A stretch of DNA of 44,227 nt, from the NCBI GenBank assembly GCA_016783425.1, contig JADHWP010000002.1, positions 1 through 44,227 of the forward strand, read 5' to 3'. This document shows, piece by piece, positions 1 to 44,227 of the stretch (its first letter is position 1; the number at the start of each line of letters is the position of its first letter). The notes beneath the pieces are model-generated. The model made no database searches. It was not told the origin of the DNA and saw only the letters and a program-made list of their open reading frames with translations. The DNA is from Candidatus Shapirobacteria bacterium (GTDB lineage Bacteria; Patescibacteriota; Microgenomatia; UBA12405; BS750m-G30). The translations under genes were made by a program, and so were the position numbers.

Positions 1-129
1 TCCAGAGGCGGTATCAGGAGAGAACGATTATCCCTCTATCTTTCAGAATATGTTTGGCGGTATAATAACAGAGGTTTGTCGATTGATAAACAGATTAATA
101 AGTTGTTAGATTTAGTGGCAAAAACTTGA
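1..129 (+). mobile_element. 3' end of an IS1595-family (ISXO2-like) transposase ORF, 5'-truncated by the window edge
   Basis: Frame +1 is open from base 1 to TGA at 127-129 and reads SRGGIRRERLSLYLSEYVWRYNNRGLSIDKQINKLLDLVAKT. The L-YL-E-x-x-RYN-R tail resembles the C-terminus of IS1595/ISXO2-type DDE transposases. It is absent from the ORF track because it has no start in the window. Confidence 0.5.
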
Positions 130-386
130 CTTTACCCAAAGATACGCTTTTCCCACTTGGACAATTGCCTCCTTGCCTAAAACTTTAAGAAAGTTACATA
201 CTTACCACTCACAATTATTGTCTGATCAATTTGGGGGGACAAGCCAAGTAGACGAGGAAAGAGTACAAATGGTTTTTATCACTCCCCAAAAACGAAGGGA
301 ATTTCTGGAAAGATTTGTTTAAAAACCTAATCCAGTTTAAAAATTGCCCCATTTGGCAAGCAAATTTTGGTAGAATATAAATTGAA

Positions 387-1172
387 ATGACTTCAGTGAA
401 AACAATTGCCAAAATTATTGAGGAGTTAGCTCCGCTTAAATATGCCTATGAGGGCGAAGAAAGTGGTTTTATTTGGGGAAATGAAAACAAGAGGGTTTCA
501 AAAATTGGAGTTACTTGGAGACCAACAGTTGAAGTTTTGCGAGAAGTAAAACAAGAGAAAATTGACTTGCTGGTTGTTCACGAGCCACTACTCCAGAAAA
601 AGAAGGCTTTTTTATTAGACATTTCTCAGTTAAAATTCCCGCCAAATCAGATTCGGGAGTCCCTTCTTAAAGAAACAGGCGTTCTTGTTTATCGTGCCCA
701 TTCAAACTGGGATGATGCTCCCGGAGGAAGCAATGATTCTCTTGCTAAAGTGTTAGGAATCAAGGTAACAGAGAAAATTTCCTACGGAAGAATTGGGAAG
801 ATTCAAAAGATGAGTCTCCAATCATTCGTTGAACAGGTGAAAAGCAAGCTCGGTTCTCCAAGCGCATTGGTCGTCGGTAATTTAGATGAGGAAGTGGAGA
901 TTATAGCTACAGTTGCCGGTTCAGGTAATGAAGTTATTAGCCATATGGAGTTGGCAAAACAAAAAGGAGCTGATACCTATGTTTCAGGGGATATACGAGA
1001 CTCTACGGCTCGCTTTGCCCGAGAATTAAACCTTGCCCTTATTGATGTTGGCGGTTATTATACTGAACTTCCGGGAGCAAAAAATTTGGCTAAGCTCCTT
1101 TCTAAAAAACTTAAAGAAATAGGTGTAGAAGTTATTTTTTTGGACTCAAAGCCGGCTTGGGAAGTTATTTAA
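387..1172 (+). CDS. Nif3-like dinuclear metal centre protein (GTP cyclohydrolase 1 type 2 / NIF3 family)
   Basis: 261 aa. Family-typical motifs are VVHEPLL, RAHSNWD and the C-terminal GGYYTE. An extended -10 TGGTAGAAT at 368-376 lies 10 nt before the ATG. Confidence 0.8.
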   Translation: MTSVKTIAKIIEELAPLKYAYEGEESGFIWGNENKRVSKIGVTWRPTVEVLREVKQEKIDLLVVHEPLLQKKKAFLLDISQLKFPPNQIRESLLKETGVLVYRAHSNWDDAPGGSNDSLAKVLGIKVTEKISYGRIGKIQKMSLQSFVEQVKSKLGSPSALVVGNLDEEVEIIATVAGSGNEVISHMELAKQKGADTYVSGDIRDSTARFARELNLALIDVGGYYTELPGAKNLAKLLSKKLKEIGVEVIFLDSKPAWEVI

Positions 1173-1250
1173 ATTCGTTCACCTTAGAGGTGATCACTTA
1201 TTCACGCCTCTGGTAAATTCATTCAAAAACATAATCTAGTCCGAAAATCT

Positions 1251-2372
1251 TCACTTTCCCCATACCCCAGGAATTTGGGCGGGGCAGTTTGGGGCTTGGC
1301 CGGCCTGGTCAATGAGATTTTTTTCAATAAAATAGCCGCGGCGCTGGATAAGGGGCTGCCGATTTTGGGGACAGTAAGTAGTGCTTCCCTCTAAATCATC
1401 AATGTTACCGGTATAAACGTAATTAAGGCCTATCTCCAGGCAAATCTTTCTCGCTTCTTTTAGAGTTTTTTCCGGAGTGGGCGGGAGATTAAGCAGTTTG
1501 TATTTAGGCCAAAAGCGGGACAGATGAAGAGGGACATCAGGGCCGAGATTATCTTTAATCCAAGTACAAAGTTGGGCAACTTCTTCTAAGTTATCAGTAA
1601 ACCCGGGAACAACAAGATGTACCAGCTCCAGCCATTTGCCCGATTGGTGAACGGTTTTAATGGTTTCCAGCACTGGTTCCAAATTGCCCTTGATTAGGGT
1701 TTGGTAGGTTTCAGCCTTGATGGATTTAAAATCAATTTTAACCGCGTCAAGATAAGGCAGGAGTTGTTTTAAGGGTTCCTGGTTAATGTAGCCGGCGGTG
1801 ATAATAACGGTTTTTAAATTATTTTGTTTGGCAAGCTTAGCAATATCAAGCATATATTCATACCAGACAGTCGGCTCATTATAGGTAAAAGCAACTGCCT
1901 CGGCCTTGGCTTTTAAAGCCTCATCCACCACCTGCTGGGGAGTCATGTCGAGTGAGGCAAGATCTTCCGGTTGGCGGTGGGCAATGTCCCAGTTTTGGCA
2001 ATATTGGCAGTCAAGATTACACCCGGCAGTAGCTAAAGAGTAAATCTTGGTTCCGGGCAGAAAATGGTAAAGCGGTTTTTTCTCAATAGGATCAACATTA
2101 ATTGATACCGGTTTACCATAAACCAGGCTATAGAGCTTGCCGTTGATATTTTCCCTTGCTTTACAAATTCCTCTTTGGCCGGGGGCTAAAACACAGCGGT
2201 TAGGACAAAGTTGACAGCGGACATTGCCATTATCTAAAGTTTCATAAAAACTGGCTTCTTTTAAATCTTGAGGATTAGGAGTTTTTTGAAAACTAGCCTT
2301 TTGTTTGATAACGACCAAAACAGAAAGGAGCACCCCAAAAATGATCACTAACAGCCCAAGATTCTTTTTCAT
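1251..2372 (-). CDS. AmmeMemoRadiSam-system-type radical SAM enzyme (pyruvate formate-lyase activase-like), with N-terminal membrane anchor
   Basis: Contains CQLCPNRC...GICKAREN, DPIEKKPLYHFLPG and the radical SAM triad CNLDCQYC. The N-terminus MKKNLGLLVIIFGVLLSVLVVI is a hydrophobic anchor or signal. Confidence 0.8.
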   Translation of the reverse strand: MKKNLGLLVIIFGVLLSVLVVIKQKASFQKTPNPQDLKEASFYETLDNGNVRCQLCPNRCVLAPGQRGICKARENINGKLYSLVYGKPVSINVDPIEKKPLYHFLPGTKIYSLATAGCNLDCQYCQNWDIAHRQPEDLASLDMTPQQVVDEALKAKAEAVAFTYNEPTVWYEYMLDIAKLAKQNNLKTVIITAGYINQEPLKQLLPYLDAVKIDFKSIKAETYQTLIKGNLEPVLETIKTVHQSGKWLELVHLVVPGFTDNLEEVAQLCTWIKDNLGPDVPLHLSRFWPKYKLLNLPPTPEKTLKEARKICLEIGLNYVYTGNIDDLEGSTTYCPQNRQPLIQRRGYFIEKNLIDQAGQAPNCPAQIPGVWGK

Positions 2373-2395
2373 CTGCTTATTATATAATATCTTTA

Positions 2396-2842
2396 ATGAG
2401 CGATTTTAAGGTTTTGGCCTGGTTGGACTGTCCTTTCGAAAGAACCAATGATCCTTATCCGGGCTTGTGCGATCTTTATCTTGACACTAATCAAAACCAA
2501 ATTTGCGACCACAGCGAAGCTGGTAGTTCCTCTGTTTTTTGGTGGCTTTTTTTGCCGGCAGCCGCTTATTTTATTTACTGGTACCTGGTTAACAAAACTA
2601 GCTTGAGAAGAAAAAGAGGGTTTTTGAGCCTGGTGGGTTTTAAGTATTTTTGGAATTTGGTTCTGCTTCTCCTTTTTATCCCGGCCGGGCTTTTTGGTTT
2701 GCTCTGGGCTTTGGGAGTTAAAACCGAATTAATTTTGTCCTGGCATAATAATTTAGGAATTGTTTTTGTGGTAATTAGTCTGCTTCATATTTTTGGTCAC
2801 TTAGCCTATTTTTTAAAAACTTGGCGGATTTTTAGAAAATAA
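2396..2842 (+). CDS. Small membrane protein with Cys-rich N-terminus and His-containing TM helices (DUF4405-like)
   Basis: 148 aa. The N-terminus has C12, C25 and C37, followed by 3-4 hydrophobic helices, the last with HIFGHLAYF. TATAAT at 2383-2388 lies 7 nt before the ATG, suggesting a leaderless mRNA. Confidence 0.5.
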   Translation: MSDFKVLAWLDCPFERTNDPYPGLCDLYLDTNQNQICDHSEAGSSSVFWWLFLPAAAYFIYWYLVNKTSLRRKRGFLSLVGFKYFWNLVLLLLFIPAGLFGLLWALGVKTELILSWHNNLGIVFVVISLLHIFGHLAYFLKTWRIFRK

Positions 2843-3428
2843 TTAAGAGATTTCGGGCTACAAAATAAAAGCCGGCAATTATTCCCGCCAAGCGCCCCAT
2901 TTTTTGAATTAAAGGAAATTTAGTAAACACGCCAAAAAGAGTAGCTGGGATAAGATAAATACTGGTACCCACAAAAAAAGCCAGAAAATAAAAAAGAGAA
3001 TTAATAGCGCTTCTTAAACTAAAAACATGAGTCAAAGAAGCCATTAGCGGGGGACAGACATTAACTCCCGTTAAAAAGCCCAGTAGAAGCGGCCATTTAA
3101 TTTTTTGAAAGATTTTCAAAGAGCAGAATTTTTTATCAATTTGACCCAGGCCAAAAAGAATAAGCGTAATTCCCATCCAAAGATTAACCAGGGAAATAAT
3201 GGTGTGAATCAGCTGGCTCTGGATCTTTTGGCCAAGATAGCCGAAAGTGAGACCAAAAAGAAAATAACCGATTAGCCTGCCGGCCGAAAATTGCAAAACC
3301 AGGTAAAAGCTTTTTTTACCGCTTCTTTTTTGAGAGAAAAGGATAGGCAGAAAAACAGGCAGGCAAAGACCAAGGCAGTAAACCCCGACTGACAAACCGG
3401 TTAAAAAACCAAAAGTTAAATTTTCCAC
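2832..3428 (-). CDS. Polytopic membrane protein, TauE/SafE or DsbD_2-like
   Basis: 198 aa and about 6 TM helices. Cys pairs sit within helices (YCLGLCLPVF, GVNVCPP). It converges on and overlaps the previous gene by 11 nt. Confidence 0.5.
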   Translation of the reverse strand: MENLTFGFLTGLSVGVYCLGLCLPVFLPILFSQKRSGKKSFYLVLQFSAGRLIGYFLFGLTFGYLGQKIQSQLIHTIISLVNLWMGITLILFGLGQIDKKFCSLKIFQKIKWPLLLGFLTGVNVCPPLMASLTHVFSLRSAINSLFYFLAFFVGTSIYLIPATLFGVFTKFPLIQKMGRLAGIIAGFYFVARNLLIIF

Positions 3429-3500
3429 TGGTATATTTTAACCTTTTAATCTATCAAAAGCAGTTTACTAGTGGTAATTAGCGGAGTTTCTCGTGAACAA

Positions 3501-3540
3501 GCGTCATTCTGATCCCGACGTTACGTCGGGGGAAGAATCT
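3501..3540. repeat. REP-like imperfect palindrome (GTCATTCTGA family)
   Basis: gcGTCATTCTgatCCCGACGttaCGTCGGGggaAGAATct. The inner stem is 3514-3520/3524-3530 and the outer arms are 3506-3510/3534-3538. It shares the GTCATTCTGA head with the elements at 17929 and 24486. Confidence 0.6.
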
Positions 3541-3576
3541 AGCGAAGCGTGCTTGGTAATCTGGTACAATATCTCC

Positions 3577-4149
3577 ATGACCAAGGCAGGTGAATTAAAC
3601 AAAGGATCTTTTTTAAACTGGAAAGGGGATCCGGTGGTGGTTTCAGATAAGGAGTTTTTTAATCCGGGCCGAGGCCACGCCGTAGTTCGGTTGAAATTAA
3701 AAAATTTAAAATCCGGAAGAGTGATCAAAGAGACTTTAATCACTGATGAAAAGGTCGAGGAAATTGAAGTTACCCATCAGCGTTTTCAGTTTTTATACTT
3801 TGACGGTCTTCAGGCGATTTTTATGGATCCGAAAAGTTTTGAGCAAACCCTTGTGGAACGGAAAATAATTGAGGAAGAGGAAAAATATTTAAAAGCAGGG
3901 GAAGACTATGGCTTATTGTTTTGGGAAAACAGGGTGATTGGGATCAGCTTGCCTAAAAAAACTGTTTTCAAAGTTAAAGAAACTGAAAAAGGAGTGCGGG
4001 GCGATACGGTTTCCGCGGCGACCAAACCAGCCACCTTAGATAATGGGTTGATAGTAAAAGTTCCTCTTTTTATAAAGATTGGAGAAGAAGTAATAATTAG
4101 TACGGAAACGGGTGAGTATTTAAGCCGGAAAAACCAAAAGAAGTTTTAA
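3577..4149 (+). CDS. efp: Elongation factor P
   Basis: Reads MTKAGELNKGSFLNWKGDPVVV...NPGRGHAVVRLKLKNLKSGR..., with about 190 aa from the ATG at 3577. The track start at 3493 adds 28 non-homologous residues. The extended -10 TGGTACAAT at 3562-3570 lies inside that extension, 6 nt before 3577. Confidence 0.9.
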   Translation: MTKAGELNKGSFLNWKGDPVVVSDKEFFNPGRGHAVVRLKLKNLKSGRVIKETLITDEKVEEIEVTHQRFQFLYFDGLQAIFMDPKSFEQTLVERKIIEEEEKYLKAGEDYGLLFWENRVIGISLPKKTVFKVKETEKGVRGDTVSAATKPATLDNGLIVKVPLFIKIGEEVIISTETGEYLSRKNQKKF

Positions 4150-4754
4150 AACAAACTTTTTTGAGTTGGCTTTAACTCTAGGGGTTTAATTTTTTCAATT
4201 ATTTGAGGGATTTTTAGAAAATCATCTTTGAGTTGGCTCATCACTTCTCCTCTTCGAAAAGCAGCCGCCGGGTGAAAAAGAGGGTAGAGAGCCAGGTTTA
4301 AGTTTTGCCAAAGGATTTGTTTTAACTGCCCATGCATTCTGGAAATATAAGCTTGGGGAAGAAAGTAATTCATCGCAAAGCGGCCCAGGGTAATGATTAT
4401 TTTCGGCTCAATAATTAGTAGCTGCTCTTTAAGATGGGGAGTACACATCTTAATCTCCTCAGGTAGCGGATCGCGGTTATCAGGCGGGCGGTGTTTTAAG
4501 ATATTGGCCACAAATACTTCTTCCCGCTTTAAGTTAATTTCGGAGAGTAACTTATTTAAAAGATTGCCCGCCGCCCCGCAAAAAGGAATCCCTTTTTGGT
4601 CTTCCCAGTAACCCGGCGCTTCGCCAATAAATACTATCTGGGCGCTAGCGCTTCCTTGTCCGGGAACCGGGTTGGTGGCGGTTTGATAAAGGGGGCATTG
4701 CTGGCAAGTTTTTATTTTTTCGCCAATTTCCTGGAGTTTCCTGGTTTTATCCAT
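4146..4754 (-). CDS. Uracil-DNA glycosylase, family 4
   Basis: Contains CQQCPLY, GEAPGYWED, PFCGAAGNLL and FHPAAAFR. It converges on efp with a 4-nt overlap. Confidence 0.85.
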   Translation of the reverse strand: MDKTRKLQEIGEKIKTCQQCPLYQTATNPVPGQGSASAQIVFIGEAPGYWEDQKGIPFCGAAGNLLNKLLSEINLKREEVFVANILKHRPPDNRDPLPEEIKMCTPHLKEQLLIIEPKIIITLGRFAMNYFLPQAYISRMHGQLKQILWQNLNLALYPLFHPAAAFRRGEVMSQLKDDFLKIPQIIEKIKPLELKPTQKSLF

Positions 4755-5077
4755 TGGTTGATTTTAAAGCAATTTAAGGATTAATGCCAGGCAGTTTTTC
4801 TAAAAATCCTATAATATTGATTTTGGTAATTTAATTTGGTATTATCCTGCTTGTGAGCGAGACACCTCGAACAATAATTGGCATGAGTAGGGAACGAGAT
4901 ATTTAAGGAGAGGCAGTAATACTTTTAGCGACCTATAGAGATCTTTATGAAAAAGCAAGACAGGAAAGAAATCCTGATCCTTCTGAAAATATACTCGTTG
5001 TTGGGTTACAAGACACAACAAAACCAGCAAGGGAATTTGAAAAACCAGAAAATGGTTTAGCCGTTTTACCTTGTGTT

Positions 5078-5431
5078 TTGATTTATTATCCTAGTGATTC
5101 GTCAACAACTGTTTTAATTAAGGCCCTTGCCCAAGTTATTAATGATCAGGGGGGAAAAACTTGGACTGATTTGACTGCTACCTTAGCCTGGGATTCTGGC
5201 TTATTAAATGGGGAGGAATCTACCTTGAAGTATTATGGGTACAGTTTTTCTAGAAAGTTTTGGTTCGGGGCAGGAAATGGAGGTTGTGAAGAAGCAGTTG
5301 CTCTCCATCAGTTGGCCGCTTCCAGGGTTAAGAGAGCAGTTGAAGAAGGCGGATATAGATTTTGTAACGACTCTCATCTTCTATGCGCTCTTGACCTTAA
5401 TAGATATTTAAACCAAGGGGGTGAAAAATGA
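5078..5431 (+). CDS. Hypothetical protein; the reading frame stays open upstream to 4907 (see finding)
   Basis: The track ORF starts at TTG 5078. The same frame is open back to a TAA at 4904-4906 and reads protein-like sequence (ENILVVGLQDTTKPAREFEKPENGLAVLPCV). I recognise no family. Confidence 0.4.
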   Translation: MIYYPSDSSTTVLIKALAQVINDQGGKTWTDLTATLAWDSGLLNGEESTLKYYGYSFSRKFWFGAGNGGCEEAVALHQLAASRVKRAVEEGGYRFCNDSHLLCALDLNRYLNQGGEK

Positions 5432-5601
5432 AAAGGCTTTTAATTTTTCTGCTTTGTTCATGGTATTATTCTACTATACGATTTTTAAATTTACCCTAGT
5501 ACCACATTGGGTACGGGGTTTTGCAGTTACAGCAGGATTCCCCCGAGGAGTCAAAGCCCACCTCGGGGGAGAAGCTTATTGAAAGGGGGTGAGATGAAAA
5601 A

Positions 5602-6378
5602 ATGCGAAATGAAATGAAGTCCGCCTTTGGCGGAAAAAGTAAATTGATTATTCTAGCCGCTTTAATTTTGGCTCTTTGCGTGTTTGTTTTTGTTCCGGTA
5701 AAAGTAGTTGCCCGGGAAGCAACAGACAATCTTGGGCAGATTGATTATGCTCCGCGCCTTTTACCCACCAGTCCGTTTTATTTTTTAAAAGGGATTAAAG
5801 AAAATTTTGAGTTGATATTAGCCAACACTCCGGAAAAAAAGGTAGCCAAAAGAATGGAGATTGCCAACAGGAGGCTGGTTGAGCTAAAAGCCGTAGTTGA
5901 AGAAAAGCCGGAGCTGGCGGAAAAGTTAGCTGGGCGCTACGAGCAACAACTTGAATTACTAGGCCAGGAAGTAGAGCAAGTTGCTGAAGATAAAAGGGAA
6001 GAGTTTGCCGAGCATCTAAGCGAGGTAACTTTAAAACACCAAAGTATTTTGCTTGATGTTTATCAAAAAGTTCCCGAGCAAGGTAAAAAAGGAATAGAGA
6101 ATGCCATAGAGAAAAGTATTAATGGCTATCAACGAGCGATTGAGTCGGTTTCCGAAGAAAAGCAGGTACAGATAAAAGAAAAGGTTTTGGAGAGGAAAAT
6201 GGAAGTGATCCAAAAAATGGAGAGAACGGAGGAGCGGGTTAGGCAGGAAGTGAAAGAGGGCGGGGGCGAGGGAGTTGAGGTTTTACAAAGAGTTCGTGAG
6301 CAATTGAGGGAAAGCGCGCCTCTGAAAACTGGGGTCGAGGAAGTTAATGTTCAGTTAAAGCAGATCCAAGGGCAGTAG
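5602..6378 (+). CDS. DUF5667-type secreted/anchored coiled-coil protein
   Basis: A signal anchor (LIILAALILALCVFVFV) is followed by LPTSPFYFLKGIKENFELILA and a long E/K-rich helical region, which is typical of the DUF5667 family. Confidence 0.6.
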   Translation: MRNEMKSAFGGKSKLIILAALILALCVFVFVPVKVVAREATDNLGQIDYAPRLLPTSPFYFLKGIKENFELILANTPEKKVAKRMEIANRRLVELKAVVEEKPELAEKLAGRYEQQLELLGQEVEQVAEDKREEFAEHLSEVTLKHQSILLDVYQKVPEQGKKGIENAIEKSINGYQRAIESVSEEKQVQIKEKVLERKMEVIQKMERTEERVRQEVKEGGGEGVEVLQRVREQLRESAPLKTGVEEVNVQLKQIQGQ

Positions 6379-6426
6379 GTTTTTCTAAAACGTGGGGTTG
6401 GGCTTATAAAGGAACTCCTGCGAGGT

Positions 6427-6446
6427 AGTCCGCCAGCTGGCGGACT
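6427..6446. repeat. Perfect 20-nt palindrome inside a larger hairpin
   Basis: AGTCCGCCAGCTGGCGGACT is flanked by GGAAC...GTTCC arms. It is intergenic and not followed by a T-run. Confidence 0.6.
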
Positions 6447-6571
6447 TGAAGGTGTTCCTGCTGATTTGTTATTTTCCTGTTCGTCGAAGCTTTGGGGTTT
6501 AAATTAACCTCATAGTTAAAATTTGAATTTACTCTATGTTACAATAGCGGAAGCAGGGAGAATGGTTTGAA

Positions 6572-6796
6572 ATGAAAAAAAGAGTAAAAAAAACCAAAAA
6601 AATAGATATGATAAAAGCTATGAGCATTCCTCGATACCGGGGTAAACATGTTGTTGTTGCTGGAGGTAAGATTTTTACAGCCAAAACAGGGGAAGGGGCA
6701 TTGAAAATTTTAACTAGGGTGCGGAAAAAATATCCTGAAGAAATTCCGGCAGTTACTTATATTCCCAAGGCTGACACTTTGATTCTATGGCTTTAA
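6572..6796 (+). CDS. DUF5678-type small protein
   Basis: 74 aa with YRGKHVVVAGGKIFTAKTGEGALKILTRVRKKYPEE. Upstream are TGTTACAAT at about 6536-6544 and a GGGAG ribosome-binding site. Confidence 0.55.
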   Translation: MKKRVKKTKKIDMIKAMSIPRYRGKHVVVAGGKIFTAKTGEGALKILTRVRKKYPEEIPAVTYIPKADTLILWL

Positions 6797-7194
6797 AATT
6801 TAAATTTAGGAAAGAAAAATCTTCACTTTTAGGAGTAATTTATCGGCCAGTAGCCCAAATGCGTTTTTGGTCCGAAAATGGAAAGTATTGGACGGAAGTA
6901 TGGGTAATTGTTGATACTGGGGCTGATTATACTTTACTGCCCCGATTTCTTGCTCAAGATTTACAAATTGATCTGGAAAAAGATTGCCGGATTTATAGCA
7001 CTTTTGGTGTTGGCGGAAGCCAGCAGGTTTATTTTTTACCAAAAATAAAAGTTAAACTGGGCCAATGGAATCGAGAAATCCCGGTTGGCTTTCTCGATAG
7101 TGATGAAATTCCTCCCCTTGCGGGCCGCCATCTTTTTCTGGAGACTTTTGGAGTTTGTTTTTCCAAGAATCATATTGTTAGTTTTAGTAAATAG
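6787..7194 (+). CDS. Retropepsin-like (clan AA) aspartic protease
   Basis: 135 aa with the active-site motif VIVDTGADYTLLP. It overlaps the preceding gene by 10 nt. Confidence 0.65.
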   Translation: MALKFKFRKEKSSLLGVIYRPVAQMRFWSENGKYWTEVWVIVDTGADYTLLPRFLAQDLQIDLEKDCRIYSTFGVGGSQQVYFLPKIKVKLGQWNREIPVGFLDSDEIPPLAGRHLFLETFGVCFSKNHIVSFSK

Positions 7195-7218
7195 TGATAT
7201 TTGCAAGATGGAATTTTA

Positions 7219-9498
7219 ATGGATAAAAGATATCAGCCTCAACTGTTTGAGCAGAAAATTTATAAAGAGTGGGAGAAAAAGGGCTTGTTTACGCCGAAAG
7301 TGGATAAAAAGAAAAAGCCCTTTACGATTCTTTTGCCCCTGCCTAATGCCAGCGATCCCATGCACGTGGGCCATGTAATGTTTGTCATTGAAGATATCAT
7401 GATTCGTTATCATAAAATGCTGGGCGAACCAACTCTTTGGCTGCCCGGGGGTGATCATGCCGGCATTGAAACCCAATTCGTTTTTGAGAAAAAATTGGCC
7501 AAAAAAGGAAAGAGCCGCTTTGACTATGACCGAAAAACTCTTTATCGGATGATTTGGAAGTTTGTGGAGAAAAATCGCAAGCTAAATATGTTTCAGATGA
7601 AAGAACTGGGGTTTGCTCTCGATTGGTCTCGCTATCACTATAGTTTGGAACCGAAAATAGTGGAGCAAATTTTAGCCACTTTCAAAAAACTTCACGATGA
7701 TAATTTAATTTATCGGGGAGAAAGAATTGTTAATTACTGCACCTATTGCGGCACCGCTTTTTCTGATCTGGAGGTTGATCATGTTGAAAAAGATGATTTT
7801 CTTTATTATCTTGATTACGAATCAGTTCAAATTGCCACTACCAGGCCGGAAACTATTTTTGCGGATGTGGCCGTAGCCGTTAATCCGAAAGACAAAAGAT
7901 ATAAAAAGTTAATAGGTAAGGAGGCCACTATTCCTTTAATTAATAAAAAAGTAAAAATTATTGCCGATGATTTGGTAGAAAAAGAGTTTGGCACGGGAGC
8001 TTTAAAAATTACTCCCGCTCATGATGCTCTTGATTTTGAAATTGGCCAAAAGCATCATTTACCCCTAATTACTTGCATTGAGTTTTTCGGAAAAATGATC
8101 AATACGATTAAAGAAATTGATGGCCTTTATCCCAAACAAGCGAGAAAAAAAACCCTTGAATTGCTTGAAAGATCGGGAAAGTTAGTTAAAACCGAGCCCT
8201 TGCGCCACACTATCGGCATTTGTTATCGCTGCAAAAACATTATTGAGCCTCTGCCCACTTCCCAGTGGTATGTTAAAACTAAAAAATTAGCTGAACCGGT
8301 AATTGATTCTGTTAAAAGCGGGGACACAAAGTTATTTCCGCCCCGATTTAAAAAAGTTTATTTAGACTGGATGGAGAATATTCGGGATTGGAATATTTCC
8401 CGCCAAATTGTTTGGGGGCCGCGAATTCCGGCCTGGTATTGTCTGGAGTGTAATCCCGAAATCAGGCTTACTTTTATTTCCAAAAGAGGGAAAAAAGTAA
8501 AAGGAAACTACTCCGGGATTTTCTCTAAATATTCTTTTAAAGAAATAGCCGGAGGCTTGCAGGAATTGAGCGCGCCGGTGGAAGCGGAGTATTTTTTGAA
8601 GGATAAAGGCGAGTGTCCTCGTTGTGGAGGAAGCGATTATTTGCAGGAAACAGACACTTTTGACACCTGGTTTTTATCAGGCCAGTGGCCCCTGACTACC
8701 CTGGGTTTTGATGTTAAAAACCCCATGAAAAGTTCAGAAGATTTTTTCTATTTTTACCCCACCAGCGTTCTGGATACTCTTTGGGATATTTTATTCTTCT
8801 GGGTCGGGCGAATGATGATTTTGGGTTTTTATTTGGCCAACAAAACTCCTTTTGAACTTATTCATCTGCACGCCAAGGTGGTAGATGAGCGGGGGCAAAA
8901 AATGAGCAAAAGCAAGGGTAATGTAGCTAATCCCAGCAAGATAGTCGAAAAGTATGGCGCTGACGCTTTGCGCATGGCTCTTGTTTACGGCATTGCTCCG
9001 GCTAGCAATATTGCTCTATCCGAGAAAAAGATTGAGGCGATGCGTAATTTCACCAACAAACTTTGGAATGCCTCAAGATTCATTTTAATGAATCTTGAAT
9101 CTTCAAACTTCAAACTTCAAACTTCAAAGCAGCTCCTAAAAGTGAAAAGCTTAAAAAATAAAGATGATCAGCAGATTTTGGCTGGTTTGGAAAAGTTGGT
9201 TGAGGAAGTTGATAAGAATTTAAAAAAATACCGTTTTGGCCAGGCCCTGGAAAAAATATACCAGTTTTTCTGGCATCAGTTTTGTGATGATTATTTAGAA
9301 AAAGTTAAAGAAAGGAGGGCGGAGGCTTTGCCGGTTTTACTGGAGGTTTTAGTAACTTGCCTTAAATTGCTTCATCCTTTTGCTCCGTTTGTCACCGAGG
9401 CAATTTACCAGACCTTTAAAGTGAAGCTTAAAAAACATTCTTTGTTTAAAGCGGATTATTTAATGGTATCTGTATGGCCTCAAAAAGATTCTGGCTAA
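7219..9498 (+). CDS. valS: Valine--tRNA ligase (compact form)
   Basis: Class I signatures are PNASDPMHVGH and KMSKSKGN. ValRS-like features include WLPGGDHAGIETQ and the editing-domain motifs TTRPETIFADVAVAVNP and GTGALKITPAHD. ATG 7219 (MDKRYQPQLFEQKIYKEW) is preferred over the TTG track start at 7201. Confidence 0.9.
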   Translation: MDKRYQPQLFEQKIYKEWEKKGLFTPKVDKKKKPFTILLPLPNASDPMHVGHVMFVIEDIMIRYHKMLGEPTLWLPGGDHAGIETQFVFEKKLAKKGKSRFDYDRKTLYRMIWKFVEKNRKLNMFQMKELGFALDWSRYHYSLEPKIVEQILATFKKLHDDNLIYRGERIVNYCTYCGTAFSDLEVDHVEKDDFLYYLDYESVQIATTRPETIFADVAVAVNPKDKRYKKLIGKEATIPLINKKVKIIADDLVEKEFGTGALKITPAHDALDFEIGQKHHLPLITCIEFFGKMINTIKEIDGLYPKQARKKTLELLERSGKLVKTEPLRHTIGICYRCKNIIEPLPTSQWYVKTKKLAEPVIDSVKSGDTKLFPPRFKKVYLDWMENIRDWNISRQIVWGPRIPAWYCLECNPEIRLTFISKRGKKVKGNYSGIFSKYSFKEIAGGLQELSAPVEAEYFLKDKGECPRCGGSDYLQETDTFDTWFLSGQWPLTTLGFDVKNPMKSSEDFFYFYPTSVLDTLWDILFFWVGRMMILGFYLANKTPFELIHLHAKVVDERGQKMSKSKGNVANPSKIVEKYGADALRMALVYGIAPASNIALSEKKIEAMRNFTNKLWNASRFILMNLESSNFKLQTSKQLLKVKSLKNKDDQQILAGLEKLVEEVDKNLKKYRFGQALEKIYQFFWHQFCDDYLEKVKERRAEALPVLLEVLVTCLKLLHPFAPFVTEAIYQTFKVKLKKHSLFKADYLMVSVWPQKDSG
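9101..9128 (+). repeat. Tandem heptamer (CTTCAAA)x4 inside valS
   Basis: cttcaaacttcaaacttcaaacttcaaa, preceded by a degenerate copy cttgaat. It translates as ...SSNFKLQTSK.... Confidence 0.9.
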
Positions 9499-9968
9499 TT
9501 ATTACTGTTGTTTTTTCCCTTCTTTTTATCCTGGGTATTTCTTCAGGGGGTGAGTGCCGGATTATTGGCTGGCGCGCGCTGAAAGAAAAAGATAATTTGA
9601 ATTTGCAGCTTAAAATGGCCGGTTGTTTTTTGGAAAACAAAGAATTTGGTAAAACAGAAGAAAAATTAGAAGAGGTTAATAATTTAGTTAAAGCGGATGA
9701 TCTTTTTTTAAGCGAGCAAATAGCCGTTTATGAAGCCAGATTAAGAGCGGCTGATTCCCAAAAAAGGCAAAAGGAAATCTTGTTTTGGAAACAAAGGGTG
9801 GTTGCCAACCCCCCTTATCCGGACGCGTGGGCGAGCTTGGGACTTTTGTGGCGCCAGCAGGGAGAAGAGCAAAAGTCGCGCTTAAGCTTAAAAAAAGCCT
9901 GTAGCCTAGCGCCGGGAAGAGAAGATATAGTTTTAATCGCCAACCAGCTAGGTTTTTTGTGCCAGTAA
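9474..9968 (+). CDS. Membrane-anchored TPR-like protein
   Basis: Has the N-terminal anchor WLIITVVFSLLFILGI. The C-terminal YPDAWASLGLLWRQQGEEQKSRLSLKKACSLAP is TPR-like. It overlaps the valS end by 25 nt. Confidence 0.5.
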   Translation: MASKRFWLIITVVFSLLFILGISSGGECRIIGWRALKEKDNLNLQLKMAGCFLENKEFGKTEEKLEEVNNLVKADDLFLSEQIAVYEARLRAADSQKRQKEILFWKQRVVANPPYPDAWASLGLLWRQQGEEQKSRLSLKKACSLAPGREDIVLIANQLGFLCQ

Positions 9969-10227
9969 TATTTGACAAGATGAAAACAAAAAGTAAAACT
10001 AAAAAGTTACCAATTTGGAAGTTGAATAAAATTGTTATCGGTAAGAATAAGGGTAAAAAGTTAAACAAGGACGATCAATTAATTTATAGATAAATAAACT
10101 ATCGAGAATTAAAAGTCTTTTTTTATCACTGCCCTAATTTTATTTTAGCATAGCCTAAGTTTTCTTAGCTGACGAACCACTCTCTGGAGTAGAGGTTCCA
10201 ACATAGCCCACTAGGGCCTGCATGGGT

Positions 10228-10530
10228 CTACAAAGTGGCCTTAATTTTGTCGTTGCTATATTGGTGTAAAATGCTGGCGGCTAGGGTTTGATAAGGAAGG
10301 CCGTTTTCGGCTGCTTTTGTTTTTAATTTTTCTAGGTCCCTGATATTTAGGCGGATATTAATATTTTTTAATTTAGCCAGAGTGTTTTTAGCCGATTGTT
10401 TATAAAGTTTTTTAAAACTATTAAGATCATCGGCCACTTCATACTTGCCGCTTTCGACGGCTTTTTCAATTTCTTTTTCTTCTGCAGTTAGTTTTAAATT
10501 CCTAAAAGGATTTTTACTTACTTTGTTCAT
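10228..10530 (-). CDS. brnA: BrnA/CopG-type antitoxin
   Basis: 100 aa. The NINIRLNIRDLEKLKTKAAENGLPYQTLAASILHQY ribbon-helix-helix tail is typical of BrnA-like antitoxins. It lies 3 nt downstream of the toxin gene. Confidence 0.7.
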   Translation of the reverse strand: MNKVSKNPFRNLKLTAEEKEIEKAVESGKYEVADDLNSFKKLYKQSAKNTLAKLKNINIRLNIRDLEKLKTKAAENGLPYQTLAASILHQYSNDKIKATL

Positions 10531-10533
10531 TTT

Positions 10534-10821
10534 TTATTTTCTCCTTTCTTCTAAATATATTTTAGTAAATTTGCGGCTGGGAAAAATAGTTTTTAAGAAT
10601 ATTTTGCTTTTAGTTTCAATACAGGGGATCAGATAAGCGTATTCTTCAATTTCTACTATTAATATTTTTTGATTGAGATATTTCTTTTGATTTGGATGTT
10701 TAATAGCTGTAATTAATTGATTACTTTTAATTGCTTCAACCACCTGTTCGAAAGAAACCCCTCTAGTTTTTTTTAAAAGAGCATTTTTTTCATTACTCCA
10801 ATCAAATATTTTTTCTTTCAC
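10534..10821 (-). CDS. brnT: BrnT-type (DUF497) toxin
   Basis: Contains FDWSNEKNALLKKTRGVSFEQVVEAI. The track TTG at 10857 is actually the -35 of a promoter, not a start codon. Read on the minus strand, the promoter is TTGACA (10857-10852), 17 nt, TAAAAT (10834-10829), then 7 nt to GTG 10821. The mRNA is therefore probably leaderless. Confidence 0.7.
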   Translation of the reverse strand: MKEKIFDWSNEKNALLKKTRGVSFEQVVEAIKSNQLITAIKHPNQKKYLNQKILIVEIEEYAYLIPCIETKSKIFLKTIFPSRKFTKIYLEERRK

Positions 10822-11011
10822 CGCCAATATTTTATGACAAAGAATACTACTTGTCAAGAGACAATTTAAAAATACTGGGATAGTTTCACGTTTATTGAGG
10901 CTTGAGAAATTGGTTGAGTAATCTCTTCCAGTCCGAAAAAAGTTGATATTATATATAGTAATTTGTTATAGTATATAAAGTTGTTAATTTAAAATTGGGA
11001 GTTTAATAAAA

Positions 11012-11662
11012 ATGACTGAAAGAGCTAAAAGAATTGGCGAGGTAGTAGAAATTCGTAATGTTTCTCTTGTGGCGGGAAGGTCTGAACTAAAAGCTTTGCC
11101 GACTGATGTTACCCTTTTTCTACAAGTTTTTAAAGGGGCAGTCTTGGCAGATGAAGTTGAGGGTTTTGAAGTTTCCGAATGTTTAATTAATAGAGCTTTA
11201 CAAATTGAGCTTTCTCCGGACAAAAGGGTCCGTTTAGGGGTAACTGACGGCCGTTCTTCTAAACATGTAGTTTTTTTATCTCTCGAAACAGGGAGAGAGG
11301 GACTTACTTGGCTTCCTTTAGTACGCGTTTTTGCTCATCTAGAGAATGGAAAAAGAAAAGACAGAGAGGTCATTTGTTGGGCGGTTAAACAATCAGGCAG
11401 GGATAGAACTGCTATGCAGACAATTTATTCAGAAGCAAGTCAAAAAAGAAGGGTTTGCTCTCATCAAGTAGTGGGAAGATTAGCTTCGGCTTGGCAGTCT
11501 TTTTTATCAACAGGCAATCTTTTACCTTATAGCCAGATGAGAGGGCAAGTAGATGTAAGCGAAGTAGCTAGGGCTCTTTTTACTTCTTTTTCTGATCTTG
11601 TAGAGCAAGGAAGCGGAGAGGTTGAAATTCCTACCCATTTGCTTTTAAAACCCCAAGAATAA
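11012..11662 (+). CDS. Hypothetical protein (no recognisable family)
   Basis: 216 aa with a coding-like composition and TGTTATAGT upstream at about 10964-10972. I recognise no motif. Confidence 0.45.
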   Translation: MTERAKRIGEVVEIRNVSLVAGRSELKALPTDVTLFLQVFKGAVLADEVEGFEVSECLINRALQIELSPDKRVRLGVTDGRSSKHVVFLSLETGREGLTWLPLVRVFAHLENGKRKDREVICWAVKQSGRDRTAMQTIYSEASQKRRVCSHQVVGRLASAWQSFLSTGNLLPYSQMRGQVDVSEVARALFTSFSDLVEQGSGEVEIPTHLLLKPQE

Positions 11663-11709
11663 TAACTCTTCTTTCGGAGAGCTGAAAGTAGTGTTATAAT
11701 TTCTTCGTC

Positions 11710-12753
11710 GTGAAAAAAATCAAAAAACTGATTGTTTCTAAAAAGTGGTGGGTGGTTGTTATTCTGATTTTGCTTTTGGGGGTTGGTTTGGTTTTGAGAA
11801 AAAGAAGTGAAGATATCGCGGAGGAAAAAAACAAAACCGAATTGGTTAAGGTCAAGCGGGGGGATCTTCAAAGGGCGGTGGTTTTGTCCGGGCAGGTTGA
11901 GGCAAGAGAGAAAGCTAATTTGCGTTTTCAAACCTCGGGTCTGCTTTCCTGGGTGGGAGTCAAAAAGGGCGATTGGGTAAAAGAATACCAGGTTCTGGCT
12001 TCTCTGGACAAACAGGAGCTGCAAAAAACCTTTCAAAAAGAAATGTATGATTATGTCAACGAAAGGCATGATTTTGAACAGGGCGAGGATGATTACGAAC
12101 ATACCGAGCGCTGGTTTGAGTTATCTGATGAGGTCAAAAGGATTTTGCAAAAAAATCAGAACGATTTAAGCAGAGCGGTTTTGGATGTAGAGTTGGCTGA
12201 TTTGGCGGTAAAATATGCGACCTTGGTAACCCCAATAGAGGGGCTGGTTACTTCAGTTGACACTCCTTATGCGGGGGTAAACATCACTCCGGCCACGGCC
12301 GAATTTCAAGTAGTTAACCCTTACAGTATTTATTTTTCCGCTCAAGCGGACGAGGAGGAAGTGGTGGGGTTGGGGCCGGGAATGGCGGCGGCGGTCTCTT
12401 TGGATGCCTATCCGGATCGGGAATTTTTCGGGACGATTGAAAGGGTGGCGTTTACTCCGGTAAGCGCCGGGACCAGTCCCAACTATGAAGTTGAGGTAAG
12501 TTTCGGGGATTATGATAATCAGGATTTAGGTTTGCGCTTAGGGATGGAGGGGGAGGCGGAAATAATTCTTTTTTCGCGGGAAAATGTTTTAGTTATTCCG
12601 GTTGAAGCTTTGCGGGGAAATAATGAAGATTGGGTTTATGTCATGGTTAACGGCGAAAAGGAAAAGCGGGAGATTGTTAAAGGCTTGGAGACTGAAGATG
12701 AGGTGGAGATAGTCTCGGGTTTGATTGAGGGTGAGCTGGTTTTGGTGGAGTAA
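11710..12753 (+). CDS. Efflux adaptor subunit (HlyD/MacA-like)
   Basis: Has a signal anchor, then GDLQRAVVLSGQVEAREKANLRFQTSGLLSWVGVKKGDWVKEYQVLASLD (lipoyl-like), a coiled coil and a beta-barrel. Extended -10 TGTTATAAT at 11692-11700 lies 9 nt before the GTG. Confidence 0.8.
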   Translation: MKKIKKLIVSKKWWVVVILILLLGVGLVLRKRSEDIAEEKNKTELVKVKRGDLQRAVVLSGQVEAREKANLRFQTSGLLSWVGVKKGDWVKEYQVLASLDKQELQKTFQKEMYDYVNERHDFEQGEDDYEHTERWFELSDEVKRILQKNQNDLSRAVLDVELADLAVKYATLVTPIEGLVTSVDTPYAGVNITPATAEFQVVNPYSIYFSAQADEEEVVGLGPGMAAAVSLDAYPDREFFGTIERVAFTPVSAGTSPNYEVEVSFGDYDNQDLGLRLGMEGEAEIILFSRENVLVIPVEALRGNNEDWVYVMVNGEKEKREIVKGLETEDEVEIVSGLIEGELVLVE

Positions 12754-12754
12754 G

Positions 12755-13456
12755 ATGAGCAAGAAAAACCCCCTGATGTCTTTAGCTAAAATAGCCAAGC
12801 ATTATTATTTAGATGAGGTAGTGGTTAAAGCTTTAGATGGGGTGAGTTTGGATATTAACCAGGGGGATTTGGTGACTATTGTCGGAACTTCAGGTTCAGG
12901 CAAGTCCACCTTGCTGCACATGCTGGGCTTGTTGGATCGGCCCTCAAGCGGAAAAATTGTTTATCTTGGGAAAAATACCAGGAATCTTACTGATGAACAG
13001 TTGGCCAGGTTGCGAAACGAAACCCTAGGCTTTGTTTTCCAATCCTTTAATTTGCTTTCGCGCACTTCCGCTTTAGATAACGTTTTGCTTCCTGTTTGGT
13101 ATCATGATTCTCTGACCTTTCCTCAAGCCAAAAAAAGAGCGGGAAAGTTATTTGCCGAATTTGGGATGAGCCAAAGGGCGGATCATTTTTCCAATCAGCT
13201 TTCAGGGGGAGAGCAGCAACGGGTAGCGATTATGCGCTCCTTACTTACTGATCCTAAAATTATTTTTGCGGATGAACCGACCGGGAATTTGGACTCTAAA
13301 ACCGGCCGGGAGATTATTAATATTTTGTTGGATTTAAATCAGAAACAAGGAAAAACTTTGGTTTTGGTCACCCACGATTTAGATTTAGCCAAATTGGGTA
13401 AAAAAAGAATTTATTTAAAAGACGGGAAGATTTTAAAGATGGAGGAGGGCAGGTGA
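12755..13456 (+). CDS. ABC transporter ATP-binding protein (MacB/LolD-type)
   Basis: Walker [10 protein letters not shown], signature [11 protein letters not shown] and Walker [16 protein letters not shown] 12755 lies 1 nt after the adaptor gene stop. Confidence 0.9.
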
Positions 13457-14655
13457 AATTAGCCAAGCTTGGTTTTTTTAAGGTGGCCCTGGAGCAGTTA
13501 AGGCGGAATAAATTGCGTTCATTTTTAACCATGCTGGGGATGATTATTGGCGTTTCTTCGGTTATTTTACTTATTAGCATTGGCAGTGGCTTAAAAGCTT
13601 ATATTAACGAGCAGTTTGAAGATTTAGGCAGTAATATTGTTTACGTGATGCCGGTAGCCGAAGCCCAGCTTCGCGGCCAGGGGGGCGGTTTTTCTCCGGG
13701 AGCGACCACTACTTTTGATCAGGCGGATTTGGCGGATTTGGAACGCCTTAAATTAGCGGATCTGGTGGTGCCGATGGCTAATTTTTCCGCCCTGGCGGCT
13801 TATAAAAGCGAGGAGTTTTTGGCCCAGGGATTGGGTTGTACCGTGGATATTGCGGAAAGTATGAATTTAAAGTTTGAGTACGGCCGGTTTTTTACCAAAT
13901 CCGAAGAAAGCCGGGGGAAAAGCATCGTGGTTTTGGCCGGAAAAGTAAAAGAAGAGCTTTTTGGAGAAAGTAATCCGGTGGGGAAAAAAATTAAGGTGGA
14001 GGGAGAAGTTTTTGAAGTGGTGGGGAGTGTGGCCAAAAAAGGCGGAGGATTGGGCAATGATATTGACAGTCATGTTTATTTGCCTTATAAAACTGTTTGG
14101 AGATTGTTGGGGAAAAAAGAGTTTCATTTTTTTACGGTTAGCGCCAAAAGTCAGGAAGAAATTCCGGAGCTGAAAAATGAAATTGAAAAAGCGCTGCTTA
14201 AGAATTACGAAGAGGATGATTTTTCGGTAGTGGATCAGGCGGATTTGCTTTCCACTATTGGCAATATTTTAAATATTCTAACGGCGGGGCTGGCGGGAAT
14301 TGCCGCGATTTCTTTAGTGGTAGGCGGGGTGGGGATTATGAATATTATGTTTGTTTCCGTGACCGAGCGGATTAAAGAAATTGGTTTGCGCAAAGCGGTC
14401 GGGGCAACTTCCAGTGATATTCTCTGGCAGTTTTTATTGGAATCGGTGGTAGTGGCGGTGGTGGGCGGGTTAATTGGGGTTGTTTTCAGCTGGCTGCTCA
14501 CCCTGGTGATAAATAAATTTTTCCCGGCCCAGGTTACTTTATGGTCGGTAGTATTAGCCTTTGGAGTTTCTTCGTTAATCGGGGTTGTTTTTGGGGTCGT
14601 GCCCGCCCGTCGCGCGGCCGCTTTATCCCCGATTGAGGCCTTAAGATATGAGTAA
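13453..14655 (+). CDS. ABC transporter permease (MacB/FtsX-type)
   Basis: 400 aa with TM1, a large extracytoplasmic MacB-like domain and a C-terminal FtsX 3-TM bundle (ERIKEIGLRKAVGA). It overlaps the ATPase gene by 4 nt. Confidence 0.85.
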   Translation: MKLAKLGFFKVALEQLRRNKLRSFLTMLGMIIGVSSVILLISIGSGLKAYINEQFEDLGSNIVYVMPVAEAQLRGQGGGFSPGATTTFDQADLADLERLKLADLVVPMANFSALAAYKSEEFLAQGLGCTVDIAESMNLKFEYGRFFTKSEESRGKSIVVLAGKVKEELFGESNPVGKKIKVEGEVFEVVGSVAKKGGGLGNDIDSHVYLPYKTVWRLLGKKEFHFFTVSAKSQEEIPELKNEIEKALLKNYEEDDFSVVDQADLLSTIGNILNILTAGLAGIAAISLVVGGVGIMNIMFVSVTERIKEIGLRKAVGATSSDILWQFLLESVVVAVVGGLIGVVFSWLLTLVINKFFPAQVTLWSVVLAFGVSSLIGVVFGVVPARRAAALSPIEALRYE

Positions 14656-15400
14656 AACTCTAATTACTCGAACCAAAAAGTGGTTAAAACAAAGGGGAAT
14701 TGAGTGGGTTATTTGGGATCTGGATGATACTTTACTTGAGACTTATGAATTGTTTGTTGCCAAGATTGATAAGTTTTATAAATCAGTTTGTGGCCGGCTT
14801 CCATCAGGTTTAAGCCAAGAAGATTTTCGAAAAATAATTTACAAGATTATTGCTAGAGTTCGCAAAAGGCGGTCAGTTAATCCAATCTTTTGGCAAGATG
14901 TGATAGAGCAGTTAGCAAATAAATACCCCGATGTTGAGCCTAATGTTTTCTCTGATAATTTATCAGTGTTGCTGGAAGTTTATCAGGAGGCATCTGCCTT
15001 AGTGCCAAATGCTTTAGAGGTTTTAAAAATTTTTAGAAAGACAAAGATAAAAATGGCAGTTTTGACTCATGCTTCTCAAGAGTGGACGGATATTAAATTG
15101 AAAACTCATGGTTTGAGCAAGTTTTTTAAAGATGTTTTTACCGCCAGCATTGATGATTTTAAAGGGACGAAACATTGGCAAGAGGCAATTGCTTCACTAG
15201 GAGTTGACCCCAAAAAAGTATTGGTGGTTGGGGATAGTGTTGAGGGGGATATTAGGGCTGCTCGAAAAGCGGGAGTCAAGCATCTTGTTTACGTTGGGAG
15301 CTCTTGGGATTTACATGCCCGGGGAGAAATGCCTGAAAGAGTAATTGAGGTGGAAAACTTGGAGGGAATATTTGGTATTTTTTCAGAACAAGAAATTTAG
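14648..15400 (+). CDS. HAD-superfamily hydrolase
   Basis: Motif I is WDLDDTLLET and motif IV is VVGDSVEGDIRAARKAG. Confidence 0.7.
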   Translation: MSKTLITRTKKWLKQRGIEWVIWDLDDTLLETYELFVAKIDKFYKSVCGRLPSGLSQEDFRKIIYKIIARVRKRRSVNPIFWQDVIEQLANKYPDVEPNVFSDNLSVLLEVYQEASALVPNALEVLKIFRKTKIKMAVLTHASQEWTDIKLKTHGLSKFFKDVFTASIDDFKGTKHWQEAIASLGVDPKKVLVVGDSVEGDIRAARKAGVKHLVYVGSSWDLHARGEMPERVIEVENLEGIFGIFSEQEI

Positions 15401-15455
15401 TACAATAGGAGGATAATTAAGTGTTTAAAATATATTTTTTAAAGGAGGATTATTA

Positions 15456-15788
15456 ATGGGAGTTTTAACTTTAAACGATAAGAATTTTAAAAAGGAAGTT
15501 TTGGAAGACAAGGGAGTGGTAGTGGTTGATTTTTGGGCGCCGTGGTGCGGGCCCTGCCAAATTATGGGGCCGATTTCGGAGGAGTTTGCCAGTAAAATGG
15601 AAGGTAGAGTAAAAGTGGGAAAGCTCAACATTGATGAGGGAGGTTTGGTAGCTGGTAAATATAAAGTTATGAGCATTCCTACTTTGATTATTTTTAAAAA
15701 CGGAGAGGCTAAAAAGCAGTTAGTGGGAGTTCAGCCCAAAGATATTTTAGCGAAGGAAGTTAAACCTTTTTTAGTAAAAAATGAGTGA
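15456..15788 (+). CDS. trxA: Thioredoxin
   Basis: Contains VVDFWAPWCGPCQ and SIPTLIIFKNGE, with an AGGAGG ribosome-binding site 7 nt upstream. Confidence 0.9.
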   Translation: MGVLTLNDKNFKKEVLEDKGVVVVDFWAPWCGPCQIMGPISEEFASKMEGRVKVGKLNIDEGGLVAGKYKVMSIPTLIIFKNGEAKKQLVGVQPKDILAKEVKPFLVKNE

Positions 15789-16710
15789 GATTTATGATCT
15801 GGTTATTGTCGGCGGCGGGCCGGCGGGTTTAACCGCCGCTATTTACGCTACCCGCTATCAGTTAAAAACCCTGGTTTTAGCAACTGTTTTTGGCGGTACC
15901 GCCGCGCAAGCCCACAAAATTTGTAATTTTCCTTCTTATAAAAGCATTAAGGGATTTGAATTGATGGAGAAAATGAGAATTCACGCTCAAGATTCCGGAG
16001 CGGAAATGAAAATGGCCACTGTTAAAAGGATAGAAAAAAAAGGAGAGAAATTTAAGATTTTAGTGGGTTCAGAAGAATATTTAGCCAAAACCATAGTTTT
16101 GGCTTTGGGAATGAAGCATCGGCAGTTGGGCTTATCTAATGAGAGCAAGTATTTAGGCAGGGGTTTGTCATATTGCTTTACCTGTGATGGAAGTTTTTTT
16201 AAAAATAGAGTGGTGGCGGTAGTTGGGGGCTCCAATGCGGCGGTGACGGCTGTTTTATATTTTGCCGAAATTTGTCCCAAGGTTTATTTAATTTATCGCA
16301 AAAATAAACTTCGGGCCGAACCGGTTTGGACTAATCTTTTGGCAAAAAAGAAAAATGTGGAGATTGTTTATGATACTAATGTGATAGGGCTTTCGGGTGA
16401 GAGTAAATTAGAGAAAATAAAATTGGATAAAAATTATCAAAATAAAAGAGAAATTGTTACTGACGGGCTTTTTATTGAAATTGGTGGAGAACCAACTCGT
16501 AAATTGATTCAATTGCTGGCAGTAGAAATTGATGAACAGGGGTTTGCGAAAATTAATTCTGGTGGTGAAACTAATATTCAAGGTGTTTGGGCCGCCGGTG
16601 ATATGACAGTGGCTTCAGACGGTTTTCGCCAGATTATTACCGCTTGCGCCCAGGGGGCAGTTGCCGCCCAGAGTGTTTTTAAATATTTACAAAGAGAGAA
16701 AAAGAAATGA
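15781..16710 (+). CDS. trxB: Thioredoxin-disulfide reductase
   Basis: Contains VIVGGGPAGLTAAIYA, the redox-active CFTCDG, GGSNAAV and AAGDMT. It overlaps trxA by 8 nt. Confidence 0.85.
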   Translation: MSEIYDLVIVGGGPAGLTAAIYATRYQLKTLVLATVFGGTAAQAHKICNFPSYKSIKGFELMEKMRIHAQDSGAEMKMATVKRIEKKGEKFKILVGSEEYLAKTIVLALGMKHRQLGLSNESKYLGRGLSYCFTCDGSFFKNRVVAVVGGSNAAVTAVLYFAEICPKVYLIYRKNKLRAEPVWTNLLAKKKNVEIVYDTNVIGLSGESKLEKIKLDKNYQNKREIVTDGLFIEIGGEPTRKLIQLLAVEIDEQGFAKINSGGETNIQGVWAAGDMTVASDGFRQIITACAQGAVAAQSVFKYLQREKKK

Positions 16711-17651
16711 GCAAAAAGATTCTTGTCACCGGAGCCACCGGTCAGGTTGGCTCGGAGTTGACTATTGCCTTGAGGGATAAATTTGGGGGAGGAAACGTTA
16801 TTGCTGTTGGCCATTCCGGCGCTCCTGATAAAGAGCTTAAAAACTCCGGGCCTTATGAGGTGGTTGATGCTACTGACATGAATGCGCTGCGGGCGCTTGT
16901 GGAAAAATACGAAGCGGGGATTATTTATCATTTGGTGGGGATTTTGTCTGCGGCAGGAGAGAAAAAACCGGATTTAGCTTGGCGGGTAAATATGGAAAGC
17001 TTGAAAAATGTTTTAGATTTAGCCCGTAACTTAAAGTTACGGATTTTTTGGCCCAGCTCAATTGCCGCTTTTGGGCCAACAACACCGAAAAAAAACACTC
17101 CTCAAAAGACGATTTTGGAACCGAGCACAATTTACGGGGTAAGCAAAGTTGCCGGTGAATTACTTGCCAATTATTACTTTTTGAAATATGGGGTTGATGT
17201 CAGAAGTTTGCGTTATCCGGGTCTGATTAGTTATAAAACTCCTCCAAGAGGAGGCACTTCAGACTATGCGGTGGCCGTTTTTTTTGAAGCGGTAAAAAAT
17301 AAGCATTATTCTTTTTTTGTTAACAAAGAAACAGTTTTGCCGATGATGTATATGCCGGACGCGGTCAAAGCAACGATTGAGATTATGGAGGCCGATCCAA
17401 AAAAGTTAACCGTTCGTCATAGTTATAATTTAGCGGCAATGAGCTTTTCTGCCCAAGAGCTGGCCCTGGAAGTGAAAAAGCACATTCCTGATTTTAGTTA
17501 TGATTTTAAGCCGGACGAGAGACAAAAAATTGCCGACTCTTGGCCTAAAACTATTGATGATTCCAGGGCTCGGGAAGATTGGGGTTGGCGGCCGGAATTT
17601 GACCTGTCCAAAACGGTTGTTGATATGTTGGAAAATATAAGAAAGCATTGA
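16707..17651 (+). CDS. NAD-dependent epimerase/dehydratase family protein (L-threonine 3-dehydrogenase-like)
   Basis: Contains ILVTGATGQVGSEL and the YGVSK catalytic Y-x-x-x-K. The overall layout resembles SDR-type threonine dehydrogenases. Confidence 0.7.
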   Translation: MSKKILVTGATGQVGSELTIALRDKFGGGNVIAVGHSGAPDKELKNSGPYEVVDATDMNALRALVEKYEAGIIYHLVGILSAAGEKKPDLAWRVNMESLKNVLDLARNLKLRIFWPSSIAAFGPTTPKKNTPQKTILEPSTIYGVSKVAGELLANYYFLKYGVDVRSLRYPGLISYKTPPRGGTSDYAVAVFFEAVKNKHYSFFVNKETVLPMMYMPDAVKATIEIMEADPKKLTVRHSYNLAAMSFSAQELALEVKKHIPDFSYDFKPDERQKIADSWPKTIDDSRAREDWGWRPEFDLSKTVVDMLENIRKH

Positions 17652-17655
17652 TTGG

Positions 17656-17961
17656 GTGAGTAGCAAATTTCTTAAAAAAAAAGAGGATTTTATTTGCGCG
17701 GTTTGCGGTAAGAAGGTAGTTGGAAGCGGGTTTACCAATCATTGTCCGGAATGTTTGTGGAGTAAACATGTGGATATTAATCCGGGTGATAGGGCCGCGG
17801 ATTGCAAAGGCTTAATGGAGCCGATTGGGGTGGAGCAAAAAAAGGGCGAGTGGCGGATTTTATTCAAATGCCAAAAATGCGGATATAAACATTGGAATCG
17901 GACCTCTCCCAGCGACAAGTTAACAACCGTCATTCTGAATTTAGTTCAGAATCGATCCTGA
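17656..17961 (+). CDS. RNHCP-domain zinc-ribbon protein
   Basis: Contains CAVCGKK...FTNHCPECLWSKHVD...CQKCGY. The last 10 or so codons and the stop lie inside the REP-like element at 17929-17978. Confidence 0.65.
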   Translation: MSSKFLKKKEDFICAVCGKKVVGSGFTNHCPECLWSKHVDINPGDRAADCKGLMEPIGVEQKKGEWRILFKCQKCGYKHWNRTSPSDKLTTVILNLVQNRS

Positions 17962-17978
17962 AACGAGTTCAGGATGAC
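17929..17978. repeat. REP-like double hairpin (GTCATTCTGAA...TTCAGGATGAC)
   Basis: The first hairpin is ATTCTGAA (17932-39) / TTCAGAAT (17945-52). The second is ATCCTGAA (17955-62) / TTCAGGAT (17968-75). The outer arms are GTCAT/ATGAC. Confidence 0.8.
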
Positions 17979-19053
17979 GCTAAACAAGTTCGTAAAATGT
18001 AATAAAGTGAAAAAGATTAAACTTTTTAAAAAACTGGGCGATGATTTAGTTCAGTGTCAGGCGTGTTCCTGGTATTGTCGGATTGCTTCGGGGAAAACTG
18101 GAATTTGCGGAGTGCGGGAAAATAAGGGTGGAGAATTAAATCTTCCAGTTGACGGCAAAACCACAGGCTTATCAGTTGATCCGATTGAGAAAAAGCCGCT
18201 ATATCATTTTCTTCCCGGGTCTAAAGCTCTATCTTTTGGCACCCTGGGTTGTAATTTTGGCTGCTTATTTTGCTTAAACGCTTGGGCTTCCCAAAGCCCG
18301 AAAAAAGTTAAAAAGAAAGAGCAGTTAAAAACCCTGATTGACCAGTGTTTAATTAAACTAACTCCCAAACAGATTGTCCAGGCCGCCCTGGACAGTGGTT
18401 GTCAGAGTATTGCTTATACTTATAACGAACCGGCTGTTTTTGCCGAGTTTGCTTACGAAACGATGAAGTTAGCCAAAAAAGCCAACCTTAAAAATATTTG
18501 GGTGAGCAATGGGTTTGAGTCAAAAGAAACTTTTAATTTAATTAAAAGTTATTTGGACGGGATTAACATTGATTTAAAAAGCTTTAATCCTGAATTTTAC
18601 AAAAAGATTTGTAAAGGAAAATTAAAACCGGTTTTGGAAAACATTAAGCGTTTTTTTAAAGCCGGAATTTGGGTGGAGATTACTACTCTAGTAATTCCCG
18701 GGGAAAATGATAGTAAAAAAGAATTAAAACAAATAGCCGGATTTATTAAAGATATCTCTTCGGATATTCCCTGGCACCTAAGCGCTTTTACCCCTGATTA
18801 TTTAATGAAAAATAAACCAAGAACAAATAAAGAGAAATTATTAGAAGCGCGGGAAATTGGCAAAAAAGCGGGCTTAAATTATGTTTATCTGGGCAATATC
18901 TGGGATTTGGATAATAAATATTTTTCCACTTATTGTCCAAAGTGTGATTTTTTATTGATTGAGCGGTCTGCTTATCGAACGGTAAAAATAATGGGTTTAA
19001 AAAAAGGTAAATGCCGAAATTGCGGGATTAAGATTTTGGGAATATGGCGGTGA
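17974..19053 (+). CDS. AmmeMemoRadiSam-system-type radical SAM enzyme, second paralog
   Basis: Contains CQACSWYC...GICGVREN, DPIEKKPLYHFLPG and CNFGCLFC. ATG 17974 lies inside the REP element, so GTG 18007 (VKKIKLFKK) is an alternative start. Confidence 0.8.
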   Translation: MTLNKFVKCNKVKKIKLFKKLGDDLVQCQACSWYCRIASGKTGICGVRENKGGELNLPVDGKTTGLSVDPIEKKPLYHFLPGSKALSFGTLGCNFGCLFCLNAWASQSPKKVKKKEQLKTLIDQCLIKLTPKQIVQAALDSGCQSIAYTYNEPAVFAEFAYETMKLAKKANLKNIWVSNGFESKETFNLIKSYLDGINIDLKSFNPEFYKKICKGKLKPVLENIKRFFKAGIWVEITTLVIPGENDSKKELKQIAGFIKDISSDIPWHLSAFTPDYLMKNKPRTNKEKLLEAREIGKKAGLNYVYLGNIWDLDNKYFSTYCPKCDFLLIERSAYRTVKIMGLKKGKCRNCGIKILGIWR

Positions 19054-19077
19054 CAGCTATGCCGATCATTGTTCAAA

Positions 19078-19824
19078 TTATCTTTGGGGTATGAATATTT
19101 TCAGAAAACTTCTTATTATATGCAGGTATTTTTTTAAGCCTATTTGTTTAATGCTTCCTTCTCTAAAATGAGTAATTGTCGTGTTTCTTAGAAAAAAGAT
19201 TTCCCAGCCGGCTTGTTTTATTCTTTTACACATATCCGGTTCTTCACCGTAAAGAAAAAACCTTTCGTCATATAACCCACTGCGCTTGAAGACCTCTTTT
19301 TTAACTAACCAACAGCCCCCATTCAGACCGTCGACCTTATAGGGAGTTTTAAGTGATAGGGCCAGCTTCGATTTTGGGGAGATTTTTTCAATCAGATATT
19401 CAATAACTCCCCGAATTGTCCATCTGCTGAAATTAAAAATGATTTTCCCCTTACCGTTTAATTGTTCTGGCCCCACCATACCTGTTTTAGGATTTCCCTT
19501 GAGGAATTTAAGCATTTGTTGAATGGCTTGATGATGGACAATAGTATCTGGATTTAAGATGAGAATAAAATCTCCACGGGAAGTTTTTATTCCTTGATTA
19601 TTTGCTGTTCCAAAGCCTTTATTTTTTCTGTTTTTGATTAAATGGATTTGAGGGTAAGCTTTTTTAATGATCGTTGTTGTTTCATCTGATGAATTGTTGT
19701 CGATGACAATTATTTCACTTCCAGGCTTTTGGGTTTCCTTGATTAGAGAGTTAAGACAGCCCTTTATAAAGGAAGCAGAGTTCCAGGTAACAATAATTAT
19801 TGATAAAGTGGTTTTTTTGGCCAT
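19078..19824 (-). CDS. Family 2 glycosyltransferase
   Basis: Contains LSIIIVTWNSASFI, VIDNNSSDET and ILNPDT. ATG 19824 (MAKKTTLS) is preferred because the track TTG at 19860 lies in a TGTTAAAAT promoter. Confidence 0.8.
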   Translation of the reverse strand: MAKKTTLSIIIVTWNSASFIKGCLNSLIKETQKPGSEIIVIDNNSSDETTTIIKKAYPQIHLIKNRKNKGFGTANNQGIKTSRGDFILILNPDTIVHHQAIQQMLKFLKGNPKTGMVGPEQLNGKGKIIFNFSRWTIRGVIEYLIEKISPKSKLALSLKTPYKVDGLNGGCWLVKKEVFKRSGLYDERFFLYGEEPDMCKRIKQAGWEIFFLRNTTITHFREGSIKQIGLKKYLHIIRSFLKIFIPQR

Positions 19825-19910
19825 CCAGTTTTTTATTAATGTCTTTTGCAATTTTAACAAAAATTGGAAACAATCTTGACAAAATATGATTTTCGTATTA
19901 CCATGTAAGT

Positions 19911-20213
19911 ATGAGTAGTAATCTTGATTCGGCCATAACCGGAATTGTAAAGCCCATGGAAAGGGGACAGATAACTATTCCCATTGGCATTAGAAAGAAA
20001 CTTGATATTACTTCCAACACCTGGTTATGGGTTAAATTGGTAAAGAATACAATTATGATTGAGCCAGTAGAGAGTGATTCAGGATCCAAATCTCTTTCCA
20101 GTTTCCTGCTTACCTTTGCCAATGATCCTAAAGTATACTGGAAGAAAAGCGATGCTCTAGCTTTGGAAGAAGTTAGGGAGAAATCTAAAGAAAGGTTAAA
20201 GAGGCTTATCTAG
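19911..20213 (+). CDS. vapB: AbrB/SpoVT-domain antitoxin (VapB-like)
   Basis: Contains RGQITIPIGIRKKLDITSNTWLWVKLVKNTIMIEPV. Its stop overlaps the start of the PIN toxin gene. Confidence 0.7.
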   Translation: MSSNLDSAITGIVKPMERGQITIPIGIRKKLDITSNTWLWVKLVKNTIMIEPVESDSGSKSLSSFLLTFANDPKVYWKKSDALALEEVREKSKERLKRLI

Positions 20214-20605
20214 TGGCTAAAATATTGGTTGATACGGATGTTATTATTGATTCCTTTCGTCGGTCGAATAAAAAAGACACTTTGCTTGTTAAAGTGTTTA
20301 GTCAAAGTAAAAACATTGCGTTTATCTCCCTGGTTACAATAGCCGAAATTTGGGCGGGAAAAAGCATGTCTGGAAAAGAAGATTTAAGGGTGGCCGAGGA
20401 GTTATTAAAAAATTGTCATGTTTTAATGTCTAGTATAAAGACCGCCAAAAAGGCGGGAACAATTTTACGCCAAACTAATTATCAGCTCTCTTTTCAATCT
20501 GCTCAAATTGCCGCTTTAGCAATAGAAAATAAATTAGCGATATTAACTCTTAACCAAAAAGATTTTAAAAAAGTAAAAGGTTTAAAACTTTTTCCCCTTA
20601 GGTGA
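20213..20605 (+). CDS. vapC: PIN-domain toxin VapC
   Basis: Starts at GTG with AKILVDTDVIIDSF, carrying the first acidic residue of the PIN fold. 130 aa. Confidence 0.8.
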   Translation: MAKILVDTDVIIDSFRRSNKKDTLLVKVFSQSKNIAFISLVTIAEIWAGKSMSGKEDLRVAEELLKNCHVLMSSIKTAKKAGTILRQTNYQLSFQSAQIAALAIENKLAILTLNQKDFKKVKGLKLFPLR

Positions 20606-20752
20606 AATCAAGAGGTGTGAAAGTAAATCTTCCTGTTTTTTTAGGCATAGTTTGTTTTTTTTGTTCCACCTTTAGTAATTATTATGGCGTATATCCGTGT
20701 TGTCCGACCCGACGAGATATGAGGAGAGTGCAACGAGGCGTAAACGTATTTT

Positions 20753-21466
20753 TTAAGATTTTTTCTTATTACTGATCCAGCCCAGAAAATCAACAATATA
20801 TCCACGTTTATTTTTGAGTGCTATTTCAGCCCTCGGTAAACACAACTTGTAAACATCGTAATAAGAGGTAAAATCAACAATTTTGGGAATGTTTTTTTGA
20901 ATAATTACATTTCGTAGTCTAAACCCTCCAAAAACTCTACGAATGTCAAAGTCAGGAAGCCATTGGTAATCATTTAACATTTGCAATGCAGATTCAAGAA
21001 ATTTTCTTATATTCTTTAATAATTCGAGGTTTTTCGTATTGTACCCAATACTTTCGTTGTCCTTGCCCACAATATAGTCTTGCTCCATTATGTTTAATCC
21101 ATTGGATCTTTCGAATGAAGTTTGGGCAACAAATTTCACCGGAAAATAATCAAGAATTTTTTGATAGGCAAACTCTGTATTTTCAAGATATCTCTTGTCA
21201 TTAACTTCGAGAAAAATTTCAGCAGGTATTTTGATAACTGTTTGGTTATCTTTACGAAAAACCGACCATTCCCACCCGGCGTCTACGAACTCATAAGTTT
21301 TAAAGAAATTTCTTGGCTGTTTTGAATCTGCGAGTGAAACAATGAATTCCCAAAATTTTGATTCTACTTGTTCAATATCAACGCCCGATATTTGTAAACT
21401 TTGTAACCTATAAAAACCTGGTTTTGTGTTGGCATACGATTTGGGATAATTGTTAATTGTAAACAT
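20753..21466 (-). CDS. Hypothetical protein with protein-kinase-like motif spacing
   Basis: 237 aa. TVIKIPAE resembles VAIK, IMEQDYIVG resembles a hinge, LPDFDIRRVFGGFRLRNVII resembles a catalytic loop D...N, and KIVDFTSY resembles DFG. This is motif-level resemblance only. Confidence 0.4.
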   Translation of the reverse strand: MFTINNYPKSYANTKPGFYRLQSLQISGVDIEQVESKFWEFIVSLADSKQPRNFFKTYEFVDAGWEWSVFRKDNQTVIKIPAEIFLEVNDKRYLENTEFAYQKILDYFPVKFVAQTSFERSNGLNIMEQDYIVGKDNESIGYNTKNLELLKNIRKFLESALQMLNDYQWLPDFDIRRVFGGFRLRNVIIQKNIPKIVDFTSYYDVYKLCLPRAEIALKNKRGYIVDFLGWISNKKKS

Positions 21467-21499
21467 CCTGAAAAAATCTTAAAAAAATATGTCGCCTAG

Positions 21500-21562
21500 C
21501 TAGCAACTATACGAACCAGTTTTGAAAATATTTTAAAATTATTAAGTGATTATAGCATTTGG
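21500..21562 (-). repeat. 63-nt repeat copy A, containing an extended -10 promoter (TGCTATAAT, 21557-21549 on the minus strand) and a 5'UTR
   Basis: It differs from 23112-23174 at 2 of 63 positions. It lies between the IMPase stop (21588) and the start of the kinase-like gene (21466). Confidence 0.85.
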
Positions 21563-21587
21563 AAGTGGGGTTTTGGCCCGTGGGAAT

Positions 21588-22367
21588 TTATTTAATTGAT
21601 TTTATTAATTTGTCAAATATTTTTTTGGGGGCAGCAATTATGTTTTGGCTGTGAATGGATAAATCCACTTCCTGGTTATTGAACTGTTTAATTATGTATC
21701 CATTTTCTTTTGCAAAAACCATTCCTGGCGCAATATCCCAGGGCTTGTTGTCTATGAGAATTGCCCCATCACCTCTTCCAATACAGCCATAACATAGAGC
21801 AAGAACACCGCTTCCTGCTGTTCGGGCCCTAATGTTTGCCTTCTTTAGTTTAGAGGCGATTTCTTCGTATAAAGGAGCTCCAAACCATTCGAAATTTATT
21901 AGAATATTTGATTCAAAAGTATTTGGTTTAATGCTTTCTCCGTTTAGGGTAATTCCGTTTCCCGCTTCGGCAACAAACAATTCATTCATACTAATATCAT
22001 AAACAACACCAAGAACGGGATTATTATTCTGGTATATTCCTAATCCAACGCAAAAAACCGGAATTTTTCTTGAAAAATTAATACTGCCATCTAGGGGATC
22101 CAGGAAAACAGTATATTTTGCGTCATTGTTTCCAATAACATCTGACTCTTCTGATATTATTTTACAATCTAAATTAGACTTGTTGATCGCTTCTTGAATT
22201 ATCTTTTCAGCCTTTTTATCAGCGGGAATTCCGTAATCAAATGGAGTTATTTTTGTCATCGATTTTTTATTTATTTGTCCAATAAGTTCTTTAATTCTTA
22301 TCCCAGCAGATTTTATTCCGGCAATGATTATCTTTTTTTGGTTATTATTCACTTCACATCTCGGCAC
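21588..22367 (-). CDS. Inositol monophosphatase-family phosphatase
   Basis: Contains EESD, FLDPLDGSINF and KPWDIAPG. The start is uncertain between GTG 22367 and GTG 22352. Confidence 0.8.
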   Translation of the reverse strand: MPRCEVNNNQKKIIIAGIKSAGIRIKELIGQINKKSMTKITPFDYGIPADKKAEKIIQEAINKSNLDCKIISEESDVIGNNDAKYTVFLDPLDGSINFSRKIPVFCVGLGIYQNNNPVLGVVYDISMNELFVAEAGNGITLNGESIKPNTFESNILINFEWFGAPLYEEIASKLKKANIRARTAGSGVLALCYGCIGRGDGAILIDNKPWDIAPGMVFAKENGYIIKQFNNQEVDLSIHSQNIIAAPKKIFDKLIKSIK

Positions 22368-22601
22368 ATCTAAAGATGGCTGGGCTTATAATAGTAGTAT
22401 TCTACCAAATTTGGCTATTTGAAGTGTTAGCGAAAAACAAGGCTCTACCGAAAACAGGTTCTTATTTTGAGCGAACAAATGCAATGCAGTGAGTCGGATA
22501 TGCTGTGTTATGTGAGCCAAGCGATAGCGAGAATGCAATGTGCCGACTAAACATCGTGAAGGAGAGTTGCGGGCAAAAATTTCGCATACATTTTAAATTA
22601 T

Positions 22602-23069
22602 TCATTGTGGCTCGTTTTGTGGCTCGTAGGTTTCTTCTGCTGATGTAACCCTTTTAACTAAGTCTAAATCGGCAAGTTTACAGATGTCTGCAATTTCACT
22701 TCTAGAAATATAAAAACCTGTCGGATGAGTTCCCGCTGGAGGTATCCAAGAGTTTCTGTTAATTATAACGCCAAGCTGCTCTATTTGTTGGATCTCATCA
22801 TCAGTAAGTTCATGATCAAAATGTAAAAAAAGAAACATGTTATCACCAACATTTTTTTTTGTGGCGTGCATAAAAACTAGACCTCCAAATTTATTATTAT
22901 CCTTAATATCCTCTAGCCTACATAGAACTTTTTGCGGTACGACGTCGGTTGTATTCCTGTGCGGAGTTGGTTCAATCTTCCGAAATCGTGATTGAGCAAA
23001 AAACAAACCAACAGTTGCAATGGCTATAATTATCAATGAGATTAATCCCATTTTAATATTTTGTTTCAT
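22602..23069 (-). CDS. Membrane-anchored hypothetical protein
   Basis: From ATG 23069 it reads MKQNIKMGLISLIIIAIATVGLFFAQ, followed by a soluble domain of about 125 aa that I do not recognise. The track TTG at 23111 would start immediately after (on the minus strand) the conserved repeat. Confidence 0.45.
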   Translation of the reverse strand: MKQNIKMGLISLIIIAIATVGLFFAQSRFRKIEPTPHRNTTDVVPQKVLCRLEDIKDNNKFGGLVFMHATKKNVGDNMFLFLHFDHELTDDEIQQIEQLGVIINRNSWIPPAGTHPTGFYISRSEIADICKLADLDLVKRVTSAEETYEPQNEPQ

Positions 23070-23111
23070 GTTTATAATTTTTGCAAAATTTTGCCCCGCA
23101 ATTTTGCACAA

Positions 23112-23174
23112 CTAGCAACTATACGAACCAGTTGTGAAAATATTTTAAAATTATTAAGCGATTATAGCATTTGG
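23112..23174 (-). repeat. 63-nt repeat copy B, containing an extended -10 promoter (TGCTATAAT, 23169-23161 on the minus strand) and a 5'UTR
   Basis: See copy A. It begins 12 nt downstream of the rtcB stop codon. Confidence 0.85.
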
Positions 23175-23185
23175 GGGCGGATTTT

Positions 23186-24340
23186 TTAGCCCTTAATTAC
23201 CGCCAGGGGGGAGAGTTCGGTGATGATTTCGACCAAATCCTTTTGGTCCTCCATTACTTTACTTATATCCTTGTAGGCGCTAACCGCTTCTTCCAGATCA
23301 GACTGGTGGCGCAGAGTGTGGATAATGCTTTGGTCCTCCAGGCGCTTTATCTCTTTTTTTAAATTCAGCTCTCTGATTGCTTGTTTTCTCCCCATTTTTC
23401 GACCCGCGCCGTGGGAACAGGACAGAAAAGAGTCGGGCTTACCCTTGCCTTTGACAATATAACTTTTACTTCCCTGGGAGCCGGGAATAATACCGAGTTG
23501 TCCTTTTTTGGCGGAAGTAGCGCCTTTGCGGTGTACCATTACTTTTTTTCCAAAATGAACTTCTTCAGCCGCATAGTTATGGTGAATATCAATGGTTTGG
23601 CCAAAAGTAGTCTGGGGAATAATTTTTTGGATTATTTGTTTTATTTTTTCAAGCATCAGCGCTCTGTTCGCTTTGGCAAAATCTAAAGCAAAGTTCATGG
23701 CCGCCAAATATTCCTGGGCTTGGGGATTATTCATTGGCAAACAGGCTAGCTCTTTATCGGGTAAATTAAGATTGTACTGCTGACAATAATTTAGGGCCTG
23801 GCGGTGGTATTCTTGGGCAATTTTAAAGCCAAGGTTGCGAGAGCCGGAGTGGAGCATAATCCAGATAAATCCATCTGAACCCTTTTGAATTTCAATAAAA
23901 TGATTGCCCCCGCCCAAACTGCCCAGTTGATAGCGGGCGGAATTTAATTCTTGCTGGATAATGGGGAGATTGGGAGCGCGGTCAAACCCGCGCCATTCTT
24001 GCTTTATTTTATGATGCTTAAAGCCCAGCGGGATTGCCTTTCTAATTTGGCCCAAAATTTGTTTAAGAGTTTCTGTTTCAATTGATTTGAGATTAGTTTG
24101 AACAGCGCAAACGCCGCACCCAATATCCACGCCCACGCAGTTGGGAACCACCGTGTTTTTAGCGGCCAAAACCGCCCCAATGGGCATGCCGTACCCCTGG
24201 TGGCAATCAGGCAAAATCACAATGTGTTTGAAAGCGAAGGGTAAGTTAGCTAAGTTTTTCGCCTGTTGCAAAGCTTTTTCTTCAATATCTTCCAGCCAAG
24301 GCTTAATCGGTATTTTTTCAGTACTGATTACTTTTTTCAT
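23186..24340 (-). CDS. rtcB: RNA ligase RtcB (3'-phosphate/5'-hydroxyl)
   Basis: 384 aa with PDCHQGYGMPIG, GVDIGCG, HSGSRNLG, HHNY and CSHGAGR. TGCTATAAT (24359-24351 on the minus strand) lies 10 nt before the ATG. Confidence 0.9.
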   Translation of the reverse strand: MKKVISTEKIPIKPWLEDIEEKALQQAKNLANLPFAFKHIVILPDCHQGYGMPIGAVLAAKNTVVPNCVGVDIGCGVCAVQTNLKSIETETLKQILGQIRKAIPLGFKHHKIKQEWRGFDRAPNLPIIQQELNSARYQLGSLGGGNHFIEIQKGSDGFIWIMLHSGSRNLGFKIAQEYHRQALNYCQQYNLNLPDKELACLPMNNPQAQEYLAAMNFALDFAKANRALMLEKIKQIIQKIIPQTTFGQTIDIHHNYAAEEVHFGKKVMVHRKGATSAKKGQLGIIPGSQGSKSYIVKGKGKPDSFLSCSHGAGRKMGRKQAIRELNLKKEIKRLEDQSIIHTLRHQSDLEEAVSAYKDISKVMEDQKDLVEIITELSPLAVIKG

Positions 24341-24351
24341 TTATTTTTTAA

Positions 24352-24612
24352 TTATAGCATGTAGCTTAACGTCTCAATTGTCACCCCTTTTTAACATCTG
24401 AACTGTCCTCTCCAAATGTCATCCCCGAAATAAATTCGGGGCAGGCTCTGAACTCGTTTCAGGATCTGTTTTCTTATCACTTAAGATTCTGAACTAAATT
24501 CAGAATGACTTTTGAAACAATCTCACTAAAAAGTGCTGAACCATATTTAGAGGGTAGACAATTGAGACGTTAAATCAATAGGACAATTGAGAAGTTAAAC
24601 TACATATAGCAA
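24352..24612. repeat. Composite palindromic element: 17-24-nt inverted repeats bracketing a cluster of REP-like hairpins
   Basis: TTAACGTCTCAATTGTC (24366-24382) has a perfect reverse complement at 24557-24573. A third, near-identical inverted copy, GACAATTGAGAAGTTAAAC, lies at 24582-24600. Its flank (ctacatatagca) mirrors the rtcB promoter flank. Confidence 0.8.
24418..24509. repeat. Cluster of three REP-like hairpins
   Basis: CCCCGAA (24423-29) / TTCGGGG (24435-41). CTGAA (24448-52) / TTCAG (24458-62). ATTCTGAA (24486-93) / TTCAGAAT (24499-24506) followed by GAC. The last hairpin is the reverse-orientation homologue of 17929-17952. Confidence 0.8.
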
Positions 24613-24618
24613 TATTGG

Positions 24619-24646
24619 TTGACAGGGGGTATTTTGGTGATATAAT
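24619..24646 (+). promoter_or_regulatory. Sigma-70-type promoter of the T-box/tRNA-Trp/trpS unit
   Basis: TTGACA (24619-24624), a 16-nt spacer ending in TGa, then TATAAT (24641-24646). Confidence 0.75.
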
Positions 24647-24652
24647 ATTTTT

Positions 24653-24922
24653 AATAGCGTTGATGGGGAGGTATGGGCCCCGGAGCCCCTGAACCATGTA
24701 AGGTACAGGGCGCGCTGAAAAGGCGAAAAGATTTTTCTGATTAGCTTTTTCCGGAGAGGAATCCGTAACCAAGTTCCAGACCGATGTCACCGCAAGGTAA
24801 ACAGAGTCGGTTGTGAAGGTCCGAAGCGGTAACGTTCGGACGAAACAAGGTGGTACCGTCTTTATTTTAAAGGCCCTTGTTGGTTCCTAAATTTATTTTT
24901 GGGAGTCAGCAAGGGCTTTTTT
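24653..24922 (+). promoter_or_regulatory. T-box riboswitch leader (tRNA-sensing transcription antiterminator)
   Basis: The T-box sequence is aaACAAGGUGGUACCGUC (24844-24860). The antiterminator has helix A1 ACAAGG (24845-50) / CCUUGU (24875-80), the 7-nt bulge UGGUACC (24851-57) and helix A2 GUCUUUA (24858-64) / UAAAGGC (24868-74). A competing terminator overlaps it. Stem III is GUCCGAA (24819-25) / UUCGGAC (24835-41). A possible IIA/B pseudoknot is CGGA (24752-55) / UCCG (24762-65), with loop GGAA (24758-61) pairing to UUCC (24774-77). Stem I and the specifier are not resolved. Confidence 0.75.
24873..24922 (+). terminator. Intrinsic terminator of the T-box leader
   Basis: A stem of about 16 bp (GCCCUUGUUGGUUCCU 24873-24888 with GGGAGUCAGCAAGGGC 24901-24916, including G-U pairs) has a 12-nt loop and is followed by UUUUUU (24917-24922). 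Its 5' arm shares CCUUGU with the antiterminator. Confidence 0.8.
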
Positions 24923-24936
24923 ATTTGAAAGAACTT

Positions 24937-25007
24937 GGGAGCGTAGCTCAAGGGTAGAGTGCCCGTCTCCAAAACGGGTGATGAGGGTTCAACTCCCTCC
25001 GTTCCTA
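24937..25007 (+). tRNA. trnW: tRNA-Trp (anticodon CCA)
   Basis: Manual cloverleaf. Acceptor GGGAGCG/CGUUCCU (G1-U72 and G5-U68 wobbles). D stem GCUC/GAGU. Anticodon stem CCCGU/ACGGG with loop CUCCAAA. Variable region of 4 nt. T arm GAGGG-UUCAACU-CCCUC. Discriminator A at 25007. No encoded CCA (next bases are CTG). Confidence 0.9.
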
Positions 25008-25084
25008 CTGAAAAATGAGCGAAAGATTTAGGTCGTTACCAGATTGTGTTATTAATTCTCCTGGAAGAAAGGAGGGAGTTTGGC

Positions 25085-26479
25085 ATGGCTTTAAATTTAT
25101 TTGGAACTAAAATTGAGGTACCAGGTTTAGTCGAGGATAAAACTCTTGATTACCTGCTTATCCAGGTAGCCAAAAGGAGCAGTGAAAGAAAGATTTTGGA
25201 TGATTTTTTGGACGATCAGCGCTTGGAGGAATTAGAGGCTAAAGCTAGGGAGGCAGCCAAAGACGAAGTTGAAGATAGCAATGGGCTTAATAAAACACTA
25301 TTGTCTGGTTTTTATGTTGAAGAAATGAAAAGACAGAGATTACCTAATGGCGTTTCTTTATACCATGAGTTAATTTACCGTTTTTTAGAAAAGGAAAATC
25401 CTGATTATCGAAGATATGCGGGCTTATTAAGAAAAGGAGTGAAAGGCTCACACCGCTTATTACCTCCAGATTTTCCTTCAAGTTTTAAAAAAGCGGAAAG
25501 TATCTTGGGTGGGAAATTGCGCAGCGAGTTGGGGGAAAAGGAGCAATTAGAATATTTAACTAGAAAAGAATTTACAACCCAGTTAAGAATTATTGCCCAA
25601 AATTTATTTTTCGGGGCTAATTATGGGCTGGAAAAGGAGGATTTAATTAGGTTTTTAACGGTGATGTATGAGCTAGGAAAAATTGAAACTAGCCAGCCTA
25701 TTACTCCTTCCCGATTAAGGGGCTTGTTAGCTGAAAGCTTAAAAAATAATCAACCATTGGAAATTGTGCATATTAAAAGTTTACGTTTTACCTACCCGGG
25801 TGGGGAGAGCCTGAAGATGCTAGAGGATACTCGGGCGGCAACTCAGCTTGGCTTAAAAGGCGAGCAAAGGTTTTACCCGAGTGAAGAAATTATTTTTGAG
25901 AGGTTAACCAATCTTAGGAAAATTTTTGAACAAGTGGGCCTTAGGGCTAGGGTGACAGTTATTGTTTCTGATCCTGATTTAGATTATTGTTTTCCGCCCG
26001 GGCAGGAGTTTGTTCCTTTAGCTGATGTATCTCGGGCAAGAGTTTCTGCCGGGCGCTATCTTGAGTATTTAAAAACCAATCATCTAAAAGTAGATAATCT
26101 CTGTTCTTTAACAGAATTTTTAGAACAAACAAGTGGGGCTAATAAGTTTCGGTCTGTTTTTTCCCAGTTAGTAGATGAAGGACGAAAAGGAGGAGGGGCA
26201 ACTATTAAACCTAAGATTTTAGAAATGAGAGTTAATGACCAATTTGACCATTATCAACAAATGTTTGGAGAAAAATATACTCGGGGTTTAGCTAGGCAAA
26301 CAGCTCTGGCGCAAATTGCTAATGTTTTATCGCTTTCTGTAGTTTTTTCTTCTTTCTCCACCACTCCTCTGCTAGTTATTGATAGTCGGGGCTTTGAGGA
26401 TCAACTTATTGGTGGTTATCAACCTGATTCAGTAGTTAAATTTTTTACCCGATTTAAGGATCCAACCGGCGTTATCTAA
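25085..26479 (+). CDS. Hypothetical protein (464 aa) of the T-box/tRNA-Trp/trpS unit
   Basis: A strong ribosome-binding site AAAGGAGGG lies 8 nt before ATG 25085 (MALNLFGTKIEVPG). Coding-like sequence runs throughout. I recognise no family. The track start at 25046 is TTG without a ribosome-binding site. Confidence 0.6.
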   Translation: MALNLFGTKIEVPGLVEDKTLDYLLIQVAKRSSERKILDDFLDDQRLEELEAKAREAAKDEVEDSNGLNKTLLSGFYVEEMKRQRLPNGVSLYHELIYRFLEKENPDYRRYAGLLRKGVKGSHRLLPPDFPSSFKKAESILGGKLRSELGEKEQLEYLTRKEFTTQLRIIAQNLFFGANYGLEKEDLIRFLTVMYELGKIETSQPITPSRLRGLLAESLKNNQPLEIVHIKSLRFTYPGGESLKMLEDTRAATQLGLKGEQRFYPSEEIIFERLTNLRKIFEQVGLRARVTVIVSDPDLDYCFPPGQEFVPLADVSRARVSAGRYLEYLKTNHLKVDNLCSLTEFLEQTSGANKFRSVFSQLVDEGRKGGGATIKPKILEMRVNDQFDHYQQMFGEKYTRGLARQTALAQIANVLSLSVVFSSFSTTPLLVIDSRGFEDQLIGGYQPDSVVKFFTRFKDPTGVI

Positions 26480-26507
26480 AAATAATGTTAAAATGGGGGA
26501 GGTGAAA

Positions 26508-27497
26508 ATGAATAAGAGAAAAAGAACATTTTCGGGAATTCAGCCCACGGGGAGTTTGCATATTGGTAATTACATTGGGACAATTAAGCAATGGGTGGAA
26601 ATGCAAAAAGATCATCAGTGTATTTACTGCGTGGTTGATTTGCATGCTATTACTGTTCCTAAAAAACCAGAGGTTTTAAAGGAAAGAATTAGGGAAGTAG
26701 CGGCTTTGTTTATCGCTTGTGGAGTTGACCCGGAAAAATCAATTATCTTTATTCAATCACATAATCCCGATCATTCAGTTTTAAGTTGGATTATGGATTG
26801 TACTGCTTCCATGGGACAGCTGGAGCGAATGACCCAGTATAAGTCTAAGTCTGAAAAGCAAAAAGGCTTTGTTAGCGTAGGCCTTTTTAATTATCCGGCT
26901 TTAATGGCGGCAGACATTCTTTTGTATCAGACTGATGTGGTTCCGGTTGGGGATGATCAAAAGCAGCATGTAGAGCTAACTCGGGATTTAGCTCAGCGTT
27001 TTAATTCACGCTACGGGGAAGTTTTTACTGAGCCGGAGGTAAGTTTACAAAAAGTGGGAGCGCGAGTAATGTCTTTGCAAGATCCTAGTGCAAAGATGAG
27101 CAAGTCAGACGAAGATCCCAATGGAACCATTGATCTACTAGATTCACTTGAGGAAGTAAAGAAGAAAATAATGAGTGCGGTTACTGATTCGGGCAAAGAA
27201 ATTGTTTTTAAGAAAGAAAAGCTGGCAATTAGCAACTTATTGGGAATTTATTCTCAACTGGGAAATATTTCAATTGAGGAGTTGGAAAAAAAATATCAGG
27301 GCAAGGGGTATGGGGAGTTTAAGAAGGATTTGGTTGAGGCGGTAGTGGAGTTTCTCAAGCCTATTCAAAAAAAGTATTATCGGATTATGAAAAACCAGGA
27401 GGGATTAGAAAAGATTTTAAAGCAGGGAGGGGAAAAAGCCAGAGCGATTTCCCAAAAAACTCTAGCTGAAGTTTATAAAGTAATGGGGCTAGGATAA
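26508..27497 (+). CDS. trpS: Tryptophan--tRNA ligase
   Basis: Contains FSGIQPTGSLHIGNYIG (HIGH), VPVGDDQKQHVELTRD and KMSKS (AKMSKSDED). The GGGGGAGGTG ribosome-binding site precedes ATG 26508. Confidence 0.9.
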   Translation: MNKRKRTFSGIQPTGSLHIGNYIGTIKQWVEMQKDHQCIYCVVDLHAITVPKKPEVLKERIREVAALFIACGVDPEKSIIFIQSHNPDHSVLSWIMDCTASMGQLERMTQYKSKSEKQKGFVSVGLFNYPALMAADILLYQTDVVPVGDDQKQHVELTRDLAQRFNSRYGEVFTEPEVSLQKVGARVMSLQDPSAKMSKSDEDPNGTIDLLDSLEEVKKKIMSAVTDSGKEIVFKKEKLAISNLLGIYSQLGNISIEELEKKYQGKGYGEFKKDLVEAVVEFLKPIQKKYYRIMKNQEGLEKILKQGGEKARAISQKTLAEVYKVMGLG

Positions 27498-27750
27498 TGA
27501 CTGAAAAAACAGCTATTGCCTTAAGTGGAAATGGTTGGGGTGGAAGGAACAGGGGTGAAAGGCTGGTTGGCGAGTGTAAGGGAGTGCTGGATCCCGAGTT
27601 TTCCTTACTGGTGAACAGTAAGGAAAAAAAGCTTATACTAGAAGAAAATTAGGATAAGGGGAAAATATGAAAGAGCTAAAAAAGATACCAAAATTTAATA
27701 GTGAAGAGGAAGAAAAAAAGTTCTGGATGACTCATGATTCAACTGATTAT
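27497..27750 (+). pseudogene. Decayed BrnT/BrnA-like toxin-antitoxin remnant
   Basis: A 51-aa ORF (27497-27652) ends ...NSKEKKLILEEN, similar to the BrnT tail PSRKFTKIYLEE at 10534. The ORF starting at ATG 27667 reads MKELKKIPKFNSEEEEKKFWMTHDSTDYF, the typical N-terminus of BrnA-type antitoxins. After that it loses similarity where the convergent gene at 27747-27956 begins. Confidence 0.4.
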
Positions 27751-27956
27751 TTTTTAACTTTTTCTTTTAGTTTCAAAACTCTTTCCTTGGCTGTGACGAT
27801 GGAATTTTCCAGCACTTTTAACTGATTATCAAAATGTTCATCGTGGTGCCAGCGATCGGGGGATTGCTTTTTGAGTTCCCTATATTGCTCTTGGTATTTT
27901 TTCAGCTTTGCTTTCCAGAATTTAAGCCGTTCTTGAGAAGTAATCGGGATTTTCAT
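27747..27956 (-). CDS. Small coiled-coil hypothetical protein
   Basis: 69 aa and K/E-rich. TGCTATAAT (27975-27967 on the minus strand) lies 10 nt before the ATG. Confidence 0.4.
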   Translation of the reverse strand: MKIPITSQERLKFWKAKLKKYQEQYRELKKQSPDRWHHDEHFDNQLKVLENSIVTAKERVLKLKEKVKK

Positions 27957-27985
27957 TAGAAAGAAAATTATAGCATAATTAAAAA

Positions 27986-28546
27986 ATGAGCAAGAAAAGA
28001 ACCTATCTTTTAAAAAGTAAAAAGAATGGATTTTATCAGGAGTTCTTTTATTCTAAAAATCTTTTAGGAAAAACAAGCTTAAGAAAAGGAAAAAAATTTT
28101 CTTTAAAAGAGATTGAAGAAGAGTTTAAAAGATTTTCTAATAAGGATATTTTTACTAATACTCTTTTAAAAAAAGTATTTTGGGAGAAAGCGACTTGGGA
28201 GCTAAAACTGGCCATATTTCTTTCTTATTTTTATCAGCAAAAAATAAACGTCTTCTCTATTGGCAACGTGCAGATAAGCAGTTGGTTAAAAATACCTTTT
28301 TTCAAAAAAGAATATGATTTTGTAAAAAAAGAAGCCGTTTTTGGCAAAAAGCTAAATCTTAAAAGAACAATTTTAGCTAAGGTGAGAACTAAGGGCAGTG
28401 ACCATCTTCTCGGTTTGCGGTTTGACAACATTCATTTGGCTCTTGACTGGCTTGAGGGTAAAAAGGTTTATCTTCTTCACTGGGACATTATCGCTCCCAG
28501 GCTTTCACCAATTTCCTGGTCTAAGCATAGGCTTAAAGATCGTTAA
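27986..28546 (+). CDS. Basic hypothetical protein
   Basis: 186 aa and lysine-rich. I recognise no motif. Confidence 0.4.
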   Translation: MSKKRTYLLKSKKNGFYQEFFYSKNLLGKTSLRKGKKFSLKEIEEEFKRFSNKDIFTNTLLKKVFWEKATWELKLAIFLSYFYQQKINVFSIGNVQISSWLKIPFFKKEYDFVKKEAVFGKKLNLKRTILAKVRTKGSDHLLGLRFDNIHLALDWLEGKKVYLLHWDIIAPRLSPISWSKHRLKDR

Positions 28547-29610
28547 AGAATTTGCTCAGAAGCTTTGACTATTTTATCAGCCGCTTGAATATTGCCTGCT
28601 TTTTCTTTTAAAACAGATCTTGCTTTTTCGTTTATTAATTCAGGATTATTAAGGATTTGCCCTAAAACGACTCTTAATTGTTTTGGTTTTTCTGTGATCC
28701 AGCCCAAGTTTTTTTCCTTAATAATTTCCAGGTTTCCTGACTCTTGGCCGCGCAGGTGAGTAAGGACTAAAAATGGTTTGTTCATCGCTACGGCTTCAAA
28801 CAAAGAATTGGGTCCGGCCTTACCTGCCACTAAATCAGCCTTGTTCATTAGCCCAGGAAGATTATTAGTGAAGCCATAAAGCTTATAATTCATTTTATTT
28901 ACGCAACGGTAGGAGTTCAAAGTTTGGTAGAAAAGCTTGCTGCTGCCGGCGACAATGGTTAGTTTTAAATCTTTTTCAAACTCTTTAAATATGGGCAGGA
29001 ACTTAAACAGAGAGTTAGTGCCCACACTGCCGGCGACAATTAAAATACTAATTGGCTTTTTAGCCTTTTCAATCTTTTCGCTTTTTTGGTAAAAACTCTT
29101 TCTGGTAAGCCAGCCGGTAATGATTATTTTCTTTTTATCCACCCCGCCCAAATTAAGCTCGTTTTTTAGCTTTTGGTCATAAACAAAGTGAAGGTCCACA
29201 TCAGTGGAAAAATAATAGCTAAAAATGGTACGCGGATCAACCACAATGCTAAGTAACTTGTAATTGTATTTATTTTTATTTTTTTCCAAAACCTGATTAA
29301 AAACGCAATGAGTAGAAAGAACCAGGCTAGGCTTGAATTCCTCTATTTCTTTGACTATTTGGGCAGGCACAACCACTTTATTGAGTTTTTTGAGAATTCC
29401 CTGGAGGCGGCGGGCGTTAAAAATCGGGTAAAAGTATTTCCAGGCCTTAGGAAAAAAAAGATAGATAAGATTGTAGCTCGTCTGTAAGTTTTTTAACTCC
29501 TGGTTGACTAGTTTTGTTTCCCAGCCGTCTTTTTTATAAGCCTCATTAGCGGCTTGGGCTAAACTCAAGTGTCCGTAGCGGGTGGTGAAAATTAAAATTT
29601 TTTTGGACAT
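28543..29610 (-). CDS. GT28-type glycosyltransferase (MGDG synthase / diacylglycerol glycosyltransferase-like)
   Basis: The N-terminus KILIFTTRYGHLSLAQAANEAY and the C-terminal AGKAGPNSLFEAVAMNKPFLV...GQESGN resemble the MGDG_synth plus Glyco_tran_28_C layout. ATG 29610 is preferred over TTG 29622. Confidence 0.7.
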   Translation of the reverse strand: MSKKILIFTTRYGHLSLAQAANEAYKKDGWETKLVNQELKNLQTSYNLIYLFFPKAWKYFYPIFNARRLQGILKKLNKVVVPAQIVKEIEEFKPSLVLSTHCVFNQVLEKNKNKYNYKLLSIVVDPRTIFSYYFSTDVDLHFVYDQKLKNELNLGGVDKKKIIITGWLTRKSFYQKSEKIEKAKKPISILIVAGSVGTNSLFKFLPIFKEFEKDLKLTIVAGSSKLFYQTLNSYRCVNKMNYKLYGFTNNLPGLMNKADLVAGKAGPNSLFEAVAMNKPFLVLTHLRGQESGNLEIIKEKNLGWITEKPKQLRVVLGQILNNPELINEKARSVLKEKAGNIQAADKIVKASEQIL

Positions 29611-29675
29611 GTCCTTTGGCAATATAACCTCATTTTGTATATGGTAGCATGTTTAAGTTGTGATAGAATAAAACT

Positions 29676-30377
29676 ATGCTTTGGATTAATTTCAAAATTT
29701 ATAAGCAGAGTTTTGGCGAGGGGGCCTTAAAGCTGGCTAGAGCTTGTCAAAAGGTAGTTGATGAAACTGGGGTTAAAATTATTCCGGTGGTTTCCGCTTT
29801 TGATTTAGTTCGGGTCAAGGAGGTCTTTTCGGGAGAGGTTTGGGTTCAACATTTGGACTTCTATTTTGAGGGTAAGCATACGGGCTGGCTATCGCCTTTA
29901 CAAGCGCTTGCTTTAGGAGCAGGCGGGAGTTTGCTTAACCATTCCGAGCATAAGTTACCCCCCGGCCAAATTCGGCAAACTGTAGCCTACTTAAAGCGAA
30001 AAAAATGGGTTGAGCATTGGGAAAAAGAAGTTGACAGTATTGAAAAATTTAAAATCATGGTTTGCTTTGGCTCCCAGGGTCAAGCTAAAAGCTGGTTAAG
30101 AAAACTAGATCCTCAGCCGGATTTTGTCGCTTATGAGCCGGCCGAGTTGATTGGGGGTAAAGTATCGGTGGCGCAAAGTCAACCGGCAATGATTAAAAAT
30201 ATGGTTGAGTTGATGGCCGGGTATAATTTGGTAGTTGGAGCTGGGGTTCACTGCGCCGCTGATGTGAAAAAAGCTATAGAGTTGGGGGCAGTAGGAGTTT
30301 TGGTTAGCTCTGATGTGGTAAAAGCCAAAAATCCTCAAAAAGAATTATTAGAATTAGCCTTGGCTTTTGGCAAATAA
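29676..30377 (+). CDS. tpiA: Triose-phosphate isomerase, archaeal-type short form
   Basis: 233 aa with INFKIYKQSFGEGALKLA, LLNHSEHKL and AYEPAELIGG. Extended -10 TGATAGAAT at 29661-29669 lies 6 nt before the ATG. Confidence 0.8.
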   Translation: MLWINFKIYKQSFGEGALKLARACQKVVDETGVKIIPVVSAFDLVRVKEVFSGEVWVQHLDFYFEGKHTGWLSPLQALALGAGGSLLNHSEHKLPPGQIRQTVAYLKRKKWVEHWEKEVDSIEKFKIMVCFGSQGQAKSWLRKLDPQPDFVAYEPAELIGGKVSVAQSQPAMIKNMVELMAGYNLVVGAGVHCAADVKKAIELGAVGVLVSSDVVKAKNPQKELLELALAFGK

Positions 30378-30378
30378 A

Positions 30379-30837
30379 ATGGTTTACTTAGGCGCTGATC
30401 ATCTAGGCTGGCATCTTAAAGAAAAAATCGCTCATTGGTTGAGAGCCTGGAACTTTCCTTTTGAAGATTTAGGCAATAAAGAATTGGACGAAGAAGATGA
30501 TTATCCGGATTGGGCCGCTAGAGTAGCCCAAAAAGTTTCCAAGCACGAAAAAGAGGCGGTGGGGATTGTGGTTTGCGGCTCTGGCGTGGGGGCGGATATT
30601 GTGGCCAACAAATTTCCCAAAATTCGTTGCGGCTTGGGTTTTGGGGCGGCCCAAATAAAGTCTGCTCGGGCTGATGATGATATCAATGTTTTAGCCTTGC
30701 CGGCTGATTTTTTATCTGACAAAAAGGCCAAAAAAATCGTGGAGGCTTTTTTACAAACCGAGTTTGAGGGGGCAGAGCGGCAAAAAAGAAGAATTAGCAA
30801 AGTTTTAAATTTGAGCAATGTATTTGTCGAAAAGTAA
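30379..30837 (+). CDS. rpiB: Ribose-5-phosphate isomerase B
   Basis: Reads MVYLGADHLGWHLKEKI and GIVVCGSGVGADIVANKFPKIRC. ATG 30379 lies 1 nt after the tpiA stop, and the track TTG at 30367 is less likely. Confidence 0.85.
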   Translation: MVYLGADHLGWHLKEKIAHWLRAWNFPFEDLGNKELDEEDDYPDWAARVAQKVSKHEKEAVGIVVCGSGVGADIVANKFPKIRCGLGFGAAQIKSARADDDINVLALPADFLSDKKAKKIVEAFLQTEFEGAERQKRRISKVLNLSNVFVEK

Positions 30838-31807
30838 TTTTGATTTTACCGGAAAAAGGGTGCTTTTGCGCATTGATGCGGATGTGGATTTGAAGAAAAA
30901 AGGAAAAGGTTGGGTAGTAGATGAGGATTATCGTTTAAGCTGCGCCTTACCCAGTATTCGTTTTTTGCAAGAAAAGAAAGTTGAACAAATTGTTTTATTG
31001 GGTCATTTGGGTCGGCCTGGGGGAAAAATAGTTAAGGATCTAAGTTTAAGACCAGTTGCTAATTGGTTTGAAAAAAGATTAGGTAAAAAAGAAAAGCTGG
31101 TTTTGCTGGAGAATTTACGCTTTTCCTCCGGAGAAAAAAATAAAGATATAGATTTTGTTAAAAAATTAGCCGTTCCAGGAGAGGTTTTTGTTAATGATGC
31201 TTTTGGGAGTTCTCATCGGGATCATGCTTCTATCACTGGTTTACCCCAAGCTTTACCTTCTTTTTTAGGTTTAAGAATTGAGGGAGAAGTAAAAACCTTA
31301 AGCTGGCTAAAGGCGCACTCTCCCCGACCATTGGTTTTTGTTTTAGGGGGAAGCAAAAAGGGGAAGGTTGATTATTTGGATTTTCTTTCTTCCTGGGCAG
31401 ACCAGTTGCTGGTGGGGGGCAAGCTTCCAAAGTTAGTTCAAAACTTAAAGCTAAAAGCAAAAAGCCAGAAAAAAAAGCTCGTGTTTGGAAAATTAAATAA
31501 GGCGGGCAAAGATATTGATAAAAGAACGATAAAAAAATTTAAAAAAGCAATAGCCGGCGCCAAAACCATTGTTTGGGCGGGCCCAATGGGAGTATATGAA
31601 GAAAAAGAAAATCGAGCGGGAACACAAGAGATTGCTAAGGCGATTGCCGAAAGCCGGGCTTTTAAAATTGCCGGCGGGGGCGATACTCATCGGGTGCTTT
31701 CTCAATTACGGCTTTGGAGTTGTTTTAATTTTGTTTCCACGGGAGGCGGAGCGATGCTCCAGTTTTTAAAAGACGAAACTTTACCGGGGATTAAGGCGAT
31801 TAAATAG
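30818..31807 (+). CDS. pgk: Phosphoglycerate kinase (short, 329 aa)
   Basis: Contains GKRVLLRIDADVDL, LLENLRFSSGEKNKD, VNDAFGSSHRDHAS, WAGPMGVYE and STGGGAMLQFL. Confidence 0.85.
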   Translation: MYLSKSNFDFTGKRVLLRIDADVDLKKKGKGWVVDEDYRLSCALPSIRFLQEKKVEQIVLLGHLGRPGGKIVKDLSLRPVANWFEKRLGKKEKLVLLENLRFSSGEKNKDIDFVKKLAVPGEVFVNDAFGSSHRDHASITGLPQALPSFLGLRIEGEVKTLSWLKAHSPRPLVFVLGGSKKGKVDYLDFLSSWADQLLVGGKLPKLVQNLKLKAKSQKKKLVFGKLNKAGKDIDKRTIKKFKKAIAGAKTIVWAGPMGVYEEKENRAGTQEIAKAIAESRAFKIAGGGDTHRVLSQLRLWSCFNFVSTGGGAMLQFLKDETLPGIKAIK

Positions 31808-32432
31808 TTTTTTGCCCTTTTTTCATTCTCTCTTTTATTAAAAGAAGCCAAAAAGAGCCAATAAAAGAGAAAACAGAAACAATTACAAATAATGGAGCAA
31901 AGCCTAGATTTTGGGCAATTATTCCCCCTATGGCGGCCGCTCCGGCGCCGGTCAGGTCAGTGAGGGTAAAGTAAATACCCCATTCGGTTCCTTCCTGGGT
32001 TGGCTCTATGTGACGGGTGAAAATTGCCATCCAGGAGGGAAAAGTAAAAGCCTGAGCCAGTCCGTAAATAAACTGGATTAGATAAACTTCTAAGGGCGCG
32101 CGGGCAATTAAGTATAAAAGGGGGACTAGGCTGGTCACCAAAGAGCCGACTACCATGGCCCAAAAATCATCCCGCTCCCCCCTAATTCGATCAACTATCT
32201 GAGCAACGGGCAGTTGGCCTAGGGATTTAGTGAGAAAATAGATCATCGAAGCGATGCCGGCGACTTCAATATTACCCCCCTGGATATTATCGGTTAGAAA
32301 AATGGCGAAAATGGGACTGATTAAACCAAAGCCGGAGAGAATAAAAACATCAGAAATAGTGAGGGTTTTGATTATCTGGTTAGTTTTAAGCTGAAAATAT
32401 TGGCGCCAGTTTTTCTTTTCCAGTCTGGTCAT
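31800..32432 (-). CDS. MFS-type transporter, half-size (about 6 TM)
   Basis: 210 aa with the loop VAQIVDRIRGERD, which resembles MFS motif A. Only six predicted helices are present. Confidence 0.5.
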   Translation of the reverse strand: MTRLEKKNWRQYFQLKTNQIIKTLTISDVFILSGFGLISPIFAIFLTDNIQGGNIEVAGIASMIYFLTKSLGQLPVAQIVDRIRGERDDFWAMVVGSLVTSLVPLLYLIARAPLEVYLIQFIYGLAQAFTFPSWMAIFTRHIEPTQEGTEWGIYFTLTDLTGAGAAAIGGIIAQNLGFAPLFVIVSVFSFIGSFWLLLIKERMKKGQKTI

Positions 32433-32533
32433 AGTGTTGATTATGTCATTTTTTCTTTTTCGGAGTCAACAATTTGTTAAACTACATTATACCCTAAATT
32501 GACAAGGGCTGGGATTGGTTGTAAGCTGATATT

Positions 32534-33562
32534 ATGAGTAAGGCAAGGGTGGCGATTAATGGTTTTGGCCGGATCGGGAGAGTTGCTTTTCGGGCCTGGT
32601 GGGAGCGCTATTCTGAAGAAATTGATTTGGTAGCTATTAATACCTCCGGTTCAATGGGGGTCGAGGGCTGGGCTCATCTTTTAAAATACGATACGGTTTA
32701 CGGCCGTTTTTCGGAAAAGATTGAAATTGTTGAGCCTAAAGGCGGAGAGGAGATTGGAAGGATTAAAGTTAAGGATCGGGAATTTCCAATTCTGGCCCAG
32801 CGTAATCCTCAAAAAATCAGATGGAAGAATTATAAAACTGATATTGTGCTGGAGTGCACTGGCGCTTTTGAGGACAAAAAAGCGGCCGGTCATTTCAAAG
32901 GAGGGGCAAAAAAGGTGATTATTTCTTCTCCCCCTAAAGATCCTCAAATTCCGGTTTATTTGCTGGGGGTTAATGATCAGGAATACAAGGGGGAGAATTT
33001 AATTAGTAATGGTTCTTGCACCACCAATTGTGTGGCGCCCCTGGTTAAATTAATTGATCAAAAGCTTGGCTTTGAGGAATGCGTAATGATTACTATTCAC
33101 GGCTATACTTCCACTCAAAACTTAGTGGATGGCTCCCATTCGGATTTGCGCCGAGCCAGAGCGGCGGCGCAAAATATTGTTCCGACCGGAACCGGGGCGG
33201 CCAAGGCGGTAGTGGCTGCTTATCCGCAAGCACAAGGTCGATTCGCGGCTTCAGCCGTACGAGTGCCGGTAGCTTGTGGCTCCTATTCAGAGTTTGTTTT
33301 TAAATTGAAAAAAAAAGTAACCGTGGATCAGGTTAATCAGTTAATGATTGAAGCCGCCGGTAATCAGCTGGCGGGAATCGTTAAAGTTTCTTTTGAGCCT
33401 TTGGTATCTTCTGATATTTTGGGTAATTCCGCTTCAGCCATTGTGGACCTGCCTTTAACCCAGGTAGTTTCCGAGGACATGCTTCATTTGGGCGCCTGGT
33501 ATGATAATGAATACGGTTATTGTTGCCGCTTGCTGGAGTTAGCTTCCAGGATTAATCAGTGA
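32534..33562 (+). CDS. gap: Glyceraldehyde-3-phosphate dehydrogenase, type I
   Basis: Contains INGFGRIGR, SNGSCTTNC and WYDNEYGY. Confidence 0.9.
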   Translation: MSKARVAINGFGRIGRVAFRAWWERYSEEIDLVAINTSGSMGVEGWAHLLKYDTVYGRFSEKIEIVEPKGGEEIGRIKVKDREFPILAQRNPQKIRWKNYKTDIVLECTGAFEDKKAAGHFKGGAKKVIISSPPKDPQIPVYLLGVNDQEYKGENLISNGSCTTNCVAPLVKLIDQKLGFEECVMITIHGYTSTQNLVDGSHSDLRRARAAAQNIVPTGTGAAKAVVAAYPQAQGRFAASAVRVPVACGSYSEFVFKLKKKVTVDQVNQLMIEAAGNQLAGIVKVSFEPLVSSDILGNSASAIVDLPLTQVVSEDMLHLGAWYDNEYGYCCRLLELASRINQ

Positions 33563-34197
33563 AGATTATTCCCGTGATTTTGACTAATTCTTCTCCAGAC
33601 TTAGAGAAGAAAATTAACTTTTTAGAAGGAAAAACCGATTGGGTGCAGATTGATGTGACTGACAGCAAGTTTGGGGGGGAAGCCACTTTTCCTCTAGAGT
33701 GGCTGGGCCAATATCAGGACAAGCAGTTTTTTTGGGATATTCATTTAATGGTCGATAATCCTTTTGCCTGGGTGGAAAAGTGCAATTTAATTATCGCCCA
33801 AAGGGTAATCGGTCAAATTGAACTAATGAATGATCAGCTTGATTTTTTGGATCGAGTGGAGAGTGAGGGAATGGAAGCGGGGCTGGCGGTTGACCTGGCT
33901 ACTCCCTTGGAAAGGATTGATCAGGAGGTTTTCTGGCGCTGTAGTGTGATTTTGCTTTTAGGAGTTAAAGCTGGCCGGGGTGGACAAGAGTTTGAGAAAA
34001 GTTGCTTGAAGAAGATTAGGCGTTTGATGGAGATGCGGGAGGAGCTAAAAGCTGATTTTGCCATTGGGGTAGACGGAGGGATTAATAAAAATAACCTTTT
34101 GGAAATACAAGAAGCCGGAGCGGATATTGCTTTTGCGGGCAGTGCGATTTGGAACAGGGAAATTAAACTCAAAAAAGACCAGGAAAAGATTATTTAA
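33559..34197 (+). CDS. Ribulose-phosphate 3-epimerase-like TIM-barrel protein
   Basis: Contains QIDVTDSKFGGEATFP, DIHLMVDNP and VDGGINKNN...GADIAFAGSAI. It is divergent from canonical Rpe. Confidence 0.55.
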   Translation: MKIIPVILTNSSPDLEKKINFLEGKTDWVQIDVTDSKFGGEATFPLEWLGQYQDKQFFWDIHLMVDNPFAWVEKCNLIIAQRVIGQIELMNDQLDFLDRVESEGMEAGLAVDLATPLERIDQEVFWRCSVILLLGVKAGRGGQEFEKSCLKKIRRLMEMREELKADFAIGVDGGINKNNLLEIQEAGADIAFAGSAIWNREIKLKKDQEKII

Positions 34198-35585
34198 GGC
34201 TGTTTTTCAAGAGTGTAAAGAATGGCTATTTCGTCTTCATAGTTTTTTTCCCAGGGATAACCAGGATTGTTTTTAAGCTCTAAGTCTAAAAAAGTATTTT
34301 TGCCAATTAGCAGGCAATCAGCTTTATACGCTTCCAACTTTTGCTCAAAACCAGACTGGGCTTGAAGAATTTCCAGGTAGATAGTATAGGGACTTTTGCC
34401 GCTGGGGGTAGACCAAGTGGGCATGCGGCCGTCTACAAAAATTTTTCTGCCTGGCAAATGCCAGGCTAAGTATCCGCCCCACTCATAAGCATTAAAAATG
34501 TTTTGGCAAAGATCAGGATTGCCTTTTAAATATTGGGTGGCCTGACAGGGCAAGCTCCACTGGCTGTTTTCACAAATAGTTGACCAGCCGGGGTTGGCAG
34601 GAGGAAGTTTAGTTAATCGCCAGGTTAAGGAAGTGGAGAAAATAAGGAAGATTATTATTTTGCTGATCCGGATTTTTTTTGCTTGAAATTGAAACAGGTG
34701 GTTAGCTAAATAAACAGAAGAAAGGCCAAAAGCGGCTAAATTGCGCCGAGCTTTTAGGGCTAATATTAGAAAAAATAAATAGCTGAGAAAAAGAAAGATA
34801 AAGTTTTTTTTCTTAAGCAGTTTATTTATTTTAACTTGGCTAATAAGGCCAATAAAGAGGGTAGAAACACTAATGATGATTAGTAAAATGCTTATCTTAG
34901 TTGGCTTTACCCATTCAGCAATCAGTTGGTTTAAGGGATACCAGGTATGGCGGTAAATCTCTTGGTAGTTCTCAAAACCGAAAGGATTAATTAGGGTAGC
35001 CAGAAAAGAAACAAAGATAATAATGAGGAGAGGGGTTATTTTTTCTTTTTTGTGAACTTTTCCTATTAAATAGAAAAAGAGCAAAATGAAACCCAAGATA
35101 AAACCACCATGAAGATTAGCCCAAAGTAAAAAAAGCAAAGGAAGGAGAAATAATCTTTTTTTATTTAAAAGAAGAAAGTAAAGCAGGGAAATGCCTAGAA
35201 AGGAGAAAAGCTGGCTACGCCAGCCAAGATTAGTTACTGGCAGGCTGATGAGAAAAAGAAAAATAAAACTAAGGGCTAGAAAGAGAGTGTTGCTCTTGGG
35301 AAAGGTTTTGATAATTAACCAAAAGACAGTGGTGAGCAGTAAGGCGTTACCGATAACTAAGCTCCAAAAACCAAAATAATTGAAAAGAAAGAAAGTTAGG
35401 AGCTGGTAGAGTGAGTAGGCGTGTTTCCATTGGTAGTTGGTTAGGAAAAATCCTATTTGGTTAATTTTAAAAACTTGGTGGTTTTGAAATATCTGCTGGC
35501 CGTAGCGCAGATGCCAGCCCAAGTCCGTATCTATGGGTAAAATTAAATAGCAAAGAAAAACACTAGCTAAAAGTAATTTTTTCAT
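34194..35585 (-). CDS. Polytopic membrane protein with C-terminal extracytoplasmic domain (GT-C-like glycosyltransferase candidate)
   Basis: 463 aa. The first loop is PIDTDLGWHLRYG, an acidic motif before WHL. About 10-12 hydrophobic helices are followed by a soluble tail of about 130 aa. It overlaps the upstream gene by 4 nt. Confidence 0.45.
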   Translation of the reverse strand: MKKLLLASVFLCYLILPIDTDLGWHLRYGQQIFQNHQVFKINQIGFFLTNYQWKHAYSLYQLLTFFLFNYFGFWSLVIGNALLLTTVFWLIIKTFPKSNTLFLALSFIFLFLISLPVTNLGWRSQLFSFLGISLLYFLLLNKKRLFLLPLLFLLWANLHGGFILGFILLFFYLIGKVHKKEKITPLLIIIFVSFLATLINPFGFENYQEIYRHTWYPLNQLIAEWVKPTKISILLIIISVSTLFIGLISQVKINKLLKKKNFIFLFLSYLFFLILALKARRNLAAFGLSSVYLANHLFQFQAKKIRISKIIIFLIFSTSLTWRLTKLPPANPGWSTICENSQWSLPCQATQYLKGNPDLCQNIFNAYEWGGYLAWHLPGRKIFVDGRMPTWSTPSGKSPYTIYLEILQAQSGFEQKLEAYKADCLLIGKNTFLDLELKNNPGYPWEKNYEDEIAILYTLEKQP

Positions 35586-37135
35586 GGATTAACTAATTCC
35601 GGCTGATACTGGTTATTAATATAAATCGGGATCATTTCTGCTTTAATTATTTTGTTTTTACTCAAAATAATTTTTCCTAAAGCCCCGCTTCTAGTATCTT
35701 GGGACCAAAGCTGGTCAAAAACAAAATTTCCCAAAGAATAAAAAATTGGTTTTCCCTCTATGTATTCCAGGGGTTGGGCAACATGGGGATGGTGGCCAAT
35801 AATAATATCCGCTCCCGCTTCAATTGCCAGTTGGGCAATTTCTTTTTGGCGAAAGTTGGGCTGGCCTTGATATTCCTCTCCCCAGTGAAAATTAACTATT
35901 ACCCAATCAGCCTGGGAGTCAACTTTTTCTATTTCTGCTTGAAGCCTGGTTTTGTCTAAAGGGGCAAGGGTATCGTCAAAACCTAAGAAAACAAGATCTA
36001 TTTCCTTAATGGTTCGAAAATCTATTTTGCCCAAGCCAAAGTATTTTATCTTTTGATTATCCAGGGCTTGGATAGTTTCATCTAGGCCTTGGGGGCCAAA
36101 ATTATTAATATGGTTGTTGGCAAGATTAAGAGCATCAAAACCGGCACTCGTTAAGCCGTTGAGGTTTTGAATCTCTCCGCAAAACTTAAAGCCGGTACGT
36201 AATTGGGGGCAATCACTGATTACCGGACCTTCTAAATTGGCAATTGCCCAATCAGCTTCTTGAATAACCGAAGCAATTTTTTCAAAAGGAAAGTGGAGGT
36301 TTTGTTTTTGGATGATCGTATAGTTTATTTCCCGGGAAAGGGAAAGATCGCCAGTGGCAATCAGAGTAATTTGAGCAGGGGGGGTAGGGGAAAGAGGAAT
36401 TAAAGTAGGGGTAAAAGTAGAATCAGAAGGACGGAAGGCAATAAAAAAGTAGCTAGTGCCTTCTTGATATTTGTTTTTTAAAACTATTGGTTTTAGGTTT
36501 TCTGGTTTAGTTAATTCTAAAAAAGAGATTATGCAGGTTGGGCAATCAAGGTAATCTGAATTTAGGGTGCTGATTAGTTGATAGTTGTAATTTTCAATAG
36601 CCTGAAGAGTGACTTGATCGTTTTGGGCACTAGTTTTTTGATCAAGGTAGTGGGCAAAGTCAACTGAAGCAATCATTAAGGTTTTTTGTTGTTCAATTTG
36701 CCCCTTTAGATTATTGGTCCAGTTTATTATTTGCTCAACTTCCTGTCCTTTGCGAAAAATAAAGGGGATAATTTGGGCCCGAGGGTATCTTTTTTTTAAA
36801 AGTGGTTTTAGAGTTTGAATGCTGTGCTCTTCTTCTATTAATTCTTCGTTAATATCGGTTCCTAGTTTATGGGCAAGATAATTATTGGTGCTAATAAGAT
36901 AGGGACCAATATCTTGATGATTGGGGCCAAAAATAATAATGGTGGTTATTTGTGAAAGTTTGGGACCGGATAAAAGAATATCGTTTATTTGTGAGGAGAA
37001 AAGGGGATTATGAGGAAGGATAAAAGCTTTATTTATTTGTTTAATTTCGGGTTTAGTAACCAAGTTAAAGGTGAAGAATAAAACCAAAATAATTGCTCCT
37101 AGCAAAAGGAGAAAAATAGTATTCTTTTTAAGCAT
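35582..37135 (-). CDS. Fusion protein: Memo-like (AmmeMemoRadiSam protein B family) N-domain plus CapA/PgsA-type domain, with N-terminal anchor
   Basis: The N-half has ILPHNPLFSS, IIIFGPNHQDIG, EEEHSIQTLKPLLKK and MIASVDFAHYL, matching the Memo pattern PHAGY / GPNH / EHS / SxDxxHY. The C-half has ATGDLSLSR, ANLEGP, NLANNH, VNFHWGEEY, GHHPHV and YSLGNFVFDQ, typical of CapA. Confidence 0.65.
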   Translation of the reverse strand: MLKKNTIFLLLLGAIILVLFFTFNLVTKPEIKQINKAFILPHNPLFSSQINDILLSGPKLSQITTIIIFGPNHQDIGPYLISTNNYLAHKLGTDINEELIEEEHSIQTLKPLLKKRYPRAQIIPFIFRKGQEVEQIINWTNNLKGQIEQQKTLMIASVDFAHYLDQKTSAQNDQVTLQAIENYNYQLISTLNSDYLDCPTCIISFLELTKPENLKPIVLKNKYQEGTSYFFIAFRPSDSTFTPTLIPLSPTPPAQITLIATGDLSLSREINYTIIQKQNLHFPFEKIASVIQEADWAIANLEGPVISDCPQLRTGFKFCGEIQNLNGLTSAGFDALNLANNHINNFGPQGLDETIQALDNQKIKYFGLGKIDFRTIKEIDLVFLGFDDTLAPLDKTRLQAEIEKVDSQADWVIVNFHWGEEYQGQPNFRQKEIAQLAIEAGADIIIGHHPHVAQPLEYIEGKPIFYSLGNFVFDQLWSQDTRSGALGKIILSKNKIIKAEMIPIYINNQYQPELVNP

Positions 37136-40100
37136 TACTGAATAATTATATCAGGTGGAGGGCTAGAGAGATTAAAAGAATCTTTAGAAACAGAATGATA
37201 AATAATTGCCGGTTCAAAGGTGAAATTACCTTTATTTATTGGTCTGGCGAGAAAGTAAATAGGATCGGAAGGATCGGCCCTAAAAACTAATTGATTGCCT
37301 TCTTGGAATAGGGGGTAAGAATAGTGTTTATTGCTTTTTTCTTCTATCGTTTGCCAGGAGTAAGGGGCTTTAATATAGCGCAATCCTGAAGGAAGACTAA
37401 TGGTTACCAGATAGGGCTCGCTCAAGGCGTTGGCATTAATTTGGGATTGAGCCTTAATTTCAACCACTTGTCCGGTGGATATCTTTCCTTGAGGATTGCT
37501 GGTTAAGTTTAGTTTTATTTGTTGATCGTAGTCACTCTCATTGGGCTGGTAACCTTCCCACCATTGGGCAATATAACCTAAACGTCCGGAAACCGGTTCA
37601 ATTTCAAAACTGTCGGTTTGGGATGGGGAAACTAGTATTTGATAAGCCTTTCCAGACTCTAAGGTTTGTTTTTTAGTTTTGCCGTCCAGGCGGTAGGAAA
37701 AAACTCCCGGATCAGTTAGGCTTTTTTCTAAAAATGATTTTAAAAAGATTGCTTTTTCAGTGACGTATAAGTTTTCCTGGCTCGGATTATCATTTAAAAA
37801 GTACCACATTTTTTCAGCCAAATCATTGCCGATTTTTCCGCCTAAAACCATTGCCAGAGCAGTAGTTTCAATGTCCATTTCTTTGCTTTTTCCTAGATTA
37901 ACTACCTCTTGGTAAAGTTCCTGTCCTGTCGCTTGGTCTCCAAGAGCGCTAGCGGCTAATCCTAAAAATATTTTACCCAAAGTAGTATTTTCCTCTTTTT
38001 TTAGATTAATGATCGTGTTTAAAACCGGTTCTTCAAGTTCAGCCAGTCCCCAAAGAGCAGCGCTTGCCCGCTCAATTGATTTTTCTTGATTAAACTGTTC
38101 CCAAAGATACCTTTTTAGACTAATCTTGTCAGTTTCTTCCAGTCCCAGGGCCGCTATTTTACTGGAAAGGAAAAGATCCGGACTGCTCTGAGGGGTAAGG
38201 ACGAAGCCTCCTTCTCTTTGGTAGTGACTGATATTGCTCTCTTTAGTTAAATTAGTACCGAAATAGTTGTTTAAAAGTTGACGTACCTTCAGTTGAGTAG
38301 CCAATCTGTCAACCCGTTCGTTTTTCCCGTAAATATCAAGTCGGGAAAGAGCGATTAAATAGGGATACCAAAAACCTTGGCTTTTGTCGACTACGGTTAC
38401 GACGGCTGTTTTTTGGGTAGACCAGGCGGGTTTAATTTTTTGATTAAGTTCTTGATACTCGCTTACTTCCCGGCTTAACCGGCTTTTAACCACCTTAATG
38501 GTTTTTGCTAACCCGTCTTTTTTGCCTTGATTCTCTGCCCATATTTCAATTTTATGTTCTCCTGGTTCTAAGCTTTTAAGAGAAAAATCAACTGGCTCAA
38601 AACCTTTTTTGCTAATCTTTTGGACTCCAATTCCCAAACTGGGAGCTTTTAGGGTGTAATCAATATTCTGATCATTGTCAATTAAATCACCATAAGCAAT
38701 AGCAGTAATTTGGGGTTGGTCACTGCTAATAAATTCCTCATTGCTAATTAAATTTACAAAGATTGGTTTAGAAACAGGGATTAAATATTCTCCCTCTCCT
38801 GCTTCTAAAGCTTCGCTCAAAGCAACGCTGGTAATTCGCCAGGAAGTAATATTGTCAGGAAGCTTAAAACTTAAATTAGCCTTTCCTTGACTATCGGTTT
38901 CTACTTCTTGAAAAACCGCGGTATTTTGGAAATTTTCTCTTAATCCTCCTCCCCCTCCGCCTTCGGCTTGTAATTCTTCTTGAGGTCGAGGATGAGAGGT
39001 GTAGCTAATAATTCGACCTTCGCCAATGGAACGGTAAAGGGTGGAAAGAAGATTAGGAGAGGGGATGGCGTCAAGATCACTTAGAGCTTCATCTACGGCG
39101 GAAACTAAAAGTCGAGTCTGGCGAGGTTGGTTTTGGTAATCAGCAGCCAGAATTTCTACTTTTACTTCCTCGCCGGGCTCGTATTTTTCTTTATTAGTTT
39201 TTATTTCTAAATTTAATTCTTTATTTTCTGAATTAAAGCGCAAACTTAAGGCTCCCCGGCTAAACATGTCCCAATTTTGGCTGCTCCAGTAAGTATTGCC
39301 GGTAAAGCAAATAGCTCTGATTTCCAGGTTGGGAATAAATTCTTCTTTAAATTCAAGCTCTAATTGGTTGCTGGTTTGGTTTTTTCGAAAGACATTTTTC
39401 CCGTTTTGAGAACCAATAATAAGGAAGTGAAAGGACTCTTCGGGGAGAGGAGATTGGGTGGCTAAGGTTAGTTTGACTTTTTCGCCTACTTTGAAGCTAG
39501 TAGCGTTGCTTTCGATAGTTAACTGACTGGTCGCTTCTCTTTGGCTGCCGGCCCATAGGTGTAATTTAGTATTTTCGATTCGACCGTTTTCATCTTCAGC
39601 CGTTAAGATAATTTCATAGCTTTTTTCTTCTTGGGCCGGGAAATTAAGAATAGCCTCCCCTTGAGCGTTGGTCGTAAGCTCTTCCTCTTTGATCATTTCC
39701 TGCCTTTTTTCATAACGGTATTGCTTAATTATTCTTTTGTCAATTGGGTCGTAGACTTCTCCGGTTTCAATTTTTTCTTGCCAAGTATAATAGACCATTG
39801 TTTTTATTTTTTGGCTAGCAACCGGCTCTCCTTTTTTGTCCCAGGGACTAGCTTGGAGCTTTTCAAGATCTAACTTAATCGCTTTAATAGTGGTGGTGGC
39901 CTGGTTATTTTCCCATTCGGTTTTTCCGCTTAAATTAATTTTCGGGCCGAAAGTATAAAAAGATACCGAGGTGTTTATTTCTGCCTCTTGGGGGAGTTTA
40001 GGATGAAAGTCAAGGTTCCAATAATCAGGCCAATATTCCCGACTTTCGTAATTAGTTTTTACCTCAAGAGTTGCTTCACCTATCCGGTTAGTGGTAATTT

Positions 40101-41961
40101 CCCCCTTGGTGTCTTTTTGGTAATTCTGCCAGGCAAGAGTAGTGTTGCTTACAGGAGTTCCGTCCCAAAAACTGGCTTTTATTTTAATTTTATTAGTCTC
40201 TCCGGCCCAAATAGCTACTCTTTCGGGGATAGCCTCGATTTTATAAGCCGGTTTAGAAAAGGTTTGAATGCTAAAGTATTTGCTGTTGATCAAAGTTTTT
40301 TCATCAAAAATACCTATTGAGTAAGAACCGGGAGGTAGTTGGCTTAGGTCAAATTGGCTGATAAAAGTTCCTTGAGGAGAAAGACTGATTTCTTTTTCTT
40401 CGATTAAGGTAACTCCTTGGTCAACTTTCTCGCTCCAAAAACTATAATAACCTTTTGCTAACTTAGCTTTTGCCTGATTGATTCTCCCTTTTTCTCGGGG
40501 TTTAATAATTCCCCAAAAATTAATTTTATCTTGAGGGGCGTATAGTTGGCGGTCAAAATAAAGGTAGGACCAGTATTCGTTAGCCTTAACCTGAACTTTA
40601 CTTTCGGTTGGCCCGTTTGAAGACCAATTTGAAGTCCCTAAAAGCAGAACATAAGCCTTATTTGCTCCTTGCTCTAAAGTTAAGAGATGATTTTTACTTT
40701 CTTTTAAAGAGTTGGGGGTTTTAATTTCTGCCATTCCTTCGTTGTCTGTTTGGGCAATTTTTTGGCTATCTTGGAAAATGGCCGTGCCCCCGGCCGGTTG
40801 CTTGGTTTGCAAATCATTAGTCCAGAAAACAGTTTCCTTGTCCCCGACCCATAAATACCAAGACAAAGGAGTAGATTGGATTAAAACTTGGCTGGAATGA
40901 GTTCCCGGATTTTCTATTTCCAGAAAATAGTATCCTGGGGTTAATTTTTCGGGAAGCTCAAAGTAGGATTGAGGAGCGGTGTCGTTTATTCTTTTTACTT
41001 CCAAATCAAACTCGCTATTTGGAGGCTGATTAATAGAACAGCGGTGGAGGGTTTGGCTGTATTGAGCCCAGTCAGGCAAACTAATCTTTTCTTCTAAGCA
41101 GTTTTTAAAGTTATGTTCGCTTACTTGGTAAAGTTTTCCCTTAGTTTGGCTACTGGGGGGTTGCCAGTTACCAATTAAAATTGTCGGAGGGAGGTCAGGA
41201 GATGTTTCAAAAAGGGATCGGGTAAAATTAAACCGAGGAGTTCTTACTTTCTCTTCCTCTCCGGTTTCGAATTGGAAAACATAATCTTGGGCTAGGGTTT
41301 CCTCACTCCCGCTTAAAACAAGTCCCTTTTTAACCTTAACCGTGTAAATCGTTGTTGAAGTAAGTTTTTGGGGCACAAAAACGAGGGTGTTTTGATGTTT
41401 TTCCCAATGACCATCAAGAGAAGGGTTAATTTCCAGGTAATTTTGGTCCGGGGTAAATTCGGGATTATTAAAGTAAATTTCAATTGGGCTGTTAAGGGGG
41501 ACATCGGTTATTTTATCAGCCGGAAGACTGCCTGTAATCTCCAGGGGAGTTTGGACTTGGAAAGCCCAGGAAATTTCTTGAGCTTGGACTCCGCCAATCA
41601 ACGAGGGAAGTTTAAATTGGTAAATTTCTCCTTTAGCTAATTCTTTACTGGGGGTAATTTCCCATTCGTTCTCTTTGGTTTGTTTTATTTCTAAAGAAAG
41701 AGCAGGAATAATCGTTAGACTTTGTTCCAGCTCGGCAGTATTTAGAGGCGCTTGGCTAGAAAGGAGAAAAGTAGTGTTAGGTAGAATTCCGCTGTTATCT
41801 TTTTTGGTGGCAACTAAAGTAATATCTGCTTGGGAGTTTAGGTTAATTTTTTTACCTAAATTGGGCAGGTGTGAAGAAAACTTAGGCCAAATAAAAAATT
41901 TAATTAAAGTCAGCAGGAGAGCAATTCCTAAAATGATTAAAAGCCTTTTTTTTATCATCAT
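37135..41961 (-). CDS. Alpha-2-macroglobulin-family giant envelope protein (1608 aa), apparently without a thioester
   Basis: Has an N-terminal anchor, repeated beta-rich MG/Ig-like segments, and the A2M hallmark GLRENFQNTAVFQEVETDSQGKANLSFKLPDNITSWRITSVA. No CxEQ follows it. Its 1-nt overlap with the next gene suggests coupling. Confidence 0.7.
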   Translation of the reverse strand: MMIKKRLLIILGIALLLTLIKFFIWPKFSSHLPNLGKKINLNSQADITLVATKKDNSGILPNTTFLLSSQAPLNTAELEQSLTIIPALSLEIKQTKENEWEITPSKELAKGEIYQFKLPSLIGGVQAQEISWAFQVQTPLEITGSLPADKITDVPLNSPIEIYFNNPEFTPDQNYLEINPSLDGHWEKHQNTLVFVPQKLTSTTIYTVKVKKGLVLSGSEETLAQDYVFQFETGEEEKVRTPRFNFTRSLFETSPDLPPTILIGNWQPPSSQTKGKLYQVSEHNFKNCLEEKISLPDWAQYSQTLHRCSINQPPNSEFDLEVKRINDTAPQSYFELPEKLTPGYYFLEIENPGTHSSQVLIQSTPLSWYLWVGDKETVFWTNDLQTKQPAGGTAIFQDSQKIAQTDNEGMAEIKTPNSLKESKNHLLTLEQGANKAYVLLLGTSNWSSNGPTESKVQVKANEYWSYLYFDRQLYAPQDKINFWGIIKPREKGRINQAKAKLAKGYYSFWSEKVDQGVTLIEEKEISLSPQGTFISQFDLSQLPPGSYSIGIFDEKTLINSKYFSIQTFSKPAYKIEAIPERVAIWAGETNKIKIKASFWDGTPVSNTTLAWQNYQKDTKGEITTNRIGEATLEVKTNYESREYWPDYWNLDFHPKLPQEAEINTSVSFYTFGPKINLSGKTEWENNQATTTIKAIKLDLEKLQASPWDKKGEPVASQKIKTMVYYTWQEKIETGEVYDPIDKRIIKQYRYEKRQEMIKEEELTTNAQGEAILNFPAQEEKSYEIILTAEDENGRIENTKLHLWAGSQREATSQLTIESNATSFKVGEKVKLTLATQSPLPEESFHFLIIGSQNGKNVFRKNQTSNQLELEFKEEFIPNLEIRAICFTGNTYWSSQNWDMFSRGALSLRFNSENKELNLEIKTNKEKYEPGEEVKVEILAADYQNQPRQTRLLVSAVDEALSDLDAIPSPNLLSTLYRSIGEGRIISYTSHPRPQEELQAEGGGGGGLRENFQNTAVFQEVETDSQGKANLSFKLPDNITSWRITSVALSEALEAGEGEYLIPVSKPIFVNLISNEEFISSDQPQITAIAYGDLIDNDQNIDYTLKAPSLGIGVQKISKKGFEPVDFSLKSLEPGEHKIEIWAENQGKKDGLAKTIKVVKSRLSREVSEYQELNQKIKPAWSTQKTAVVTVVDKSQGFWYPYLIALSRLDIYGKNERVDRLATQLKVRQLLNNYFGTNLTKESNISHYQREGGFVLTPQSSPDLFLSSKIAALGLEETDKISLKRYLWEQFNQEKSIERASAALWGLAELEEPVLNTIINLKKEENTTLGKIFLGLAASALGDQATGQELYQEVVNLGKSKEMDIETTALAMVLGGKIGNDLAEKMWYFLNDNPSQENLYVTEKAIFLKSFLEKSLTDPGVFSYRLDGKTKKQTLESGKAYQILVSPSQTDSFEIEPVSGRLGYIAQWWEGYQPNESDYDQQIKLNLTSNPQGKISTGQVVEIKAQSQINANALSEPYLVTISLPSGLRYIKAPYSWQTIEEKSNKHYSYPLFQEGNQLVFRADPSDPIYFLARPINKGNFTFEPAIIYHSVSKDSFNLSSPPPDIIIQ

Positions 41962-41979
41962 CTTGTTTTATTTCCTGCC

Positions 41980-42480
41980 CTATCCCTTTTTAAGGATACC
42001 TTTTTCAATTGAATGGGAAAGCAAAATAAAAGTTAAGCCAGTAGAAACCATAAAAATCGTCGGCCAGACAAAGCCAACAGTCGGTAAAGTAGCACTGCCA
42101 CTTGAGCTGATTGAATCCCAGTCAACGTTATCGCTTCCCAAAGTCAAGGTGAAGGAAATTGTTGAGCCAGCATTAGTTAAGGTAATACTATGGTCTCCGG
42201 CGCTTAAAGTTGCCGGAGGAGTAAAGCTCCAATTTCCATCAATGTCAGTCGTGGCCTGGTAAGTTTCGGCGTCAATCGTGATATCTATGGCGCTGGAAGC
42301 AGCCGCTTCACCGGCAAAGGTGGGCTGTAAACTTGAATACCACCATTGGGGATAGAGTTTGCCATCAGTGTTTAAATTGCCAATTGATTTAAGGTTAAAA
42401 CCTGAAGCAAAAACCGAAGAAAAATTTAAGAAAAGAAAGGCGAGAGCGAGAACAACCAGGGCAGTTAGTTTTTTTCTCAT
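41980..42480 (-). CDS. Secreted Ig-like-domain protein with C-terminal sorting-signal-like anchor
   Basis: Has the signal peptide MRKKLTALVVLALAFLFLNFSSVFA and a beta-rich domain (TTDIDGNWSFTPPATLSAGDHSITL). The C-terminus is LPTVG, about 19 hydrophobic residues, then the basic tail KGILKKG. Confidence 0.5.
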   Translation of the reverse strand: MRKKLTALVVLALAFLFLNFSSVFASGFNLKSIGNLNTDGKLYPQWWYSSLQPTFAGEAAASSAIDITIDAETYQATTDIDGNWSFTPPATLSAGDHSITLTNAGSTISFTLTLGSDNVDWDSISSSGSATLPTVGFVWPTIFMVSTGLTFILLSHSIEKGILKKG

Positions 42481-42503
42481 TGCTAGTATAGTATCATTCT
42501 ATT

Positions 42504-43067
42504 ATGGAGCAAATAAGTAGTCAAGGGAAGAAAGTAGCTATTTTTGGCTATTCTCAAGCTAAAAAAGAAGACAAGCTTTATCAGGAGGCTTTTGAGGTTT
42601 GCCGGATTTTAGCCCAGGAAGGCTATACTATTGTTAATGGGGCGGGCCCGGGGGTAATGCGGGCGGCCACCGAAGGAGCAAAAGCGGGAGGCGGAAAAAC
42701 GATTGGCGTTGCTTTTAAAAGTGAGGGCATGAGTAATTTTGAAGGCCGGGATTTGGAAAACAAGGTGGATGAGCTGATCATAACGGACAATTATTTAGAG
42801 CGGACTTTAAAATTATTGGAAATAGGGGATGTGTTTGTGATTTTTAACGGAGGCACAGGGACGATTTCCGAGTTTGGAATGGCCTGGGGTTTGGCTCGGC
42901 TCTATTATGGGACTCACGAACCATTGATTTTATATGGCTCCTGGTGGTATGAGGTTATGGAAGTTTTTGGGAAAAATATGAAGCTTAGAGATGAAGAACT
43001 GCGGGTTTACCGGATTGTAGATTCGCCCAAAGAGGTGTTGGAAGAAATAAAGGGCTTGATCGGCTAA
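42504..43067 (+). CDS. LOG-family (TIGR00730-type) nucleotide phosphoribohydrolase-like protein
   Basis: Contains VAIFGYS, IVNGAGPGVMRAATEGA and FNGGTGTISEF. Confidence 0.75.
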   Translation: MEQISSQGKKVAIFGYSQAKKEDKLYQEAFEVCRILAQEGYTIVNGAGPGVMRAATEGAKAGGGKTIGVAFKSEGMSNFEGRDLENKVDELIITDNYLERTLKLLEIGDVFVIFNGGTGTISEFGMAWGLARLYYGTHEPLILYGSWWYEVMEVFGKNMKLRDEELRVYRIVDSPKEVLEEIKGLIG

Positions 43068-43095
43068 CTTGTTTTTACCCCTCTTTTGTTTTAAG

Positions 43096-43377
43096 ATGGA
43101 TACGATGAAAGTTATCAAAATTGGAGCAGTTTGGTGCCCGGGTTGTTTAGTGATGCGGGCTCGTTGGAAAAAAATCGAAAAAGAAAACCCCTGGTTAAAG
43201 ACCGAGTATTTTGATTATGATGCGGATCAGGAGAAAATAGCGGAATTTGAAATCAAAGGAGAAAAACTGCCGGTTTTTATTTTCTTGAGTAAAGATAAGA
43301 AGGAGTTTTTACGCCTTCACGGAGAACCTTCAAAAAAAGAATTAGTAAGAATTATCTTGGAAAATAGGGATAAGTGA
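43096..43377 (+). CDS. Thioredoxin/glutaredoxin-fold small protein
   Basis: Contains KIGAVWCPGCLVM (CxxC) and LPVFIFL. ATG 43096 or 43105 is preferred over the track TTG 43069. Confidence 0.65.
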   Translation: MDTMKVIKIGAVWCPGCLVMRARWKKIEKENPWLKTEYFDYDADQEKIAEFEIKGEKLPVFIFLSKDKKEFLRLHGEPSKKELVRIILENRDK

Positions 43378-44227
43378 TTAAAAAAGCATTTTTCTTTTTA
43401 CTGATTTTCTTTTCTTTCTTTGTTTCTTTGGCGCAAGCCAAAGAGGTAGAGCTTTCTTTTTTTTGGTCCCAAAACTGCCCGCATTGCGCTTTTGAAAAAG
43501 TGTTTTTGAAAAAATTAAAAAGCGAATATCCGGAAATTCAAATTAAAGATCATGAAATCAGTTTAGCTGAAAATCAACAGCTTTTAGTCCGATTAGCCCA
43601 AGAGTTAAAAGTGCCGGAAAACCTGGTCGGGCTGGTTCCTTTTACCGTGGTTGAGGAAGAATATTTTATTGGTTTTCGGGATGAAGAGACAACGGGCCGG
43701 GAAATTAGAAAAGTGGTTGAGGCTTTGCTGGATAATGGAGAAACAACTGAAAAAGAAATTTTACCCCAAACTTTAAACTTGCCTTTATTGGGGAGAATAG
43801 ATGCCAAAACTCTTTCTTTGCCTTTGCTGACCGTGGTTTTGGGCTTACTGGATGGTTTTAATCCCTGCGCCATGTGGACCCTGCTGTTTTTAATTTCCCT
43901 GCTGTTAAGAGTAAAAGAAAAAAAGAGGCGCTGGATTTTGGGGGCCGCTTTTATTTTAACCTCCGGCCTGGTTTATTTTTTGATTATGGCCGCCTGGCTT
44001 AATTTATTTTTACTCCTGGGTTTTGTTTTTTGGATTAGGCTGGTGGTGGGGGTAATGGCTTTGGGAGCGGGAGCTTATAGTCTTCGGGACTGGTGGAAAA
44101 ATAAAGACGGTGGTTGCGAGGCAGTAGAGGAGGAAAAAAGAAATCGAATTTTTGGCCAGATCAGAAATATTATAGAAAGAAAAGAGCTGGCCTTTGCCCT
44201 GGGAGGAATTATTTTGCTGGCCCTGGC
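43374..44227 (+). CDS. Thioredoxin-fold domain fused to a DsbD/CcdA-like membrane domain (3'-truncated by the window edge)
   Basis: This frame is not in the ORF track. GTG 43374 overlaps the previous stop (GTGA). It reads VIKKAFFFLLIFFSFFVSLAQA (signal), then FFWSQNCPHCAFEK (CxxC), then LLDGFNPCAMWTLLFL and further TM helices. It is open to the end of the window. Confidence 0.65.
   Translation, partial: MIKKAFFFLLIFFSFFVSLAQAKEVELSFFWSQNCPHCAFEKVFLKKLKSEYPEIQIKDHEISLAENQQLLVRLAQELKVPENLVGLVPFTVVEEEYFIGFRDEETTGREIRKVVEALLDNGETTEKEILPQTLNLPLLGRIDAKTLSLPLLTVVLGLLDGFNPCAMWTLLFLISLLLRVKEKKRRWILGAAFILTSGLVYFLIMAAWLNLFLLLGFVFWIRLVVGVMALGAGAYSLRDWWKNKDGGCEAVEEEKRNRIFGQIRNIIERKELAFALGGIILLAL

What the first reader, a model, noticed from the sequence alone, without database searches (positions are those of the whole stretch)
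24619..27497. T-box riboswitch controlling a tRNA-Trp gene, an orphan ORF and trpS in one unit
A near-consensus promoter (TTGACA-16-TGaTATAAT) is followed by a leader with a textbook T-box 3' half. That half comprises the GGUGGUACC motif, the 7-nt UGGUACC bulge between two helices, and a mutually exclusive 16-bp terminator with a U6 tract. Only 14 nt after the U tract a tRNA-Trp(CCA) gene begins. It is followed by a 464-aa ORF with a strong ribosome-binding site, and then by trpS. I see no separate promoter between the terminator and the tRNA. T-box leaders normally sit directly before aaRS, biosynthesis or transporter ORFs. Here the sensed tRNA species itself would be transcribed only after T-box read-through, giving an autoregulatory loop in which uncharged tRNA-Trp induces more tRNA-Trp plus its synthetase. 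T-boxes are described mainly in Firmicutes and a few other phyla, so one in a CPR-like genome is notable in itself.
Basis: partly seen in the sequence, partly recalled or inferred. Interest (0 to 1): 0.8.

Follow-up and report, generated by a model that had tools for sequence, protein, structure and literature searches.

The report
T-box switch controlling its own tRNA
A tRNA-sensing RNA switch (T-box) in a tiny-genome CPR bacterium sits directly in front of the gene for the tRNA-Trp it senses, followed by an uncharacterised synthetase-like protein and the Trp-tRNA synthetase; the middle protein seems to need a ribosomal +1 frameshift at a Trp codon, so one unit may sense Trp-tRNA twice.

Summary
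Window 24651-24922 is a real but divergent Trp T-box. It scores 37.6 bits on Rfam RF00230, below the gathering score of 93, with E=6e-5 for the whole window. Stem I is ultrashort and K-turn based, with UGG in its terminal loop. Stem II, the IIA/B pseudoknot and the antiterminator (UGGU bulge) are canonical, and a 20-bp terminator plus U6 excludes the antiterminator. Covariation across relatives supports both halves. tRNA-Trp(CCA) starts 14 nt after the U-run, and no promoter lies between. All 25 distinct loci encoding a relative of the 'orphan' were examined; 24 have tRNA-Trp directly upstream. Eleven carry this T-box, and its UGGN base tracks the tRNA discriminator. Seven instead carry a leaderless Trp-Trp leader-peptide attenuator. 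New findings: (1) the 'strong RBS' belongs to a conserved prfB-like +1 frameshift cassette (SD-like, 2-3 nt, GUU/CUU, UGG, C) that joins a short ORF starting just after the tRNA to the orphan ORF; (2) the orphan belongs to a Pfam-less family with a TyrRS/TrpRS/cyclodipeptide-synthase-like predicted fold; (3) a remote paralogue follows tRNA-His behind a His-specific T-box. All of this is computational.

The parts
24619..24646 (+). Sigma70-type promoter: TTGACA, 16 nt, TG-extended TATAAT. The likely transcription start is near 24653.
   Evidence: 12/12 matches, TG present. In the relatives, equivalent promoters occur only upstream of the T-box leaders.
24656..24686 (+). Ultrashort Stem I. K-turn-like base: GC 24657-8, bulge GUU, GA 24662-3, opposite GGA 24682-4 and GC 24685-6. 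Hairpin GGGG 24665-8 / CCCC 24678-81. The 9-nt terminal loop AGGUAUGGG holds the Trp specifier UGG at 24674-24676, followed by a purine.
   Evidence: Aligned end-to-end to lineage model R1. The C-stem and specifier stem covary across relatives. UGG is invariant in all nine Trp leaders and CAC takes its place in the His leader. Stem I is 49 nt against 87 nt in the Rfam model.
24687..24710 (+). Window-specific inserted hairpin (CCCUG...CAGGG) between the specifier hairpin and Stem II.
   Evidence: Read from the sequence. L011 and L019 carry a comparable inserted hairpin at this position; the others lack one.
24717..24751 (+). Stem II (GAAAAGGC / GCUUUUUC) with a GAAA...GAUUAG internal loop, i.e. 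the S-turn region.
   Evidence: Aligned to Stem II of RF00230. The relatives' Stem II covaries (helix 3).
24751..24777 (+). Stem IIA (CCGG / CCGU, with F-box-like CCGUAA) and the IIB pseudoknot (loop GGAA 24758-61 with UUCC 24774-77).
   Evidence: helix 4. IIB was read from the sequence. In the relatives the 2-3 bp IIB shows compensatory changes (GC/GC, AC/GU in L004, GU/AC in L018; sequences), counted by hand.
24780..24811 (+). Lineage-specific conserved hairpin between IIA/B and Stem III (ACCGA / UCGGU, internal loop UGUC...AGAG).
   Evidence: helix 5; 4 of 9 pairs with double-sided changes. It is not part of the Rfam model.
24818..24841 (+). Stem III.
   Evidence: Aligned to Stem III of RF00230; folds.
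24846..24879 (+). Antiterminator. A1 CAAGG/CCUUG, 7-nt bulge UGGUACC (UGGU 24851-24854 pairs with the ACCA end of tRNA-Trp), A2 GUCUU/AAGGC.
   Evidence: Covariation on A3: 93.9% paired, 7 of 11 pairs with double-sided changes, 0 of 500 shuffles as high.
24871..24922 (+). Intrinsic terminator (20-pair stem, then U6) that excludes the antiterminator.
   Evidence: The relatives' equivalent terminators fold at -13.5 to -44.6 kcal/mol (six of nine leaders; the other three were cut short by the script).
24937..25007 (+). tRNA-Trp (anticodon CCA), discriminator A73 at 25007, CCA not encoded.
25015..25083 (+). Short frame-0 ORF (MSERFRSLPDCVINSPGRKEGV-W). It starts 8 nt after the tRNA without an SD and ends on the frameshift cassette: SD-like AAGGAGG 25069-75, GA, GUU 25078-80, UGG 25081-83, C 25084. 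Read in frame 0 it stops at 25108-10.
   Evidence: Homologous ORF and cassette occur in 15 of 15 loci plus L024 and L026. prfB motif definition from PMC12421855.
25082..26479 (+). The 'orphan' ORF in the +1 frame (GGC 25082; ATG 25085 is also usable in this window). It encodes a Pfam-less protein with a class-Ic aaRS / cyclodipeptide-synthase-like predicted fold.
26493..27497 (+). trpS, tryptophan--tRNA ligase. The likely start is ATG 26508, behind GGGGGAGGTG.

Best explanation
Window 24619-27497 is one transcription unit, gated by a divergent Trp-specific T-box riboswitch that works by transcription attenuation.

1. The leader binds tRNA-Trp through a UGG specifier. The specifier sits in the terminal loop of an ultrashort, K-turn-based Stem I, backed by Stem II and the IIA/B pseudoknot.
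2. The bulge UGGU tests the tRNA's free ACCA end. Uncharged tRNA stabilises the antiterminator. Otherwise the 20-bp terminator plus U6 stops RNA polymerase.
3. Read-through first transcribes the gene for the sensed ligand, tRNA-Trp(CCA). The tRNA would be cut out by RNase P and a 3' endonuclease.
4. That cut would leave an mRNA whose AUG (25015) lies a few nucleotides from the new 5' end.
5. Ribosomes would translate about 22 codons and reach a prfB-like cassette (SD-like AAGGAGG, GA, GUU, UGG, C). If charged Trp-tRNA is scarce, the A site stays empty on UGG and the ribosome slips +1 into the 464-aa ORF. If it is plentiful, translation ends nine codons later. In this window ATG 25085 also allows ordinary initiation.
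6. trpS follows with its own SD.

The net effect is that a fall in tRNA-Trp charging raises tRNA-Trp, TrpRS and a synthetase-like protein of unknown activity.

Shown by computation: the RNA architecture, its covariation, the conserved gene order, the UGGN-discriminator match, the frame relationships, and the coding signal after the frameshift site. Inferred: co-transcription, tRNA processing, leaderless-like initiation, frameshifting and its dependence on Trp-tRNA, and the protein's function.
For: T-box identity:
- RF00230 hits over the full model in the window (37.6 bits, E=6e-5 window-wide).
- It also hits the same position before tRNA-Trp in L018 (54.6 bits), L013, L007, L006 and L004.
- Antiterminator: 94% paired, 7 of 11 pairs compensatory, 0 of 500 shuffles as high, and slid controls at 22-57% paired.
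- 5' domain: 96% paired, 18 of 25 pairs compensatory.
- Lineage model R1, built from five relatives, recovers the held-out leaders L011, L004 and L019 (53-76 bits). It aligns the window end-to-end, though weakly (17 bits, E about 0.04).

The tRNA as target:
- tRNA-Trp lies directly upstream of the family protein in 24 of the 25 distinct loci (27 fetched).
- The tRNA begins 0-14 nt after the terminator's U-run in the nine T-box leaders measured.
- Sigma70-like sites occur only upstream of the leaders.
- UGGN against the discriminator gives U:A seven times, C:G three times and U:G once, all compatible. C occurs only with G73.
- Sister loci replace the T-box with a leaderless Trp-Trp leader peptide and a terminator. 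In 3 of 6 the predicted fold switches from terminator to antiterminator when a ribosome footprint is placed on the first UGG.
- A second unit in L004 has a T-box with a CAC specifier and a UGGG bulge, then tRNA-His with C73, then a remote paralogue (hhalign probability 89%, E 2e-6).

Frameshift:
- The cassette and frame relationship hold in 15 of 15 loci, plus L024 and L026.
- In 8 loci the +1 frame is closed by a stop 2 nt before the UGG codon. In 7 of these the next canonical start is 37 nt downstream, inside conserved residues.
- Those residues show a coding signature, with differences by codon position of 0.44, 0.37 and 0.63.
- They form a confident beta-hairpin in the structure model (E2-5, E8-11).
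- The L005 site CGGGGG UAU CUU UGG G equals the prfB consensus AGGGGG-N3-CUU-UGA-C with UGG in place of UGA.
- In L023 the N-terminal extension is fused in frame.
Against: - There are no expression data. Co-transcription, read-through control and tRNA excision are inferred from layout alone.
- The T-box fails Rfam's gathering score and lacks the distal Stem I platform. A review states that platform is generally required by transcriptional T-boxes (PMC7583486), so tRNA capture may work differently or less well here.
- R1 matches the window only weakly (17 bits).
- The A5 alignment was fitted to the model, which inflates its pair counts.
- A weak embedded promoter cannot be excluded (TTGGGA 24899-24904, 17 nt, TATTTG 24922-24927, 3 of 6 in the -10 hexamer; my own reading).
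- In L016 about 70 nt containing a TTGACA separate the terminator from the tRNA.
- This window has ATG 25085 nine nt after the SD-like element, so frameshifting is not needed here.
- The T-box-type cassettes use GUU-U and a 2-nt spacer after AGGAGG, which departs from the prfB optimum.
- The coding signature of the short frame-0 ORF itself is modest (0.42, 0.33, 0.50).
- L025 shows no cassette.
- L014 has a second, different tRNA-Trp (G73), so the regulated copy may be a specialised one.
Confidence: 0.78

Rival explanations
1. The T-box is real, but the tRNA-Trp gene is transcribed independently from a weak promoter embedded in or just after the terminator. On this view the T-box only modulates extra read-through into the tRNA, the ORF and trpS, so there is no real autoregulatory loop.
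For: A poor sigma70-like match overlaps the terminator (TTGGGA 24899-24904, 17 nt, TATTTG 24922-24927; read). L016 has a TTGACA-containing 70-nt spacer between terminator and tRNA. tRNA genes are normally expressed strongly and constitutively (general knowledge).
Against: The consensus scan finds no promoter between terminator and tRNA in any of 15 loci. The tRNA starts 0-14 nt after the U-run in the nine T-box leaders measured, and the terminator sequences differ between loci, so no embedded promoter is conserved. Two unrelated attenuator types both sit immediately upstream of the tRNA.
Confidence: 0.1
2. The unit is not housekeeping. The regulated tRNA-Trp (mostly A73), its TrpRS (fused in some genomes to a YbaK-like editing domain) and the cyclodipeptide-synthase/aaRS-like protein would form a dedicated module. 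That module would supply and consume Trp-tRNA for a non-ribosomal, tRNA-dependent reaction, with the T-box balancing the supply.
For: The best fold matches include cyclodipeptide synthases, which use aminoacyl-tRNAs, and PvcA/IsnA. The family protein is glued to a cognate tRNA gene (Trp, and His for a paralogue). L014 has a second, different tRNA-Trp with the bacterial-type G73. TrpRS carries a tRNA_edit domain in L009, L014, L016 and L018.
Against: T-boxes, Trp-Trp leader peptides and a UGG-dependent frameshift all switch on when charged Trp-tRNA is scarce. That logic suits a supplier of charged tRNA rather than a consumer. The leader peptides and the frameshift depend on ribosomal decoding, so the sensed pool is the translational one. 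The fold matches are weak (E 5e-4 to 5e-2, TM about 0.5 on the target). Some loci lack an adjacent trpS (L010 and L020).
Confidence: 0.25
3. No frameshift occurs. The short ORF after the tRNA is a regulatory upstream ORF whose Trp codon and SD-like element control initiation of the main ORF by coupling or occlusion. The main ORF would start at ATG 25085 here, and at a downstream or non-canonical start in relatives.
For: Window, L019 and L014 have an ATG 9-12 nt after the SD-like element. The codon-position signal in the short ORF is modest. L025 has no cassette.
Against: Seven loci have no canonical start before conserved, evidently translated residues, and the +1 frame is closed by a stop just before the site. 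In the leader-peptide group the nearest ATG lies 16-22 nt from the SD-like element (my count sequences), which is too far for normal initiation. The cassette reproduces the prfB motif element by element. The N-terminal peptide is conserved across groups that share about 40% identity.
Confidence: 0.25
4. The T-box match is a degenerate relic or a chance resemblance, and the hairpin plus U-run is just the terminator of an upstream transcript.
For: The score is 37.6 bits against a gathering score of 93, and the default scan finds nothing.
Against: E=6e-5 window-wide. Independent hits fall at the same position in five relatives. Compensatory changes occur in every helix. The specifier and UGGN match the adjacent tRNA. 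A 12/12 promoter sits directly upstream, and the upstream gene rtcB is divergent.
Confidence: 0.02

Closest known systems
Transcriptional (class I) T-box riboswitches of Firmicutes, e.g. B. subtilis tyrS, glyQS and trpS leaders (Rfam RF00230)
   Same: They share the T-box sequence AAGGUGGUACC, an antiterminator with a 7-nt UGGN bulge, and a competing intrinsic terminator. They also share Stem II, the IIA/B pseudoknot with its F-box, Stem III, a K-turn at the base of Stem I, a specifier codon followed by a purine, the UGGN-discriminator match, and an aaRS gene in the operon.
   Different: Stem I is ultrashort and lacks the distal platform that docks the tRNA elbow. The specifier sits in a terminal loop rather than an internal one. 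There is an extra conserved hairpin after IIA/B. The score is below the Rfam gathering score. The first regulated gene is the ligand tRNA itself. The host is a CPR/Microgenomates bacterium.
Actinobacterial ileS T-boxes with intermediate or 'ultrashort' Stem I (class II; Sherwood et al. 2015, as reviewed in PMC7583486)
   Same: Stem I is truncated and lacks the elbow-binding platform, so binding relies on Stem II and IIA/B.
   Different: Those act on translation by sequestering the SD. This one has a clear intrinsic terminator, so it combines a short Stem I with a transcriptional platform. The review describes that combination as atypical.
prfB (RF2) autoregulatory +1 programmed frameshift (PMC12421855)
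   Same: Both have an SD-like element about six nt before the A-site codon, a slippery NUU-U (CUU-U in five loci), a following C, and a short frame-0 product unless the A-site codon is decoded slowly. The main ORF lies in the +1 frame.
   Different: The A-site codon is the sense codon UGG, so the limiting factor would be charged Trp-tRNA rather than a release factor. Most T-box-type loci use GUU-U with a 2-nt spacer after AGGAGG. The gene product is not the factor that decodes the codon. From general knowledge, the yeast Ty1 CUU-AGG-C 'hungry codon' site is the nearest sense-codon analogue.
Ribosome-mediated trp-type attenuation (E. coli trpL; from general knowledge also Streptomyces trpS1)
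   Same: The sister loci (L002, L003, L005, L009, L016, L023) have a short leader peptide with tandem Trp codons and alternative 1:2, 2:3 and 3:4 pairings before a terminator.
   Different: The leader peptides appear leaderless, with the ATG 6-9 nt after the -10 box. They precede a tRNA gene. This type is not present in the window itself.
Class Ic aaRS catalytic domains and their derivatives (cyclodipeptide synthases, PvcA/IsnA)
   Same: The predicted fold of the C-terminal half of the 464-aa protein matches these (Foldseek E 5e-4 to 5e-2, TM about 0.5 on the target).
   Different: No sequence-level similarity was found. No HIGH or KMSKS motifs were recognised. The protein has a large N-terminal helical domain.

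Membership tests
T-box leader (RF00230) | Covariance-model match at or above Rfam's gathering score (93 bits) | tested here: not met
   The score is 37.6 bits. It is nevertheless significant: E=7e-7 locally and 6e-5 window-wide. Relatives score 36-55 bits.
T-box leader (RF00230) | Conserved T-box sequence forming an antiterminator with a 7-nt bulge that carries UGGN | tested here: met
   AAGGUGGUACC at 24847-24857. The A1-bulge-A2 fold is the MFE in 9 of 9 leaders. 94% of cells are paired and 7 of 11 pairs are compensatory.
T-box leader (RF00230) | A mutually exclusive intrinsic terminator (transcriptional class) | tested here: met
   Stem of 20 pairs at 24871-24918, then U6. It overlaps the 3' strands of A2 and A1.
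T-box leader (RF00230) | Specifier codon in Stem I that matches the amino acid of the regulated genes, followed by a purine | tested here: met
   UGG at 24674-24676 followed by G. UGG is invariant in the nine Trp leaders, and CAC-G takes its place in the His leader. Its placement in a terminal loop is non-canonical.
T-box leader (RF00230) | UGGN complementary to the discriminator base of the cognate tRNA | tested here: met
   UGGU with A73 in the window. Across 11 leaders: U:A seven times, C:G three times, U:G once. The His leader has UGGG with C73.
T-box leader (RF00230) | Long Stem I whose distal interdigitated T-loop platform binds the tRNA elbow | tested here: not met
   The Stem I interior is 49 nt against 87 nt in the model. 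In the relatives Stem I is a 5-bp hairpin on a K-turn.
T-box leader (RF00230) | K-turn at the Stem I base, Stem II, and the IIA/B pseudoknot with F-box | tested here: met
   GA and GGA motifs at 24662-3 and 24682-4. Stem II and IIA align to the Rfam model. These helices covary. The pseudoknot pairing was counted by hand only.
T-box leader (RF00230) | tRNA-dependent, charging-sensitive antitermination | not testable with these tools
   This needs in vitro transcription or in vivo reporters.
prfB-type +1 programmed ribosomal frameshift | Internal SD-like element about six nt upstream of the A-site codon | tested here: met
   AAGGAGG at 25069-75, with UGG at 25081. The element is present in 15 of 15 loci plus L024 and L026. 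Definition from PMC12421855.
prfB-type +1 programmed ribosomal frameshift | Slippery CUU-U in the P site | tested here: inconclusive
   CUU-U in L003, L005, L009, L024 and L026. GUU-U in the window and the T-box group. CCU-U in L002, and CCC-U in L016.
prfB-type +1 programmed ribosomal frameshift | The A-site codon is an in-frame stop (UGA) read by the gene's own product | tested here: not met
   The A-site codon is UGG (Trp) in every locus. It therefore works like prfB but is not a member.
prfB-type +1 programmed ribosomal frameshift | The main ORF continues in the +1 frame and cannot be reached by ordinary initiation | tested here: inconclusive
   Met in seven relatives: a stop closes the +1 frame 2 nt before the site, and the next start is 37 nt on, inside conserved residues. 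Not met in the window, where ATG 25085 is available.
Class Ic aminoacyl-tRNA synthetase / cyclodipeptide synthase superfamily (for the 464-aa protein) | Rossmann-type catalytic fold shared by TyrRS, TrpRS and cyclodipeptide synthases | tested here: inconclusive
   AF2 model with pLDDT 88.7. Foldseek top hits are TyrRS, PvcA/IsnA, cyclodipeptide synthases and TrpRS, at E 5e-4 to 5e-2 and TM about 0.5 on the target.
Class Ic aminoacyl-tRNA synthetase / cyclodipeptide synthase superfamily (for the 464-aa protein) | Sequence-level family membership (Pfam tRNA-synt_1b, cyclodipeptide synthase, or PvcA models; HIGH and KMSKS motifs) | tested here: not met
   There is no Pfam or NCBIfam hit for the protein or for 55 family members. 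The PDB profile search found nothing. hhalign against the window's TrpRS gave 0.5% probability.

The most novel reading that the evidence does not exclude
CPR/Microgenomates bacteria carry 'tRNA-first' operons. A cognate T-box, or a leader-peptide attenuator, gates transcription of its own ligand tRNA (Trp, and His in a paralogous unit). Excision of the tRNA creates a near-leaderless mRNA. A prfB-like +1 frameshift at a sense Trp codon then acts as a second, translational sensor of charged Trp-tRNA. That sensor controls synthesis of a previously unrecognised family of class-Ic-aaRS-fold proteins dedicated to that tRNA. This would be the first natural bacterial frameshift that reads aminoacyl-tRNA supply, and the first T-box autoregulating its own ligand.
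Probability: 0.4. Interest if true: 0.93.

Novelty: new variant of a known kind. Interest (0 to 1): 0.85.

Why it matters
T-boxes are the classic tRNA-sensing riboswitches, and their known targets are aaRS, biosynthesis, transport and regulator genes. I found no report of a T-box whose immediate target is the tRNA it senses, nor of T-boxes in CPR bacteria (literature searches). The searchable library is incomplete, so this is absence of evidence only.

If confirmed, this would matter in four ways:
1. The feedback topology is new. Uncharged tRNA would induce more of itself together with its synthetase.
2. A transcriptional T-box can apparently work without the Stem I elbow platform, which is currently thought to be needed for fast co-transcriptional tRNA capture.
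3. The prfB-like cassette with UGG would be a natural 'hungry-codon' frameshift used as an amino-acid sensor. It is directly testable with reporters.
4. The system points to a function for an uncharacterised, synthetase-like protein family that is physically tied to tRNA-Trp and tRNA-His genes. The hosts have minimal genomes, and their amino-acid and tRNA economy is poorly understood.

There is also a practical consequence. Gene callers mis-start these ORFs, and default Rfam thresholds miss these T-boxes.

Tried and rejected
- The default Rfam gathering scan found only the tRNA. The permissive scans were needed.
- MAFFT on the whole leaders (A2) misaligned the 5' half, so I did not use it for structure. 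I used domain alignments and a covariance model instead (A3, A4, R1, A5).
- The MFE fold of the whole leader pairs the 5' end with the T-box region. I judged that uninformative about the co-transcriptional T-box fold.
- I considered canonical placement of the specifier on the 3' side of a long Stem I. That region contains UAC-A, which would read as Tyr. I rejected it because relatives lack that hairpin and all keep UGG in the terminal loop.
- I considered initiation of the relatives' ORF at the UUG inside GUUUGG. It is in the wrong frame.
- Sequence searches for the protein's function found nothing: Pfam, NCBIfam, a PDB profile search and hhalign against TrpRS.
- The second large protein search, with the family alignment, added only one new eligible member.
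- My first U-run script truncated some terminators, so I redid the short leaders with full-length sequences.
- Three of the six short leaders (L001, L002, L016) did not show a clean terminator-to-antiterminator switch by MFE.
- L025 showed no frameshift cassette.
- Literature searches for a T-box before a tRNA gene, or T-boxes in CPR bacteria, returned nothing relevant.

Full report
**1. The observation**

- A 12/12 sigma70-type promoter with a TG extension lies at 24619-24646.
- The Rfam T-box model RF00230 matches 24651-24881 over its whole length at 37.6 bits. That is below the gathering score of 93, so the default scan reports only the tRNA.
- The match is still significant: E=7e-7 for the 541-nt region and E=6e-5 for the whole window, both strands, all 4227 families. 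It is the only such hit in the window.
- The antiterminator has helix A1 at 24846-50/24875-79, the bulge UGGUACC at 24851-57, and helix A2 at 24858-62/24870-74. It is the minimum-free-energy fold of the isolated domain.
- A 20-pair hairpin at 24871-24918 followed by T6 overlaps the antiterminator's 3' strands.
- tRNA-Trp(CCA) occupies 24937-25007, 14 nt after the U-run.
- A 464-aa ORF without any Pfam or NCBIfam match follows, then trpS (TIGR00233, 386 bits).

**2. Is it really a T-box?**

I fetched every locus I could find that encodes a relative of the 464-aa protein. This gave 27 loci, 25 of them distinct.

Nine distinct leaders, the window included, carry AAGGUGG-N-A-N-C followed by a terminator directly before a tRNA-Trp gene. 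L024 and L025 add two more whose 5' ends are cut off by the contig edge. RF00230 independently hits five of the relatives at the equivalent position, at 36-55 bits and E 3e-9 to 2e-4.

Covariation supports both halves of the riboswitch.
- Antiterminator domain: 93.9% of cells pair and 7 of 11 pairs show changes on both sides. No shuffle out of 500 reaches the observed covariation, and sliding the partners drops pairing to 22-57%.
- 5' domain: I built a covariance model (R1) from five relatives. It recovers the held-out leaders L011, L004 and L019 at 53-76 bits. It aligns the window end-to-end, but weakly, at 17 bits and E about 0.04.
- On the resulting alignment 95.8% of cells pair and 18 of 25 pairs have double-sided changes. 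That alignment was fitted to the model, which inflates the counts.

The architecture runs as follows:
- a K-turn-like base (GA opposite GGA);
- a 4-7-bp hairpin whose 7-10-nt terminal loop holds an invariant UGG followed by a purine (window 24674-76);
- Stem II;
- Stem IIA with an F-box-like CCGUAA, plus a short IIB pseudoknot (window GGAA 24758-61 with UUCC 24774-77);
- a lineage-specific conserved hairpin;
- Stem III, the antiterminator and the terminator.

Stem I lacks the distal platform altogether. A review says this 'ultrashort' state is typical of translational actinobacterial T-boxes. It adds that transcriptional T-boxes generally need the long Stem I (PMC7583486). So this is a variant that combines a short Stem I with a transcriptional expression platform.

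**3. Is the tRNA gene the regulated target?**

- In 24 of 25 distinct loci a tRNA-Trp(CCA) gene lies immediately upstream of the family protein. L026/L027 is the exception.
- In the nine T-box leaders measured the tRNA begins 0-14 nt after the U-run.
- A consensus promoter scan of the 340 nt before each tRNA finds sites only upstream of the leaders, never between terminator and tRNA (for the window).
- The variable base of the UGGN bulge matches the discriminator of the adjacent tRNA in all eleven leaders: U with A73 seven times, C with G73 three times, U with G73 once. C occurs only with G73.
- Seven sister loci have no T-box. A short leader sits in the same place and encodes an apparently leaderless peptide, followed by a terminator. 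Six of these peptides have tandem Trp codons (for example MFNIFKTWWHFN* and MKANSSTVFWWCL*); L001's has a single Trp (METLKIISKYWYYANN*).
- In three of the six I folded, the predicted structure switches. It goes from '1:2 pairing plus terminator' to an antiterminator (GCGGGAG:CUCCCGC) once a ribosome footprint is placed on the first UGG.

Two mechanistically unrelated sensors of Trp-tRNA charging thus occupy the same position in front of the same tRNA gene. I regard this as the strongest argument that attenuation control of the tRNA is selected.

A second case turned up in L004. Model R1 hits the minus strand at 4752-4642 (34 bits, E 4e-6). The specifier hairpin there has the loop GUCACGA, where CAC is a His codon. 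The bulge reads UGGG, which matches C73. Downstream lie a 92-aa ORF, tRNA-His(GUG) and a 539-aa ORF that begins at an ATG 7 nt after the tRNA.

**4. The ORF after the tRNA: a probable +1 frameshift**

Reading the tRNA-ORF spacers, I found that an ATG 3-20 nt after the discriminator, with no SD, opens a 19-31-codon ORF in all 15 distinct loci analysed. That ORF runs in frame onto an SD-like element, 2-3 nt, GUU/CUU/CCU/CCC, UGG, and usually C.

The conserved N-terminus of the family protein (G-x-x-[IV]-N-x-[FL]-G...P) continues in the +1 frame.
- In eight loci that frame is closed by a stop 2 nt before the UGG codon.
- In seven of them the first canonical start is 37 nt further on, inside conserved residues.
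- Those residues carry a coding signature, with differences by codon position of 0.44, 0.37 and 0.63.
- They form a confident beta-hairpin in the structure model.

The L005 site, CGGGGG UAU CUU UGG G, is the prfB consensus with UGG in place of UGA. That consensus is an AGGGGG SD-like element six nt before the stop, the slippery run CUUU, UGA, then C (PMC12421855).

More distant members agree.
- L024 (32% identity) has AAGGGG AGG CUU UGG C.
- L026, which lacks the tRNA, has GGAG UGU CUU UGG C.
- In L023 the N-terminal extension is simply in frame.
- The His paralogue starts directly at the post-tRNA ATG.

My reading is that tRNA 3' processing creates a near-leaderless mRNA. A slow-to-decode UGG then drives a +1 slip, and so acts as a translational sensor of charged Trp-tRNA.

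In the window the cassette is AAGGAGG 25069-75, GA, GUU 25078-80, UGG 25081-83, C. However, ATG 25085 lies in the +1 frame nine nt after the SD-like element, so ordinary initiation is also possible here.

This part is inference. The short ORF's own coding signal is modest, GUU-U and the spacing are not prfB-optimal, and L025 lacks the cassette.

**5. The protein**

- An AlphaFold2 model built on 15 sequences is confident (pLDDT 88.7, pTM 0.83).
- The best Foldseek matches in the PDB are TyrRS, PvcA/IsnA, cyclodipeptide synthases and TrpRS (E 5e-4 to 5e-2, TM about 0.5 normalised on the target). This points to a class-Ic-aaRS-type Rossmann fold in the C-terminal half.
- No sequence-level link was found.
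- The family has 81 representatives at 50% clustering, and none of the 55 scanned hits any Pfam model.
- The 539-aa protein after tRNA-His is a remote homologue (hhalign probability 89%, E 2e-6, 240 columns).

The family therefore seems to comprise amino-acid- or tRNA-specific paralogues tied to cognate tRNA genes. Its activity is unknown. The induction logic, which switches on when charging is low, fits a role in supplying charged tRNA better than one in consuming it. A dedicated tRNA-dependent enzyme module is not excluded, for three reasons:
- L014 has a second tRNA-Trp with G73.
- The regulated tRNA mostly has A73.
- TrpRS is fused to a YbaK-like editing domain in four loci.

**6. Comparison with what is known, and novelty**

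The leader works like a T-box and passes most defining tests. It fails the Rfam threshold and lacks the long Stem I.

I found no precedent for a T-box whose first target is its own ligand tRNA, and none for T-boxes in CPR bacteria, in the searchable literature. That library is incomplete.

The frameshift cassette works like prfB, but its A-site codon is a sense codon, so it is not a member of that class.

Overall this is a new variant of known kinds, arranged in a new way. The host lineage is inferred from the relatives' names: Candidatus Daviesbacteria and Shapirobacteria, in the Microgenomates/Patescibacteria group.

**7. Verdict**

| Claim | Confidence |
|---|---|
| T-box identity | about 0.95 |
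| tRNA-Trp is under T-box attenuation control | about 0.8 |
| +1 frameshifting in the family | about 0.6 |
| +1 frameshifting contributing in this window | about 0.5 |
| Protein function | open |

No step has experimental support yet.

Noticed in passing
L004 minus strand 4790-2485: A second 'tRNA-first' unit. It has a promoter and a T-box-like leader (R1 hit 4752-4642; specifier loop GUCACGA, i.e. CAC for His; bulge AUGGGAC, i.e. UGGG matching C73). Then come a 92-aa ORF, tRNA-His(GUG) at 4186-4110, and a 539-aa ORF starting 7 nt after the tRNA. That ORF is a remote homologue of the Trp-linked protein. The 3' half of the leader is unusual: the UGGG lies in the 5' arm of a GGGACC/GGUCCC hairpin followed by U6, and a second long terminator follows.
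   Followed up: partly
window 24359-24605: A 24-nt motif, GACAATTGAGA(A/C)GTTAAAC(TACAT), containing the palindrome CAATTG. It occurs twice as a direct repeat just upstream of the -35 box (24557-74 and 24582-99) and once inverted next to the divergent rtcB gene (24359-88). It could be an operator for a shared regulator of rtcB and the T-box operon, or the ends of a small inserted element.
   Followed up: partly
window 23186-24340 (minus strand): An RtcB RNA ligase gene (PF01139, E 3e-116) is transcribed divergently from the T-box/tRNA-Trp unit. RtcB repairs and splices tRNAs, so the neighbourhood is tRNA-themed.
   Followed up: no
L004 775-800; L006 3747-3768; L007, L011, L013, L014, L018, L019 at equivalent positions: In all eight relatives, but not in the window, Stem III is a GC-rich hairpin followed by U6 and the conserved motif AAUGG. 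It looks like an extra intrinsic terminator or pause site inside the leader. It is enclosed by a long-range helix that competes with a local hairpin (e.g. L004 GAAUAAG/CUUAUUC against UUAACUUAUU/AAUAAGUUAA). There may be a second decision point before the T-box antiterminator.
   Followed up: no
L006 about 3540-3600 and L013 about 2500-2560: Just upstream of the T-box promoter is another promoter-like site and a small ORF with tandem Trp codons (MCKKIQ(K/E)ILLKWWKKLTGK*). It may be a remnant or an extra leader-peptide sensor in tandem with the T-box.
   Followed up: no
L014 652-723: A second, quite different tRNA-Trp(CCA) gene with the bacterial-type discriminator G73. It sits in a tRNA cluster 1.1 kb upstream of the T-box-controlled tRNA-Trp (A73). 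The regulated tRNA may therefore be an additional isodecoder in some genomes.
   Followed up: partly
L009 3708-5189; L014 3408-4850; L016 4060-5523; L018 3198-4664: In these relatives the TrpRS downstream of the family protein is 480-493 aa. It carries an N-terminal YbaK/ProX-type aminoacyl-tRNA editing domain (PF04073) fused to the class-I catalytic domain, an unusual fusion for TrpRS. The window's TrpRS (334 aa) lacks it.
   Followed up: partly
L010 1740-2600 and L020 3081-4739: In two lineages the family protein is not followed by trpS; the next gene is on the opposite strand. The conserved core of the unit is therefore leader, tRNA-Trp and family protein. trpS is a frequent but not obligatory member.
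   Followed up: no
L018 14-211 (minus strand): A group I catalytic intron match (RF00028, 68.4 bits, above the gathering score) lies about 1.2 kb upstream of the T-box unit.
   Followed up: no
L002, L003, L005, L009, L016, L023, L026 leaders: The leader peptides start 6-9 nt after the -10 box with no SD, and the main ORFs start a few nt after the tRNA 3' end. Leaderless or near-leaderless initiation may be common in these CPR lineages.
   Followed up: no
window 27497-27652: A 51-aa ORF overlaps the trpS stop codon (ATGA). It was not examined, and no terminator was seen right after trpS, so the 3' end of the unit is undefined.
   Followed up: no

Follow-up and report, generated by a model that had tools for sequence, protein, structure and literature searches.

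The class-Ic aminoacyl-tRNA synthetase fold has given rise to two ATP-independent enzyme families: the CDPSs, which use aminoacyl-tRNAs, and the isonitrile synthases, which use free tryptophan or tyrosine. A further kind of protein, exemplified by GluQRS/YadB and YbaK/ProX, stands alone, is related to a synthetase or encoded together with one, and acts on one tRNA or on its mischarged form. We know of no case in which either of these is fused into the transcription unit of the tRNA gene itself.

Here we describe gene X, found in a 44,227-nt stretch of DNA from a Candidatus Shapirobacteria bacterium (the window, that is, the whole stretch analysed). Its family would form a further class-Ic branch, with an active-site signature of its own and an extra domain of unmatched fold. 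To our knowledge, it would be the only such branch tied to a single tRNA gene and to a T-box responsive to the charging of that tRNA. The function of gene X would bear on how minimal-genome bacteria that are unable to make tryptophan ensure the supply of Trp-tRNA or control its quality.

The gene X family and its tRNA-Trp locus

Gene X is a real gene, and the protein family to which it belongs had no previous annotation. The longest form of its open reading frame starts at GTG 25046 and encodes 477 aa, while the form starting at ATG 25085 encodes 464 aa. Judged by alignment, the latter is the true start, since the homologues begin M-x-N-L-F-G and align to this ATG. The initial annotation could assign no family to the protein, and the searches of Pfam and the PDB that it suggested leave it without one. 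Sequence-family searches (Pfam, NCBIfam, PADLOC, PHROGs, PDB) gave zero matches; Pfam gave none for gene X as a single sequence or for any of 62 family members, and the PDB gave no real match by phmmer or by profile. One PDB candidate, DsbD-alpha (E 0.02), was gone when a profile was used and was discarded as a chance match. A defence-system or phage origin was also dropped, given the zero matches and the housekeeping context.

The family comprises about 80 clusters. The few members that carry a source name come from CPR bacteria and are named Daviesbacteria (a protein cluster and genome records), Shapirobacteria (genome records), Nomurabacteria or unclassified 'bacterium'. The genome records also include the label 'Gammaproteobacteria', which we doubt. 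Conservation figures refer to an alignment of 62 sequences, which is too diverse for search patterns to be derived from it. A scan of GTDB representative genomes made three additions, none beyond the loci already in the set, and a metagenome scan found five loci, three of them new.

The tightest partner of gene X is the tRNA-Trp gene, not trpS. A tRNA-Trp gene lies immediately 5' of gene X in all 15 assessable distinct loci, down to about 17% identity (in the window, 76 nt separate the tRNA from the ATG), and trpS lies 3' in 10 of 13 loci, despite differing flanking genes. The Nomurabacteria gene X has tRNA-Trp on its 5' side and no adjoining trpS, and locus L017, which has lost trpS and apparently the T-box, still has gene X beside tRNA-Trp. 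When the orthologous tRNA-Trp genes next to gene X are aligned (n=15), A73 is found in 14 and U72 in 13. In the window, the trpS open reading frame spans 26493-27497 and the homologues begin at the equivalent of M26508; with this start, gene X ends 28 nt 5' of trpS, as originally given. The initial annotation had proposed, from genomic context, a function linked to tRNA-Trp or tryptophan, and had suggested a comparison of gene neighbourhoods. The linkage proves to be conserved, no match to an unrelated family was found, and the Trp-specific T-box unit described below agrees with the proposal, the exact activity, be it transferase, modifier or partner, being a prediction.

The surroundings of gene X are housekeeping translation genes in reduced genomes. 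The TrpRS of four related loci has a YbaK-type tRNA_edit domain fused to it, which would indicate that mischarging of tRNA-Trp is of consequence in these lineages. Among other neighbours, a 666-aa gene convergent to gene X in L015 is unrelated to it, and L016 has in its operon an inserted glycosyltransferase that, like gene X, is free of tryptophan.

Table 1. Features of the gene X locus, in positions of the window
Feature	Position	Strand	Evidence or remark
Sigma-70 promoter, TTGACA-16 nt-TATAAT with TG extension	24619..24646	+	12/12 matches to consensus
Predicted Trp-specific T-box leader: short Stem I, Stem II/III region, T-box sequence, terminator	24651..24925	+	Rfam RF00230
Ultrashort Stem I hairpin; loop with specifier UGG (24674-24676), then a purine	24664..24683	+	RNAalifold, four leaders
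T-box sequence GGUGGUACC, antiterminator bulge	24849..24857	+	Sequence; UGGU complementary to A73-CCA of the adjacent tRNA-Trp
Intrinsic terminator, 20-bp stem (24871-24918), then T-run TTTTTTATTT	24871..24925	+	Ends 12 nt before the tRNA gene
tRNA-Trp, anticodon CCA, G1-U72, A73, CCA not encoded	24937..25008	+	ARAGORN; Rfam tRNA 66 bits
Shine-Dalgarno of gene X, AGGAGG	25070..25075	+	9 nt 5' of ATG 25085
Gene X, 464 aa, Trp-free, family without annotation	25085..26479	+	ORF listing, homologue alignment
Predicted N-terminal all-helical domain, aa 1-222	25085..25750	+	AF2 of the domain alone, pLDDT 89.9
Predicted C-terminal Rossmann domain, aa 223-464, class-Ic synthetase/CDPS/IsnA type	25751..26476	+	AF2, Foldseek PDB and BFVD, hhalign
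Motif K231-S232-L233-R234, end of strand beta-1; proposed nucleophile Cys/Ser and partner Arg	25775..25786	+	Family alignment
Motif D296-x-D298, after strand beta-2	25970..25978	+	D296 94%, D298 92% conserved
trpS, canonical bacterial TrpRS with HIGH, GxDQ, KMSKS	26508..27497	+	PF00579 E 3e-80; start from homologues (MNKRKR...)

Predicted regulation by a Trp T-box, and tryptophan content

The sigma-70 site in Table 1 is the sole strong promoter 5' of the operon: among 15 promoter-like sites in the region no other scored above 10/12, and no better-matching promoter was found between the terminator and trpS. The order of transcription read from the sequence would be promoter, Trp T-box leader, tRNA-Trp, gene X and trpS. 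The leader matches the full RF00230 model (1-219) with a shortened Stem I at 37.6 bits (E 3.4e-6), which is under the Rfam gathering score of 93 bits. This shortfall is explained by Stem I, which is 49 nt long vs 87 in the model. Related leaders scored 54.6 (L008), 41.2 (L007) and 33.8 bits (L013), and the MFE z-score of the leader in the window is -5.1. Across four leaders folded with RNAalifold, Stem I consists of 5 bp, with compensatory changes in three of the five pairs and an invariant UGG in the loop. A Stem I loop with UGG and a purine is present in the window and in L007, L008, L012, L013, L018 and L021, and the exact T-box motif also occurs 5' of tRNA-Trp in L007, L008, L012, L013, L016, L018 and L021. 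The antiterminator arms CAAGG/CCUUG share bases with the 5' arm of the 20-bp terminator; antiterminator and terminator are mutually exclusive. Going by these sequence features, the T-box 5' of tRNA-Trp is real despite its sub-threshold Rfam score.

Since gene X lies in this transcription unit, uncharged tRNA-Trp should induce gene X together with the tRNA and TrpRS. That its expression would respond to tRNA-Trp charging had been predicted in the initial annotation, and the prediction is strengthened by the promoter, the Trp-specific T-box, its UGG specifier and the terminator. In this locus, a T-box would naturally control the expression of the very tRNA that is its ligand. A literature search on T-boxes in CPR or Patescibacteria found nothing.

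The gene X family contains two tryptophans in 28,289 residues and gene X itself none, against a background of 1.66% in the ORFs of the window and 1.07% in locus ORFs. Such scarcity agrees with the 'cognate bias' expected of proteins that are required when their cognate amino acid is missing (PMC4209129). Without a Trp codon, gene X can be made during Trp-tRNA scarcity. The Trp-free composition could also be a simple reflection of membership in a Trp-starvation operon.

Predicted structure and class-Ic relatives

The AF2 model of gene X (pLDDT 88.7, pTM 0.83) predicts two parts, an N-terminal helical domain and a C-terminal Rossmann domain. No structural relative of the N-terminal domain was found by Foldseek in the PDB (best E 0.5, probability at most 0.2), the best match being Lsp1 (E 0.5, probability 0.06), and the fold of this helical domain of about 220 aa is probably novel as modelled. 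Its reading as a permuted synthetase anticodon-binding domain is unsupported, separate AF2 modelling and Foldseek searching having given nothing. The N-terminal third had been described as acidic and helical; helical it is in the model, but 'acidic' overstates a net charge of just -2 over residues 1-120.

The top 50 Foldseek matches of the C-terminal domain in the PDB were all TyrRS/TrpRS cores, PIsnA/PvcA or CDPS, with probabilities of 0.93-1.00. The best E value, 5e-4, was obtained with TyrRS 6bqy, and further synthetase matches included 9sfq, 2ts1 and 2jan as well as TrpRS 2quh, 1r6u and 3tze. PIsnA/PvcA matched with E 4-5e-3 and probability 1.0 over 300 aligned columns and gave the highest query-normalised TM-score (0.33-0.34). 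Many CDPS structures matched too, with target-normalised TM up to 0.60, and a tRNA-dependent CDPS was the top match in BFVD. The structure prediction and Foldseek search suggested in the initial annotation thus lead to enzymes of tRNA or of aromatic amino acids. The nucleotide-binding-type fold surmised there finds its counterpart in the modelled C-terminal class-I synthetase-like Rossmann domain, and the two segments quoted as beta-strand/loop elements, RARVTVIVSDPDL and LLVIDSRGFE, do belong to a Rossmann-type fold in the model (AF2 strands 288-295 and 429-432). HIGH and KMSKS are absent from both the gene X sequence and the family alignment, and the domain appears to have lost these ATP-binding signatures.

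Family position 232 is C in 40 of the 62 sequences and S in the other 22, and R234 is invariant in all 62. Both C-x-R and D-x-D are retained in the most distant relatives, at 15-20% identity, and D-x-D also in the L018 paralogue. The polar residues that are near-universal across 15-45% identity, namely C/S232, R234, D296, D298, E267, Y325, E380 and R404, look like an active site in the alignment, and Cys/Ser232 ends the strand 225-232 of the AF2 model. The protein as a whole is near neutral, and a conserved basic patch is absent from helix 308-334, the equivalent of CDPS alpha-4 (family mean net charge +0.5).

In hhalign comparisons, for which we assembled profiles from 112 CDPS and 29 IsnA sequences and also used TrpRS, gene X matched CDPS with a probability of 43% (P 2.5e-4, gene X 289-368 vs AlbC 61-141), which is below conventional significance, IsnA with 3% and TrpRS with 0.2%. 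For scale, CDPS vs IsnA gave 6% and CDPS vs TrpRS 0.1%. We rejected a placement of gene X inside any of the three by this means, CDPS alone being suggestive and none significant; global and low-mact extensions of the gene X alignments were unreliable. Neither gene X nor any of the 62 members matched PF16715 (even at E up to 10), PF05141 or PF00579.

With the CDPSs (PF16715; AlbC, YvmC, Rv2275) gene X would share a class-Ic Rossmann domain of about 230 aa without HIGH/KMSKS and without use of ATP, the same order of secondary structures, a small, in gene X putatively nucleophilic residue behind the first core strand (Ser in CDPS and Cys or Ser in gene X) and a link to tRNA. By our reading of the AF2 model, the secondary structures of residues 225-455 map one-to-one in order onto AlbC, with one extra hairpin. 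In CDPSs the acyl-enzyme nucleophile is a Ser of the loop that follows the equivalent strand; S37A abolishes labelling (PMC4066775), and the S37C variant of AlbC has been crystallised (4q24). Residue 232 of gene X would correspond to this Ser37 by topology only; a non-significant local hhalign alignment places AlbC Ser37 opposite K231, one residue off. In contrast, the catalytic Tyr/Glu/Tyr and GxSxxN of the CDPSs are not conserved in gene X. In the extended hhalign alignment the CDPS-invariant Y178, E182, Y202 and N40/H203 find no conserved counterparts, and the motifs K-[CS]-x-R, D-x-D and R..AR are peculiar to gene X. Gene X further differs by an extra beta-hairpin (240-264), by the 220-aa N-terminal helical domain, and by lacking the basic alpha-4 patch, which is likewise missing from some putative CDPSs (PMC4066775). 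It also lies in a housekeeping tRNA/synthetase operon, not in a biosynthetic cluster. A literature search on CDPS in CPR bacteria found nothing.

IsnA/PvcA/DIT1 (PF05141) belong to the same fold superfamily as gene X, and IsnA/PvcA act on Trp or Tyr. Gene X resembles them in K-S after beta-1, S-D after beta-2 and a similarly placed Tyr and R..A[RK]. Of the invariant IsnA motifs LPAFP-KSPN, cSDGrVF, TRFL-ED, SIHP and TpWHg, however, only K-S and S-D are shared, and no Fe/2-oxoglutarate oxygenase partner (IsnB/PvcB) was found in the window around gene X or among the called genes of 12 other neighbourhoods. Unlike gene X, the IsnA enzymes are not known to be linked to tRNA genes or T-boxes.

The class-Ic synthetases (TyrRS/TrpRS core, PF00579) provide the best Foldseek E value and share the Rossmann catalytic fold; a true TrpRS adjoins gene X, and both sides belong to the aromatic amino acid/tRNA-Trp system. 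Gene X differs from them in lacking HIGH/KMSKS and the C-terminal anticodon-binding domain, in place of which it has its apparently novel N-terminal domain. As for the stand-alone proteins, their functional logic resembles the one proposed for gene X, but GluQRS differs from gene X in having retained its ATP motifs and YbaK in having another fold.

Proposed function and alternatives

We tentatively propose that gene X is a tRNA-Trp-dedicated enzyme that targets the acylated 3' end, passes through an acyl-Cys/Ser intermediate like that of the CDPSs and serves the supply or quality control of Trp-tRNA under Trp limitation, a reading that we consider quite possible though somewhat short of an even chance. 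The protein would be dedicated to tRNA-Trp and work at its (amino)acylated 3' end without ATP. Cys/Ser232 would attack the aminoacyl ester, aided by Arg234 and by the cluster of D296-x-D298, E267, Y325, E380 and R404. An acyl-enzyme would form on gene X, as in the first CDPS half-reaction, and the acyl group would then be either handed on or removed by hydrolysis, in the latter case as proofreading of mischarged tRNA-Trp. Induction by the T-box and the lack of tryptophan speak for a part in maintaining a stock of correctly charged Trp-tRNA-Trp during Trp limitation, and against gene X draining Trp-tRNA-Trp into a secondary metabolite.

Gene X may adjoin the tRNA gene for the sake of regulation and not because the tRNA is its substrate. 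Gene X could be a small-molecule enzyme that acts, like IsnA/PvcA, on free L-tryptophan, a Trp precursor or a conjugate; we regard this as unlikely, yet as the alternative that deserves most weight. It would be a Trp salvage or modifying step in the T-box(Trp) regulon, with the tRNA gene as a neighbour only through the shared leader. Firmicutes T-box(Trp) regulons include genes of Trp biosynthesis and transport. PIsnA/PvcA are among the best Foldseek matches and head the query-normalised TM-scores, the order of motifs is similar (beta-1 and K-S, a P-x-x-x-E helix, beta-2 and S-D, a conserved Tyr, R..AR), and the helix/beta-1 segment of gene X reaches an hhalign probability of 22% vs IsnA. The lack of a basic tRNA-binding patch fits as well, and so does the Trp-free composition, which is classically a mark of enzymes supplying the cognate amino acid (PMC4209129). 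However, over the whole domain the 29 IsnA sequences yield just the 3% given above, PF05141 matches 0 of the 62 members, LPAFP-KSPN, TRFL-ED, SIHP and TpWHg are absent, and an IsnB/PvcB-type oxygenase occurs in no neighbourhood. Action on free tryptophan would also leave unexplained the bond between gene X and tRNA-Trp in L017, which is without trpS and apparently without a T-box. The absolute adjacency to the tRNA-Trp gene would instead favour a tRNA-Trp-specific maturation or modification enzyme that works on the nucleotide part, at the anticodon loop or the acceptor end, in the manner of GluQRS and leaving the aminoacyl ester untouched. A Trp-free composition fits a factor needed before Trp decoding, a catalytic Cys is common among RNA-modifying enzymes, and the tRNAs have unusual acceptor features in common (A73 in 14/15, U72 in 13/15). 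Nevertheless, we hold such an enzyme to be less probable again: gene X has no ATP, SAM or PP-loop signature, matches no RNA-modification family and lacks a conserved basic surface, and its structural neighbours, the top 50 in the PDB, are all amino-acid-handling enzymes.

The nearest family by profile, and the top match in BFVD, is CDPS, and gene X might be a genuine but highly divergent member that turns Trp-tRNA-Trp into a Trp-containing diketopiperazine, for example a signalling metabolite. It has Ser/Cys at the nucleophile position, and the co-encoded tRNA-Trp could supply the substrate. We consider this improbable, as PF16715 finds no match and the Y178, E182, Y202, N40/H203 signature is absent, while a consumer of Trp-tRNA would be expected to behave in the opposite way to gene X, whose composition is strictly Trp-free and which uncharged tRNA-Trp should induce; tailoring enzymes were not found nearby, and the surrounding genes are those of housekeeping translation in reduced genomes. 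Slightly more improbable still is a non-catalytic pseudo-synthetase that binds Trp or tRNA-Trp and serves TrpRS as a partner, chaperone or regulator. Co-expression with TrpRS in most loci as read from gene order, a synthetase-like fold that lacks ATP motifs, and a tandem placement beside trpS that is compatible with origin by duplication would all suit such a protein. Against it, near-universal polar residues survive at 15-45% identity in an active-site-like pattern, and 3 of 13 loci have lost the association with trpS, whereas that with the tRNA is kept throughout.

We keep as our tentative choice a tRNA-Trp-dedicated enzyme working through an acyl-Cys/Ser intermediate. A more far-reaching role, to which we give the lowest probability of all the readings considered here, is that gene X gives Trp-auxotrophic CPR bacteria a way to correctly charged Trp-tRNA-Trp that depends on tRNA but not on ATP. 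Trp from an activated or scavenged donor might be loaded onto tRNA-Trp via an acyl-Cys, in a reversal of the first CDPS half-reaction, or a precursor aminoacyl group on tRNA-Trp might be converted, which would be a new pretranslational synthesis of an amino acid on tRNA. Either version would explain why gene X is hard-wired to the tRNA-Trp gene, induced by uncharged tRNA-Trp and free of tryptophan, and why some of its partner TrpRSs carry a YbaK-type editing domain.

Gene X within a tRNA-Trp operon

Sixteen distinct loci carrying gene X, the window included, were compared. tRNA-Trp(CCA) lies immediately upstream of X in 15 of the 15 loci with sufficient upstream sequence; among them are L014 and L016, whose X proteins are at ~17-19% identity, and the Nomurabacteria locus L017, which lacks both a neighbouring trpS and an obvious T-box. 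Of the 13 loci in which the downstream side could be judged, 10 have trpS after X, counting L016, where a glycosyltransferase stands between X and trpS. The flanks vary widely (L25/TsaD/TsaE, FtsH, DnaG/sigma-70/LigT, enolase/IMPDH), and the tRNA-X pair is thus the conserved unit. The Shine-Dalgarno AGGAGG 9 nt 5' of ATG 25085, together with homologue starts that align there at M-x-N-L-F-G, identifies this ATG as the real start of X, and the gap to trpS is 28 nt if its likely start is taken. Re-deriving the ORF, tRNA and trpS positions gave the same coordinates and distances as the initial annotation throughout.

Features of the window and of related loci carrying X homologues
Locus	Feature	Coordinates	Strand	Details
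Window	RtcB gene	23186-24340	-	upstream of operon, divergent from its promoter
Window	~245-nt element	24359-24605		between rtcB and operon promoter
Window	consensus promoter	24619-24646		12/12 match
Window	ultrashort Stem I hairpin	24664-24683		UGG specifier in terminal loop
Window	T-box sequence	24849-24857		GGUGGUACC
Window	terminator	24871-24918		20-bp + T-run; 5' arm overlaps antiterminator
Window	tRNA-Trp(CCA)	24937-25008		ARAGORN and Rfam
Window	gene X ORF	25085-26479	+	464 aa from ATG 25085
Window	trpS	likely start 26508		canonical TrpRS; PF00579, E 3e-80
L001	short leader	5640-5889
L005	short leader	5570-5821
L010	short leader	3570-3823
L008	group I intron match	14-211	-	68 bits
L012	LigT/2H phosphoesterase	3943-4521		directly upstream of operon
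L016	GT1-family glycosyltransferase	1632-2663		343 aa, between X and trpS
L018	paralogue of X	2485-4152	-	555 aa
L001	tRNA_edit-TrpRS fusion	7442-8893
L008	tRNA_edit-TrpRS fusion	3198-4664
L010	tRNA_edit-TrpRS fusion	about 5371-6846
L016	tRNA_edit-TrpRS fusion	2733-4163

The T-box control of X proposed in the initial annotation is supported by the promoter, T-box sequence, terminator, UGG specifier and UGGU bulge. The leader covers the entire Rfam model (E 3.4e-6), and its score of 37.6 bits falls below the gathering score of 93 because Stem I is shortened (49 nt versus 87 in the model). In the window and six related leaders (L007, L008, L012, L013, L018, L021), Stem I is a 4-5-bp hairpin whose terminal loop ends with UGG plus a purine, and it covaries (GGGG/CCCC, UGGG/CCCA, CCGG/CCGG, CCGA/UCGG) with compensatory changes in 3 of 5 pairs. 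These short-Stem-I T-boxes of candidate-phyla bacteria score far under the Rfam threshold. The leaders at L001, L005 and L010 are even shorter than that of the window: no Stem I is recognisable, and a T-box-like UGGUGGYRC bulge and terminator come within ~35-60 nt after a -10 box.

The window tRNA-Trp was aligned with 14 orthologous tRNAs. The discriminator is A73 in 14 of these 15 genes; G73 is the usual discriminator of bacterial tRNA-Trp. U72, giving G1-U72 or A1-U72, occurs in 13, and none encodes CCA. Most leaders carry the bulge UGGU, which fits A73 and, in the window, the A73-CCA end of the adjacent tRNA-Trp; L001, L010 and L013 have UGGC. Since no promoter comparable to the 12/12 site was found between the terminator and trpS, the transcription unit runs from the leader through tRNA-Trp and X to trpS. 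The terminator ends 12 nt before tRNA-Trp, too little space for a good promoter, and thus the tRNA appears to be made solely through read-through of the T-box that it binds, which would make this tRNA gene positively autoregulated.

RNA-repair enzymes lie beside the operon in two loci, RtcB (a 3'-phosphate RNA ligase) in the window and LigT/2H phosphoesterase in L012, a proximity that may be accidental or may hint at tRNA repair functions nearby. The ~245-nt element has 24-nt inverted repeats at its edges (92% complementary), four copies of GACAATTGAGACGTTAA against 0.15 expected by chance, and two 26-nt repeats containing TCTGAAC, and may be an insertion of MITE type or an array of operators. 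At L008, the group I intron match, above the Rfam gathering score, precedes the T-box leader by ~1.2 kb.

Protein family and predicted fold

X had no match in any of the sequence libraries searched. A word-indexed search found 14 homologues (39-47% identity) and an exhaustive profile search 81 cluster representatives, with named sources in Candidatus Daviesbacteria, Shapirobacteria and, as a distant member, Nomurabacteria, which we take to be Microgenomates and Parcubacteria. Across a 62-sequence alignment K231 and R234 are invariant, only Cys (40 sequences) and Ser (22) occur at residue 232, and Y237, E267, D296, D298, Y325, E380 and R404 are each at least 90% conserved; the most distant members retain C-x-R and D-x-D, even with K231 replaced by Q. 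In L018, the convergently encoded protein that directly follows X is distantly paralogous to it (hhalign 98%, E 5e-14, spanning X 128-444); it keeps the Cys and D-x-D and lacks K231 and R234. P0069, P0089, P0090 and P0093 resemble such Trp-containing paralogues.

An AlphaFold2 model built on a 15-sequence alignment (pLDDT 88.7, pTM 0.83) is helical over residues 1-222, with alternating strands and helices over 223-464, the C-domain. The top 50 Foldseek matches in the PDB comprise only class-Ic synthetase cores (TyrRS 6bqy, E 5e-4; TrpRS 2quh, E 0.019), isonitrile synthases (PIsnA 9dhm and PvcA 3e59, E 4-5e-3) and several cyclodipeptide synthases (CDPS; TM up to 0.60 on target), and a CDPS is also the top match in the viral structure library. 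When the N-terminal domain was modelled by itself (pLDDT 89.9), Foldseek found no structural relative. HIGH and KMSKS are absent from X, as from CDPS and the isonitrile synthases (IsnA). The fold superfamily of the C-domain is already known. No library or paper that could be searched describes the family, the signature K-[CS]-x-R ... D-x-D, the N-terminal domain or the genetic linkage of X with a tRNA gene within a T-box unit.

CDPS and PvcA/PIsnA sequences were taken from the PDB, both families were expanded, and profiles were compared by hhalign. The C-domain matched CDPS with a probability of 43% (P 2.5e-4; X 289-368 on AlbC 61-141), and X matched IsnA with 3% and TrpRS with 0.2% probability; for scale, the known related pairs CDPS-IsnA and CDPS-TrpRS gave 6% and 0.1%. 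CDPS are therefore the nearest family.

Tryptophan content and possible function

The 62 aligned X members contain two Trp in 28,289 residues, one in an N-terminal extension of P0006, whose start is probably mis-called, and one at residue 6 of P0073. Trp accounts for 1.66% of the window's other ORFs and 1.07% of ORFs of at least 250 aa from all loci, and the contents of Tyr (3.75%) and Phe (5.0%) in X are unremarkable. Background ORFs that reach 400 aa or more all contain Trp except the YbaK-TrpRS fusions; paralogues unlinked to tRNA contain Trp (seven in the L018 protein; also P0069 and P0089). 'Cognate bias' is expected of proteins needed when the cognate amino acid or charged tRNA is missing (PMC4209129); the Trp-free composition of X agrees with this expectation and is consistent with T-box control.

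We regard it as established that X is of this fold class, lacks ATP motifs, carries a conserved polar cluster with Cys/Ser, belongs to a T-box transcription unit, is obligatorily linked to tRNA-Trp and is free of Trp, and we have high confidence in the statements on fold, family and context. Cys/Ser232 lies at the end of the first core strand in the model, a place that may correspond, with a register uncertain by one residue, to Ser37, the acyl-enzyme nucleophile of CDPS (PMC4066775). We tentatively propose that X would work through an acyl-Cys/Ser intermediate at the acylated 3' end of tRNA-Trp, and that it may serve supply or quality control of Trp-tRNA-Trp during Trp limitation, for example by removing noncognate amino acids when Trp is scarce. 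As a whole, this mechanism is possible rather than probable.

Judged by sequence, X is nearest to CDPS yet outside that family: catalytic Y178, E182 and Y202 are not conserved and the basic alpha-4 patch is absent, so that a true CDPS is improbable. IsnA-like chemistry on free Trp finds some likeness in the motif order, which by eye has K-S following beta-1 and S-D following beta-2, as well as a conserved Tyr and R..AR; we consider it unlikely. A tRNA-Trp modification enzyme would also accommodate the tRNA linkage, and we think it somewhat less likely than IsnA-like chemistry and somewhat likelier than a true CDPS. Least probable of all is a non-catalytic partner, which would share the operon and leave the polar cluster without a catalytic part.

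Two features of related operons deserve mention. The L016 glycosyltransferase has no Trp, as if the whole operon were selected for translation without Trp-tRNA. In four related loci TrpRS bears an N-terminal YbaK/ProX-type tRNA_edit domain (PF04073); to our knowledge, TrpRS enzymes do not typically have editing domains. The presence of these domains suggests that, in these lineages, it matters when tRNA-Trp is mischarged. At L021, the ~690-nt gap from X to the matched part of TrpRS would fit a further YbaK-TrpRS fusion.

What the first reader, a model, noticed from the sequence alone, without database searches (positions are those of the whole stretch)
35582..37135. Memo-like domain fused to CapA, with two AmmeMemoRadiSam radical SAM paralogs elsewhere in the window and no AMMECR1
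The AmmeMemoRadiSam system is defined by co-occurrence of AMMECR1 (A), Memo (B) and a dedicated radical SAM enzyme, and its function remains unknown. This window has two radical SAM paralogs of that type. One (1251-2372) has an N-terminal membrane anchor and is flanked by Cys-rich membrane proteins. The other (17974-19053) follows an RNHCP zinc-ribbon gene. The only Memo-like sequence is fused to a CapA domain and embedded in the A2M operon, and no AMMECR1-like ORF is visible. Such a rearranged, membrane-associated version could hint at the substrate, for example a surface polymer or protein.
Basis: partly seen in the sequence, partly recalled or inferred. Interest (0 to 1): 0.6.

Follow-up and report, generated by a model that had tools for sequence, protein, structure and literature searches.

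The report
Surface Memo–CapA enzyme beside macroglobulin
A membrane-anchored surface protein that joins a Memo-type metal-binding domain to a CapA-type enzyme domain belongs with the giant protease-trap-like protein encoded just before it, not with the radical-SAM system it was linked to, whose ordinary Memo–AMMECR1 partner lies elsewhere in the same small genome.

Summary
The ORF at 35582-37135(-) encodes an N-terminal anchor, a Memo-like domain and a CapA domain. Both radical SAM genes score as AmmeMemoSam_rS. No AMMECR1 lies in the window.

The central inference fails.
- The 624-kb Patescibacteria genome has a canonical Memo::AMMECR1 (B::A) fusion on contig C28.
- In order-level relatives, B::A sits in one cluster with the anchored radical SAM paralog, the DsbD_2 protein, the Cys-rich membrane protein and sometimes RNHCP.
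- The Memo domain of the fusion belongs to a separate clade (SH-aLRT 100). Its recurring neighbour is an A2M-like surface protein (16 of 40 loci) or a 578-aa family without a Pfam match (18 of 40). It is never a radical SAM gene (0 of 40, 0 of 80).
- 36 of 44 genomes with this clade have no rS.

Four relatives carry Big13 -> CapA-only -> GT-C at this locus, so an A2M+Memo module entered and fused in frame to the resident CapA. Contigs from an independent study bridge all four junctions.

The best reading is an outward-facing two-metal-centre enzyme that partners a thioester-less macroglobulin. Its chemistry is inferred only. This scan found the A2M-Memo pair, and the anchored AmmeMemoRadiSam cluster, before on other DNA. 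My three searches found the pair in no paper, but one key paper could not be read.

The parts
42496..42524 (-). Best promoter-like site (TTGACT-17-TAGAAT, 10 of 12), just upstream of the first gene of the four-gene operon
   Evidence: The number of such sites in the region is not above the shuffles (14 found, mean 17.6), so this is a consensus match only.
41980..42480 (-). 166-aa Ig-like (Big_13) protein with hydrophobic N- and C-terminal segments. It is the first gene of the operon and part of the resident module.
   Evidence: Pfam Big_13 38.3 bits. Hydrophobic segments at residues 7-25 and 135-153. Conserved directly before CapA-only in relatives G401 and G402.
37135..41961 (-). 1608-aa A2M-like protein with an N-terminal anchor, no thioester motif and no Hint insert
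   Evidence: A2M_BRD 52.7, A2M 41.9 and Big_5 36.6 bits. No CxEQ motif, 3 Cys, hydrophobic helix 7-25. Relatives carry a Hint domain between the positions of residues 1000 and 1008, which this copy lacks.
37061..37117 (-). N-terminal membrane anchor of the fusion (residues 7-25)
   Evidence: Hydropathy 2.77 over 19 residues. Modelled as a helix at residues 2-25. Hydrophobic N-termini are present in the 19 aligned fusions.
36428..37036 (-). Memo-like domain (residues about 34-236) of the A2M-linked clade, shortened by about 35 residues
   Evidence: H42, H73, D159 and H162 are invariant and align with MEMO1 H49, H81, D189 and H192.
36374..36427 (-). Pro/Thr-rich linker (residues about 237-254). 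This is the fusion junction.
   Evidence: pLDDT under 50 at residues 240-250. Its end matches the linker of CapA-only relatives.
35582..36373 (-). CapA / PGA_cap domain (residues about 255-517, plus the stop codon), the resident gene of this locus
   Evidence: PGA_cap 206 bits. Best fold match is MslH 8gq9, E 5.2e-17. It is 68-77% identical to CapA-only relatives against 53% to fused P0004.
34194..35585 (-). 463-aa polytopic membrane protein, probably GT-C-like. It is the last gene of the operon and part of the resident module.
   Evidence: No Pfam match even at E up to 5. At least 7 hydrophobic segments. ESM Atlas leads only: PMT_2, Dpy19, STT3 and RgtA-like neighbours. Conserved after CapA-only in G401, G402, G405 and G429.
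1251..2372 (-). Membrane-anchored AmmeMemoSam_rS paralog (rSAM1). It belongs to a separate system and is not a partner of the fusion.
   Evidence: TIGR04337 379 bits. Helix at residues 4-22. Orthologs of 58-69% identity in 10 other genomes of the order.
2396..3428 (.). 148-aa Cys-rich membrane protein (2396-2842, +) and DsbD_2 protein (2832-3428, -), conserved neighbours of rSAM1
   Evidence: DsbD_2 is adjacent in 9 of 9 relatives' loci and the 148-aa protein in 7 of 9.
17656..19053 (+). RNHCP zinc-ribbon gene (17656-17961) followed by the canonical-type AmmeMemoSam_rS (17974-19053)
   Evidence: This paralog is the closer one to the rS of rS-Memo-AMMECR1 operons (54% identity to L163). RNHCP lies beside B::A in L204 and L240.

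Best explanation
The ORF encodes an N-terminally anchored enzyme, most likely facing outward, with two separate metal centres. The first is a Memo/LigB-fold domain and the second is a CapA (calcineurin-fold, MslH-like) domain. It is the partner of the thioester-less A2M-like surface protein encoded immediately upstream and translationally coupled to it. It is not protein B of the AmmeMemoRadiSam system.

Shown:
- The domain folds and the conserved metal and catalytic residues.
- A Memo clade distinct from canonical B.
- Recurrent pairing of that clade with A2M-like genes and recurrent fusion to CapA.
- The origin of this copy, by entry of an A2M+Memo module between Big13 and the resident CapA gene.

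Inferred:
- The entry probably happened by recombination inside CapA. The Memo domain sits in a clade of nine rows, all Memo::CapA fusions by their precomputed or scanned Pfam domains, while the CapA domain is of the resident type.
- The protein sits on the cell surface beside the macroglobulin, and the two domains act on a peptide or protein substrate there. The substrate could be the macroglobulin itself, what it holds, or a wall peptide. The CapA domain would do MslH/PgsA-like metal-dependent acid/base chemistry such as epimerisation.

The two radical SAM genes belong with the B::A fusion on contig C28.
For: Domains and residues. The model has mean pLDDT 90.1 with a disordered linker at 240-250. 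Foldseek gives MslH 8gq9 at E 5.2e-17 for the C-terminal part and MEMO1 3bcz/7kq8 at about 5e-9 for the N-terminal part. H42, H73, D159 and H162 are invariant in 19 fusions and 22 Memo domains and align with MEMO1 H49, H81, D189 and H192. By my count of the alignment, window E302, N341, H342, H417 and H451 align with MslH E44, N87, H88, H259 and H295, whose roles are given in PMC10406935 (passages).

Context.
- A2M is directly upstream of Memo::CapA in L009, L011 and L026. In L008 it is upstream of a separate Memo gene.
- Of 40 loci around the best hits of the Memo profile in 401 Patescibacteria genomes, 16 have an adjacent A2M-like gene. In 13 of those 16 the order is A2M then Memo, mostly overlapping or a few bases apart.
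- 18 of the 40 have the L054_578 family, 6 have neither, and 12 have CapA fused.
- Radical SAM hits: 0 of 40 and 0 of 80 loci.

Separate clade. Exported and canonical Memo domains are split by a branch with SH-aLRT 100. The window groups with fused P0004 and P0010 (99), and then with a six-row group of further fusions that holds the A2M-linked L009, L011 and L116 (92).

Co-occurrence. 8 of 44 genomes with this clade (100 bits or more) have rS, against 47 of 401 overall.

Origin. G401, G402, G405 and G429 have CapA-only followed by GT-C at the syntenic locus, with no A2M or Memo there. Big13 directly precedes CapA in G401 and G402. The CapA domain is 68-77% identical to CapA-only proteins and 53% to fused P0004.

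Independent check. Contigs of run X6, from another study, bridge all four gene or domain junctions at near identity.

The canonical system lies elsewhere.
Against: - No experiment or structure shows that the fusion touches the A2M-like protein.
- Topology is inferred from the anchor, the Pro/Thr linker, the surface-type neighbours and the recalled outward orientation of PgsA. Charges flanking the helix are ambiguous.
- The Memo domain is shortened and only 49 bits on Pfam.
- MslH D91 and H261 are N345 and G419 here, so MslH-type epimerase chemistry is not assured.
- 24 of 40 Memo loci have no A2M-like neighbour by my tblastn queries, which shows the partner is not fixed.
- The 100-bit cut between the clades is my own choice. 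One canonical Memo scored 98.7 bits.
- Genomes are related, so the counts overstate independence.
- Earlier notes of this scan read the anchored AmmeMemoRadiSam set as envelope-facing. If that is right, separation by compartment cannot be used against a link to the radical SAM enzyme.
Confidence: 0.75

Rival explanations
1. First reader's reading. Memo::CapA is the protein-B component of a rearranged, membrane-associated AmmeMemoRadiSam system that works with the two radical SAM paralogs of the window and has no AMMECR1.
For: The N-domain passes the TIGR04336 cut-off (57.1 against 26). One rS paralog is membrane-anchored. If the anchored AmmeMemoRadiSam set faces the envelope, as earlier scan notes propose (not tested here), both could share a compartment.
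Against: A canonical B::A fusion lies on C28. In relatives the anchored rS clusters with that B::A (7 of 9 loci). No rS lies near this Memo clade (0 of 40, 0 of 80). 36 of 44 genomes with the clade lack rS. The clades are separated with SH-aLRT 100. The fusion lies 16.5 kb and 33 kb from the two rS genes.
Confidence: 0.04
2. The fusion has no functional meaning. It is a by-product of the integration event. The Memo domain serves the A2M-like protein, and the CapA domain keeps working only with its resident partners (the Big13 protein and the GT-C-like membrane protein).
For: The locus history shows two modules joined. The domains are linked by a disordered stretch, with pTM 0.55. In relatives CapA-only and stand-alone Memo work apart. 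The GT-C and Big13 genes are not found near Memo in other lineages (0 of 80 and 0 of 40 loci).
Against: Memo::CapA fusions recur. They make up 19 of the 120 best homologs and 12 of 40 genome loci. They span several branches of the Memo tree. This is the usual sign of shared function.
Confidence: 0.2
3. It is a CapA/PgsA subunit of a poly-gamma-glutamate capsule synthase, as database names suggest.
For: PGA_cap scores 206 bits. Sources name homologs 'poly-gamma-glutamate synthesis protein'.
Against: PgsB (TIGR04012) and CapC (PF14102) have no match in the genome, which is 90% complete. The positive controls ring in B. subtilis. CapA-family genes are very common in Patescibacteria (600 of the 604 stretches that matched the search patterns encode a relative).
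Confidence: 0.03
4. The fused ORF is an assembly or binning artefact.
For: No fusion was found in 40 close relatives, although the same-genus CapA gene is cut by its contig end. The genome shows another odd 74-nt duplication between contigs.
Against: Contigs of a run from an independent study bridge the Big13-A2M, A2M-Memo, Memo-CapA and CapA-GT-C junctions with 0 to 2 differences each. Two further runs hold the 9.8 kb in one piece, though these may be the source. Similar fusions exist elsewhere.
Confidence: 0.02

Closest known systems
Thioester-less (type II) bacterial alpha-2-macroglobulin systems, such as Pseudomonas MagD in the mag operon or the E. coli YfaS class (recalled, not tested here)
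   Same: A giant membrane-tethered multi-MG-domain protein without the CxEQ thioester, encoded in an operon with accessory envelope proteins.
   Different: The partners here are a Memo-fold and a CapA-fold metalloenzyme, not the Mag or Yfa proteins. The host is a single-membrane CPR bacterium. Many relatives carry a Hint domain at the end of the bait region (9 of 16 loci), but this copy does not.
MEMO1 / Memo family (PF01875; PDB 3bcz, 7kq8, 7l5c)
   Same: The fold matches (Foldseek E about 5e-9). The H/H/D/H metal site is conserved.
   Different: This domain is anchored and probably exported. It is shortened by about 35 residues, fused to CapA and linked to an A2M-like gene. Its clade is separate from the canonical AmmeMemoRadiSam protein B.
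MslH lasso-peptide epimerase and CapA/PgsA (PDB 8gq9; PMC10406935, PMC8179263)
   Same: MslH is the best structural match. The calcineurin-like fold and most metal and catalytic residues are conserved. PMC8179263 (passages read) proposes that CapA is a peptide epimerase.
   Different: The NF038314 score is 66 bits against a cut-off of 700. MslH D91 and H261 are Asn and Gly here. There is no lasso-peptide or PGA synthase gene context.
AmmeMemoRadiSam system (TIGR04335, TIGR04336, TIGR04337)
   Same: The N-domain passes the TIGR04336 cut-off. The window holds two true rS genes.
   Different: The real A and B of this genome are a separate fusion on C28. The Memo::CapA gene shows no linkage or co-occurrence with rS.

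Membership tests
AmmeMemoRadiSam system, protein B (TIGR04336) | Score above the curated cut-off over the whole model | tested here: inconclusive
   57.1 bits against a cut-off of 26, but only profile positions 112-216 of 270 match. The canonical B on C28 scores 234.9 bits over positions 1-268.
AmmeMemoRadiSam system, protein B (TIGR04336) | Gene linkage or genome co-occurrence with protein A (AMMECR1) and the dedicated radical SAM enzyme | tested here: not met
   No rS within about 8-10 kb in 0 of 80 and 0 of 40 loci. 36 of 44 genomes with this Memo clade have no rS. Canonical Memo genes, by contrast, lie within 2.5 kb of rS in 7 genomes, by the coordinates.
AmmeMemoRadiSam system, protein B (TIGR04336) | Same clade as canonical protein B | tested here: not met
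   In a quick maximum-likelihood tree of 48 Memo domains, 32 exported-type and 16 canonical rows are split by a branch with SH-aLRT 100. The careful search did not finish.
AmmeMemoRadiSam radical SAM enzyme (TIGR04337): the two window paralogs | Score above the cut-off of 220, and not a generic PflA-type activase | tested here: met
   379 and 342.9 bits. PFLA scores 87.4 and 59.1 bits against its cut-off of 231.75.
Memo family (PF01875) | Memo/LigB fold with the His-His-Asp-His metal site | tested here: met
   49.3 bits against 27. Foldseek to 3bcz, E 4.5e-9. H42, H73, D159 and H162 are invariant and align with MEMO1 H49, H81, D189 and H192. The Cys244 equivalent was not mapped.
CapA / PGA_cap (PF09587) | Full-length domain with the family's conserved motifs | tested here: met
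   206 bits over profile positions 1-255. The invariant GD, NLE, NNH, HWGxEY, GHHPH and SLGNF positions appear.
Poly-gamma-glutamate synthase complex (PgsBCA) | PgsB and PgsC/CapC encoded in the same genome | tested here: not met
   No match to TIGR04012 or PF14102 in the genome, which is 90.3% complete.
MslH-type lasso-peptide epimerase (NF038314) | Equivalog score, and both His/Asp dyads plus the Ca-binding residues | tested here: not met
   66.1 bits against a cut-off of 700. The equivalents of H88, H295, E44, N87 and H259 are conserved, and the invariant GD at residues 262-263 is the presumed D11 equivalent. D91 is N345 and H261 is G419.
Thioester-type (type I) bacterial A2M, ECAM/YfhM-like (the upstream gene) | CxEQ thioester motif | tested here: not met
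   No CxEQ in 1608 residues. The only Cys residues are at 288, 308 and 885. PBP1C linkage was not tested.
Alpha-2-macroglobulin superfamily (the upstream gene) | MG domains, bait-region domain and A2M domain | tested here: met
   A2M_BRD 52.7 bits, A2M 41.9 bits and Big_5 36.6 bits are above their cut-offs. MG2, bMG3 and MG4 are below theirs.

The most novel reading that the evidence does not exclude
The exported Memo clade, with CapA as a frequent fused helper, is the enzymatic partner of a third, undescribed kind of bacterial macroglobulin system. The two metal centres chemically process the macroglobulin or the peptides it holds, for example by epimerising or cleaving them at the cell surface. 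This would give the function-unknown Memo family its first fixed protein partner and a testable substrate.
Probability: 0.2. Interest if true: 0.75.

Novelty: new variant of a known kind. Interest (0 to 1): 0.5.

Why it matters
Memo (human MEMO1) and AMMECR1 are conserved from bacteria to humans, and neither has an agreed biochemical function. This window separates two uses of the Memo fold within one 624-kb genome.

- The canonical Memo::AMMECR1 fusion belongs to a membrane-associated radical SAM cluster.
- A distinct anchored clade travels with macroglobulin-like surface proteins and repeatedly fuses to a CapA-type enzyme.

The locus is also a clean natural example of how such a fusion arises. 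A module enters a resident operon and joins in frame. For CPR bacteria, which live attached to hosts, a surface protease trap with its own enzymes is a plausible part of the host interface.

The practical gain is a defined pair of ectodomains that can be expressed and tested together. It also corrects an annotation trap: TIGR04336 names this protein 'AmmeMemoRadiSam system protein B', although it is not part of that system.

Tried and rejected
- Complex prediction of A2M residues 820-1608 with Memo residues 30-240, each with its own alignment, gave no verdict (score 0.00 against a mark of 0.32). The N-terminal half of A2M and the CapA domain were not tried.
- The metagenome scan for close relatives of the fusion gave 6 loci, none close (29-54% identity, CapA part only). 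It added nothing on context.
- BLASTP of the alternative neighbour L054_578 against the window's A2M found nothing significant (best E 0.012). Pfam at E up to 5 gave only sub-threshold hits to its N-terminal helix region. That family stays unidentified.
- Pfam and NCBIfam gave nothing for the 463-aa downstream protein. The GT-C reading rests on ESM Atlas leads only.
- tblastn for RNHCP, the 148-aa protein and DsbD_2 near 11 rS genes sampled across the phylum found none. These associates are specific to the anchored paralog of this order.
- Literature searches. 'AmmeMemoRadiSam' gave 6 papers, listing only, none on function by title. 'alpha-2-macroglobulin' with 'Memo' and 'bacterial' gave 1 unrelated paper. 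'macroglobulin' with 'candidate phyla radiation' matched 6 papers, 5 listed; in PMC8080830 the one passage read mentions A2M-domain membrane proteins of Vampirococcus as possible defence, with no Memo. 'AMMECR1' with 'Memo' and 'radical SAM' gave 1 paper, with one passage citing Burroughs et al. 2019.
- The key paper is not held. Burroughs et al. 2019 (J Biol Chem 294:10211, PMC6664185) could not be read. I recall that it surveys Memo clades and their gene contexts, so it may already describe this clade.
- I first used the argument that a radical SAM enzyme must be cytoplasmic and so cannot meet an exported Memo. I dropped it after seeing that the anchored rS, the anchored B::A and DsbD_2 travel together. 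The topology of those proteins is open.


Full report
**What is in the sequence**

The window is contig C26 of a 623,686-base, 33-contig genome that is 90.3% complete. EF-P, a bacterial LeuRS, MacB/FtsX and a reduced gene set mark it as a bacterium. Homolog names and record titles point to Patescibacteria, among the Microgenomates and Shapirobacteria.

The flagged ORF 35582-37135(-) encodes 517 residues.
- Residues 7-25 form a hydrophobic helix.
- Residues about 34-236 form a Memo-like domain. It scores 49.3 bits on Pfam Memo, matching profile positions 111-239 only, and 57.1 bits on TIGR04336.
- Residues 257-475 match PGA_cap over its full length at 206 bits.

The gene is third in a four-gene minus-strand operon.
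- First is a Big_13 Ig-like protein (41980-42480).
- Second is a 1608-aa A2M-like protein (37135-41961). It carries A2M_BRD, A2M and Big_5 domains above cut-off and an N-terminal anchor. It has no CxEQ thioester motif and only 3 Cys.
- Third is the fusion itself.
- Fourth is a 463-aa polytopic membrane protein (34194-35585) with no family match. ESM Atlas gives GT-C-type leads only.
- The A2M stop overlaps the fusion's start by one base, and the fusion's stop overlaps the next start by four.

The two radical SAM genes are true AmmeMemoSam_rS members (379 and 342.9 bits against a cut-off of 220). The first has an N-terminal helix and Cys-containing membrane neighbours. The second follows an RNHCP gene.

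**The canonical system is present elsewhere**

AMMECR1 has one hit in the genome, on contig C28 (197.8 bits). It lies in the same open frame as a full-length Memo domain (194.8 bits). The protein scores 234.9 bits on TIGR04336 and 184 bits on TIGR04335.

Fusions of this B::A kind, about 500 aa long, filled all 120 listed homologs, and sources name many of them AmmeMemoRadiSam protein B/A. By inspection of the 20 sequences I fetched, 17 start with a hydrophobic helix, including this genome's own. The start codon in this genome is ambiguous, however.

Both rS genes of the genome lie in the window.

**The radical SAM genes belong with that B::A fusion**

Orthologs of the anchored paralog (58-69% identity, covering its N-terminus) occur in 10 other genomes among 121 sampled from the order. 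Eight genomes, counting this one, hold both paralogs.

I examined 9 relatives' loci (L204 and L237-L244).

| Neighbour of the anchored rS | Loci |
|---|---|
| DsbD_2 gene adjacent | 9 of 9 |
| 148-aa Cys-rich membrane protein | 7 of 9 |
| 642-aa protein on the opposite strand | 7 of 9 |
| B::A fusion next to the 642-aa gene | 7 of 9 |
| RNHCP beside B::A | 2 of 9 |
| Second rS paralog inside the cluster | 1 of 9 |

Two of these contigs end early. The 642-aa protein has no Pfam match, and the Atlas lead for it is membrane-bound spermine-synthase-like proteins (score 0.97).

In this genome the cluster is split. C28 carries a 74-nt perfect copy of the 3' end of the anchored rS (733-806), then a homolog of the 642-aa gene (2363-3877, 31.7% identity), then B::A (6239-7765). 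Whether this is a real rearrangement or an assembly join is open.

Across the phylum, none of 11 other rS proteins has an N-terminal helix, and none has these neighbours. L163 and L164 show the textbook rS-Memo-AMMECR1 operon.

**The Memo domain of the fusion is a different clade with a different partner**

Nineteen of the 120 best homologs of the fusion carry both Pfam domains. Their alignment has invariant H42, H73, D159 and H162, plus the CapA motifs.

Among 80 related genome loci, 7 encode the Memo-like part.
- Four of the 7 have an A2M-like gene beside it: L009, L011 and L026 directly upstream of a fusion, and L008 upstream of a separate Memo gene with CapA divergent.
- Two have 8 kb of upstream sequence without A2M.
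- One contig starts at the gene.

A profile of this domain found 61 of 401 sampled Patescibacteria genomes at E up to 1e-8. Of these, 44 score 100 bits or more. The canonical Memo of this genome scores 87 bits.

I fetched about 10 kb on each side of the 40 best hits outside this genome. Three further genomes and one second copy at 100 bits or more were not fetched.

| Feature in the 40 loci | Loci |
|---|---|
| A2M-like gene adjacent | 16 |
| of these, A2M upstream of Memo, mostly overlapping or within a few bases | 13 of 16 |
| of these, reverse order | 3 of 16 |
| Homolog of the 578-aa protein of L054 (no Pfam family) | 18 |
| Neither neighbour | 6 |
| CapA fused to Memo | 12 |
| Radical SAM hit | 0 |

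Only 8 of the 44 genomes also have rS, against 47 of 401 overall. In contrast, seven weaker, canonical-type Memo hits lie within 2.5 kb of an rS gene, by the coordinates.

A quick maximum-likelihood tree of 48 Memo domains separates 32 exported-type from 16 canonical rows with SH-aLRT 100. It places the window with fused P0004 and P0010 (99). These three are sister (92) to a six-row group of further fusions that holds the A2M-linked L009, L011 and L116. The careful search did not finish, and I set the group labels from context.

**How this copy arose**

In 40 nearest relatives, 30 have a CapA match. None is fused to Memo where the gene's start is visible; the same-genus CapA gene is cut by its contig end.

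At the syntenic locus, flanked by the same LOG/thioredoxin genes on one side and Rpe/GAPDH on the other, relatives carry the following order.
- The same-genus genome G401 and the same-family genome G402 carry Big13, then CapA-only, then GT-C.
- The same-order genomes G405 and G429 carry CapA-only then GT-C between the same flanks.
- None of the four has A2M or Memo between these genes.

Five order-level relatives keep A2M followed by a stand-alone Memo elsewhere in the genome.

The window's CapA domain is 68-77% identical to CapA-only proteins but 53% and 46% identical to fused P0004 and P0010. Its Memo domain is 41% and 38% identical to those two. CapA-only relatives have their own anchor and a Pro/Thr linker, and the end of that linker matches the window's junction.

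The simplest reading is that an A2M+Memo(::CapA) module entered between Big13 and the resident CapA and joined in frame. Recombination within CapA is the likely route, but this step is inferred.

The arrangement is not an assembly artefact. In a run from an independent study, separate contigs bridge the CapA/GT-C, Memo/CapA, A2M/Memo and Big13/A2M junctions with 0 to 2 differences each. Two other runs hold the whole 9.8 kb in one contig, but they may be the source.

**Structure and likely chemistry**

The AlphaFold model built with the 19-row alignment has mean pLDDT 90.1. Its pTM of 0.55 reflects two domains joined by a disordered stretch at 240-250.

Foldseek's best matches are as follows.
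- The lasso-peptide epimerase MslH (8gq9, E 5.2e-17).
- YmdB-like phosphoesterases.
- MEMO1 (3bcz, 7kq8; about 5e-9).
- LigB-type extradiol dioxygenases.

A profile alignment to MEMO1 pairs the window's H42, H73, D159 and H162 with the motifs that hold H49, H81, D189 and H192.

The alignment to MslH, by my own count of chain positions, pairs E302, N341, H342, H417 and H451 with E44, N87, H88, H259 and H295. MslH D91 and H261 are Asn and Gly here. The roles of the MslH residues come from passages of PMC10406935.

PMC8179263 (passages read) proposes that CapA of PGA synthesis is itself a peptide epimerase. The genome has no PgsB or CapC, so a PGA capsule role is unlikely.

I therefore commit to an outward-facing, two-metal-centre enzyme that works with the thioester-less macroglobulin on a peptide or protein substrate. 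The partnership is supported by gene context. The outward orientation and the chemistry are inferences.

**Comparison with what is known, and novelty**

The nearest described systems are thioester-less bacterial macroglobulins with accessory operon partners (recalled), MEMO1, and MslH/CapA. The fusion fails the linkage and clade tests for AmmeMemoRadiSam protein B, although it passes the model's score cut-off.

I found no paper describing an A2M-Memo or Memo::CapA pairing in three searches. The most relevant survey, Burroughs et al. 2019, could not be read.

This scan has noted the A2M-Memo pair on other genomes (e1-872633, e1-829618, e1-751159, e1-780962, e1-845678, e1-1302933, e1-1359126). 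It has also noted the anchored AmmeMemoRadiSam set with DsbD-like and SAM-domain membrane partners (e1-1350257, e1-870796, e1-4787239, e1-1305992). I reached both contexts from my own searches before reading those notes, and I tested them here only as described above.

**Verdict**

The central interpretation is not upheld. What remains is a new variant of bacterial macroglobulin systems, with a well-documented origin for this particular fusion. Interest is 0.5.

Noticed in passing
window 1251-3428; L204, L237-L244; G000 contig C28:733-7765: In this order the AmmeMemoRadiSam genes form a larger cluster. It holds DsbD_2, a Cys-rich membrane protein, an anchored rS paralog, a 642-aa membrane protein (Atlas lead: spermine-synthase-like), the B::A fusion and sometimes RNHCP. 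In this genome the cluster is split between C26 and C28, with a 74-nt perfect duplicate of the rS 3' end at the break.
   Followed up: partly
window 37135-41961 (around residues 1000-1008, about window 38940-38960); L009, L011, L026, L008, L116 and others: Relatives' A2M-like proteins carry a Hint/intein-like domain of about 135 residues. In L009, whose insert was printed, it starts with Cys and ends in His-Asn followed by Glu, so it lacks the usual +1 nucleophile. It sits at the end of the bait region in 9 of 16 A2M neighbours of Memo. The window's copy lacks it, and the site reads as a Gly run.
   Followed up: partly
L054:6043-7779 and 18 of the loci L116-L155: A protein family of about 578 aa with an N-terminal helix and no Pfam match is the alternative conserved neighbour of the exported Memo clade (18 of 40 loci). 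It shows no detectable similarity to A2M.
   Followed up: partly
G000 contig C28 (L001 469-616): The B::A fusion's open frame includes a hydrophobic helix upstream of the Memo domain, preceded by a TATAAT box. 17 of 20 fetched homologs have such a helix, so the canonical Memo::AMMECR1 protein of these bacteria is probably membrane-anchored. Its start codon and topology are unresolved.
   Followed up: partly
window 23186-24340: The RtcB ORF (384 aa) matches the Pfam model only from profile position 137 in its best stretch (two stretches reported). The N-terminal part may be divergent, split or interrupted.
   Followed up: no
window 2-137, 5539-5571 and 24360-24498: Short repeats are shared with other contigs. 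A 136-nt identical stretch at the contig start is shared with C14. A motif of about 30 nt is found on six other contigs. A 141-nt stretch is 91% identical to part of C20.
   Followed up: no
G402 contig C11:202129-202525 (L202, L203): A same-family relative has only AMMECR1 fragments with stops and no rS. The same-genus genome has neither. The AmmeMemoRadiSam set appears to be decaying or lost in close relatives.
   Followed up: no
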